DNA from: Zootoca vivipara
Taxonomy: Eukaryota
Length of the DNA: 64,000 bases
Assembly: GCF_963506605.1 (NCBI RefSeq)
Contig: NC_083276.1
Location: forward strand, 71,114,001 to 71,178,000
Direction of reading: 5' to 3'
In this document: one piece after another, positions 1-64,000 of the stretch
Layout: every line of letters begins with the position of its first letter
How positions within the stretch are numbered: the first letter of the stretch is position 1
Notes under the pieces: generated by a model
The model's database searches: none
The model's input: the letters and a program-made list of their open reading frames with translations, nothing else
Told to the model about the DNA's origin: nothing
Translations under genes and position numbers: made by a program

Positions 1-91
1 GGAAGTAAAGACCAGTTGAAAGAGGTGTGGGAGGAGGCAGATGGACTGGACCCCAATGATTTCGATCCAAAGACTTTTTTCAAGTTGCATG
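1..91 (+). CDS. NUCB2: NUCB2 exon ([30 protein letters not shown]); acceptor lies outside the window
   Basis: Translation in frame 1; donor G|GTAAGG at 91/92. Confidence 0.95.
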
Positions 92-3000
92 GTAAGGAGC
101 ATAATTTTTTTCCTGTAAAGAATGAAGCAACTTGAGTGATACTCTTGGGATTGCCTTCTCTGGAGCAATACCTTCATCATGTGACAACAAAGAATCTTAA
201 ATAAATTAACATCTGTAGTAGGATAAAATCCCATTATGCAGATCAGGGCTGAGGTGATACAATTTATCAGACAGTTGAGTTCTAATTCAGCATTTTCACA
301 ATGAGTGTCCCTTTTGTACTGGAGTTTATTTACATATGTATAGATCCTTGTAACACAACAGTTTCAATAATTGGTGGGCTTGTTGCACTTATTTTCATTC
401 TGGCACTATTTACCTCAACAGTCTGGAGTCCATACTGAGGAAGAAAATAATAATGTTTTGAAGAAGGAATACAACTTAGATTCATTTTCAGCTTGCTTTG
501 TATTTTTTAAAACTCATGGCAATCACCCTTTCAAGGACTTGAAAACTACATGACCTACTGGACAGATTGCTCAGTCTTTTGAAGGCTCTTTAAAGTTGCA
601 ATAAGCAGAATTTCCAAAACTGCTAAAGAATTGATATTCAGATCTGGGCAAATGGGCTAGAGCTTATAAAGCTATGCTCTGCAAATAAAACCCTCTTTTG
701 CTGTTATTGTTAGGAAGTAAGTCTGGACAGGGTTGTCCCAGCTGCCCTCCAGCCACTGGGACTAAAGACGCTGCAAAATATCAAGAAATGGGACTAAGAT
801 AAGCCCGCCTCATTTCTGTTCTCTATTTGTTCTGCTATTACACCCTAGAGTTGCACAATGACTGTGTGTGGCAAAGTGACTTTATCAACATTATGGTGTT
901 GTGACAAATGTGCAGGGCTGGACAGATCTGAAGCAGATACATATAAAGAATAGTATATGAGACAGATAGTTAATTCCTTTCTAAGTTAAATAGCACCAAC
1001 AATTTCTAAACAGCAGTTAGGCACTGAAATCTTACAAAGGTCATGGATGTTCACACCCTTGTTTAACAGGCCCTTGCTTCAAAAGTTAATTATTAAAAGT
1101 CAAGCTGCCATAATTTCATACAGATAAACATGATTCAATATGGGTGTGGCTAAGTGGGATCTTATCAAGGGGAGAAGGGTAAAGAGAGGCAATGTATGAA
1201 TTTTGAATCTATTCAAGGGCTATTTATGTATTATGATTTTATTTTGAGCTATGTTTTGGTTTCCAATTTCATTATAAGAGAGTGGAAGCCCGAAGAGGAG
1301 AATTGTCAACGCCTCTAGGTTTTCTTTGCTAATAGAACATAAAACCAAATAGTCAACAGCAACACTGGTCAGTAGCTAAATAGAAAAATAAATGTGCTGT
1401 GCTAAAATATTTTGTTAGATATACAGTAGATGTTAATCAAGTTGGGATTGTAGCATGCTAAAAGTCAATTAGACCTGGTGTGCATGAGTGTGCTATGTGA
1501 TGAACTTACCCTAGTAGGAAATATTTTGGTTTCCACCTGTATGAAAAAGGGTTAATACACCTCCTACCTTGAGTGACAGCACATGATTATGGGGGCGGGG
1601 TTATGGACATTCTAGAAGGAGGGAACTGCAGTTAATGACAGTTGAGAGGGAAGAAGAGGGATGAGGGAGTGAGAGAGATATAGTGGGAAAATGGGGAGTA
1701 GAGTGTTAGAGAGGGATGCAGGAGCTGTATTAACAAGTCTGTGTTATATGAAAAGAAGATATGTGCTTTTAAGAACCAGAGAAATTCATGTTTATAAGTT
1801 AAATAATAAAGTTAAATGTGCTTAAACGTTCACTGACTCGGCAGTGTCTCTGTACCTTCAGAGGTGTGACAAAGAGGCGAGAACAAAGCTTTCCTGTGGA
1901 GAAGGAAACTTTGCTTTTTTTCCTGTCATACAAAGGGCTGGTTAGCGAAGCCAGAGGAGCCACATTGTTGCCTAAGGGAGAGGCACATTGTAGCAGTAGG
2001 GATCCATGTGAGGGAGACCCCACTGGTGGCAATAGGTTTCGAACGCAGTGCCTGAGGTACCCCAGAGACAAGTCCAACTTGGACACTGGAGGTTTTTCTC
2101 CTGTTTGTAGAGAAGCACAGGGAGAGCCTCTGTTGTTAAAGCAGAGGGGTGGGAAACTGGGAATCCCTCACATGCTAATGCTTCCGTGTTCTATATTTAT
2201 ATGTATTATACTTTTTATAGATGTCAATAATGATCATTTTCTGGATGAGCAGGAGTTAGAAGCCCTGTTTACTAAAGAGGTATGTGATGCACATTACATG
2301 GAAACTCTTCCTTACAATTGGTTGATATACGGGCTTCTGTCTATATAAAAATGGCAGCACTGGTAATATTTATGTATCCATCAAAGATGTGCTAAAGGCT
2401 AAATATTTGTTTAACAAAACAAAACAAAACCCAGGTCAGTTATTCAAGGAAAAACAATATATTCTGGAGCAGGGAGCAGTACCAGATAGTTACTTTCAAC
2501 ACTTTGAAAGTCCATAGCTAAAACCTATAGATGCAAGGGCAAAACATAAAAACTTTATACCAGGAACTGATGCCATTGATTTCATATTCAGGCTGGGACT
2601 AGCTACCTGGCATGCATACTTCCAGTGTCTAGGCATAGAAATGCAAGGAGGTTTTACATTTCTCTACGTACAGAGTGGACCAATGCCCAAATGTCTTGGT
2701 AAGTTCAAAATTTGGAAAGTTGATATACTGGTCCAGTCTGAAGAGGATAAGCCAAAAGAATTCAATTCAATTCAAACTGATTATATACCAATATGTATTG
2801 TATATTGGCATAAAAAGCAGTAATTTCTTGATTTGAAAACAGAAGCCAACTCTGTTTGACATATTTATATAGTTAAGCAATAACAGGGATGGATAATCTG
2901 TTTCAAGCACATTCCTTAAGTTCAGTGATGTATTTGCTTCTGTTTTAGCTAGAGAAAGTGTATGATCCCAAAAATGAAGAAGACGACATGGTAGAAATGG

Positions 3001-6000
3001 AAGAAGAGAGGCTACGAATGAGAGAACATGTCATGAATGAGGTGAGGCCAAAACATCACTCTTTTATAAATAATTGTAGTAGGGAAAACCCTGCTGTTAC
3101 CACATTCATTTCAATGAATGATATATATATATATGTGTGGACATTTCACACCCTAGTGTCTCTATATCCCTGGTCTGTTCCAGGCAGCTGCTGGTGGGAA
3201 TCTGAAATTCTCACATAAGGATGGTGACAGTCACAGTGACAAGCAATTCTAAAATGTTATCACTAGGACGGCAGTGTCCCTTGTGGTGGGCACTAATGCA
3301 TTCTGACCCTTAGACATTAAAAAAAATAGGACTGGAGGAAATACACACAGTTGCTTGGTAACATTTTATAGTATTTTCAGTGAGGAACCCAAGCTTGTGA
3401 AGAACTCTCAAGAATAATTAACTGTGGACCTTAATTAGGACCTTTGAACACATTGGGACTTACTTCTGAGTAAACATGCATTGGATTATGCTGTGAGTGA
3501 GTGTGCGGGGGGGGGGGGAATTCATTTGGCCACACCGAAGACTTTGTTTTCAGTCATCATTTCCCCCTCAGAATAATGCAGTGCCTGTGCTGTAACATTA
3601 AAATACTGTATGCTGATTAATCTTTTGAAAAGCTGGATGCAAATGCAAGTTTGATGACCTAAAGTGTGCTTATCCACTTGTACCTCTTATAAAAGGTTGA
3701 CATCAACAAGGACCGGTTAGTGACTTTGGAAGAATTCTTGAGAGCTACAGAGAAAAAGGAGTTTTTGGAGCCAGAAAGCTGGGAGGTAATCCTGCCATTT
3801 TTAAAGTAGAACATGCTGCAACCACCATCCCTGACTAGGCTTGCCAGACTCAATAGTGGACAAGACTTCTGTGCCTTTAATTGCCCTGCTCTCTTTTGAG
3901 TCTGGAAACCTTAAAGAGAAACCAGCAGACCCTTTGTTTAATTTCCAAGCAAAGGGTCTGCCGGTTTCTCTTTAAGGTTTCCAGACTCAAAAGAGAGCAG
4001 GGCAATTAAAGGCACAGAAGTCCTGTCCACTATTGAGTCTGGCAACCCTATCCCTGACCCAAACCACAAGTAGCCAGTTTGCCTCAAGCCTTCGATTCTC
4101 TTCCCCCCTTCTTTGTTGTATTTATCTGTGTTTAATTATTAGCAACTTTATCAAAATAAAATCTGAACAGTGAGTCCAAGGACACTGTGCACAAGCTGCT
4201 TTATGGGACAATCTTAATGTTTGTGCAGGCATTTGAAATAGAATAAGCACAGGCATTTTGACTGCAGTATTCTTTGAACAGAGCAGTCAGTGATTTATAT
4301 GGGAAATATAGAGAAAGAATTGTGTTATCTTTTTTATAAAGTCAGGTTTATGCCATTTCTTCCCAGATCCTGAAAGAAACGGAGAACTGTTAAGTGCTGT
4401 AACGCTGTCATGTATGCTTGGAAGCTGTCTTCCTTACAGTAATATCTCTATAAGCACAGAAGGAGTTCTCTTTGGCAAACAAGATTCTGTTGCACTTCAC
4501 ATTAAATGAGAAAGAGTGTGGGGAAAGCCCAGCAGCATAGAGCAGATAATTGCTCTGTTACCACAAATACAATCTATATGCATAAGCAGATTTCCATTCT
4601 TATTATTTATTAAACTTGTTAGTCGCTTTATCTTGCTCAAGGCAACCCAAACCAACACACAAACAAACAAACAAAAAACCCCACATAAATACAAGTGAGG
4701 GGGGGACTTTCTGGACCAAAGTTTGTGTATGTAGGAAGGTGGGGATGAAGAGGAGCAGAGGAAAACATACAAAAAATGTGGGCATACTGCTCCTGCATTG
4801 TGTGTGTACTGTTGAGCAAATGATCACTTCTTGAAAGTCTGATGTTGTCAACCATCTTTAAGAAGCACAGATCTTTCTATACAGGAGAGTGTCTTCTGCT
4901 GGCAGGAGGTCCTGTGTGGACCCTCTTGTGGGGAAAAGCTATGTAATGCTGCAGGCTGATGATTTTCCTTATCAGTCCAATAGGCAGGTTGACTGCCCTT
5001 AGTCTTTTCAAAGTCAAGTTGCTGTCAAGGTGTGTGAATTGTGCATGGACAAAGATCAGGAACTTGTTAGAAAAAGAGAGGGGCACTCTTGAGGAACCTT
5101 GCTATTTCCCCCCCTTCTGGTAAGAATTTAACTAGTGTAAAATGCTTCTCTTTATCAAAACTTCGGATCATCATCAAAAATATTGTATCTTGCACACATA
5201 TTTCAAAAGGTGGGTCTATAGAAAAATTTATGAATTGCTTCTTATTTTTTTCAACATTGAACCTTCTCTGAGGGGTTTGCATTTTATTCTTATTGTTGTT
5301 AAGACCCTGGACCAACAACAGGTCTTCACTGAAGATGATCTGAAGGAATTTGAAAGTCACATTTCCCAGCAAGAAGATGAACTGAACAAGCAAGCTCTAG
5401 AACTTCAGAAAAGGAAAGAAGAACTACAGAGGCAACATGACCACCTTCAAGCTCAGAGACAAGAACTCCAGCAGGTACCAGCTGAATAGCTGCAAATTTC
5501 CTTTGGTTATAGAAATGGAATTCATTGTATTTATTGTTTAGTAAGAACAGAACAAATTATCATATCTTGTTCTGAAAGTATACTGTCTTTGGAATGCATG
5601 TTAGCTGGGTCTGCTGCTCAGACATACCAGACCTCGAAAGGTTGGAGTGATCTTTTAGGTATTGTGGTCCCAAGCTGCATAGGGCTTTATACACCAGTAC
5701 CTGTACCGATAGCAGCACCTTAAAAATAGCTTGGTCGCTAATTGGCAGCAAGTGCAATTTATTTTTTTAGCAGCAGTATAACGTGATGGTGATATTCTGT
5801 GTTAAAGAACTGTAAAGTTGCTTCATTTTGCACAGTACTGAACTAGATTATTGGATTTGGGACGACTGTATTTTGTTCCAGAGAAAAGAAGAATCCATGC
5901 AAAGCTGAGTTTATTTAAGAAGGCATTTTGTTGCAGACATTACTGTGATACACAAGAACTGTATGGATGTTCATATTCAAAGATATAAACATACGGCATA

Positions 6001-7035
6001 TGTAACTTTATTGCATGAAATTAACACTCTGATACACCTTCGATTACCTATTTTCCATTTCATTCCACATACACTTGTAACTGCCCAACAGGCTGTCCAG
6101 CAAATGGAACAGAAGAAGTTACAGCAAGGACATCCTGCTTCGGGACCAGGTGGAGAACTGAAATTCCAGCCACGTATGTAAATTATTCTCTTTCTCTCTC
6201 ACACAGACATATTATTGATGATGGTGTTCATTATTTGTGAGAGAAACTATTCATGCCCACAGTGCAATACAGAACCAAACTTATAGCTTGGCACTTAATA
6301 TTCTGTTGCAAATAAGAGAAGGAGCCTGCCAACCCATTAGATTGGAATGTAACATGTTTGAACACTTGGATGCCTGAAACTGAACCCCTACTCATATACT
6401 TTCCTTGCCAGATAATTCAAATGAAAGAATCTATCATGTTTTACTGTTAAATCGGGGCACCTTTCATACAAGCTCCAAATATATCTCTTAGCAGCTGTAC
6501 ATGAAAGAGAGAGAGGTAATTTGGGCAAGTGTGTCTTTGTATGTGAGAGGGGGAAAAGATGCATTTTCATAAAAGAGAGCCAGCTGGATACCATTGAAAA
6601 TGGAGCTCTAAAATCTTACTGCACATAAATGAACAAGCAAATACCGCAGACCTTCTTTGTTCTCTGAAAGGTGATTTTATGCAGGGGGTGGGGTGAATCT
6701 AGTACCATAAATATGTGGAGTTCTGCTCCAATAACCTTTAGGGATGTTTTGACTATATGTGATTTCAGCTTTATGTATAACCCCCTGTAATGTAACCTGC
6801 ACGTAAAATTTGAGTCTACTATAATATGTAAAACCACACTTTCTGAGATTTGGATTACCAGGCAATTGCTCAACAGAACTAACCTTTGTTTTCCGTATTT
6901 TGTGTTACAGCTGCACCACAGCCAGTTGGAAATGTTCCAAATCATCCTGCGGGAGGCAGTCAGCCTTTACCACCAGGAAGCATACCAGTACAAGAAACAG
7001 CTGCAGGATCAGATCACGTTCAGTCTCACCCTTAA
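1..7035 (+). CDS. NUCB2: Nucleobindin-2 (nesfatin precursor), 3' part; join(1..91,2221..2279,2949..3041,3696..3785,5304..5474,6092..6173,6911..7035)
   Basis: Spliced translation [96 protein letters not shown]...ELKFQP matches nucleobindin-2. All introns are GT-AG and the frame is continuous; synteny with NCR3LG1/KCNJ11/ABCC8. Confidence 0.97.
1496..2172 (+). mobile_element. Solo LTR (677 bp) in a NUCB2 intron
   Basis: Termini TGTGA...TCACA; 5-bp direct repeat TGCTA at 1491-1495 and 2173-2177; internal AATAAA at 1805-1810. Confidence 0.8.
2221..2279 (+). CDS. NUCB2: NUCB2 exon, EF-hand 1 loop ([20 protein letters not shown])
   Basis: Acceptor ctttttatag| and donor |gtatgt; 59 nt restores phase 0. 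Confidence 0.95.
2949..3041 (+). CDS. NUCB2: NUCB2 exon, acidic region ([31 protein letters not shown])
   Basis: tgttttag| ... |gtgagg; 93 nt. Confidence 0.95.
3696..3785 (+). CDS. NUCB2: NUCB2 exon, EF-hand 2/GBA motif ([30 protein letters not shown])
   Basis: aaaag| ... |gtaatc; 90 nt. Confidence 0.95.
3836..4050. mobile_element. Palindromic hAT-type MITE (TIR TAGGGTTGCCAG-like)
   Basis: ~100-bp near-perfect inverted arms; 8-bp TSD TCCCTGAC at 3828-3835 and 4051-4058. Confidence 0.9.
5304..5474 (+). CDS. NUCB2: NUCB2 exon, leucine zipper/coiled coil ([17 protein letters not shown]...QRQELQQ)
   Basis: gttaag| ... |gtacca; 171 nt; within ORF 5142..5489. Confidence 0.93.
6092..6173 (+). CDS. 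NUCB2: NUCB2 exon ([27 protein letters not shown])
   Basis: caacag| ... |gtatgt; 82 nt. Confidence 0.93.
6911..7035 (+). CDS. NUCB2: NUCB2 terminal coding exon ([41 protein letters not shown])
   Basis: Strong acceptor ttttgtgttacag|; phase-1 continuation is open to TAA at 7033-7035. Confidence 0.8.
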
Positions 7036-9600
7036 CCACATGTGCCTCAAATTTGTACCATAGTTTTGGGAGAGAAGTGGGAGGGGATGTGGTCAGAGAA
7101 GTAAAAACAAATTGGGAATTGAGCTTAAAATCCCCATTTCAAATCATTGGATTCATGAAGACTTTCAAAGGCACAAATGATACAAGGCAGGTTTATAAAG
7201 CTGCTGATCTTTCAGGTGAGAAGGGTATATTAAAATATTCTAATTTTGTAACTAGATTTAAGGATATCCAGATTTTATCCTCAGGAAAACATTATTGTTT
7301 GACTTCAATGTAATTTGGCTGGCTGTCTATCATTTGAGCCTTGGAAAATCTCCACCTACTTCACGGTCAAATTAAATATGTTTTATAATCTGCCAGAAGA
7401 CTCACCAAATGTTCATTTGTAAATGTTCATGATGCTGATAGTTTTGATTGTCGTTGGGTGTAAAGTGGAAGTTTGCTTGATCAAGACACAAGTCTATGAC
7501 AATATTTTCCTAAAAGTGCCAACAATGGAGAGCAGGAATTTAGGATGGTGTAGTGAATGAGGGTGGTTTCCCCGCCCCCCAATCTCTTTGGTCTTTGAGA
7601 CCAAATGAATAGAAACCACCTGTGATCTGATTTCAATAAATTCTGCACATAAAAAAGGAAGTCTAATTGGAGCAGGGAGTAATGGGCAATAGTGAATATG
7701 CCTAAGAATGGCAGTATAAGAAGCCTTCAACAGAAATAGTGAATTTGAAGTGTATTGATTTAGCCGTCCTTATTGTTGCAAACCAAATGCAGTGTTTCAG
7801 CTGGCTACATCCCCCGTAAATCAGCTATGAAGAGGATACTTTCGTCCTACTTCCTTTCATAATATGCCAGTTGCATTTATCCCTTTATGAGCTATGAAAG
7901 TGAGCTCTTTTGATGATAAAGTATATTTGCAGAATTAGCAAAGACCTCTCATTGTCTTTTCTTGGACAAAACAGCTTGGCTCCTGATGTAAAAGACTCCT
8001 TTGAAAATCATCAGTATGTTACAAACAGCAGTTCTCAGAAGCTGCATTCTGAGTTTAAGCTAAAATCAATTAACACTGGGTATGATTACCTGAATTTTAA
8101 AAGGCACGCAGTTTAGATGTGGATATTTTCATGGAAGCTTGAAGCCGGCATCTTCAATAATAATTCAAGTTTCTCCACATAACCCTTTGTTTTTCTGTGA
8201 ACTTGGCTAAGAGCAACATGGCTTTAAGAGTTCTTTACCATTTTAGCTCAAAAACAAGCATCCAGTTCATTACAGCTGAAACCCAGTTTATCCTTTGAAC
8301 ATGACTCCTAAAGGCATTTTTTCTTACCGTATTATTCCTACTTGAATTTTTATTCAAAGACTACTGAAGCAAATGAAATGACAGTGGCATTTAGACTGTA
8401 TTTAAAAATGAGTAGGGGAGTATTTTTTTTTTCTGATGGTTGTACTGATGGGGCAGAATAGGAGGTGGCTATTAAAATATTGAAGAACTGTAATGATTTC
8501 TGTTTCTGGGAAATTGGCCGTTTTGCTATAACAGAATTATTTATATAGGGCTTCAAGATTTGCAGAGATAAAATAAAAGGCAGGCCTTCCCTATACAAAA
8601 GTTAGGGAAGGAGAATTCGGTGCACAGTTCGACACACTAATGTAGATTCTTGTCTTCAGTTGGAGTAGGTTACTTTTTTACAGGAGAGTTTTTAAATGAC
8701 AACTGCTGGCCCTTGAGCGACCTTGTTCACACTGTATATTACACATAATTGGTAGCATATTTTCCTGCTTGTTCATTTTAGGGCCTGTTTGCATAAGACC
8801 GTTAAGCATGTGGTGGATACTTGTGCAGGTTTTCTTCCTGCCCTTGATGAACCGGTAGTGTGTGACTCCTGTCATGCACCAAATTCTCCTTTAATAAAAC
8901 CATCAGAAACGTCATAATATGAGCACATCTCAAAACGGATAGCAAATACTCACAGGTGGCTTCTTGGAGTCAAAGAGGCCAGGTGGGCAGCCTTTCCATG
9001 GAACCAGCCCATGGCCAGAGTGGCCTATGAACCAGTCCTGTGCTTCCCTTTTTCAATTTCCATGATCTTAACTGAATTTTGCATTCTTGCTTCTTGGCAT
9101 CTCCTACTCCTGCTCGGTGTCAGCCACTCTTTCCTTTTTATGGTCCTGAAATGAATATGGCAATGTAGTTCTGACCTATAGGCTGAATTGCCTTCCTGTA
9201 GCCCTAGACTTCTTTTTCCACAGCCCATGATGACCAGTAGAAGAGCCAGCACAGGCAACTGCAACCATGCATAGGAACAGGATTATCGGACTGATACCCA
9301 TGACTTAATTTATATTAACCATACAGAAGTCCCTACATGAGAATTAAAAGAAGTTCCCAGAGGAAGGCTATTTCTCTACAGTTTACTTGAAACAGTACAT
9401 TAGACAGCTGCTTAAATACAGGTTGTGATCCTTGTTTGAGGCTCATGTACTACAACTGTTGGAAAGTTATCTTCTGTACAGTATTTTGTTTGCAGCCTCA
9501 CAAGTATATACAAACCAAAAAAGCATGCTGTCGTTAAATTTTATGTGGCATACATCCCTCTTTTAAGATTATAAATAAAATCATATGACAAAAATAAAAA
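7036..9600 (+). other. NUCB2: Probable NUCB2 3' UTR with candidate poly(A) signals
   Basis: AATAAA at ~7635, ~8572, ~8893, ~9574 and ~9593; true 3' end cannot be determined. Confidence 0.4.
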
Positions 9601-10499
9601 GTTGGGTTGCAGTATGATTCCAAAAGCTTACCACATGTTCTAATCAAGAAGTTTTTAAAATGTTCACGATACAGAATTTATGGTGTTTCATTTACCACTA
9701 CTGTGAGCCAAACCACTTTTTACAAAGAAATATGGCACAGTCATGGCTGTGTATGGGCCAGGCTATTCAAACTACTCCATCATTTAAAATGCTGATAAGT
9801 GGCTATGGCCATGCTGAATGCAGATGACATCAGGCACAACCAATGTATCTGGAAGAATTAAAATAAGGTTCATTTAGTATTACTAATCTAACATTAAAAA
9901 TGAATCTGCAACTGATTAGCTTCTGTTTAATTGTTTTATAAACAAATCTTATGCTTGGGACTTTCCCCCACCCCCAAGTATAAAACTATGACACAAAAAG
10001 TATTACCAAGTTGCAATCCTAACCACTTGCCTGGGGGCAAGCCCCATTAAATTGAGTACTGACTTCTGAGTAGACATAGTTGCTGTTTTTGTATGGGGAC
10101 AGAGAGCTTGGCAAAGATTGTTCACTTCCCTTGGTAAGGAAAAATTCCTATCCTGCAAAGTTTTCAGATCAGAACTCAGTGATGGAGCGCATGGTTTGCA
10201 TGGTGAAATTCCCAGGTTTAATCATTGTCTCCCCAGCTAAAAGAAATTAGTCCTAAACTTGGTATAAGAGACAATTTCATTGGTTTGGTGCTTCATTCTT
10301 AAATGCATTTTGTTCAAAGTATTGTTCATTAGTTTTTAGTGCCACTTATTTCTCTAAAAAGGAATATTTAGGATGGTGGCCCAAGTCTCATGAAGGTTGT
10401 TTTTTAACTCCATTTTGTTTTATGACATGGAGACTATGTTCCCTTGTCCTTCACCCTGCCTCACATTGAAACTTTTCAGCAAGAGTTCTTTGGCACATA

Positions 10500-10620
10500 G
10501 AAAGCCATTGCCCATCTAGCTCTGTACAGGCAATGTCTCTCCCAGTCCTACCTGGAGATGCTGGGGGTTGAGCCTGGGACCTTCCACCTGCAAAGAAGAT
10601 GCTCTGGGCTACTGCCCTCC
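10500..10620 (-). mobile_element. tRNA-derived SINE fragment (Squam3-like)
   Basis: Reverse complement resembles GGGCAGTAGCCCAGAGCATCT..GCAGGTGGAAGGTCCCAGGCTCAACCCCCAGCATCTCCAGGTAGG; related copies at ~19670, 25355, 29890, 30770 and 44270. Confidence 0.55.
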
Positions 10621-11422
10621 CAACAGATGCATAGGTACATATCTCTGTTATTTCCAGTGCAATACTGTATTTGTATGAAGAATGTTGTTTCACCCTTACT
10701 TTGTATACATTAGGTATAAATCAGATTAAATTGAGTTTATAGTCAGTTGCTTTGGGTCCTCTATGACCATCTTCTTCCAGTGATTGTTGTGGCTGAATTA
10801 TGTTTGGCAGAATTAAAAACAACAACAACACTAGATCATAAACAAGGATGCTTAACATTTAGTATTATATTTATTACATTTATTAGTTGGTTACTACAGA
10901 AAATGTGTTGAAGCAACAAACAACTGTAGAAAAACACAGAGATTATTTGTTGTCAATGTGAGACAATAAACCAGAAGCCTATGGGGGAAGTGAGACTTGG
11001 AGCATGAATTGATTACTCAGGGGGCTATGGGTTGAGATTTTATTTAAACTCAAGATTAGGCTTAAATTGAGCTGTCAACCATTAGTTAGATTTGCTGAGG
11101 TGCTGCGCCCGTTTGGTTTTCTGTTTACCTTCTATATTTCAACCCGGCTTACTCGCTCTCCTCAGCTGCCTGAGAAATGAGGATTTCTTTTGACGCTACG
11201 GATACAGGCTTCGAAAGTTTATTGCCTAGTACTCAGCTGCGTACAGGAGCTGTTTCTTGGTCGGAGTTTTTATTTATTTATTTATCCCAGTTTAACTACT
11301 CAAGCTGTTGAAGTTGACTTTTGACCATGCGAAGCTTCCGTGCGATTTTAAGTTTCGCGGTCGCCCCCTGTCCACTATCTGCGTCAGGTCCAAATACAAC
11401 CAAAGCTCACAATATCATAAGC

Positions 11423-11462
11423 GAAAGCGAAATCTTTCATAGGAGAAAGCCATTTCCAGGAA
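11423..11462 (+). promoter_or_regulatory. IRF-E/ISRE (GAAAGCGAAA) plus GAS (TTCCAGGAA) pair
   Basis: Exact matches to GAAANNGAAA (11423-11432) and TTCNNNGAA (11454-11462), 55-95 bp upstream of the ATG. Confidence 0.6.
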
Positions 11463-11515
11463 CCTGCCGAGTCCTTCGCGAGGAAGGAAAGGGCAGCGCC
11501 TCACCAGCGAGACCC

Positions 11516-11606
11516 ATGGATCGGGGAGGTGGGTTGGCGGCCCGCAGGTGCCTCCTGCTCGTCTTCTCGGTGTTCCTCCGTGGCGTCGTCATCCTCCAGC
11601 CGGCAG
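11516..11606 (+). CDS. NCR3LG1: NCR3LG1-like exon 1, signal peptide (MDRGGGLAARRCLLLVFSVFLRGVVILQPA)
   Basis: ATG in CpG island, basic n-region plus hydrophobic core, phase-1 donor G|GTAAAG. Confidence 0.8.
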
Positions 11607-14600
11607 GTAAAGAGAGCGGGCGAGAGGCAAGACTCGAAGCCGCGAGGGGCGTCGCTGCTGCTGCTGCTGCTGCTAAACTAAACTAAACTAAACTAAACTA
11701 GACTGCTCGGCAGCCGCAGGGCGACTCGCTCCGAGAGTTTGGCTCCTGCTTGCGGGGAGAGAGAGCGGAGGGCGCTTTCGCCCCGGTGGAAACAAGTGGA
11801 AGGAGAGCTAGTAGGGGAGCTGGGTGGGGCAGCACAGGCCAACCACTTCCCCTCTCTTGGAGAAGCGAGTTTTGTGACAAAGGGCGAGGCGGACCGGACG
11901 CTAACTTTCCTCCGTGGAAAGCCCAGCTCTTCCTTGCGCCTCTTCCTAGCGCCCGCTAGGCCCGATAATATACAGTTGTGCTTTTGAGACTAGGGAGTTT
12001 TCTCTAAGTATTTCAGGGGCATGGACTGGAGCCATAACGCGTGTGGAAGGAGAGAGAAACCCTTAACGGAATCCAGATTGGACATCCGGCGTCTTCAACT
12101 TGCATTGGGGAAGCGGGAGAAACCACCCCCTATTGGTTTCAACGGGAGTTTCCCTCTCGGTGTGCTAATTTCTAGCGCTTGAGGAGAAATCCCTGAGAGC
12201 AGAGTGTTAAATCCGCCAACCAGCTGCGTTACCGTCTGGATCAGGCATCCCCAAACTGCGGCCCTCCAGATGTTTTGGCCTACAATTCCCATGATCCCTA
12301 GGTAACAGGACCAGTGGTCAGGGATGATGGGAATTGTAGTCCAAAACATCTGGAGGGCCGAAGTTTGGGGATGCCTGGTCTGGATCCTCGTGAGGCACGT
12401 TATCGTTATTTTTATTAACTAAATTTCTATACTGTACTGCCCTTCATCCGAGGATCACAGAGCTGCTTACAATATAAAAACACAAAAATACATAACATAG
12501 TAACAAACTGAAGCAATAACCCCCTCACAGGTCATATAGATGGTGTGGGAGAAGAGGAATGTTTTTGCCTGGCGCATGAACGTAGCCAAGGAGGGGGGTA
12601 AAACAATAGAAATACTTAACTGGGCAATCACGTTGGTTCTGCCCACTAACAAAAGTCCTGCCCCTCAACACAATTATTATCCATTTCTGCATGGCCTGGC
12701 ACCTAAAGATGTGTCACAAAGGCACCAGGCAATCCTTCCTGGGGAGAGCATTCCACAAGTGGGGAACCACCACAGAAACGGGCTGTTGCCAACCTCCAGA
12801 CTTCTCACAGAGGGGACACACGAAAAAGAGCCACAGGTGACAATTGCAGGGTCTGGGTTGGTTCCTATGGGGAGAGGCAGCCCTTGAGGTATTGCAGTCC
12901 TGAGTCATTTAAGGCTTTATAGGTCAAAACCAGCCTTTCAAATTGGGCTCAGATACTAATTGGCAGCCAGTGCAGTTGGGCTAGGATTGGTATAATATGC
13001 TCAAACTGTCTTGCCCTGGTGAGCAACACCTGGAGTTTCTGAACCATCCTCAGGGGCACCCCCACTTATAACATGTTGCAGTCATCTAATCTAGAGGTTA
13101 CTAGAGGATAGGCAACAAAAGTTAGACTGTACCTGTCCAGATAGGGGCACAGCAGCAGGAGCTGATGGAAGGCACTCTGTGCCACTTGGGGCCACCTGAG
13201 CCTCAGGTGACAGCAGTGAATCTAGAAGCACCTCCAAGCTGCATACCCACTCCTTCAGAGGGAGTGTAAACCCATCAGGAGTTTTGGAAATTTGTGTAAA
13301 AATGAACAAGCCTTCATTCCTGGCTAAAATGTGGCCCTTTGGCATGCTATTGACCAGGGGTAGGCAACCTAAGGCCCAAGGGCCGGATGCGGCCCAATCG
13401 CCTTCTCAATCCGGCCCGCAGACGGTCCGGGAATCAGTGTGTTTTTACATGAGTAGAATGTGTCCTTTTATTTAAAATGCATCTTTGGGTTATTTGTGGC
13501 ACATAGGAATTCGTTCATATTTTTTTCCAAAATATAGTCTGGCCCACCACATGGTCTGAGGGACGGTGGACCAGCCCATGGCTGAAAAAGGTTGCTGAGC
13601 CCTGCTGTTGACTTTCCAGAAGCCCTAACTCAGCAACAGGAAATTCTCTGGCCTCTAGATGGCACTGTGAACCCCAGAAAAACAGTTCAAGTTGAGAAAG
13701 TCAAAGAAAAAAACAAGTCGTTAAATTAAAAAATCCTCAAACCAGAGCAACAGCCTAATAACAGTTAGTGACAGGACATCAGCTCGATCTTTTCATTGCT
13801 AAAAACAATATAGGCTACACAAACATAAATGAAATATAGAAAAAGAAAGGGATCCTCAACATTTTGCCATTGTCTATCCTAAAGTATTATTGACTGCCCA
13901 TTCCTTAGTGTTAAAGATTTGAGTGAAGTTCACAGGTGAAATATAGGAGACTATGGTTTTTGTCTTTATTTTTTGGCAAGGTGTGTGCGTGCTGCAAAAG
14001 AGAGCATGTGATCTCTTTTGCAAGGGAAACTATGAGTGGGCAGTGAGTTCCTAACAAGTGTTCATTCAGCAAAACAGACACTTGTGTTCCCATCCCAAAT
14101 GACTGTAGACACCTGTTTAGGGGAAGAAACACCCCAAATTATTATCCATTTCTGCATATGCTGTATCAACAGGAATAATTTCTTAAGGCTATCTAATTCA
14201 TTCTCAAAACTATTCTGTGATGAAGGGCATTGTTACTCCAGTTTTAGAGATGAGATATGAGAGGAAGTAAAATTCCTAAAGCCAAACAGAGAGTTTTCAT
14301 ATCCAAGTAAGAATGTTTCTTCTGGGGTGTGTGTGTGTGTATAACGTAAGGCTGTCATCACACAGCTTCTACTGGATGATTTGTAGTGCCTCATCACAAT
14401 CCTGGATGTGCATGACATCAGGGCAGGGGAGGGAGCAAAAGAGAAGGCAGAAAATAGACACAGAAGCAAAAGGTGGTTTAAAACAACAGCAGGGGTGGAG
14501 AACAAAGGGGGGAAGTGGCTATTTTAAACTGGCAAGAGGTTTGAATAAAGTGAGCAGGAAGGGGAAATAGCATTTTAAAACAAGGTTTGAGACTTGAGTA

Positions 14601-17600
14601 CAGAGAGAAGGCAGTTAAAGAAAGGCTCTGTTGTGCTAGCTTCTCTGTACCTATCTGTACGATTTCTCTTTGCTAAAAGTGTTTTGTTTTGTTTTTTTAA
14701 AACCAACCCCTTAGTATCCTTCCACCACTCCTTTACTCAATCTTCTGCTTAAAAGCCACAGAATCTTTTGCAGTAAGTATAAGCACTTGGCATTTTCCTC
14801 AGAAACAGGCTGGTAACCAGTGAATATATTTTAATAACATATTCAAAATAACCAGTCACATTTATAGCCAGAGTCAGAAGGCTATATCCCAGCAGGCTGC
14901 ACAACCACTTGACAGAACATGTCTTTCTTCCCTTCACATCTGTGCTTGGCCTAAATTAGACAGACTGCAAGTTTGGAAAAAGTTTGCAACTTTATTCTGC
15001 TTGAGACAACTTAACTGTTTTACTAAAGCAAGTGTAACCAACATGATGCCTTGCAAATGTGGCTGGGAACCAGCTCCCATCAGCCCTAGCCAGCTATGCC
15101 AACAGCCATGGATGGTGGGAGACAAGCAACATCTGGAGGGCACCACGCTGTCTACTCTTGTGTTAAAGAATTCATTGAGTCACAAAATCCCCTCTAGCAA
15201 GGGGCATCTTGCTCACTCATGTTGTAAAAAGTTGCAGAGTAATAAACAGTGTAATGTTGTACACGCAGATCCTGCTATCCACCCACTTGTTATCCACCAG
15301 TTCACTTATCCAAACATAAAGAATTATGCCCAAACCTTGCTATACACTTTGCAGCTTCAGATATCTGAGCAACTGGAGCTTGCCCACTTCCTTACTTGTT
15401 GTGCTTTGCTGGTTGGCGGCAGCCATTTTTGAGCAGAAACCACGGTGAGAGAGAGAGATCAGACAAATCCCTTTTCCTTTTCCTCTTGCTGGTTGACTGC
15501 AACCATTTTGAGAAGAAACCATGGCAGGAGGGGGAGAGAGAGCACTGATTCCCATAGCAATTAATAGACAATGTTAGCCCAATACTTACTTAATGAACAA
15601 TTTCCAGGGAATGCATTGTGGGTGGATAGTGGGACCTGCATGTATAGGAAGATGAATGTGTAGATAAACCTGGTTTAAGAAAGATGATTAGGTACTTTCC
15701 AACTATCTGATTTCTGCATTCAGGGGTAGTCAGTGTGGTGCTCTCCAACTGTTTTGGATTATGACTCCCACCATCCCTGACTGCTGCCCATACTGGCTAG
15801 GGCCAGTGGGAGTTGCAGTCCACATCATCGGAGAACACCAGGTTGGCTACCACTGATTTATATTATATGGGAGGAACTCAACATTGCACCCTTCTGGTCA
15901 TTCAGCGCAAGCATTTCTGATTGCCAGGTAGTACAACCCCCCTCTCCTCCTCCACCTGTGCAGGGTTTTTTCCCAACCCTCCAGAGCAATCTCAGCTATA
16001 GCATCCATGACAGAAGGCCATCCAACCTCTGCTTAAAAACCCCCAAGGAAGGAGAGTGCACAACCTCCCTAGGGAGACCAGTCGTTCGTGACTGGTCTTA
16101 ACTGTCAGGGGTCTTTTACCTTTTTAGGCTAAGGCAATTTCTGTGTCAGTTTAGGAAAAAACCTCCTGTTTCGCTTATTTTTCAACTGATTGGACTTATT
16201 TTGGTATCAAAGTAAAGGTAATTGTGATCTCTTTCAAAATAAGGTATAAAATAAGGTATCAAAATGGTATTAAGTGCCACAGAAAAGGGCCACCGACCAT
16301 TCAATGGGAAACAAAAAGCTATTTTGTTTCCCATACATGTAATATGGGCAGTGATGAATCATAGCCTCCTGCTGTTAGAAAGGTCAAAAGACTATTTGCA
16401 ATAATGCTATTTTTTTCTTTATGAAGAATCTCTGAAAGTGACAATGGAAAGTCGGATGGTGGCGGTCTTGGATATAGATGTGATGATACCATGTGAGATC
16501 TCTGAATACAGTACTCCAGAGCTAAAGATCACAAACATTGCTGTTGAGTGGTATTGGAAGGCCTCTTCCAAGGAAGTGGAAAATATAGTATACACCATTG
16601 TTTCTGGAGTGCCTACATCTTATAGAAACGGTGCAAGAATGGATGAAAGTGAACTAAAAAAAGGCAATGCTGCACTTTTCCTCCCCCAAATACAGATTAG
16701 TGAAGAAGGAATATACAGATGTTCTGTGACTGTCACCCCAGTTTCAGATGAAGGAACCACTGTTCTAGAGTTAATTGGTAAGTATTTATGTTGTACAAGT
16801 TTGTAGAAAACTTACAGAGAACGAACTTGTACATTTCAGAATTTCCCGGTAGTTTTAAGGTCTAAGTAAGCATTATATAAGGAAATGTATGTGATATCAC
16901 CCATCATTAGAGAAAAGTCACTTTGCAAGACAGTAATTTAGAACAGAGAACTATGGGGGTGGGGTGCTTAGTCCTTTTCGCCAAGCACCAAAATACATTC
17001 CAAGCTGCTTCAGTCCCCCCCCCCCGTGGGAGATGCAGGTTCTAAATTGTAATAATCCTATGTATGTATACCAGTGAAATTTGTTCTGTATCCTTCAGTG
17101 TCAAAATGCTATGAATAAATAGCAACAAAAATAACAAAGCAGAGGAAGAAAAAAAAATACCTTCATATCAATGGTGGGGAAAAATAAACCAGCTGGTATT
17201 TTGAAGGACCTGGGAACATAAAATGCCCCTCCAGGTCCGCCATGTACTTTTCTGCTTTTTCCATCCAGTTGTGCAGAGTCGCTCGTAACTCTAGTTTTGC
17301 CCAGTTTTGGTATTCTCCTGGAGTCCTTTCTTCAACTCTTTCCCTCCACCATTATTTCCCCCCAAGTTCGTTCTTGTTCATTTCTATTACCACCAAGGCT
17401 CTTGACCAGCCTTCCCTCCTTCCCACCCATAGCTCATAGCTCCTCTTGACCCACAAAACACCTTCCTCAGGACTTCTCTTCTGTGCCTCTTGCCCCAACA
17501 TTCTCCTTCTACTTAAATAACCCTCACCCCAGGTTTTTAGTTTAGACCATGTCCTTCTGAGAAATCAGGAGTATCATCTATGACTTTCACTTCAACTTGT

Positions 17601-18067
17601 ATTGGATTTTAAGTGCTCTTTGTTGGTTTGGAAACCAGTTTTTGTCTGAAAAAACTGTATAAAAATGCAGCAAAACCAGGAAAGAAATTGACACTTTTTA
17701 TTATCTCCATGCAGCTCAGCCTTCTATAAAGCTGTCTCCCAGGACAGTTGAACTAGAAAATGGCAAGGAGAAGACCCTGTCATGTACAGTGAATAAATTC
17801 TATCCTCTTTCGATTGAGGTTCATTGGGAGAAAAAATCTGAACATGGCAATAATGAAGTTGTACCTGCAGATGATATTTGCACAGGGGTACCTGTGAAAA
17901 ATGGAGATGGCACTTTCAATGTAACCAGTAAACTGGGGCTACAACCATCTTTACAGGATAATGGAAATGTCTATAGTTGTGTTGTGGGACACAAATCATT
18001 TTCCATACGGCAGGCCTTCAATGCCACTTTGATAGTAACAGGTATTCCTTCTGTTGACCTTTTCTGC

Positions 18068-18099
<32 letters not shown>

Positions 18100-21000
18100 G
18101 TGGCATAGCTGCCAAGTTCTCCCTTTTTTTTTAAGGAAAATTCCCTTATGCTGAATAGGCTTCCTCGTGAGAAAAGGGAAAACTTGGCAGCTATGAATAG
18201 TGGGTCACATCCAACTGGTGTACTTCCATGAGTGTAGGGGCTTTTGATCCAGAAGGAGAGGGGATATTTGCCCACACACCCTGGAGCCTTCAGCAATTTC
18301 CACTAATTCTGCCCTATGTTCTGAAATGTTCTCCTTTCTCCAAAGATTCATATTGTACTTACAAATGCATTAGTCTTTGGGACTTCCATGCAGGGGCATC
18401 ACAAGGAAAGGGATAAAAAATATTGTAATGCCTTTATACAAATCTATGGGAATCTTGTGTACAGTTCTAGTCGCTGCATCTCAAAAAGATTATTGTGGAG
18501 CTGGGAAAGGTGCACGAAAAGGGCAACCAAAAATGATATTAGGGATGGAACAACTCCTTAATGAGAAAAGGTTATGGCACTTGGGGCTTTTTTTTAAAGG
18601 CAAATACGAGGAAGGGACATGTTAGAATTGTTTAAAATTATGTGTGATATGGATGGAAGTTGGTTCTCCATTAACACAATATGGGATCATCCAGTGAAGT
18701 TGACTGGTGAGAGGTTCAGGACAGACAGAAAGAAGTACTTTTTCATGCAACACATGCTTAAGTTACAAAATTTGCTGCCATGTAGTGGTCTGTTGATGGC
18801 CATTAGCTAAAATGGGTTTACAATAAAAAAATTCCTTCAGTAGCACCTTAAAGACCAACTAAGTTTATATTTTGGTATGAGCTTTTGTGTGCATACACAC
18901 TTCTTCAGATACAATGTGATTGGACACAATTGTGTACTATAAGCCCACCAATGGCTACCTCCAATATCAGAGGTGGCATGCCTCTGAACAGAACTTTCTG
19001 GCAAACGACAACGTGAGAGGTCTTTATGTCCGGTCTGGAAACCTTATAGTCATGCTAAATCAAATTAGTTTTTGGGCTGCTCCAGCAGGACTTTTCTTAT
19101 GTGCAGTTGGAATAAATGAGGCTAAAATGACTTTGCCACAATTGAGCAGCTGAATATGAAATATTACTTGTCATCAAAAGGTTGCAACAAGGCTGAAACA
19201 TTTTGCTATTTTGTGTGATAAGTAACAAGAACAATTTTTCTCTCTTTACAGAACCACCACCAAATTTTATCTGGTTGGCCGTGATACTTGTTTTATTATT
19301 ACTTGGTATGATTCCTGTAATTCTGTACATCAAGTACTTTAAGAAAAGTAAGTAATGGGAAGCATTTAATTAATTAATTTATTAATTTTTTAAAATTAAG
19401 ATAATTCTATACTATTCATCAAAGGTGGTTAAGGGTGGTTTACAAAAATAGATTAATATGAAACATAATACAGGCACGTATTCATTATTATTAAAGTAAA
19501 ATTAGTATTTTTGTGAAATCTTAATCTTTGGTAAACTTAGGTCTGAAATGACAGTATTCAAAAAGTCCTAGGCACCAGTACACCAGGCACAAAAAAATCT
19601 TGCTTGTGGTTAAGAATTTTGACTAAGTTTTCTTTTAAGTGGCTAAGATTTCTTTGCTGAATCAATTAGGGAAGGGCCATACCTCAGTGATAGAGCATCT
19701 GTTTTGCATGTAAGAGGTCCTAACTGGTTAGTTCTAGCTTCAGCACTATCTTGGAGATGGATGGCTATCAGTGACAGAGTGGTGGCCCCAGATTTATCTG
19801 CTCACTAGAAAAGACTCATGGAGTCTATACAACTGAAGCTACTATTTGACATTGCAAGTACTCAATTAGCAACCAATAACATCCACATAAAATAAGTCCT
19901 GGAAGAGACCTTGAAGGTCATTTAGTCCAAGCCCCTGTCACAGATAAAGCACCCTTTCTCAGCTCTTTTGCTTCATTCTACATGATACAGAAATAGCACA
20001 CTGTGCAAGATTCTTAATTCAGGACTACAAAGCTAACCAAAATCCTTGGGTGGGATATGTACAAAAGGAGTAAGAAGGAATGCTTAATCTGTGGCTACCC
20101 TGCACTGAGTGGGGAGTGGGGAGTTGGACTGGATGATTAAGGTGTTAAGGAATATAGCTAGTGTGTTAATTCCATTAGTGAGGAAAAAGCTGACTCACTC
20201 TGATTCATTTCCAAAATGCATCTGACTCAATTTTACTTCTTTATCAGTTTACTGGGCAGATTTGGTTGCCATGTGTCCTCTTATTCCAGGACACGTCCTC
20301 TTTTTCACGGGTAAAATTTCTGTCCAGGTGGATTTTTAAAATTTCCCCAAATGTCTCTGGCTATACTTTCTGGATGAGACATAGACTTGTTTTCCTCTTC
20401 TCTTCCCCTGTCCCCCTCAGCATTATATCACAGCATCTATATCCTACATATAGTAGAGGTATTTGAAATGAAAGTTGTCATAGTGTCCTCTTTGTTGCTC
20501 TTCAAAATATGGCTACCTTAGTAAGCATGTTACTCTGTGTATAAAATGGCTTGGATTAGACAGTATTGGTTGTGGGTTGGTGGCTGTTATCAGGAAGGAG
20601 TGAGTCATTGTGAAACACTTTGAGGAGAGCTCATCTGAAAAGAAGGCTTGGGGGATTGTCAGTCTTCAGGACTCTGGAGAACTCTAAGCTGTTGCAGGAC
20701 TCTCTGTAAATTGACTTAGAACTTGCATGTGGATTTTGCTCAGCAAGGATTTTGAATTACACAAACCCCTCTGGGACCAAAGATAGAAAAGCCTTTGTGT
20801 AACCTGTATATAGTGTGTAAATATAGAGTGTGTATTTTGTGTGTGTCAGGTAAAACAACTGCTTAAACAAGAACTGTTTTGGGTTGGTGAGCTAAGCAAC
20901 TTTACTGAAGCTTCCAGGGCACACACACAGAGAGCAAGATATATAGATTGAAGATAGCACCCCCTATACGGTTCTTTTAAACTCTTATTATTCTGTGGGA

Positions 21001-24000
21001 AAGGTACACATAGCCAGTACACTTCCATCCGTTATGTGTTAATGGGTACTCATAACATATCATGGTGGCTTCTGCTTAAGCCGGAACTAATCACAACATA
21101 GGATATCTACTCATATCCATCCATATTGTCTAAATAACACCTCTGTTGAGGGTGTGACCTTTAACAGCTGCAAAAACCAGCATTTTGGAGCTTGAGAGAA
21201 CATGAAACTTAATACAATACATTAAGTTGTTTTTGTTCACTGAACTGTCACTATTTAATGTCTTATTGCCACAGAGGAATTATGGAAGGAATGATCTTCC
21301 AAATCAGAAAGATTCTTTTTGCAAATTCATTTGCTGCAAAAATCTTTTTAAAATCCCTGCTCCTACCTTCTGGCTTTCTATCATATCACCCCCAACACTT
21401 GAAAGCTAAACAGTCTTTGTTAAACTGGCTTCTTAAGTATGGCTGTTGCTATACTCAACTGAACCTCAAACAAACTCTTCCTAGTCTCATGGAGGCTTCA
21501 TCCAGGACTGTCTTTTTCTTCCAGTTATGCTTTACCTGATCTGCACTGCAAGCAGTCTAGATAGGGATTGTGCCACTTGATCTTTGATACAGCATCTTGC
21601 ATACATTGTTCTTCACCACGTAGCAGTCACTGGCATTTGCAATAGACTGAATGTGATAATTACAAAAAGGAAAAATTCAGTCATACCTCAGTTTAAGTAT
21701 GCTTCGGTTTGAGTACTTTCAGTTGAAGTACTCCGCGGACCCGTCTGGAACGGATTACTCCACTTTCCATTACTTTCAATGGGAAAGTTCGCTTCAGGTT
21801 AAGTACGCTTCAGGTTAAGTACAGACTTCCTGAACCAATTGTGTACTTAAACCGAGGTACCACTGTAATGCTTTGTTGTAAACTGCAGTAAGAATGTTCC
21901 TCTTACAGATGACTTGTTATAATAGTGTCAGTTGAAACACTGCTACAAGTTTCTACACCTGAAGTTCTTCTTGAAACACTCATTTGTGAGTGTTTTTGTT
22001 TTTTGTTTTGTTCTTTATAGTTCAACCAGGGAAATTTTCAGCAATTAAAAATAAAGAATTGAAACATTTGGAAGAAACACTGGTGGTGTTCTTGCTGCAA
22101 GGCTTTCGTCCAAAGCGTTTAGAAATAGTTTTTTTCTTAAAACTCCCAAGCTGGAATGAAAAACAGGAAATATACTCTTGGAATACTATGACAGCCAGCA
22201 ATCCTGAACACGGAGAAGATACACCTCTTATCATCACTGGAAAAGGAGAAGAAAGTTCTGATCTTGTCATGAAGTTGAAGACCATGTTTACTTTTGATCC
22301 AACTTTGCAAGTAAAACAAAGGCGCACTTTTGACGTTTCCTGCAGTGTCAACATAGTTCCAGATGTAAAGCTGCTGAAGGAGTTTGAACTTACACTTGAA
22401 GTTAGACACGAGGCCTTCCCAGATTGTTTGTCTACTGAAACAATATCATTTAAAGTCATAGGTAAGTAGGAAATATGGGCTGAAATGATCACTTAGAATA
22501 ATACTATTTCACTGGCTATTATAAGAATTCTGTCAACAGATGAAAGGTGAGAGAGCTGCATGAATGCAATGGGATACTTTCTGCTGCCATAGCCAATGAT
22601 GATACATAAAGGGAAACAATGCAGGATTGTAGCTAAACTCTTTGATCAGTCTACAAAAAGTGAATGATAAGATGGGAAAGCAGCATAGGTGGCTTGTGTG
22701 GAGATTATTTCTCTTAAACACGTTCAGTTTGACTAGTTCCTTATAACTTGTGAGCTCATACAAAGGGCGAAGTGATGACCTTTAAAGCATTTCATGGTAT
22801 AAGGCCTGCATGGGATTCAGATCAGAAATTCATATGTGGACAAAAGAAAGTCCATACTTATTATCTTCTCCTGTTGCATTCTACTTACTAATAATATCAC
22901 TTTTTTGGTATTTATTTATTTACAGAATGTACTCCCAAAGTCTCCAAATTTGAATGTGAGCCTCCTGTACCAGAGTGTGGGAAAATCATCACATTATCTT
23001 GTTTAGTAGAAGATTTCTGCCCACGGGAGTGTGGCATTTGTTGGCTAAGAGGCAATAATGAGCCTTTGGATGCTACAAGTAACACAGAGAAGCCACAGCT
23101 GGACCCAGTGTCAAATCTGTATTGCAAGAAAAGCAGAGTATCCTTTATACCTCAACCAGAAGACCACGCGGTAGATTTTATTGTTCAAATCAACCATTGT
23201 CAAAAAGTTATAAGACATAGTTACCCACTCCTGTTAAAAGGTGAGTACTTGGCAAGTTCTTCTGCAATGAACAACTACTTGTGCTTCCTGTCTAAATAGT
23301 TTATATAAAACTGGAGATACACAATTGAGTTGTTTCCTGTATCTGTATTTGTTGTGGGTCTTTGATCACTTGTAGTGAAAGAGATCACTTTTATCTCTTT
23401 GTCATTAGGTGATGCTATCGTGGGTTTGTCCCATGGAAAACATGACTCAGAGAGCCCTTGCACAGAAGTGTCAAGTCCTTCATAAAATTAGAGTTTAGAA
23501 CCTTTTCTGGGTGAAATCAGCAATGCATGTTCATAGCTGATATATGCATCTTCTCAGGAAAATTATAGTGTCAGCTAGTGGCAAATTGCAAACATGACAA
23601 GCATTATGGTGAAGCCAATTTAAAACATGAATCAAATGAGAAATTGGAGCTCTCATCTGTTTCAATCCAGAAGGTCAAAGATGGCACACTTTGTATTCCA
23701 ACCAGGATAAAACAGCCACGTGTAATCATATACATTTAATAACAAATAATATATATATTATATTATATATAATTATATATTATATATGGGTGTCAGATAT
23801 ATTAGAATATGTTACAGACTGCCAATGCTCTCCTGCCATTATATGCATACTGTTATCATTTCTTCATATACCATATCGTGCGGATTTGAACTAGTTAAAT
23901 CTGCAAAGCTTTTAATTTGTAATTTTTGTGAATTGCTGCGATTTCACAAAAGATCTGACTCCCAGAGTTCATTGGGAGAAGCCATAACATCTAAACTAGG

Positions 24001-27000
24001 CAAATCTGGTAGTTTTGACAAGACTGTGGTGTTAATTGCTCATTCTATCCTATAATTTCCACAAGGATTGTAGTGAAACTGAAAGGATAAGCAACTGAAA
24101 CTGAAACTGAAAGCAAACCTATCTCTAGCTCTTTTTTGAGAGAGCCTGTGTGTATATATCCATGTGTGTATCCACTGAGAAAAGGAGTTCATGCATCATA
24201 TGACATAGGCTGTAGTCCATGAAAATTTATGCCATGATGCATGTGTTATAAAGTGGCACTAGGTTTGGTTTTGCTTTAACATACTAATGTGACACCCCAT
24301 CTGCAATTTGTCACTTCTGATTTACTGCTTTACAATACCGGATGTACTAGCATTCTTTGAATTTAAACTAATGTTTTCAATTCATTTTGTTTTATCTGCA
24401 TCTGCATTTTTTAGGTTACCCCAAAGTTACAGATATTACATGTGAACCAAATGATCCTAAATATGGAACTAAATTGTCTCTAACCTGTAAAGTCACAGAT
24501 TTCTTTCTTAGTGACATAAAAATTAAATGGCTTGATGGGGGTATTGAAATAAGTGAAGGTGTGGACACAGAGAAGCCAGTCGAAGGCTCAAATGGCTGTT
24601 TGAAGTTGTCTTCTAAGCTCCAGCTGATACCAACTGCTTTGGATCATAATAAGTTCATTACTTTCAGTGTGACATATGGTGACCTGAAAAAGCCCATTGT
24701 TAGAGATGTGTATCTAAAGCTCCCAGGTATGTACTGAGAATCCTTTGGGTTCTTTCAACTTTTGGCAAATGGCAATTTGAGCTTGTTTATTTAACAAAAT
24801 TTAAACCACTTAATTTTAAAAATGTCGGTAAGTGATTGTAAAAATGTCTAAGTGGTTTACATAAAATAAAATGTATATTAAATTGAGGATAAATGTAGTA
24901 TTCTGATATGAATCGGTTCCCTTTGCAACAAGGGAGGTTTGACATATTTGTGTACTCTGATAGGTGTATGTCTCTACTAGCAGTCATGTGTCCCTAATAT
25001 CTGCCAGTTTTGTTTGTTTTTTTGAAAGTCCAAACTATCTTGCAGACTTGCACTTAGTAGTTCTGAAGATTACCTGATAGAAAAATCAGGTAAATCTAAT
25101 AAAAAACTAAGAAAGCAAAAACATATGTTCACACGTACACTGATGGTACTACTTCACTCCAAGTTTTTTTGAAAATCAAAAATCATATTATCGGATGTAT
25201 ATTCATTGAAGATGAATATCCTGGCAACCCTGCTGATCTGAAGTGTGATTTAAACAATGGCACATTTAAATGAACTTGTCTTTCATAAAATTCCTTTATT
25301 TTTTTAGAATAAAGTTATAGAATAGGCTCACATTGGGGAAGGGGAGTAGAACATCCAGGTTTAGTCCCTAGCATTTCCAGCCAGGGCTGGAAATATCCCC
25401 TGCTTGAAACTGTACAGAGCTACTGCCAGACACTCTAAACAATACTGAACTAGATGGATTAATGGACTGACTTGGTATTAGGCATATTTTTATGTTCCTG
25501 TTGTCTTGTATTGTTACTTCAAGTCACATCCTTTCCTTCCCATGTAGTTCACCGCCCTGAGATGTCTGAAATAAAGAAAACACCAATGCAAAACAGTGAG
25601 AGCATCTCTTTGGAAACTGTCATATCAAATTTTGCACCTTGCAACATAAGAGTGACGTGGTATGAAGAATGGGAAAAAATATCTGAAGACAATCCCAGGA
25701 ACATTCAGATTGGAGAAAACAAGTTAGGTTATTTTGTAAGCAAATTACAGGTTAGTCCAAAAGGCAGAGACTCCAAAGAGACAATTAGATGTGAAGTTTT
25801 TCACCAAGCGACACAGGATTTTAAAGAAAAAAGCTTTGTGTGGGAAAGCAAAGGTAAGAACATTTTTTTTTAATCTTTTCAGCGCAGAATGTACAGAATT
25901 TATGTAAGGGATTCAGACATCTCCCTTCAAAAAACACTGCTAATGGGGGAAAAGGTGATTCCTCTTCTCAATTAGCATTTCCATTACTTAGGACTCAGCT
26001 ACATTAGTACCGTAAAAAACACACCAGTTTTTTAAATCCATTATAAAGATGCAACACCAGGTGGCACTGTAGAGCACAAAACCTTTTTCCTTTTGTTTTT
26101 TCTTTTGTTATAACAATATAATTTATAATTTAATTATAGCATTCCCCCCCCTCGGTCACGGCTGAAAGGTGGATTTGTAGTCTTTTTGGGTAGCTATGAT
26201 ATTTCTGGTGACATGTGATAGAATTCCCCAATCATTGGGAAGAGGGGTATTTAACTTAAATTTTATTTTAAGTCTTTGAACACTGGAGTGACTCAAAGAG
26301 TAGAAGCACTTATGACTCAAAGAGCAGGAACACTTACAGCTGCTTTTTCAAAGTGTTCTCCAGTTTCTCCTCACCCTAGTGCATTGTGTTGCAATGCATT
26401 GGTTCTTTTCCCACCGAAATTACACACCACCTGAGATAGTAGTTTGAGATTTTTTTCTCCAGCTCTCAGTAAGTGCCTTACTGAGCTAGTGCTAAATTAA
26501 CTTTGCTTGCCAATATGGACCATTGAATTGTAACAGACCTCAGGTGTACTTGGGGGCTGAATCAGCACAGCCCATGGTCTGTACAACAATGTAGGTTCTG
26601 CTTTATTGCTGGCCAGGATGTTTTGTGATTAGTCAGGTCAGTACTTTTGGTGATTCCGAGGCCTGTGGGCATCTAGCTCCCACATATGTTTGGCTTTTGC
26701 TGGGGCTAAGCTGTCTATATTGATATGCATGGAGAAAAGGGAGCCTTTGTAAATTGATAGTGCTGTTAGGGGGTGAGATTGTAGAATGAATCAGCATGAA
26801 AACATCCTGAACTATACCTGTTTCCTTCCAGTGTAAGTAATAGTGTTGTGATGAATGTCAGCTGTAATTTTATTTGTGGTAGATGCTTTTAAATGATAAA
26901 ACTGGGAAAAATGAAGACAGTGATATAGGCTTTCAGTTTGTTTTCATTGTAGCAGGTCATCTAGAAATTCAGCAGTGCTCTTTGAGGATGGCTCATGATT

Positions 27001-28959
27001 TTCTCATATTCAATAATAGTATTCAGAAGACTAGCATATCTGGTTGTTATGAATACAAAAATCAACATAATGCTCTTACAACACACCTGGTGTTAGAAAT
27101 TTTGTCTTGAATTCATCAGAGGAGAACTAGCTTTTGAATTTTTCCATGAATATTGCTCTGACTGTATCCCCCCCCCCCCGCAACCTCCCAAATGCTACCC
27201 TTGGAAGACAGTTGGCTAATTGCAGTTGAGAGCATGTTGATTCAGTTGAGTAGCATTTCTGTTGTAAGTATTTCTGTTACGTGACATGATGCCTGCCCAA
27301 GGCCTAATATGTTATTTCTTCTTTTAAAGAAGATTGCTGCGATAGCCTTGACAGAATGTTGACTTCACCAGTGAGCCAAAACCATGTAGGACCATTAATA
27401 AGTGAGTATTGCACCTCCACATGTAGGTAAAATGCAGGTACATTACACATTGACCCAGTGATTTCATATCCTGGTTTGTAGTCCCAGTTAAAATCAGAAA
27501 ACTGTTTAGATGTTTCTTGAAAGAGGCAGTGGGAGAACGTTATAAACCATTATTTATTAAAGTGAGATCATTACATCTCAACCAGACCATTAAGTTACTC
27601 TAAACCTTATTTTCATAAGGATGATTTGAAAGATCATCTTAGTCCATTCTGAAAAACTTGTACGCAGGGATCTGCAAACTTTCTTTTGGCATAAAAGCCA
27701 GCCACTATTTGTGGCCACAGTGACCACTTCAGCCCTCCACAAGGAAACAGGAAAGGGTGCAGAAGAATTCCTCATGTCATGCTTATATTTATGCCATCCC
27801 TCTACTGTTTAATGTATGACAATATAATTATATACCACTGGATAGTTTTAAACAATCATAAAATAATAAAACAATAACAGGTTTAACAAAACAACTATGT
27901 GAAACATTAGTTTTAAAGCAAGTAGTCTATGAATTTATATGCCAACATTAATATCTTAATAACTGAGTCTCTAACAACCGATAAAACATACTGAAGACAT
28001 ATGAAAGACATTCATATATGCTTAACTGAACACATGAAAGTCCATCCCGACAAAACTACAGATTGGGGCTTGAAGATAAAATTGTAACCTTGTATTTATT
28101 TAGGGACCTGGCACATCCCAAATAGTAAGAGTTTTAATATCCTGACTTGGCATAACTGCCCTCTTTCCAGCTATCCTTTTACGGTACCTAGGTGTTTATT
28201 TTCTCCATCTCATTTGCCCTCACTCTCCTGTCCTGGTTCAGTTCTTCATCTTCCATCCTCAACAGATTCTCAACAGCTGTCACTTACTTTGACTCCTGCC
28301 AGCAATCCATTACACTCCACTGCTGTCAGTCAGTCATTCATTCTTACAATACGGACCACTCTAGTTCTCCAGTGGCTTGCTATTGCTTTTTATTCCTCTG
28401 TCCTTAATTGCCAATGTCTTTGACTGTAGCTTCCATTCACAGCACCAAGCAGCGGCTGGGTAGGGAACAGACATAATGCAATGTGAACAGAAAGTTCAAA
28501 TTATCTGACTTGAAGAAAATATGCAAATGATTGGAAACTGAACATCACAATCACAGACAGTTAATGTTAGCGAGATGCCTCTTCCAGGTATGTACTTCAA
28601 GAGCAGTTTCCTATTCGGTTTCCCATTCCCTCTCTCTAGATTCTAAGCTCACCAGTGAAGAACCAGTTCAGCCTATGAAGATAGAATGTGTCACCAGCAA
28701 CCCAAAGGCAGGCGAGAAGGTGACTCTTCGCTGTTTTGTACCTGGAATAAGAGCAGAGGATGCCAATGTTTCCTGGTTTAAAGGAGTATATCCAGTTGAT
28801 GATAAAATAGAGAATGCAAACTGTGGCGATGGATCTGGTTTTATTTCAGATGTGGTCATTACAACTGAAAAAGATAAGAAAAAATATGAAATCAGATGTG
28901 AAGTTTATGTAGATGCCAATTATGAAATCTTGGAAGAAAACTTTTATTTAGAACTTTGA
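11516..28959 (+). CDS. NCR3LG1: B7-H6 (NCR3LG1)-like type I membrane protein of ~876 aa: SP-IgV-IgC1-TM followed by five C1-like Ig domains; join(11516..11606,16427..16777,17715..18041,19252..19347,22021..22461,22926..23240,24415..24726,25548..25853,27330..27401,28640..28959)
   Basis: All internal exons are phase 1-1 with GT-AG ends; the total of 2631 nt is one open frame. The IgV resembles B7-H6 (LKV.M...W.WK...G.A.L.LP.IQ..E.G.YRC.V.VTP). It sits at the NCR3LG1 position between NUCB2 and KCNJ11. Confidence 0.82.
11654..11700 (+). repeat. (GCT)n followed by (AAACT)n microsatellite
   Basis: Directly visible. Confidence 0.9.
12242..12377. mobile_element. Palindromic hAT (Charlie-like) MITE
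   Basis: TIR CAGGCATCCCCAAACT..; 8-bp TSD GTCTGGAT on both sides; near-identical copy at 38831. Confidence 0.88.
12410..13275 (-). mobile_element. Degraded LINE (L2/CR1 clade) 3' fragment
   Basis: Minus-strand pieces such as LKEWVCSLEVLLDSLLSPEAQV and VPHLWNALP resemble an L2/CR1 RT C-terminus; AT-rich tail near 12410. Confidence 0.55.
13355..13604. mobile_element. hAT-Charlie-like non-autonomous DNA transposon
   Basis: CAGGGGTAGGCAACC...GGTTGCTGAGCCCTG; TSD CTATTGAC/CTGTTGAC; related copy at 44550. Confidence 0.8.
15721..15856. mobile_element. Older diverged copy of the palindromic hAT MITE family (also ~15030-15160, ~39010-39150, ~63660-63785)
   Basis: CAGGGGTAG...GACTCCCA...TGGGAGTTGCAGTCC...CTACCACTG. 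Confidence 0.55.
16427..16777 (+). CDS. NCR3LG1: NCR3LG1-like exon 2, IgV domain
   Basis: Canonical C (IPC), W (VEW) and EEGIYRC; FG-loop VTVTP as in B7-H6; atgaag| ... G|gtaagt. Confidence 0.92.
17715..18041 (+). CDS. NCR3LG1: NCR3LG1-like exon 3, IgC1 domain
   Basis: TLSCTVNKFYP..IEVHW...NGDGTFNVTSKL...YSCVVGH, a canonical C1-set; sequons NVT and NAT; atgcag| ... G|gtattc. Confidence 0.92.
18069..18095 (+). repeat. (TG)n microsatellite
   Basis: Directly visible just downstream of the exon 3 donor. Confidence 0.9.
18104..18195. mobile_element. ~90-bp hAT-type mini-MITE (TIR CATAGCTGCCAAG)
   Basis: 8-bp TSD AATAGTGG; three more copies in the window. Confidence 0.9.
18395..18810 (+). mobile_element. 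CR1 LINE 3' fragment
   Basis: Frameshifted IVMPLYKSM..CVQF..LKKD..ELGKV.KRATKMI.GMEQL, typical of the CR1 ORF2 C-terminus. Confidence 0.65.
18822..18911. mobile_element. Penelope-like element terminal fragment
   Basis: AATAAAAAAATTCCTTCAGTAGCACCTTAAAGACCAACTAAG...CACTTCTTCAGATA; near-identical to 54510-54599. Confidence 0.6.
19252..19347 (+). CDS. NCR3LG1: NCR3LG1-like exon 4, transmembrane segment (EPPPNFIWLAVILVLLLLGMIPVILYIKYFKK)
   Basis: tctctttacag| ... A|gtaagt; 96 nt, phase 1-1; ~22 uncharged hydrophobic residues followed by KYFKK. Confidence 0.88.
20528..21057 (+). mobile_element. Possible old solo LTR
   Basis: TGTTA...TAACA termini and LTR-like composition, but no clean TSD. Confidence 0.3.
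21678..21865. mobile_element. Tc1/mariner (Tigger/pogo-like) MITE
   Basis: CAGTCATACCTC...GAGGTACCACTG followed by TA; relatives at 46469 and 52310. Confidence 0.7.
22021..22461 (+). CDS. NCR3LG1: Exon 5, degenerate C1-like Ig domain with an insertion (post-TM domain 1)
   Basis: Long polypyrimidine tract and ttatag|; 441 nt open; GFRPKRLEIVF and LEVRHEAFP resemble the C1 motifs GFYP..I.V.W and C.V.H..L; G|gtaagt. Confidence 0.8.
22926..23240 (+). CDS. NCR3LG1: Exon 6, Cys-rich C1-like Ig domain (post-TM domain 2)
   Basis: tttacag| ECTPKVSKFECEPPVPECGKIITLSCLVEDFCPRECGICW...DFIVQINH...LLLK G|gtgagt; 315 nt. Confidence 0.82.
24415..24726 (+). CDS. NCR3LG1: Exon 7, C1-like Ig domain (post-TM domain 3)
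   Basis: ttttttag| GYPKVTDITCEP...LSLTCKVTDFF..DIKIKW...LSSKLQLIP...YLKLP G|gtatgt; 312 nt. Confidence 0.85.
25548..25853 (+). CDS. NCR3LG1: Exon 8, C1-like Ig domain (post-TM domain 4)
   Basis: catgtag| ...ISNFAPCNIRVTW...FVSKLQVSP...IRCEVFH... G|gtaaga; 306 nt. Confidence 0.83.
27330..27401 (+). CDS. NCR3LG1: Candidate exon 9, short linker (EDCCDSLDRMLTSPVSQNHVGPLI)
   Basis: Polypyrimidine tract and NAGNAG acceptor (taaag|aag|), donor A|gtgagt; 72 nt, phase 1-1, no stop. Confidence 0.55.
28640..28959 (+). CDS. NCR3LG1: Exon 10, terminal Ig-like domain (post-TM domain 5) and stop
   Basis: tctctctag| ...GEKVTLRCFV..ANVSWFKG...YEIRCEV...NFYLEL TGA. Confidence 0.82.
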
Positions 28960-29312
28960 GAAATCATTGTACTGTATAAAGACAAAGAATATATAAAAAG
29001 AACCACAGGAAAAATTTGCTGCAGGTTGCTTTCATACATCCCCCGCTTGCTTCTATGAGGTGTGTGAGTCCTGTTGGTTCTGTTTTGTGGGCCCCCTCAA
29101 AACTGATAGGCATTTGGGTTCAAATGGTGTGTGTACACTGCATCATGTGATTGATTATGTGGTGCGGGGCTTACCTGGGCTCCCACAATATTTTATTCAA
29201 GTTGGCACCCCTGCTTTGAAGCCCTGTGTGAAGAAAGTCTGATTATATTAAAGAGGTTGTAATGTATATTATGTAATACAATGAAATATAGCATAATGTA
29301 ATGTTCTGTATT

Positions 29313-29666
29313 GGGATGTGGGTGGCGCTGTGGGTTAAACCACAGAGCCTAGGGCTTGCCAATCAGAAGTTCGGCGGTTTGAATCCTTGCCACGGGGTGA
29401 GCTCCTGTTGTTTGGTTCCAGCTCCTGCCAACCTAGCAGTTTGAAAGCACATCAAAGTGCAAGTAGATAAATAGGTATCGCGACAGCAGGAAGGTAAACG
29501 GCATTTCCGTGTGCTGCTCTGGTTCGCCAGAAGTGGCTTTGTCATGCTGGCCACATGACCTGGAAGCTTGTACACCGGCTCCCTCGGCCAATAACGCGAG
29601 ATGAGTGCCTCAACCCTAGAGTCAGTCACGACTGGACCTAATGGTCAGGGGTCCCTTTACCTTTAC
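29313..29666 (+). mobile_element. Sauria SINE, full length
   Basis: GGGAYGYGGGTGGCGCTGTGGGTTAAACCACAGAGCC...GGTCAGGGGTCCCTTTACCTTTAC; imperfect TSD TAATGT(T/A)CTGTA. Confidence 0.9.
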
Positions 29667-29885
29667 TAATGTACTGTAGGGTGATGACGTTGTTGAAAGT
29701 CTCTACTCTGGTTCAGTGATAAGCTGTAACAGGACGGTGGTAGAATTTTCAGTACACAAAAGGGGGACTGACGGTAAGCATATTTTGATTGGTGGATATA
29801 TCTAGCTGAGCACTGGCCAGCAAAGCAAGTTCAGGGGTTGCCATTGAGCAGGAGTCAAAATAGAGTTGCACTTAAATAAATCAGT

Positions 29886-30095
29886 AAAGGACCTAGCTCA
29901 ATGGTAAATGAAGGGCCTTGCTTGTGCAGACCTTGCTTGCAGAAGGTCCCAGATTCAATTCCCAGCATCTCTCAAGTAGGGTTGGGATGCACTCCTGCCT
30001 GAAACCCTGAAGAGCTGCTGCCAGTCAGTGTAGACAATATTGAGCTAGATAGACCTGTTGTCTATCTCAGTGTAAGGCAGCTTTTGTGTTTCCAT
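29886..30095 (+). mobile_element. Squam3-like tRNA-derived SINE
   Basis: TAGCTCAATGGT...GCAGAAGGTCCCAGATTCAATTCC...GAGCTGCTGCCAGTCAGTGTAGACAA...AAGGCAGCTT. Confidence 0.65.
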
Positions 30096-32601
30096 GTCTG
30101 ATAGAAAAGGCTTCCAGCAGTGACCTCATTGGTTAAGGCTTAACTGGGATGGAAAGAAAAGGGGCAACCCGTATTACTATATTGAAGTAACTAGGTAACC
30201 TTGTCCATAATACTGAAACAAGCAAATGTTGGTATATTTGCTTAATATAATAGCTAATTGCCTTTATACTGCCCCTGTATAAAGATTATTGGTTATTGGT
30301 AAGTTAATTGTCCAGAGGGAGTAAGGGCACGGCACAGATTTAGGAGAACTTTTGGAGTGGAAGTTGAATGTTGTTATTTTAGAGAAAGTAGCGGGAGGGG
30401 GGGGGGACCCTTCCCTCCACACTCTGCATAATGGCTTGAAATTCAGTTTTCAGAAGCTTACTCCCACACAAACCTGCCCAAGTAATGAGCTCATCTTCAG
30501 GGGCCTTGATCAGAAGTTAAGACAGCTGGCAGAAAGGGGGGGGGCATCTTGTAGAAGTGTCTCTTCAGAGATGTACAACTGGTGCCAAATAGGGATGTGA
30601 GCACTTGCAGCAAGGAGCACCCCTGCTCAAATTAAAAAGCAATTTAAAGGCAGCATAGTCACTCTCGGAAGCTTCCTCCCTCGATTCTGCTCCCTTGAAC
30701 CCTGAGCTCTGTGCCTTCTATTATACCCTTGAGTGTCATGTTCAGGAGAGCTGCTGTCCTGCCATAGGACCTTAGGAAGTTGTCTTATACTGAGTCAGGC
30801 TATTGGCCCAGGTCACTTAGTATTATTGATACTGACTGGCAGTAGAGTTTCAGACAGGGCCCTTTCTTAGGCTCTACCTGGAGATGCTATGGATTGAACC
30901 TGTAATTCCCTTCCTTCCTTCTTGAGTCCCAGGGTGAGTGTTTTCTCCTTGAGGACAGGTAGTGAGCATTTGCTGAAATTATTAAAGACCGCAACAGTGT
31001 AATGCTATGCAGGTTTACTCAGAAGTAAGTTCCATTGTGTTTAGTAGGGCTTATTGTTGCACGCCACCCCAATCTAACAGTGTGAGATTCTACCCGGAGC
31101 ACAGTTTCCTTTGGAATGAGGGACAGCAGAGACTGTAGTGACTTCAGTATATATGGTTTATTTACAAATATATACAACCTGAGCCTATGATGGAGAGGCT
31201 CACAGCATGGCAGACTAAATATCTTCTGTCGGCAGCTTGCCAACAGAGATAAAGACATAAACATTGGCTATCAAATTCACTTTGGAGATAAGAGTGAGCA
31301 GGAGATTAACCGCTGATGTTCTGAAAAAGTTGTTTACTACATCAGGGGACTGTGAAGCGTTGCTTTTTTCTGGGCATACTCAAGGATATGCAGCCTTTTT
31401 CTTCTTCAAATGTTAAAAGTGTGGCACTTGCTGTAATAACTTCATGGTGAGTACTGGCACCCTTTTTCCTTAAAAAAAAAAGCACTGCTGAGAAGCTTTC
31501 TAACTAACAGACTATTGAGGTAGGGCCCCCCACCCATTTGGCCTCTGCCACAGAGCCACTTCCTTTGTTACCATAGCAGCACATACTTAGGTTGCCAGGT
31601 ACAAGGCCTGGTTATTCCAACAATTGAGGGCCTACCCCCCTCCCACCAAAACTCTCAACAATATTTTTGTACACTGCTTTTATATTTTTCATGCAATGCC
31701 CTTTTATAAATGCTTTTATAAATAAATAAAATCATCAGCAAACCTATTCTGGAGTGGGTAAGTTCTGAATGTTACTCATGTGTAGCCTGTGTAGCTTGAT
31801 AAATTGTAAATGCACAACTCCATATCATGTCAAATGACTAGGTTTTTTCCGGACTATTGTGCATAGGCTGCTCAGAGCATTATTTAAAAGAGACTTGGTA
31901 TTGTTAGAATTAAGAATAAGTGTAATTCCAATTGATTCTAAATATTTGAATGGGATATTCTGTTATTACTTTAAAATGGTTTGCGAATGGCATGATTCAT
32001 CTCCGTACAAGTGCAGCCATTCACCCATGGAGGGATCAGGTCAGGACTCTGTTCCAAACACATACCCCTCATCTTAACATGCCCATCATGTTTTTTTTTA
32101 AGGCAAGTAGAAAGTATCTGATTTAAAATACCTCAATCTGGCACCACACCTGATTTAGCATCCTTAAAAGTTGATCATGCTTCACTATTTGAATGGGTGT
32201 TTGCAGTTTCCCCTCATCTGAAGATTCACGATGCTTGCAATCTCCATAAATTCCTGCTCGATCTCTTCTTGTCTTTTAATAGCTTGTGTCTGGGAAAGGA
32301 CACGCCATTTAGTAACATGTATCCCATCTTGCTACTGAATCAAAAATAGTACACAGAATCATAGAGGGAGTCCATGAAACATTTACTGCTTTGAATTTAG
32401 CCAAGTGGCTCTCCCAACTAGTTTTCGCCTGAAGCAAAACTGCCATAGTTCAGGGTGCAAGGATTGCTTGAAAATTCTCTCCAGTGTCTGCCCTGCCTAA
32501 TTTTTAGTCCCCCAGAATGATGCTTGCCTCAGTAAGGCATGCTTTGGGGTAGTCATTTTCCATTTAGGATAGTCCCTGCACCATTTAGAACTCCAAAGGA
32601 G

Positions 32602-33600
32602 TTTTTTTTAAATATATTTTTATTAATTTTCCAATTAAAACCAATTATATCACATTCATTATTTCAAATTATACACACATATATATCAATCAAACCGAAT
32701 GTTATGCCAAATCGTCTAGAGAATTTTTTATTTGGGTTCCCATGCTTCAAGAAATTGGGGATTCCTCGCAACCGTCCACTGCCGTCTTTTTTCTAAAGTT
32801 CAAATCGTCCTCCAAGTTCATAATAATCCAGATCTTCCCCTTACAGTCACATAGATGTTTTCCACTTTCAACCGATTGTTTCCCAGCTGCTGAGATAAAT
32901 ATCAAACAAGGTTTCACAGATGTTCTTTCTCCTGTGTGGGTTAATCAGTCCAGCCTCCCCATAAATCTTCTTGGTCTGGAGCTCCCTGTTGCGTCGACTC
33001 TCAACACGAAGCAGCGCCATCTTAAAAAAACTCAAATCACTTTCGTTTTCTCTCATAGCCATGAAGATTAACGATCTTTATAGAATTTACAGCTTTTCCA
33101 GGCAGAAGACCCAAACATCAAACCATAAACTCTTGGTAAATTAATGGATCTCCTTGCCCTATAGCTGAACTTAGCTTCAGGTCGCTGCTCCAATTCAAAG
33201 TGCGTCACAGCTCATAAATCCTCCGAACGCGTCCAGGACTCCTTCCGTCCGACTAGGGGGGGGGGGGCTTTTCTCATCGGCAACTCCACATCTTTAAAAA
33301 ATATGCTCAGTAACAACAGTTTATAAAGTTCAACTCACACAGTCTTTTGCTTCTCTTTCACTCCAAACAAGCCAGGACATCGCGTCTGGGAAGGTACGAA
33401 GTAACTCATATGAAGAAAAATAAAAAAAAACTCAATTCCCTTATCGCTCCGTCCCCATCAATCCTTCTTCCAGATGATATACAGCCTTTGACTCCTCTCC
33501 CTCAGCAGCATAAATTTCTCAGCAGTAAACAGCGCTTCTTCCCCTCAAAGGAAGTAGAACTTTCACTGATTCCACTTCTTCTATGATAGCATGTTAGTAA
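32602..33600 (-). mobile_element. Possible L1-like/non-LTR element remnant
   Basis: T-tract and TTTATT (antisense poly(A) tail and signal) at the left end; CpG-retaining interior with antisense AAGATGGCG (YY1-like); no clear ORF homology or TSD. Confidence 0.35.
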
Positions 33601-33703
33601 TGGAGGGGAAATCCGCTAGATGGCACTCTCTTTCAGAATTTTAAACATTATTAGTAGGACATCTCTTACAACCTGAAAAGATTTCTGTGGAGCCTCCAAG
33701 GCA

Positions 33704-33755
<52 letters not shown>
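33704..33755 (+). repeat. (AAT)n microsatellite
   Basis: Directly visible. Confidence 0.95.
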
Positions 33756-34781
33756 TACTCAAGGGCTGTGTCTGGTTCACAGGCTGATGCTTGCATTAAA
33801 TCTGTTCAAGCAGATTTAGATCAAGAAAATAGTTTTGTTTTCTTGTACTGCTTTTAAGACTTGCAGCTAGCAGCCAATGCTCTATAAATGATGAAATAAT
33901 CAAGATAAAAACAGCAGCCTCAAACTCTTGAGTCCCTTTATTCTGAACCTCATGATCTTCTTTCACTAAAATACTATGAAAATATTTCATATGCAGAAGG
34001 TGGAAGGAACCTGCATTGGAACCTTGCAGTCCAGGAATAAAATTTATATAAAATGTCCAAATGCATTATTTTACTATGAGCAAATAACTTTTTGGGGATT
34101 TTTTCGGTACTAAAACAAGCAATAAAAGATACAATAAAAGACAGTTATAAAAACTGTGTAATGCTATGTAATAAACAAGCCTTGTGTTTATTATATATTA
34201 TTAGTACTACTCAGTAGGCTACCAAGAGACAGCTCACTGAAGGCAGGCACTTCTCTGACATGGAGATCTTCTTGAGGACATACCAAAGGCTTGAACAACC
34301 CTGATCTTATTTCACTGAACCTGGATTCTTCGCATTGGTAACTCATGAGGAGGCAAGTAGTTGTGAATTTCCCTCCTGCCCTTCACAGAAGTGCTGCCTT
34401 TAGTGAAGCAAGCAATAATGGAAGTCTTGCTGAATTCTGTGAAGCCAAAATTCTCCTGTTTATTTTTAATTTTTTTATGCTGACACCTCAATCAGCTCCT
34501 CCTCCATTGGCAGACTTTCAGCTTGTTCCAGCAGAGTTGCTTCTTGAAATGTTGCTGTGAGGAAGCTGCACAGCGAAGGACACAGACTTTTAATGTGTTT
34601 AGTTTTCTCCTAAATGTTCTGCCTTGTGAAGGCCACACCAAACCTGACTTCTCATTATTTAATCTGCCTTGGCTACTCATTGAAGGGCTCCTGAGGTGCC
34701 AGAATTGCCTTTATGGCACTGTTTCCAAACTTCTGCAGCTTTAAGGACCCAACCATTAAATGCCAACTATGGCTCGCAGGT

Positions 34782-35133
34782 GGGACACAGGTGGCACTGT
34801 GGGTTAAACCACAGAGCCTAGGGCTTGCTGATCAGAAGGTCGGCGGTTCGAATCCCTGCGACAGGGTGAGCTCCCGTTGCTCGGTCCCAGCTCCTGCCAA
34901 CCTAGTAGTTCTAAAGCACATCAAAGTGCAAGTAGATGAATAGGTAACACTCCGGCAGGAAGGTAAACGGTGTTTCTGTGTGCTGCTCTGGTTCGCTAAA
35001 AGCGGCTTAATCATGCTGGCCACATGACCTGGAAGCTGTATGCCGGCTCCCTCGGCTAATAACATGAGATGAGCGCTGCAACCCCAGAGTCGGTCACGAC
35101 TGCACCTAATGGCCAGGGGTCCCTTTACCTTTT
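34782..35133 (+). mobile_element. Sauria SINE, full length
   Basis: Highly similar to the 29313 copy; B-box-like GGTTCGAATCC; CCTTTACCTTT tail. Confidence 0.9.
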
Positions 35134-36916
35134 TATGGCTCTATGCTACTGAGTCGAGGCCGAAGCTCAACAGACTGATAGCAAGGTTGCCAGCTCTGAC
35201 GCAATGGGAGTACATGTGCTCCTGCGCCTTAGCTTCCATTCTATCCCCTCTGCTTGGAGGAAGAGAAACTCTTCATTGTTCACAGGTGACTCCTGCCTAT
35301 CCTCACACAGTTGTGCCATGCAAAGTCAGCCATATACTGTAGATCTTTCAGAGGAGGGGTGTTCTCTGCTCTTCTGCATGGTGTTGGTATAGGGTATGCA
35401 GGATAGAGCAACAGTCCATCTTTTGTCCCGCTCTTGATCTAACGGATCAAGGCAAGTTACGTTTCTGGTTTAAAGTATGTATCTAGTGTACATGAGGATC
35501 TTTGCAGCAGCAGAACTCAATGGACAGTTGCTGCTGTCAACAGGGAGAACAGATAGGCCTGGATTCAGTTCCCTACACTCCAAATAGATTAGTGCTGTCA
35601 GAGTTGGCACAGCTGATCTTCTCCTTGGCACTGCCCACGTCTTCAGCCTTAGGTGCTGGGTGTGGGCATTGTTGATTACCCCACATTTCACATAGCACTT
35701 CTTGCATTCAAATACACAATCTAGAAAGGAGATCTGTTTCCACAAGCCTCCTTCCTTGGGTATATCACCCTTCCTGGATAGAGTTATAGTGTAGCAAAGT
35801 CTGGGTTTTTCTTTCATTATATTGGTATTTAAAAGCTCATATTTTTCTTTACTAAGAGAATCTGATGAAAAACTGATATAATTTTGCTTGTATTGTGTTT
35901 GCCTTTCCTCATTTGAATTCTTTTTAATCCCTTGATTACTAACCCATTGGGTGAGGGGAAGCTTTTGGTGGGATTGATCCTACCCTTCCTGCTGCCAGGA
36001 CTCTTGCATTTAGCAGGTGCATCATGGAGAGAAATCTAAAATCAACAGGCATGCAAATGCTGTGATGAGAGAAGCTTCAAAGAGCATAGAATTGGAAGGG
36101 ACTACAAAGCTCATCTAGTCCAATCCCCTGCAATGCAGGAATCTTTTTCCCAATGTGAGGCTCGTGCTCCACATTGTGTCCACATCAAGTGTCTCCACAT
36201 TAAGTGTCTCATGCTCAGTTGCAATGTTTCGCACAGGGAAAAAGGAAGTGGCAACTCCTTTCCTGTGTGAAATTAATTTTACATTTATGTTGATATTTGT
36301 GTGTGCTTTTTTGGCATCAAAACCACATTTCATAAAACCGCTGCCTAGTGCTTTCTTGCAATGGCATTTGTATTGCTTTTTAAGATTAGGTTAATATGAA
36401 TCACTGAACATTCCTCAAAGCATATTTGTGGCTTGAATTTAAAAGACCATTAATTTGAAATGAATCAAAAGTTATGTGATACAGTTCTCATTTTAGCATG
36501 AGATGGTACATTCCAAACCATTGTTCTTATTCAAATTACATGCCATTTATTAGAACCTTCGGAACTGATGTTTAAATCAATCTTATTTAAAGCACATTAT
36601 ATATATATTTCTTTTCTTCTTTGACATGTTCCCATTACATTTAGGGGATATATTTATCACAGGCATGATACATGGGCATTTGAGTCAATAAAGTCTATTT
36701 ATAATTGCTAAATGGTCTAAAAGAGTCTGAATCAATTTTAACAACAACAAAACAAAACAACAAAACAAAACAACAACAAACTGTGCAACTTGGCGTCTGT
36801 CTACTCAGAAGTACGTATTGCCAGGTTCTGTGGGACTCACTCCTGTGTAAGTGTGTACAGAATTGCAGTTGAAAAGCAAGTTGACATTTTTTTTTAATGG
36901 GCATGAGGTAGTCTTT

Positions 36917-37306
36917 GCTGATCGCCGAAGAATTGATGCTTTTGAATTATGGTGCTGGAGGAGACTCTTGAGAGTCCCATGGACTGCAAGAAGATCAAAC
37001 CTATCCATTCTTAAGGAAATCAGCCCTGAGTGCTCCCTGGAAGGACAGATCGTGAAGCTGAGGCTCCAATACTTTGGCCACCTCATGAGAAGAGAAGAAT
37101 CCTTGGAAAAGACCCTGATGTTGGGAAAGATTGAGGGCACTAGGAGAAGGGGACGTCAGAGGACAAGATGGTTGGACAGTGTTCTCGAAGCTACGAACAT
37201 GAGTTTGACCAAACTGCGGGAGGCAGTGCAAGACAGGAGTGCCTGGCGTGCTATGGTCCATGGGGTCACGAAGAGTCGGACACGACTAAACGACTAAACA
37301 ACAACA
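36917..37306 (+). mobile_element. BovB (RTE clade) LINE, 5'-truncated 3' end
   Basis: RRIDAFELWCWRRLLRVPWTARRSNLSILKEISPECSLEG...LEKTLMLGKIEG.RRRGRQR.RWLD; (CAA)n tail; flanking AGTCTT(T/C)GC repeat. Confidence 0.92.
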
Positions 37307-37545
37307 AGTCTTCGCAGATTTGCCACCATTTGTGCTGACAGCACTTTGATGTTTCAGGACAAATATGCCTTCTGTTCAATTTCTATCACTAAGCTGGTTA
37401 AGAATACAGAAAGCATCATAACAGAAGAGAAAGGTACATCTTTACATGGAACTAAGATGGTGAGTATGCCTTAAACTGGGTTGCAGATTGAGCTAATTGA
37501 TAGGTTACCAGAGCTACAGTGAAGTAATACTTTCAATGACAGTGG

Positions 37546-37635
37546 CATAGCTGCCAAGTTTTCCCTTTTCTCGCGAGGAAGCCTATTCAGCATAAGGGAA
37601 AATCCCTTAAAATAAGGGATAACTTGGCAGCTATG
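37546..37635. mobile_element. ~90-bp hAT-type mini-MITE
   Basis: TIR CATAGCTGCCAAG; TSD GACAGTGG. Confidence 0.9.
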
Positions 37636-38003
37636 GACAGTGGGGGGAGAAAAAGATGCTAGCTGTAGGAACACAACACACTAAACAGTGTAAGGGTGGA
37701 TTCACATGGCCAGTTTCCCCACTGGACATGTGAAAGTACACCATAGGGTTTTGTTCATATGTCTTACGGATTGGACTGATGCAGGTTATGAGATGAATTA
37801 AGAGGAAAAGGAACCCATCTGTTGTTACTGCCATTTGAGCTTTGACTGCAGCAGCCCCAGAAATGGGAAGTTCTGGGGACATCTCTGTTGTCATTTTTTA
37901 ATCAGGGATGGGGTGCCAGTGGATTTTTAATACCTGAACTAAGGAGGATAAGAGCTGGTGCCCAGAATTACCTGAAGGAGAGGGGAGGAGCCAGGCTTGG
38001 GAG

Positions 38004-38093
38004 CATAGCTGCCAAGTTTTCCCTTTTCTCGCGAGGAAGCCTATTCAGCATAAGGGAAAATCCCTTTAAAAAAGGGATAACTTGGCAGCTATG
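38004..38093. mobile_element. ~90-bp hAT-type mini-MITE
   Basis: TIR CATAGCTGCCAAG; TSD CTTGGGAG. Confidence 0.9.
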
Positions 38094-38830
38094 CTTGGGA
38101 GATGTTGGGACAAGGGATTGGGGGGGGGGGGAACCTGGCTCCTTCATTTTAATATGAAGCCATTTTCTGTGTAAATGGCTATGAGAGCCAAAGCCTTCAC
38201 CTAGAAGATACCCATAGGCTGCATTTATTCTTCTCACAGGAAAAAAAAATCATTAGTTTTGAAGGGAGAAGTCCCTGTGGACAGCTTTTGAAAATATCCC
38301 TCATCACCAGTCCTTCTATAGTGTGACAAAATCTATTCACCAGCACTAATGCCTCTCTCTACAAGTATCCTTCACAGGTGCTCAGTGTCCACAATAACCT
38401 TGCATGCCAAAACAACTGCTTTCATTCTAGGGCTGGCTAGAATCATTTTGCTGCCCGAAGAATGGCACTCCCCTCCATCAAGGTGCACAGTATCCAAGGC
38501 AACTGTAATAAATAACTTTGTTTGCTTCCCATTTATGACATCCCAAATCTAAGGCAACTAATCCTACTCCACCTAATGGAATGACCTAGCTGAAACAACC
38601 CTGTTATCCAAGTTGTCTTTTCCACTGACCAAAGTCAGCCTACCAATACCACAACCTTCTCCCTTGGCTTTAATTTGCATTTGCACATTGAATGCACATT
38701 GAATACACTTGTGCTACTTACTTAGGCATAGTGAGCGGGGCTTACATTTTGGCGTGTAGCAATATCTACTTATAGATCAGTTAGGAGTTACTTCCTAACC
38801 CTGAAAGATTGTTCAGTGATTTGTATAGGT

Positions 38831-38966
38831 CAGGCACCCCCAAACTTCGGCCCTCCAGATGTTTGGGACTACAATTCCCATCTTCCCTGACCACTGGTCC
38901 TCTTAGCTAGGGATCATGGGAGTTGTAGGCCAAAACATCTGGAGGGCCGCAGTTTGGGGATGCCTG
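38831..38966. mobile_element. Palindromic hAT (Charlie-like) MITE
   Basis: Same family as 12242; TSD GTATAGGT. Confidence 0.88.
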
Positions 38967-39419
38967 GTATAGGTGGTAGGGGTGAAGGACGTATATTGTG
39001 AGCATGTAAAACAGGTATGGGGAATCTTGGGCCCTTCAGAACTGCTGAACTACAACTCCCATCAGCTCTAGCAAGCATGGCCAATGGGCAGGGATTGCAG
39101 CAGTTGTAGTTCATCAACATCTGGAAGGCTGAATGCTCCTCACACCTGGCACAGAGCCAGGGAGTTGGCAAGGCAGAGAAGGCACCTCTGAGAAATCGCA
39201 ACATATGACCTAAAACGTGGGGAGAGATATCAGAAGTACCATTGCTTTCCTCAATGGTACCTCTGATATTATAGGAAAAAATGAAACAACCTGTCCTTGA
39301 ATAAGTGTGCATAGGGAGGAATAGGGTTAGTATATTGTTATTAAGACTTCAAATAAAGAACCCAAGGAATACACATAACCAGAATTCAGAAGGAGTAAAT
39401 TTATTGCTGTTTAATTAAC

Positions 39420-39510
39420 AGGGCAGTCCTACACATATCTGCTCAGAGGTAGGCCCCATTGATTTCAGTGGGACTTACTCCCAGGTAAGTGTATATCTGA
39501 TTGCAGCCTA
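39420..39510. repeat. Short palindromic interspersed repeat (also ~3440-3495, ~10010-10085, ~36780-36870, ~54375-54460)
   Basis: Recurrent GCA.TCCTA..CAT.T.T.CTCAGA.GTA.G.CCCA.TGA.TTCA.TGGGACTTACTCCCAGGTAAG motif. Confidence 0.55.
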
Positions 39511-39708
39511 AAGTTATCAACTTATTTGTTAACAAAGGGAAGCAAGGTGTGTATTAACATATTTTGTCATTACAGTTTTGCATTTTTCTTTAAAATATGA
39601 CAGGAAGAGAATGAAAATTTTTAATTCAGCGATGACCCAAATGTTATTCCTGTCTGTCATAAAATTTTTGACTATCCATTTCTTTGGCCATCTGTCATTC
39701 TGCAAATA

Positions 39709-39798
39709 CATAGCTGCCAAGTTATCCCTTTTTTTAAGGGAAATTCCATTATGCTGAATAGGCTTCCTCGCAAGAAAAGGGAAAACTTGGCAGCTATG
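39709..39798. mobile_element. ~90-bp hAT-type mini-MITE
   Basis: TIR CATAGCTGCCAAG; partial TSD CAAATA. Confidence 0.85.
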
Positions 39799-42427
39799 CA
39801 AATAGACAAAGCCAGGTCTCTTGCTATGACAGCCTCAGTAGCACTGGGCCCTGAGAGCAATTATTCTAAATTTCTCCTTCCTTGTTCCCCAGCTAACGAT
39901 ACACAGAACAAAGGGAATCTATAAATATATAGATTTCCTCAAGCAATTGGAAACACAAAAAGTTGCATGAATAGGCTCATGCACATCTTCACCCAGACCT
40001 ATGTGAGAATTATATCACATGCTTGATTTAACAGCTGTTTTAGAGCCTCACTGTTTAACTCAGCAACAATACAGCAACCTCTTGAGTACCACTAAAGGCA
40101 AACTCCCTAGTCTCTCAGCATGCAAACCAATTCCACAAATTGGCAAAGCAGGTGCAGTTAGATTCCAACCTGTTTTGTCCCAATCAGCAGTTTAAAATAA
40201 ATTTAAACCCAAGTGTTCTGGGTTAATGAATTGCAGCCTAGATGTTAAAGCTACATTTCAGTATACCTTACAAACATCATCTTGATGCTGAATAAGGGCA
40301 CTTTAGGGAGTGAAAGCAATTTTCTTTCATTTGAAATCAACAAAATCTGTGTGGCATTTTTACAATTAAACAAGGATAAGTAGAGGCAGGCTGTAAAGAT
40401 CATATGGGAGATTAAGAGCACTTACATCGCTGGAAGAAATTACACAGATGTCGCAAACCATACAGGTGAGATATCAAAACAATCCTCAACTGTATTAAAC
40501 AATGTGATCATAATAACAGGCATTTTAGCACAAAAATGTGTAGCTTTTAATTTTTCTGTTACCAGAATGTAAAACCATTAACTTTGTTTGGCTGCTTTAT
40601 TCCAAGCCACATACTGTACTGCTTCTGTTTAGATATTGTGCAGAGGCTGAACAGCTATGCCACACTTGCTTGTGTAGCAAATATCTTAAAAGCATGCAAA
40701 TGTATTAAAAGGTACTTACATGCTCATGTAACGTGCATTTAAGACTTTACATTTGGAATTACAGTTCCTTTTCCTACACTGTTTTATTTGGTAGAATAAG
40801 GTAATATCTTTTTTTTATTAATACATATATGATCTGTAACTCGATAGTCACTCAGTCGAGTAACTTAAATAAGATCAGTTTGAAGAATTTTGATTTAATT
40901 TGATCTAATTTCATTGCATCTATTTGGATTAAATTACGGTAGTTAAAATCTAAGTGCATTTACTGATTTAGACTCCGATTGTCAGTTGAGTTCCATTATC
41001 ATTTTTGGTGTGGTAAATGCCACAATTAGGTTCAGTGTGATTACTGTATTGGCAATCACTGACTTGTCTCCAATAATAAGTACTAAATAAACGGCGATAA
41101 GAATTTATGTACTTTATTTATATCCTGCCTCTCCTCCAATGAATTCTGTACAAATGGTTCTCTTTTCTTTTCTCCTTGCAGCAACATTGTGAGGTAGATG
41201 AGGCTGAAAGTATTGACTGGCCCAAGGTTATCTGACAAACCCTATGGGTAAGTGGGGATTTGTTCCTGGGTAGTCCTAGATTGACACACTATCTACTTTG
41301 CTGTCTTTTGTATTGTCTATTAAAACAAAAAACATTACTGCAAGTGTATGATGGTGCTGTCAAGGCAGGCAAGCAAATTGTGTTGACAGCAAATTGCTTT
41401 ATCTTGCTGTTGCCATTTATTGACAAATATGGTTTGAATTTAAAGGATACGGAGTGCGTAAATATACTGCTTGCATATCGTTATTTATTTGTCTGTTACA
41501 TTAGAAATCATCTTAGAAAGTATATTTGTACAGAATGTCCACTATTTTAAAATGAGATTCTACTTAGGTCAGAAGGATCAATATTGGGTACTGAGTTTGA
41601 ATTAAGTTGAAGGATCTAATTCCTTAGTTCAAATTAAACTGGGTCAAAACTGAATGCGCCTACAATTTCAGTAGCAGGCAGCACTGATAAAAAGCTTATA
41701 AGGTTTATACTTGTGTTATGTAGGATTTGGAAGCTGGATGTGATAGACTAAATAAACACACTTAAGACATTTCATTTTACTGTTTACAACCCCCACCTGC
41801 AACTACTATATCTTATTACTGTCTACTATTTTTGGCATGAACTTAATTCCAGTAGAATTTAATTACAAAGTTAACGAGTGCCAATGAGATTATACATCAC
41901 CTAGTTCACTTGCAATTAAAATAAACCATGCAATATTATTTATGGATTAAATTAAATAATTATTTAAGACAAAGCACTGCAGTGTAAACAGGCACCCTTG
42001 TGTATGCAGCCTCTTTTTATCATAAATATTAATAACTTATTTCTTTATCATTAAGCCTACTTAACTTAACTACTGTACTGGAACTGAGATGCTTGTATAT
42101 GATGACAGTTAAAAACATATCAAATCTATGCATTGCCAGATGATAAATAATACAACTTAATACATAGAAAACGATTTCTTAAAAAAAGGCGACTTTCTGT
42201 TCAGCTTGTTTATCATCTCCAAGTGTTTGTGCAAATAAATAAGAAAGTCAAAGGGAGATGATTCAAACTCAGTGTTCCTTAGATGTCCTGAATCACACAT
42301 TTGTCTTGCACAAAACAGTATCTTACATACCTTGTGGAACCACAATCTGAATAACAGAAATAGAGGGACACATGGGTGTCCTGTTTGCTGGCTGTGTCTG
42401 ATACAGGAGCTGAATCTACGTGGTGTG

Positions 42428-43639
42428 TCAGGATGGTTCATCGGATATGCAAAACATGGGCTTTAACCTGACAGACCTTTTCCTAATAGTGCCCCTAGGT
42501 GAAAAGGAGATGCTGTCCAGGATGCTCTGGTTTTCCTCCAGTTGCCTGGCAGTGCAGCTTGGGGTGGGCACCTTCACAGTGTTGCCAAACTTGGAGTAAT
42601 CTACGGAGTACTGCCCATCCTCTTCGGCCACTATAGGCACAAACCTTTGTCCCCAGAGGATCTCGTCGGCCAAGTAAGACGTCCTGGCTTGAGTGGTGAT
42701 GCCCGTAGTTTCCACCACCCCTTCTAGGATGACAATGACTTCCAGATCCTCGTGGTGGTGGAGGTTGTCCGGGGCCACGTCGTAGAGGGGGCTGTTCCTG
42801 TCTATCACGTGGCAGATGATAAGCGGGGAGACCAGGAAAATGCTGTTTCCCCCTACCGGGTTCTCCATGTGGATGTCGATCTGGTTGAGGGGCACCACCT
42901 CCCCCTCGGGGCTGGTCGTCTTCCTCACCACCTGCATGCGGATGGTGGCGCTGATGATCATGCTCTTGCGCAGATCGCCCACGCGCAGCATGAAGCAGAG
43001 CTTCCCCTCGCGGAGCGCGATCACGGCGTGCTTGCTGAAGATGAGCGTCTCGGCTCGCCGGTGCGCCTGGGCCGTCTTCATGAAGATGCAGCCCAGCATG
43101 ATGGCGTTGATCAGCAGGCCCACGATGTTCTGCACGATGAGGATGAGGATGGCGGAGGGGCACTCCTCGGTCATCATGCGCCCGCCGAAGCCGATGGTCA
43201 CCTGCACCTCGATGGAGAAGAGGAAAGCCGACGTGAAGGAGCGGATGTCGGTCACGCAGGGCACGAAGTCCACCCCACCGCCCAGCTCCCCCGCGTCGCC
43301 GCCGCCCTGCCGGTGGAGCTGCTGGGTGCTCTGATCGAGGTCCCCGTGGGCGAAGGCTATGAGCCACCAGACCATGGCGAAGAGCAGCCAGCTGCACAGG
43401 AAGGTCATGGTGAAGATGATGAGCGTGTGGAGCCACTTGAGGTCCACCAGGGTGGTGAAGACGTCCTGCAGGAAGCGGCCCTGCTCGCGGATGTTCTTGT
43501 GAGCCACATTGCACGTGCCGTTCTTGCCCACGAAGCGGGCCCTCCTCTCCCGGGCGTGGTAGCGGGACGGATCCGGGACATCCTCGGCCAGCCGGGTCAG
43601 CACATACTCCTCCGGGATGATGCCCTTCCTGGACAGCAT
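42428..43639 (-). CDS. KCNJ11: ATP-sensitive inward rectifier K+ channel Kir6.2, intronless, 403 aa
   Basis: Starts [20 protein letters not shown] in the Kozak context GCCAGCCATG; TIGFG filter; C-terminal RKR ER-retention motif; lies just downstream of ABCC8. Confidence 0.98.
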
Positions 43640-44200
43640 GGCTGGCCTGCGCTCTTCTCCTCCTACAGCCCCCTGCTGCCCGTGGCCGCTGCGGCGGCGG
43701 CGGGGACGGTGTCGGAGGGAGCCATCGCTGCTGCTGTTGCTGCTGGTGCGCCTCCTTCGCCGCCCCTCCGACTGCCCTGGCCGACTCCCCTTCCCCGCCC
43801 CCCTTCCCCGATGCGCCCCCTCAGCTGCGCACGCCAATCACAGCCCTCTCCGGCTTTTGCAAAGGCGGCGGCTTTCCGCGGCTCTCTCTCGCAGCCAACC
43901 AGCCCGCGGCAGGACATCACCCGGCAAGCCAGGCACCATCTCCCAAAGCCGGGATCGCCTGCCTTGAGCTGCCGGCTCTGGAGAAGCCGGCGGCAGCGGG
44001 GGAGGAGCGTTCAGAGGCAAATCCGCTGGCGGCGCCGCCGCTCGGGCCCTGACTCTCCGGAACGCTCGCCAGGCGACAGCAGGGGACGCTGTCGCGCAAG
44101 GGAGTCCCATTATGGTGGCAGGGCCGCGCAGTCACGAGAATGGCCCAAAGAAGGAGCCGGGCGCACAAAAGGGATCGTAGGCTCACGGGGTTGCAAGGGA
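42750..44200 (-). promoter_or_regulatory. CpG island over the KCNJ11 promoter, 5' UTR and most of the CDS
   Basis: Very high GC and CpG; GC-box-like and CCAAT-like elements at ~43790-43840. Confidence 0.8.
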
Positions 44201-44269
44201 CCTTGGCGCTCATCTAGGCAAGGCCCTGGCACAGCAACTAACTGCTTTGCAAGCAAAAGGTTCCACGGT

Positions 44270-44404
44270 CCCTGGCATCTCCAGGTGTGGCTGGGGAGTC
44301 TCCTGCCTGTAACTCTTAAGAGCTGCTGCCAACCAGTGTAGACATTACTGAGATAGTTAGGCCGTTGGTTTGACGTGGTACAAGGCAGCTTCTTATGTTC
44401 CTAT
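44270..44404 (+). mobile_element. Squam3-like SINE 3' part
   Basis: CCTGGCATCTCCAGGT...GAGCTGCTGCCA.CCAGTGTAGACA...AAGGCAGCTTC.TATGTTCCTA. Confidence 0.65.
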
Positions 44405-44549
44405 ATGGACCAGGCCCTTGCTTGGTGCAGAAGCAGTGAATCTTTGAAGACCACTGTCTTCCTCCCCTTAACCTTCTGTTTTCCAGGCGAAATATGCCCC
44501 TCCTCCTAGCTGCCATGATGGGTGGCTGGGGAGGAGAGATCAAGTACAG

Positions 44550-44871
44550 CAGGGGTCAGCAAACTTTTTCAGCAGGGGGGCGGTCCACTGTCCCTCAGAC
44601 CTTGTGGGGGGCCAGACTATATTTTGGAAAAAAATATGATTGAATTCATATACCCCACAAATAACCCAGAGATGCATTTTAAATAAAAGGACCACATTCT
44701 ACTCATGTAAAAACACCAGGCCGGCCCCACAAATAACCCAGAGATGCATTTTAAATAAAAGAACACATTCTACTCATGTAAAAACATGCTGATTCCTGGA
44801 CCATCCGCGGGCTGGATTTAGAAGGTGATTGGGCCGCATCCAGCCCCCGGGCCTTAGTTTGGGGACCTCTG
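44550..44871. mobile_element. hAT-Charlie-like element with an internal tandem duplication of roughly 70 bp
   Basis: TSD AAGTACAG on both sides; CCCCACAAATAACCCAGAGATGCATTTTAAATAAAAG..CACATTCTACTCATGTAAAAACA occurs twice. Confidence 0.85.
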
Positions 44872-45054
44872 AAGTACAGTTTTCATATGCAAAAAGCCCT
44901 AGAACTCTTGCTCAGCGCACCTGCTCAGATAAGCTGCCTCTTTTACAGTATTTATCAAACACCAACCACTCACTGCAGTGCAGAACAGGGGCATAGAGGA
45001 GGTCTGGAGCAATTTCTCTCTAACGTGACAATATTTAGGGCTTTTTATTTTGGG

Positions 45055-45300
45055 AAATGGTGAGTAAGTGGAGCATGATAGAGGTGTATGAGATTAGACA
45101 TGGTGTGGATAGAGTTGTTCCCTAATACTCAGGGCAGTCCAATGAAGCTGAATATTGGAAGAGCCAGGAGACAAGATAAACAGTTTTTCTTCACACAGTA
45201 CATAGTTAAATTACAGCCACCACTCCCACTAGGTGTAGTGATGGCCACCAACTTGTATGGCTTAAAAGAGGATTAGACAAAGTCAGCAAGAGTGAGGCCA
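45055..45300 (+). mobile_element. CR1 3' fragment
   Basis: ATGATAGAGGT.TA...CCAATGAAGCTGAAT.TTGGAAGA..CAGGA...TTCTTCACACAG..CATAGTTAAA...ATGGCCACCAACTTG.ATGGCTT. Confidence 0.6.
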
Positions 45301-46468
45301 TCAACTCAGCTGTGCAGGTGACCTCAGCCTTTTTTTCTTCAGGGATCAACCACGCAGTTGAGTTCTTCATAGGGAACTCAGTCATGCAGCAAATCCAGCT
45401 GTGTTTGTACCTGTCCCACAACTGATGTCACATATAACTTCAGGTGTGTGGGGCAGGTGCGTGTGGTGTTGGGGCAAATTTGGGCTGTGGGTTGGAGGTT
45501 CCTCACCTGTGACCTAGACAGAGTGGAGGAGTGCCTACCCCTTTCTAGTGTATCACCCGGAGGAAGAAAGCACACAGATTAACGTGGAAAGAGATAGATG
45601 GTGGCATATTTGCTCACTTGTTGGTGCTCTCTTATTCCATTTGGGCTCAGAAGCAGTGGGAATGAACTTCATTAAAATGAACAGGAAGGGGGGGGGATAC
45701 GCCTGCATTTATGCACCAGTCTCTTGATGTGCAAATGCTAGTTTCCATGTTTAACAAATGTTACAGTTCCCATTATCACTGGTAATTGGTTTGCCCAAGC
45801 TCTCCACAACCGTTTCCTGAACACAAGATCTGGGTAAAGTTCAAGAGCTTTCTCTGGCTACTTGATTATTTTTAGTGTCCTTGGGACTGCCGAGATGTTT
45901 AAGTGTTCAGGCACTTCTTTTCATCTTTCACTGAAGGGATATTTTAAGATCCAAGCACACAGATATACCCTGAGTCAGATAAAAACAGTTAACATTAGAC
46001 ATATCCATTGAAGTACTTTGCAGGGTATTAAAAAGCACACATCCCCATAGGGAGATAGAAAATAGTATTTAATTGCATATGGGGCTGTATTTATGCATAA
46101 ATCTTCTGTTATAAATTTGTGCAGTGCTCTGTTACCTGTGGTAATTTATAGATAATAAATTATTAGAATTAACATCACCACCTGTGCAGGTACATAAGTA
46201 ACTCGGCCTTATTTTGCTATAGAATACATATTTTTGAGAGCGCATCAGACCTACTTTCAACAGCTTACATTGCAAAGGTATATTATACCATGTCTTTTAA
46301 ATGTTATAATATAGTAAACTGTGATTTAGCACTGAAGCAACAGACTTTCACTGCTGTATCTCCTAGAAGAATTTATATTAATGGAGGTTGTCTGGCCTTT
46401 TTGTAGTTTGTTGGTTCTTGCACAAGATTAATAGTCTGTGATATATATCATCTAGCAGAGTATACATA

Positions 46469-46716
46469 CAGTGGTATCTCGGGTTACAAATGCTTCAGGT
46501 TACAGACGCTTCAGGTTACAAACTCTGCTAACCCAGAAATAGTACCTCAGGTTAAGAACTTTGCTTCAGGATGAGAATAGAAATTGTGCTCCGGCGGTGT
46601 GGTGGCAGCAGGAGGCCCCCATTAGCCTCAGGTTAGTGGTGCTTCAGGTTAAGAACAGTTTCAGGTTAAGAACAGACCTCTGGAACGAATTAAGTTCTTA
46701 ACCAGAGGTACCACTC
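46469..46716. mobile_element. Tc1/mariner (Tigger-like) MITE
   Basis: TA|CAGTGGTATCTCGGGTTAC...TAACCAGAGGTACCACTC|TA; internal CTTCAGGTTA repeats. Confidence 0.75.
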
Positions 46717-48085
46717 TATTGGGTTTTGCCTTCAGCTAAGTTTTACTCAGGTCCAGTAATTTCATTGGGTTTACTCTGAGCCATAAATGTTGAATGCTAC
46801 TCAAATTTTTTTAGTCATTAACACATCATTAATTTAGATTATATAAGAGCTTAGATCTTGATGAAAGTAATTGTGGTCATAATCTTCTGGGACAGTATTT
46901 TCAAAATATTATGTAGGTTGTTCAGTATGAACTAACTGGAGAGTGAGGTTAGGGTGAAGCTATCTCTTCCTAAGAATTTGCTTTGTAATGCTTCATTGTG
47001 TCAGTTTCAAACAGGGTTTTTTATTGTTTTAGTTTTCACTTTAATCTGATCAGCACAAGAGCATAAATCTTAGCTTTGCGGAGGATCAGCATGGTTGCTT
47101 CAGATATTGGAGCAGATGGACACACACTGCAGGGGAAGCTATCATCCCAGTGTCCTGTGGTTCTTGCTCTGAAGGGGTGTCATTCATGTTACTTTTATTG
47201 CTTCTTTCAGCCTCTCTGCACAGTTGATTTTCAGTGCATGTGTATGAAATACTAATTTGTTGTATAGTGTCCCACATGGTTTTCCTCAAGGTTGTATTTA
47301 TGTTACAGAGATCGTTCAGATCCCCAACACTGGTTGTAATATATTTTGTACCTGGGAAATTGTTAATACTTCCCCTCCACCCCTGAACAGTACGACACCT
47401 ATTGATTGATTGATTGATTGAAACATTTTTCAGTGTGACATTGAACATGCTCATCCATGCCATTCTGACTCCTGATCTGCATGTGGTCAATGAAACAGGT
47501 GCATAAATCATATGAGTATACAAGTCAGGGTTCCTAGGAGTTGTCTCCTATGATTGTGAGGCTGTTTTCAATTTTATACTGTTTTCTATTGTCCACTTAA
47601 CCTGTATTTCATATCTGAATGACTGGGTCACATAAGGACATGTTGTTGATACAGTTATGAAATCTCCCTTTTGAATTATCTGCTCCTGATTAGGGATAAG
47701 AAAATGAAGGTTGGATATGGTATTGTCTGAAATAACTTTCAGATAAGGAGTGGGTGTGATCTTTTATTTAAAAGCCTCATTGTTTAAACTTAATTTTATA
47801 CCTTAGTGTTCTTGTAATCGTTTGATCCACTGTGACACACCTTTGGTATAAATCAGGTTAAATAAACAAAAACAAGCAATAATTACTAAAAAATTGACTG
47901 CTTGAAGAAATTCATAGAGCAGGACAATGTATTCATACTTAAGAGGTAAACCAATTTTGGTGTCCCCCCCCCCCAAATGAAGAGACTCAGCCCTATATTA
48001 TTAAATGCTTTTTATTTACAGGTAATTTACTGAATTATAAAATCGATAATAAAATTGCACTTGCAAATATTTAATTTATTTATAT

Positions 48086-62277
<14,192 letters not shown>

Positions 62278-64000
62278 CTGTAACACGCAATTGACACCAC
62301 CAAGTTTGATATTGAAAGAAATTTAAAAACTGATTTAATGTCTATTTCAGTTATTTCTGAATTAGGAACAATACCAAACTTCACATAACTCTATTTAACA
62401 CTGGGGAATGAGAGGCTTTTGTGTTATCAAATAAACTTCATATAATTCCTGATTATTAAACTACTATCAAATATATACACATATTATAGAAGTATGACTC
62501 ATTCATCAGATTCAATTCATTGCATAAATTGAATGATACAATTAAATTGAGAAACTGTTTTCTATTCAAAGATACAAATAATTGCATACAAGTAACAAAT
62601 TATTTGGAGGTCAAATGAATAGCAAAAAGTGAAAAAGTGTAAGCTTAGCATGATATTAATGTTTTATTAAATGACAAGGTATGATAGTTCTAAGACTCCA
62701 TCTACAAATTCAGAGGAAAGCACATGGGAAGATTGTATGGCTTCAGATTGCAGTTGGGAAATTGCACGTCTGAATTCACCCTTCATCTAAAAATATAGCA
62801 TGTTGGGGAGAAAGCACAATAGTCTAGAATGGGAGCATTTCATTTACTTTCCATATTTTATGCTACAGCCCATCAAGTCAGTTATCTCTTCATTAAGTAT
62901 AAGCAGGAACACAAAATAATAAATACTGTATACTAAACAAAGAAAAAATCGCCTCTTCCTCATTACTCATGCTATGTTCCCTTACAATTAGAAATCAAAA
63001 CTCTAATCAGGCCTCTAGTGATTTTTGTGCAACTCTGTAATGCAACAATTCCCTCTCTGAGGCCTGTAAAAAGGCACCATGTTTCATGAGGATGGTAAGG
63101 ATGAATTTGGTGGGAGATTGGTCATTGACTTGTTAACATAACATAAATAAATGATGGCCAAACATTTATTGGGTTTGGAAAGAAGGGAAATGTTATTCAC
63201 CCATCATCTAAACAAGAATATATTCTCAACTGTGTATCTCTGTAATATCTGCTCAGTAAAAATCCCTTTTAATATGTTGTTTGAGATATAAAAGGTCTCA
63301 GGAGTTAAAAACCAATTCCAAATAAACCTACAGTAATCAAACAGCCATGGTAGTCTCTATTTTTCTGAACTGAAGAGTGAAACATTAGATTACTCTTCAA
63401 AGTAGAGGAGATTAAAGGAACGGAATATCACAGTGTCCATTGGAAGACTGTTGAGAGGGTCAATGGGAAGATTGTTGCAGCAGTAATAAGTAATGGGCTC
63501 AATGGGACTTTAGATGCTAATACACATTAGCATCTCAAGAGGGAGTAAGAACCCTTGGATCTAATGTTAGGTTCCAGAGTTAATTATCTTACTCCCTCTT
63601 TAGATGCTAATGTGTATTACTTCAAATGTTGTTATGGCACCCCCCACCCTATAGATAGTAAGATGGGGTAGACAGTGTGGTGGCTTCTAGTTGTTGCTGG
63701 ACTACAATTCTCATCATCCCTGACAATTGGCCATGCTGGCTAGTAGTCCAACAACATCTGGAGTGCATCACATTGGCTATCCCTGTGAAAATATATATCA
63801 CTTCATTTATTTCAAAATGCATCAGCCCAGCCCTACTGAGCTTTGGAGCTCACTCTGTTGAGTGCACCTGTATGTCAAAGCCCCAGCCTGAGAGCATGCA
63901 ACACTGACTGGACATAGATCGGACAAGACAACTATGGCAAATAATAGTTGTTACAGGAACATCTCTTATAATACACCTAGAGCTCTCTCCTTCTAACAAT

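What the first reader, a model, noticed from the sequence alone, without database searches (positions are those of the whole stretch)
19252..28959. B7-H6-like receptor with a chain of five Ig C1-like domains predicted to lie in the cytoplasm
Seen: after the signal peptide, IgV and IgC1 there is a clear TM exon (FIWLAVILVLLLLGMIPVILYI followed by KYFKK). The frame then stays open through phase-1 exons at 22021, 22926, 24415, 25548, (27330) and 28640. Each exon except the short linker encodes a C1-set-like domain, about 590 aa in total, with no second TM-length hydrophobic stretch. Established: type I topology and the positive-inside rule put this part in the cytosol. C1-set domains (Ig, TCR, MHC, tapasin, B7-H6 C domain) are normally extracellular or luminal. 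Inference: this is an NK-ligand orthologue with an intracellular multi-Ig scaffold, an unusual architecture that may represent an uncharacterised reverse-signalling or sensor system in non-mammalian tetrapods. I cannot exclude that orthologues are already annotated as 'uncharacterized' proteins.
Basis: partly seen in the sequence, partly recalled or inferred. Interest (0 to 1): 0.9.

Follow-up and report, generated by a model that had tools for sequence, protein, structure and literature searches.

The report
Lizard B7-H6 with post-membrane Ig chain
This is the common lizard's version of the NK-cell ligand B7-H6, and after its membrane anchor it carries five antibody-type domains that should sit inside the cell, a layout kept from sharks to marsupials, lost in placental mammals, and not described in any paper I could search.

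Summary
All ten exons have clean AG/GT borders and are phase 1. RNA-derived contigs from three samples splice IgC1 to the TM exon, the TM exon to 22021, and onward in single contigs. NCBI's Zootoca vivipara NCR3LG1 models match every exon 100%.

The gene lies between NUCB2 and KCNJ11/ABCC8, and its V-C1 ectodomain matches human B7-H6 best. So it is the B7-H6 orthologue.

Three post-TM exons pass the Pfam C1-set cut-off and the last is borderline. The 147-codon exon is an Ig-like sandwich only by structure prediction. There is one TM only, with positive charge on its C-terminal side.

The same order of post-TM domains occurs in chimaera, rays, coelacanth, amphibians, turtles, alligator, squamates and, as two domains, marsupials. 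Ruminant B7-H6 lacks it. The tail is as conserved as the ectodomain, has no conserved N-glycosylation site, and most of its domains lack the canonical disulfide.

A cytoplasmic location is the likeliest reading but is not shown. Isoforms that skip the TM exon are annotated in Varanus, a shark and a ray, and would put the chain outside the cell.

The gene model is already public. The topology appears undescribed, but two key B7H6 evolution papers could not be read. The scan's other notes concern this same stretch.

The parts
11516..11606 (+). Exon 1: start codon and signal peptide (30 codons plus 1 base, phase 1 donor). NCBI models start at an upstream in-frame ATG at 11327.
16427..16777 (+). 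IgV exon of the ectodomain
   Evidence: Pfam V-set 28.3 bits. Best PDB match is human B7-H6, E 8e-16, then CD276.
17715..18041 (+). IgC1 exon of the ectodomain, with two N-x-S/T sites
   Evidence: Pfam C1-set 59.5 bits. Human B7-H6 E 1e-16. RNA joint 18037->19248 in X1, X2 and X3.
19252..19347 (+). Transmembrane exon: a 22-residue hydrophobic stretch followed by KYFKK
   Evidence: KD19 3.05. Present in the RNA contigs of X1 and X2, with an IgC1-to-TM joint in X1-X3. Flank charge over 22 orthologues is -14 before and +49 after the TM.
22021..22461 (+). Post-TM unit 1 (E5): Ig-like sandwich with an inserted loop and helix. No Pfam hit. It is the family-specific marker domain.
   Evidence: AF2 pLDDT 82 with 7 strands. 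Foldseek hits are Ig-like domains, TM 0.45-0.58.
22926..23240 (+). Post-TM unit 2 (E6): C1-set domain, cysteine-rich (9 Cys), no F-strand Cys
   Evidence: Pfam 24.6 bits. Cys columns.
24415..24726 (+). Post-TM unit 3 (E7): C1-set domain closest to Ig heavy-chain constant domains. Phe sits at the F-strand Cys position.
   Evidence: Pfam 45.5 bits. PDB IgA/IgG heavy chains E 5e-17 to 1e-9..
25548..25853 (+). Post-TM unit 4 (E8): C1-set domain without the B-strand Cys
   Evidence: Pfam 31.5 bits..
27330..27401 (+). Short linker exon, predicted disordered. A NAGNAG acceptor gives isoforms X1 and X2.
   Evidence: (pLDDT 27-32 over the Lacerta equivalent)
28640..28959 (+). Last coding exon (E10): C1-like domain with both canonical Cys. 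Stop codon at 28957-28959.
   Evidence: Pfam 20.9 bits against a cut-off of 21. AF2 pLDDT 85-94.

Best explanation
This is the Zootoca vivipara orthologue of B7-H6 (NCR3LG1) in what looks like the ancestral long form of the gene.

Shown:
- One mRNA encodes signal peptide, IgV, IgC1, a single TM helix, then five Ig-like domains (one divergent, four C1-type) and a disordered linker, about 590 residues in all.
- This domain order is conserved across jawed vertebrates, and the tail is as conserved as the ectodomain.

Inferred:
- With a cleavable signal peptide, one stop-transfer helix and a basic cluster right after it, the main isoform is a type I membrane protein. Its V-C1 part faces outward as the NKp30-binding module, and its Ig chain lies in the cytosol, starting only about 5 residues from the membrane.
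- In the cytosol the chain would act as a folded scaffold that does not depend on disulfides.

My committed guess at mechanism: it couples the state of the cell interior to the display, clustering or turnover of the NK ligand (inside-out control). This is how the B7-related butyrophilins use their folded B30.2 tail and how integrin beta-4 uses cytoplasmic FnIII domains. I give this specific function about one chance in three.

Placental mammals replaced the chain: human B7-H6 has a Gag-like tail, and ruminants have a short unrelated tail. Marsupials keep two of the domains.
For: Gene and splicing:
- Exon borders.
- Spliced RNA contigs joining IgC1, TM, exon 22021, exon 22926 and beyond.
- 100% match of every exon to NCBI XP_060131980.1.
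- None of the listed Zootoca or Podarcis isoforms skips the TM exon.

Identity:
- NUCB2 upstream, KCNJ11 and ABCC8 downstream.
- The IgV exon is closest to human B7-H6.
- The model's ectodomain superposes on 3PV7/6YJP at TM 0.86-0.90, rmsd 2.2-2.8 A.

Folds:
- Pfam.
- AF2 full-length Lacerta model, pLDDT 80-93 in each post-TM unit.
- E5 model and Foldseek.

Conservation:
- The E5-like domain always lies about 290-440 residues in, after V-C1-TM, in 21 library hits.
- Orthologues range from Callorhinchus to Alligator and marsupials.
- Per-domain identity Zootoca-Callorhinchus is 28-36% in the tail against 30-40% in the ectodomain.
- The C-strand Trp is invariant in E6-E8 and in 17 of 18 sequences in E10.

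Topology:
- A single TM in the full-length orthologue models.
- Net charge -14 before and +49 after the TM over 22 species.

Reducing or unglycosylated environment:
- N-x-S/T sites are 1.60 times expectation with two conserved columns in the ectodomain, against 0.85 times and no conserved column in 470-900 residues of tail.
- The canonical Cys is absent at the F-strand position of E6 in 30/30 sequences, replaced in E7 in 23/28, and absent at the B-strand position of E8 in at least 25/29.
- The E5 pair is broken on one side only in lacertids, colubrids and coelacanth.
Against: - No experiment or dedicated topology predictor was run. The location is inferred.
- Isoforms that skip the TM exon in frame are annotated in Varanus komodoensis (X2), Heterodontus francisci (X3) and Hemitrygon akajei (X6). 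In these the same domains would be luminal or secreted.
- Some tail domains keep both canonical cysteines very strictly: the extra domain that lacertids lack in 27/27 sequences, and E10 in most.
- E6 gained two further cysteines that mostly occur together in bony vertebrates. That pattern is what disulfides would produce.
- The species sampled are related, so the glycosylation-site and cysteine counts are descriptive, not statistics.
- One RNA contig (X2) carries an extra T at 22128 that would truncate the tail.
Confidence: 0.6

Rival explanations
1. The Ig chain does its work outside the cell. Skipping the 96-nt phase-1 TM exon gives a secreted V-C1-(Ig)n protein, a soluble multi-Ig NKp30 ligand or decoy. 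The membrane isoform with the chain in the cytosol is a second product whose tail has no role of its own.
For: - Exact in-frame TM-skip isoforms are annotated in a lizard, a shark and a ray.
- All exons are phase 1, so skipping is always in frame.
- Canonical Cys pairs are strictly kept in the extra domain (27/27) and mostly in E10, and Cys appear together in E6.
- The first post-TM domain begins about 5 residues after the TM, as if the TM exon were a cassette set between Ig exons.
Against: - The TM-containing form is isoform X1 in every species looked at.
- It is the only form among the listed Zootoca and Podarcis isoforms and in the RNA contigs of three samples.
- There is no conserved N-glycosylation site in 470-900 residues of tail, while the ectodomain has two.
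- Three domain types lack the canonical disulfide in nearly all species, and single unpaired core cysteines are tolerated repeatedly.
- Contigs drop rare variants, so a minor skipped form in Zootoca is not excluded.
Confidence: 0.22
2. In lacertids the tail is a decaying remnant. The gene works as V-C1-TM, and the downstream exons are carried along under weak constraint.
For: - Lacertids have lost one whole tail domain present in all other groups, and lack the B-strand Cys of E5 and the E-strand Cys of E8.
- Annotated isoforms X3 and X4 drop the last domain.
- The X2 transcript contig has a +T at 22128 that gives a stop six codons later.
Against: - All tail exons are open, with intact splice sites.
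- Zootoca-Lacerta identity is 90-94% in E6, E7, E8 and E10, against 86% in IgV.
- AF2 is confident in every unit.
- The +T sits in a run of 7 T in a single assembled contig and may be an error.
Confidence: 0.08
3. These are two genes, or an assembly or annotation artefact: a short B7-H6 gene ending after the TM exon, plus a separate downstream multi-Ig gene.
For: None found beyond the oddity of the architecture. Podarcis raffonei also has a separate 297-aa V-C1-only 'NCR3LG1-like' model.
Against: - Single RNA contigs cross TM->22021 with record-contiguous coordinates in two samples.
- There is no stop codon or polyadenylation-type end after the TM exon in frame.
- The same fusion is seen in more than 30 species, including a Callorhinchus UniProt entry, V9K7L7.
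Confidence: 0.02

Closest known systems
Human B7-H6 (NCR3LG1), ligand of NKp30
   Same: - Same chromosomal neighbours.
- Signal peptide, IgV, IgC1 and a single TM.
- The ectodomain is about 35% identical and superposes at TM 0.86-0.90.
   Different: The human protein is 454 aa, with an intracytoplasmic domain homologous to Gag polyprotein that carries ITIM-like, SH2-binding and SH3-binding motifs (PMC2715080). The lizard tail is about 590 aa of Ig-like domains. Ruminant orthologues (388-402 aa) show no match to a profile of the tail.
Butyrophilins (B7-related V-C-TM proteins with an intracellular B30.2 domain)
   Same: A B7-type ectodomain joined through one TM to a folded intracellular domain that, in BTN3A1, senses a cytosolic ligand and changes what lymphocytes see outside. 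This is established knowledge and was not tested here.
   Different: The intracellular fold is B30.2/SPRY, not Ig. There is no sequence relation to this tail. Function by analogy only.
Integrin beta-4 cytoplasmic tail (four FnIII domains), and titin/obscurin Ig chains
   Same: Domain types best known from the cell surface are used as disulfide-free cytosolic scaffolds. The titin I65-I70 chain is the top Foldseek hit of the full-length model.
   Different: Those are FnIII or I-set domains. No cytosolic C1-set domain is known to me. The titin hit reflects a beads-on-a-string shape (TM 0.14-0.20), not kinship.
Ig heavy-chain constant regions (IgM, IgA, IgG CH domains) and shark UrIg2
   Same: A tandem array of C1-set domains, one exon each, all phase 1. 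E7 matches CH domains at E 5e-17 to 1e-9, and E6-E7 align to two consecutive C-mu domains.
   Different: Those arrays are N-terminal to the TM or secreted, are glycosylated, and keep the B-F disulfide. Here the array follows the TM.

Membership tests
B7-H6 / NCR3LG1 orthologue | IgV-IgC1 ectodomain closer to B7-H6 than to other B7 members | tested here: met
   IgV exon: human B7-H6 E 8e-16 against CD276 5e-9 and PD-L1 4e-6. IgC1 exon: B7-H6 E 1e-16. Structural fit TM 0.86-0.90.
B7-H6 / NCR3LG1 orthologue | Conserved position between NUCB2 and KCNJ11-ABCC8 | tested here: met
   NUCB2 exon ORFs at 1.8-6.2 kb (+), KCNJ11 ORF at 42428-43600 (-), ABCC8 exon at 54.7 kb (-). The human gene order is from my own knowledge.
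B7-H6 / NCR3LG1 orthologue | Type I membrane protein (signal peptide plus one TM) | tested here: met
   Hydropathy and flank charge. No SignalP or DeepTMHMM was available.
B7-H6 / NCR3LG1 orthologue | Binds NKp30 | not testable with these tools
   Needs a binding assay with lizard NKp30.
B7-H6 as described in human | Gag-like cytoplasmic tail with ITIM, SH2 and SH3 motifs | tested here: not met
   The tail is Ig-like throughout. This is a feature of the human or placental form, not of the orthologue group.
Immunoglobulin C1-set domain (PF07654) | Profile score above the curated cut-off (21 bits) | tested here: met
   Exons 22926 (24.6), 24415 (45.5) and 25548 (31.5).
Immunoglobulin C1-set domain (PF07654) | Profile score above the cut-off, for exons 28640 and 22021 | tested here: inconclusive
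   Exon 28640 scores 20.9, just under 21. Exon 22021 has no hit but a predicted Ig-like fold. In most other species E5 keeps a C1-like Cys pair.
Immunoglobulin C1-set domain (PF07654) | Canonical B-F disulfide cysteines | tested here: not met
   In Zootoca one or both are missing in E5, E6, E7 and E8, and both are present only in E10.
Immunoglobulin C1-set domain (PF07654) | Invariant Trp of strand C and a beta-sandwich fold | tested here: met
   Trp in 30/30, 29/29, 28/28 and 17/18 sequences for E6, E7, E8 and E10. AF2 gives strands with pLDDT 80-93.
Immunoglobulin C1-set domain (PF07654) | Extracellular or luminal location (true of all described members) | tested here: inconclusive
   Predicted cytosolic in the TM-containing isoform. 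Would be extracellular in the TM-skipped isoforms of other species.
Cytoplasmic scaffolds of surface-type domains (integrin beta-4 type) | Folded Ig or FnIII domains demonstrated in the cytosol that bind cytosolic partners | not testable with these tools
   Analogy only. The homodimer test gave no verdict.

The most novel reading that the evidence does not exclude
B7-H6 of most jawed vertebrates carries a conserved cytosolic arm built of C1-set Ig domains. This would be the first case of this adaptive-immunity domain type working inside the cell. It would make the NKp30 ligand a two-sided molecule whose display reports on, or signals to, the cell interior. Placental mammals lost the arm.
Probability: 0.45. 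Interest if true: 0.85.

Novelty: new variant of a known kind. Interest (0 to 1): 0.68.

Why it matters
C1-set domains are the hallmark of Ig, TCR, MHC and their partners, appear with jawed vertebrates, and are taken to be extracellular or luminal.

A chain of them behind the membrane anchor of an NK-cell ligand, conserved for some 450 million years and as tightly as the receptor-binding part, means one of two things. Either this domain type also works in the cytosol, or B7-H6 is made in two topologically opposite forms. Either would change how the NKp30/B7-H6 axis is understood outside placental mammals.

It also shows that the human and ruminant tails are derived, so work on human B7-H6 signalling does not describe the ancestral molecule.

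The question is directly testable with tagged constructs in cell culture.

Tried and rejected
- Two separate genes: rejected by the spliced contigs and by the same fusion in more than 30 species.
- Second TM or re-entry: none found.
- Chance ORFs or decayed duplicates: rejected by Pfam, AF2 and conservation.
- Recent tandem duplication of the ecto C1 exon: rejected. The tail domains are only 22-35% identical to each other and to IgC1, and each has its own orthologue in chimaera and coelacanth.
- Homodimer of the E6-E8 segment (complex prediction): no verdict, score 0.00, and the tool did not use my alignment. This is no evidence either way.
- Sequence search of exon 22021 against PDB: nothing.
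- Atlas search of the tail: only generic C1-set clusters.
- Raw RNA run X13: essentially no reads on the exons, so no junction counts.
- Literature: eight full-text searches found no description of Ig domains in a B7-H6 tail. Flajnik et al. 2012 (PMC3709836), Ohta & Flajnik 2015 (PMC4594805) and Kaifu 2011 (PMC11114815) are not held, so prior mention cannot be excluded.
Exons were searched one by one by reference. Whole-protein steps used the database proteins P0048 (identical exon for exon) and P0001 (Lacerta).
Full report
**What is in the sequence.**

I read every proposed exon border. The gene starts with a signal-peptide exon (ATG 11516, donor after 11606). It continues with IgV (16427-16777), IgC1 (17715-18041) and a 96-nt TM exon (19252-19347). 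Six further exons follow: 22021-22461, 22926-23240, 24415-24726, 25548-25853, 27330-27401 and 28640-28959, ending in TGA.

All internal exons are phase 1 on both sides, with good acceptor tracts and GT(A/G)AG donors. The TM exon has a 22-residue hydrophobic core (19-residue Kyte-Doolittle mean 3.05) followed by KYFKK. No later exon exceeds 1.14. The window contains no N.

**Is it one transcript?**

Contigs assembled from three runs of the same organism (X1-X3, three samples, two studies) lie on the exons only and skip the introns at GT..AG, so they derive from RNA.

- X2 record 7 (2532 nt) is colinear with the end of IgV, IgC1, the TM exon, 22021-22459 and 22924-23242, plus 1260 nt further downstream.
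- X1 record 3 (1562 nt) starts in the TM exon and runs through the next two exons plus 718 nt.

The TM exon is therefore spliced both to IgC1 and to the first downstream exon in the dominant transcripts. Contigs cannot show minor isoforms, and the only raw-read RNA run (X13) had almost no reads here.

Independently, NCBI's Zootoca vivipara NCR3LG1 isoform X2 (XP_060131980.1, P0048) is 100% identical to every exon. So the window is Zootoca vivipara and the model is already annotated. Isoforms X1 and X2 differ by a NAGNAG choice at 27330/27333. X3 and X4 use another last exon near 28448 and lack the final domain. X5 lacks the signal exon. None of the listed Zootoca or Podarcis isoforms skips the TM exon.

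**Identity.**

NUCB2 exons lie upstream, and KCNJ11 and ABCC8 lie downstream on the other strand. This is the position of human NCR3LG1 (gene order from my own knowledge).

The IgV exon matches human B7-H6 structures at E 8e-16, ahead of CD276 (5e-9) and PD-L1. The IgC1 exon matches B7-H6 at 1e-16. The ectodomain of the AF2 model of the Lacerta orthologue superposes on 3PV7/6YJP at TM 0.86-0.90 and 2.2-2.8 A. I accept orthology with B7-H6.

**What the post-TM exons encode.**

Pfam C1-set (cut-off 21 bits) gives 24.6, 45.5 and 31.5 bits for exons 22926, 24415 and 25548. It gives 20.9 for exon 28640 and nothing for exon 22021. Exon 24415 matches Ig heavy-chain constant domains at E 5e-17 to 1e-9.

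Exon 22021 has no sequence match in PDB. With an alignment of 31 sequences, AlphaFold2 gives a seven-strand sandwich with an inserted disordered loop and a helix (pLDDT 82). Foldseek places it among Ig-like domains (SYG-1, RAGE, VHH, MHC II beta; TM 0.45-0.58). In most other species this domain still has a C1-like cysteine pair.

A full-length model of the Lacerta orthologue has pLDDT 80-93 in all five post-TM units. It is low only in the signal peptide, around the TM, in the E5 loop and in the linker. The five units are 22-35% identical to each other and to the ecto C1, so they are old.

**Distribution.**

I searched exon 22021 against 1.84 billion cluster representatives. This gave 21 hits, and in the proteins I inspected the matched domain follows a V-C1-TM module, usually about 290-440 residues in.

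The hits and a second search are NCBI or UniProt models named NCR3LG1 or 'uncharacterized'. They come from many squamates, turtles, Alligator (964 aa), Xenopus, frogs and salamanders, Latimeria (1179 aa), Callorhinchus (1106 aa, with several UniProt isoform entries such as V9K7L7), sharks and a ray. Five marsupials also appear, which keep only the first two tail domains.

Each lizard tail domain has its own best match, in the same order, in alligator, turtle, coelacanth and chimaera. Other groups have one to three more domains, and lacertids have lost one between E5 and E6.

Ruminant NCR3LG1 (388-402 aa) has no match to a profile of the tail. Human B7-H6 has a Gag-like tail (Brandt et al. 2009, PMC2715080). 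No bird or teleost turned up, which the searches' limits do not let me read as absence.

Per-domain identity between Zootoca and Callorhinchus is 28-36% in the tail, against 30% (IgV) and 40% (IgC1). Between Zootoca and Lacerta, E6, E7, E8 and E10 are 90-94%, against 86% for IgV. The tail is thus under constraint comparable to the receptor-binding part.

**Inside or outside?**

For a cytosolic tail:
- There is a signal peptide plus one hydrophobic helix in the full-length orthologue models.
- Net charge in the 15 residues before and after the helix sums to -14 and +49 over 22 species.
- N-x-S/T sites are 1.60 times the composition-based expectation in the ectodomain, with two conserved columns. 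They are 0.85 times expectation in the tail, with no column conserved in even 40% of sequences over 470-900 residues.
- The canonical F-strand position of E6 is never Cys (30/30). That of E7 is Phe or Leu in 23/28. The B-strand position of E8 is not Cys in at least 25/29.
- The E5 pair has been broken on one side only, at least three times.

Against, or at least not explained:
- The domain missing from lacertids keeps both canonical Cys in 27/27 sequences, and E10 mostly keeps both.
- E6 has extra cysteines that mostly occur together in bony vertebrates.
- Exact in-frame TM-exon-skipped isoforms are annotated in Varanus komodoensis, Heterodontus francisci and Hemitrygon akajei.

The species are related, so these counts are descriptive. 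I put the cytosolic reading for the main isoform at about 0.6-0.7, and a functionally important secreted form at about 0.2. The two are not exclusive.

**Mechanism.**

Shown: architecture, splicing, folds, conservation.

Inferred: type I topology, with a rigid Ig chain starting about five residues below the membrane.

Guess: the chain binds cytosolic partners and links the cell's internal state to the display or clustering of the NKp30 ligand, or relays NKp30 engagement inward. This is by analogy with the butyrophilin B30.2 domain and the integrin beta-4 FnIII tails (established knowledge, not tested here). A homodimer test of E6-E8 gave no verdict.

**Novelty.**

The protein models are public, so the gene itself is not new. 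Eight full-text searches found no paper that mentions Ig domains behind the TM of B7-H6. The two papers most likely to mention it (Flajnik et al. 2012; Ohta & Flajnik 2015) are not held. I rate it a new variant of a known kind.

**Limits.**

- Exons were handled one by one by reference, and whole-protein steps used the database proteins P0048 and P0001.

Noticed in passing
window 22128-22135 (exon 22021-22461): The X2 transcript contig has 8 T where the genome and the X1 and X3 contigs have 7. The extra T shifts the frame and gives a stop six codons later, leaving V-C1-TM plus about 45 residues. It is either a homopolymer assembly error or a natural truncating allele.
   Followed up: partly
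window 11327-11515: NCBI's Zootoca models start at an upstream in-frame ATG (11327), adding 63 residues before the signal peptide. Lacerta and Podarcis models start at the ATG equivalent to 11516, which has a better context and puts the signal peptide at the N-terminus.
   Followed up: partly
window 28448-28490: An alternative last coding exon, used by annotated isoforms X3 and X4, ends the protein after the linker and drops the last Ig domain.
   Followed up: partly
window 27328-27333: A NAGNAG acceptor at the linker exon explains isoforms X1 and X2, which differ by one Glu.
   Followed up: yes
window 22462-22925: The intron between E5 and E6 is only 464 bp. Other reptiles, amphibians, coelacanth, chimaera and marsupials have a further C1-type domain here with both canonical Cys (27/27). 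Lacertids have lost that exon.
   Followed up: partly
window 18074-18260, 18822-19008, 21627-22000: These intronic stretches have summed contig depths in the thousands to tens of thousands in the RNA runs, with many 'goes back' joints and loose ends. They behave as copies of abundant interspersed repeats, not as exons of this gene.
   Followed up: no
window 18066-18096: A (TG)n microsatellite lies directly after the IgC1 splice donor.
   Followed up: no
window 36851-37297 (+): A 148-aa ORF that looks, from my own reading of the translation, like the C-terminal part of a LINE reverse-transcriptase protein. It is a repeat fragment between this gene and KCNJ11.
   Followed up: no
window 1800-6200 (+), 42428-43600 (-), 54689-54961 (-): Flanking genes: the last exons of NUCB2; the single-exon KCNJ11 in a 57% G+C island, where the ORF list shows a long upstream extension from a TTG that is probably not translated; and a C-terminal exon of ABCC8.
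   Followed up: partly
protein P0079 (Podarcis raffonei, 297 aa): A separate 'NCR3LG1-like' model has V-C1 and then an unrelated Pro/Gln-rich end, with no TM or tail. It may be a partial duplicate or a soluble form in a sister genus.
   Followed up: no
proteins P0036-P0039 (Heterodontus francisci, 1405-1541 aa): The horn shark homologue repeats the E5-like unit about seven times after the TM (one search lists 7 matched stretches). The tail can therefore expand by tandem exon duplication.
   Followed up: no

Follow-up and report, generated by a model that had tools for sequence, protein, structure and literature searches.

C1-set domains characterise antibodies, T-cell receptors and MHC molecules and are regarded as extracellular and disulfide-stabilised; to our knowledge, the known members (Ig constant domains, MHC, beta-2-microglobulin, tapasin, SIRP) are extracellular or luminal and disulfide-bonded. 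Human NCR3LG1, which encodes the NKp30 ligand B7-H6, is laid out as a type I protein (leader-V-C1-TM), has its introns in phase 1 and lies between a nucleobindin gene and KCNJ11. Tandem Ig domains in the cytosol are found in the titin/obscurin-type I-set arrays, where core cysteines are kept partially and variably: the accessible portion of one titin study gives a retention of 43% for CysB, 42% for CysF and 30% for CysG (PMC5766482). The tail of human B7-H6, as far as the available part of its description goes, is Gag-homologous and has ITIM, SH2 and SH3 motifs (PMC2715080). Motifs of the form [DE]xxxL[LI] bind cytosolic AP clathrin adaptors, which suggests endocytic or lysosomal sorting; according to the part of PMC3901399 available to us, AP-2 binds [DE]XXXL[LI] signals, of which Nef carries one on an internal loop.

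We analysed a window of 64 000 nucleotides (the whole stretch of DNA under study) from the lizard Zootoca vivipara. Our preferred reading, with a probability of roughly 0.6, is that lizard B7-H6 has five C1-derived Ig domains after its TM segment, which most likely are cytosolic and likely fold without disulfides, and that a loop in the first of them likely recruits AP adaptors through an acidic dileucine motif, for sorting to endosomes or lysosomes. The gene resembles its human counterpart in layout, intron phase and flanks, but its tail consists of five C1-like domains and the dileucine loop instead of a Gag-like sequence. The tail domains are like C1-set domains in their Pfam scores and unlike them in lying behind the membrane anchor, in the missing cysteine pair of D1-D4, and in D1 having no Trp and a long insert. 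With titin and obscurin they share the tandem, and probably the cytosolic, arrangement and the partial, variable retention of core Cys; those arrays, however, are I-set rather than C1-derived and do not form the tail of a surface ligand, and the conserved G-strand Cys triad is missing from the lizard tail. A feature in common with HIV-1 Nef, and with host cargo that bears [DE]xxxL[LI], is an acidic dileucine in a folded domain close to the membrane, where it lies on an internal loop that in lizard B7-H6 is probably flexible. The Nef sequence is unrelated, and Nef is known to bind AP, whereas for lizard B7-H6 such binding is a prediction. No title or abstract in the literature searched describes the tail array, although texts or supplements of papers on B7-H6 evolution may mention cytoplasmic Ig domains; the accessible portions of PMC11599192, PMC10751288, PMC6795676 and PMC12227049 contain nothing on it.

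Results

Gene identity and exon structure

The locus is lizard NCR3LG1/B7-H6, with a leader-V-C1-TM layout followed by five C1-like domains. The first tail domain is 100% identical to the RefSeq NCR3LG1 protein P0001, human B7-H6 is the best PDB sequence match (E 1e-36), the V and C-type ectodomains are homologous to those of the human protein, and a modelled Lacerta orthologue fits B7-H6 structures with an rmsd of about 2. A nucleobindin-like exon (E 0.001) is found on one side and KCNJ11 (E 1.8e-199) on the other. The type I single-pass layout, predicted from sequence, and the phase-1 introns around the Ig exons also agree with B7-H6. NKp30 is the presumed partner.

All exons are on the forward (+) strand. 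The leader (signal-peptide) exon (11516..11606) has an ATG, a hydrophobic stretch and a phase-1 GT donor, and its start Met is identical in the Lacerta, Podarcis and Rhineura models. It is followed by two extracellular exons with both canonical Cys, V-set (16427..16777, including the Trp; Pfam V-set 28.3 bits, cutoff 26) and C1-set (17715..18041, with sequons NVT and NAT; Pfam C1-set 59.5 bits), and by a TM exon (19252..19347; hydropathy 3.05), after which come the basic residues KYFKK. The tail domains D1 to D5, of ancestral classes T1, T4, T5, T6 and T7, are encoded at 22021..22461, 22926..23240, 24415..24726, 25548..25853 and 28640..28959, the last one ending with the stop codon; a short in-frame linker exon of 69 nt (27333..27401), included in RefSeq models and proteins, also has AG/GT borders. 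The D1-D5 exons are all AG/GT and phase 1, and form a single open frame with the leader, V, C1 and TM exons.

The C1-TM joint is present in RNA reads of X14 and in contigs of X1 and X3, the latter two presumed, by guess, to be RNA. One gap-free contig (X1, record 4) joins 19262-19347 to 22021-22459 and 22924-23242, i.e. TM, D1 and D2 with the introns absent; the D1-D2 joint is present in contigs, and the joints examined in reads reach as far as D2. No TM-skipping joint occurs among the 15 joints listed, of 29. Open frame, canonical splice sites and spliced contigs thus bear out the view of the initial annotation that intact frames and splice sites argue against pseudogenisation. At least six tail exon variants exist in the reads, five of the six listed alter a residue, and one D1 Cys is polymorphic (Cys/Arg).

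Fold of the tail domains

Pfam C1-set scores of D2 (24.6 bits), D3 (45.5) and D4 (31.5) are above the cutoff of 21, D5 is 0.1 bit short of it (20.9) and D1 has no match. I-set scores, at 12-13 bits, are under the cutoff and under those of C1-set, so the domains do not belong to the titin-type I-set. An Ig beta-sandwich is predicted with high pLDDT for all five domains in the Lacerta orthologue model. For D1, an Ig fold with an insert, the predicted beta-sandwich (pLDDT 82.5) matches Ig-domain structures with Z up to 10.9 and an rmsd of 2.5 over 110 aligned positions; V-type and C-type matches are tied and include MHC class II beta chains and beta-2-microglobulin. Because the B-F cysteine pair is absent from D1-D4 (it is present in D5), the tail domains are C1-derived and not canonical C1-set. 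In the ESM Atlas, D1 retrieved unrelated microbial clusters (best score 0.80), and a homodimer prediction for residues 290-745 of the Lacerta orthologue tail, made without alignment, scored 0.00 and carries no weight either way.

Canonical cysteines

The B and F positions were anchored on a family alignment of 96 sequences, ectodomain C1 included, from which five proteins (P0022, P0041, P0042, P0051 and P0064) were excluded for residue calling; species counts use one protein for each of 50 jawed vertebrates. In the window, D1 has Phe at B (22089-91) and Leu at F (22395-97), an E-strand Cys (22341-43), and Phe at the position of the C-strand Trp; D2 has Cys (23000-02) and Val (23183-85), D3 Cys (24486-88) and Phe (24663-65), D4 Thr (25616-18) and Cys (25790-92), and D5 (28732-34 and 28897-99), like V and C1, has both Cys. 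The residues named by the initial annotation for D1-D5 and both ectodomains were therefore correct, and in the alignment no substitute Cys fills the canonical pair of D1-D4.

Across species, both canonical Cys are found in V in 49/50 and in C1 in 50/50, versus none of 50 for D1, none of 50 for D2, 24/50 for D3, none of 48 for D4 and 23/36 for D5. D2 keeps the B Cys in 50/50 and the F Cys in 0/50, D4 the F Cys in 48/48 and the B Cys in 0/48; the F position of D3 alternates between Cys and Phe and that of D5 also varies. The pattern is beyond chance and set by domain position across the 50 species. The losses are ancient and position-specific, and sharks have those at D1-F, D2-F and D4-B as well. 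Since T1, T4 and T6 have both Cys in no species counted and a lone Cys may be invariant, a disulfide is probably not required in the tail. A B or F Cys can be invariant although its partner is gone, and positions flip freely, so the remaining Cys are probably ordinary buried core residues. Loss of the pair is not universal in the tail: T2 and T3, two domains lost by lacertids, retain both Cys in every species counted (27/27 for T2, 47/47 for T3), and the Trp likewise.

An alternative B-E disulfide in D1 was rejected, the two Cys being lost independently: 30 species have both, 9 and 9 a single one and 2 neither, where about 30 with both are expected under independence. The tail is Cys-rich overall (1207/35671 residues, 3.4%, in the family versus 271/11483, 2.4%, for the ectodomain). 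The number of Cys per tail domain varies from 1 to 8, versus mostly 2 in V. D2 has nine in the window. Some non-canonical Cys are conserved, on the E strand of D1 (39/50 species) and the A strands of T7 (38/38) and T4 (44/50). The initial annotation had noted neither the Cys richness nor the E-strand Cys of D1.

Topology

The tail is very probably cytosolic, the stronger evidence being a lone TM with basic residues behind it, the splicing of TM to D1, a family-wide contrast in sequons and the dileucine motif. Past the leader, the protein encoded in the window has one TM, as does almost every homologue scanned, the exceptions being a few isoform or partial models without TM and one fused model with two. 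Net charge is more positive behind the TM than before it in 48/50 species. Ectodomain sequons are in excess family-wide (148 observed, 102.7 expected, O/E 1.44) with shared sites, NVT and NAT of C1 being conserved in 37/50 and 29/50 species, whereas tail sequons are at chance (185 versus 194.8, O/E 0.95), no site exceeding 8/50 or 7/26. The initial annotation had rightly counted a lone sequon in the tail (NVS of D5) and two in C1, but its argument from this number does not reach significance (1 observed where shuffling predicts 3.1; P(≤1)=0.16); the NVS is missing in Podarcis and Rhineura. It had also read the Cys losses as evidence for a cytosolic location: the conclusion is supported, but the argument is weaker than it seemed, as T2 and T3 keep their pairs, the F positions of D3 and D5 vary, and an extracellular Ig domain such as that of CD2 can be without the bond as well (PMC12051499). 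Of its comparison with cytosolic titin-type domains lacking the disulfide, partial retention stands, but titin often keeps the B or F Cys, according to the accessible part of PMC5766482. Among database entries, Varanus X2 (P0036) and Lepidochelys X6 (P0042) are TM-less isoform models, and leaderless models also exist.

The acidic dileucine loop of D1

The acidic dileucine loop of D1 is new in the present analysis. The motif, EDTPLI (22215..22232, D1 residues 65-70), is a predicted AP-adaptor sorting signal that conforms to the [DE]xxxL[LI] consensus and is conserved; it sits in a low-confidence loop (pLDDT <50 for segments 61-65 and 67-74), probably on the cytosolic side, given the topology. 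The strict motif is present in this loop in 32/50 species versus 2.9 expected and a looser form in 40/50 versus 4.7, counts to be read with the loop having been picked post hoc, after the motif was noticed, and with the species not being independent. Elsewhere the strict motif is below expectation (ectodomain, 6 versus 13.1; rest of the tail, 21 versus 41.5). The loop varies from 27 to 65 residues and is otherwise poorly conserved, but the acidic-x-x-x-L-L spacing is exact. Chimaera and basking shark have the motif as well, and a marsupial has it in the form ExxxLM; the 18 species without the strict form include the salamanders Ambystoma and Pleurodeles, sturgeon, Stegostoma and Elgaria. Among additional proteins it is present in three of the first five scanned (of 10), and Hemitrygon has none. 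If the tail is cytosolic, AP binding and internalisation through this predicted signal would be reasonably likely.

Age and distribution

Sharks have the same seven domain classes, and the array is conserved from sharks to a marsupial. In a quick tree (115 rows, 120 columns) domains group by position, sharks or chimaera included, with SH-aLRT of 94-99. Identity to Lacerta is 85-96% in the tail, 86% in V and 96% in C1; identity to shark is 17-35% domain by domain, between orthologous classes. The proposal that the domains have long been cytosolic and are not decaying is supported, with an age greater than it implied. Lacertids lost T2 and T3, for which tblastn with three relatives found in the window only cross-matches to other exons and weak matches with E >0.1; the marsupial retains two tail domains, and mammals have a shorter tail or another one in its place. 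Among the 99 + 7 tail matches listed, from word- and length-limited searches, there are no names of birds, placentals or teleosts.

Discussion

According to the preferred reading, the membrane anchor would be followed in frame by five C1-derived domains in the cytosol, folding likely without the B-F disulfide, with leftover Cys as buried core residues. The D1 loop would recruit AP clathrin adaptors and route the protein to endosomes or lysosomes, and internalisation would leave little B7-H6, the presumed ligand of NKp30, at the surface until this is regulated. The domains farther along the tail would likely be a rigid beads-on-a-string scaffold. Points against this reading are the presence of both Cys and the Trp in T2 and T3 of all species examined, as one would expect of extracellular domains, the TM-less and leaderless models, and the 18 species lacking the motif.

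More tentatively, and somewhat against the odds, ancestral jawed-vertebrate B7-H6 may have had a seven-domain cytosolic array of C1 origin, a class otherwise known only outside cells, that shed its dependence on disulfides before the divergence of sharks from bony vertebrates and kept an NK-cell ligand off the surface by a Nef-like dileucine loop, the marsupial retaining a remnant and the human tail being Gag-derived; the cysteine history and sorting loop would then be undescribed in print. A pre-shark C1 array behind a membrane anchor would show C1 folds that do without disulfides in nature, of interest for Ig folding and for the design of intracellular antibodies; mutating two residues would give a testable handle on surface B7-H6 control in non-mammals, and the lizard tail bears on which sequence gave way to the Gag-like tail in humans.

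A rather unlikely alternative, compatible with the preferred reading, is that the cytosolic array is mainly a scaffold, for reverse signalling on NKp30 binding or for a cytoskeletal link, the dileucine-like stretch binding a non-AP partner or packing on a domain. Five to eight conserved domains are far beyond what a sorting signal needs, some species have no such motif, and the unrelated human tail has proposed signalling motifs in the accessible part of its description (PMC2715080). The lizard tail, however, has only one ITIM-like match, on a predicted strand, and the exact dileucine spacing in a little-conserved loop favours sorting.

It is improbable that the tail domains act outside the cell, in TM-skipped secreted or leaderless inverted isoforms. 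The Varanus, Lepidochelys and leaderless models would fit, as would the phase-1 exons, whose skipping preserves the frame, and the pairs of T2 and T3; loss of the bond would then be CD2-like, this extracellular Ig domain also being without it in the available part of PMC12051499. Against this stand the C1-TM and TM-D1 joins in reads and contigs with no skipping among the joints listed, tail sequons at chance, and Cys numbers unlike those of V. The dileucine motif, moreover, has no role outside the cell that we know of.

Still less probable is a redox-, lipid- or metal-sensitive switch formed by the tail Cys. Their abundance, the conserved non-canonical positions in T7, T4 and T1 and the cryptic cysteines of titin, in the accessible part of PMC5766482, point that way, but the B and E Cys of T1 do not co-vary and one D1 Cys is polymorphic. 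Decay of the tail exons, with Cys loss as drift in a non-functional region, would accord with the shrunken lacertid and mammalian tails and with the amino-acid-changing variants, but is hardly credible given the open, spliced frame, the orthologous shark classes and a lacertid tail conserved as much as the ectodomain.

Gene structure and history of the tail

The cysteine anomalies noticed initially fall in four exons (D1-D4) of a plus-strand gene that is the annotated, already known orthologue of NCR3LG1, encoding B7-H6. Its exons, all on the plus strand, encode a leader (11516-11606), the V (16427-16777) and C1 (17715-18041) Ig domains of the ectodomain, the TM segment (19252-19347) and a tail of five C1-like Ig domains, D1 (22021-22461), D2 (22926-23240), D3 (24415-24726), D4 (25548-25853) and D5 (28640-28959), to which RefSeq adds a 69-nt linker exon (27333-27401). 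Every intron has GT-AG borders and lies in phase 1, the open frame is 852 residues long, D1 is a 100% match to the Zootoca vivipara RefSeq NCR3LG1, and among PDB entries the Lacerta orthologue matches human B7-H6 best (E 1e-36; rmsd about 2). A nucleobindin gene and KCNJ11 flank the lizard gene, in the same order as around human NCR3LG1; KCNJ11 (Kir6.2) is a GC-rich, intronless open frame on the minus strand (42431-43837). RefSeq models vary at the 5′ end: the Zootoca model is 63 residues longer (11318-11515) upstream of the Met used in related lizard models, one isoform (P0012) lacks the leader and takes its first residues from an upstream frame near the nucleobindin gene (6825-7310), and further isoforms begin within V or at C1.

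A search with the amphisbaenian tail brought 99 proteins, among them those of sharks, sawfish, sturgeon, bichir, coelacanth, amphibians, turtles, crocodilians and squamates. The ancestral tail had seven domains (T1-T7). A quick tree, built on 115 domains of 16 species, groups tail domains by position, with cartilaginous fish in each clade (SH-aLRT 94-99). Lizard D1-D5 are T1, T4, T5, T6 and T7, respectively. The amniotes included in the tree lack T2, and lacertids lack T3; the D1-D2 intron (22462-22925) is only 464 nt long and tblastn found no remnant in it of the T3 exon, which is present in Rhineura and geckos. The RefSeq model of NCR3LG1 from the marsupial Dromiciops (P0127) retains T1 and T3, and therefore at least one mammalian lineage has kept part of the tail. 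The tail of human B7-H6 is described as Gag-homologous (PMC2715080), whereas that of the lizard consists of C1-derived Ig domains. No description of such a probably cytosolic array was found in the literature searched; a prior mention is quite possible, key papers on B7-H6 evolution lying outside that search.

Cysteine pattern and the location of the tail

The canonical B-strand and F-strand Cys positions were fixed with a family alignment in which the ectodomain C1 served as the anchor. The residues initially read there hold, namely F/L in D1, C/V in D2, C/F in D3, T/C in D4 and C/C in D5; V and C1 are both C/C. With the Pfam C1-set profile, D2, D3 and D4 score above the cutoff, D5 falls 0.1 bit under it and D1 has no match, but D1 is still predicted to form an Ig sandwich (pLDDT 82.5) that has a long insert; V-type and C-type Ig domains tie as its structural matches (Z 10.9, rmsd 2.5, 110 aligned).

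Counted on one protein per species, both Cys are found in 49/50 V and 50/50 C1 domains. Cys loss does not extend to the whole tail: T1, T4 and T6 have no pair (0/50, 0/50 and 0/48), T2 (27/27) and T3 (47/47) always keep it, and T5 (24/50) and T7 (23/36) keep it in some of the species. By these counts, the losses of T1-F, T4-F and T6-B are older than the shark split; within squamates, and also within elasmobranchs, T5-F switches between Cys and Phe. The partnerless Cys is invariant in T4 (50/50) and T6 (48/48), and therefore Cys conservation in the tail needs no partner; we infer that full retention in T2 and T3 is no proof of a bond. Cys makes up 3.4% of the tail versus 2.4% of the ectodomain, with 1-8 per tail domain. 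An E-strand Cys of D1 is conserved in 39/50 species, but a substitute B-E bond is argued against by the independent loss of the two Cys in T1 (both in 30, a single one in 9 and 9, neither in 2).

The initial annotation took Cys loss as a sign that the tail has long been cytosolic. CD2, however, lacks the bond in an extracellular domain (PMC12051499), and titin domains, although intracellular, keep many B/F Cys (PMC5766482). Cys loss is supporting evidence and not proof. The observation is confirmed, its interpretation partly supported. Almost every homolog scanned has a single TM after its leader, and net charge is more positive on the C-side of the TM in 48/50 species. Joints in reads and contigs were covered up to D2. 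One intron-free contig of run X1 passes from the TM exon to D1 and directly to D2, and two raw RNA reads of run X14 contain the C1-TM joint, as do contigs of X1 and X3, the latter two runs being taken as RNA by guess; intron bins are mostly without depth, repeats excepted. Among the 15 joints listed, of 29, none skips the TM. Database isoform models without TM, and others without leader, exist and leave an extracellular role of the tail domains at low odds.

The one sequon of the tail is genuine, but in this sequence so low a count is within chance (1 versus 3.1 expected, P=0.16). Across the family, ectodomain sequons exceed expectation (148 versus 102.7), with sites common to 37, 29 and 18 of 50 species; tail sequons number 185 versus 194.8 expected, the best site being present in 8/50 or 7/26. 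Tail sequons show selection neither for nor against, which fits sequons that are never used.

Tail domains are 85-96% identical to those of Lacerta, V is 86% and C1 96% identical; for a shark, the corresponding values are 17-35, 39 and 43%. Five of the six tail variants among those listed from reads change a residue, which, small as the numbers are, is noted against strong constraint.

A candidate dileucine signal in the D1 loop

Across species, the D1 insert is 27 to 65 residues long, and the model has low confidence in it at D1 residues 61-65 and 67-74. In the lizard, the insert carries a candidate dileucine motif, EDTPLI (22215-22232, plus strand). The strict form, [DE]xxxL[LI], occurs in the D1 loop of 32/50 species, where within-loop shuffles predict 2.9, and is absent from it in the 18 others scanned; the looser L[LIMV] form occurs in 40/50, against 4.7. 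These counts bear no P value, because the loop was chosen after the motif had been noticed and the species are related. Outside this loop, the strict motif falls short of expectation (ectodomain, 6 versus 13.1; rest of the tail, 21 versus 41.5). The D1-loop motif is present in chimaera, basking shark, bichir, coelacanth, frogs and reptiles, and the T1 loop of Dromiciops P0127 has ExxxLM.

Signals of the [DE]xxxL[LI] type are recognised by AP-2, and HIV Nef displays one from an internal loop (PMC3901399), as the candidate motif of lizard B7-H6 would from the D1 insert. T1 probably recruits AP adaptors, which would route B7-H6 to endosomes or lysosomes and so limit surface ligand; the distal tail domains would likely be a scaffold. 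HCMV can send human B7-H6 to lysosomal degradation (PMC5561058), a case that says no more than that trafficking is a point of control.

Related architectures

Three B7-H6-like paralogues from chimaera and shark (P0120, P0121 and P0128) have a tail of tandem T1-like domains only, with 7 matched T1-like stretches in P0121. In a Xenopus tropicalis model (P0114), which may be a fused gene model, V-C1-TM-T1-T1 precedes a tachylectin-family region (PF14517) and a further stretch that seems to resemble an aerolysin-type domain. The more distant V-C1-TM proteins P0115/P0116 of Alligator, with several post-TM Ig-like domains, some without Cys, are possibly a second family of the same layout. Beyond NCR3LG1, the closest matches of D2 in its own genome are three C1 exons in tandem (39% identity), one at 1390-1770 of locus L002 (minus strand) and two similar ones on contig C13; one of the three, read in sequence, keeps both Cys, has sequons and seems SIRP-like.
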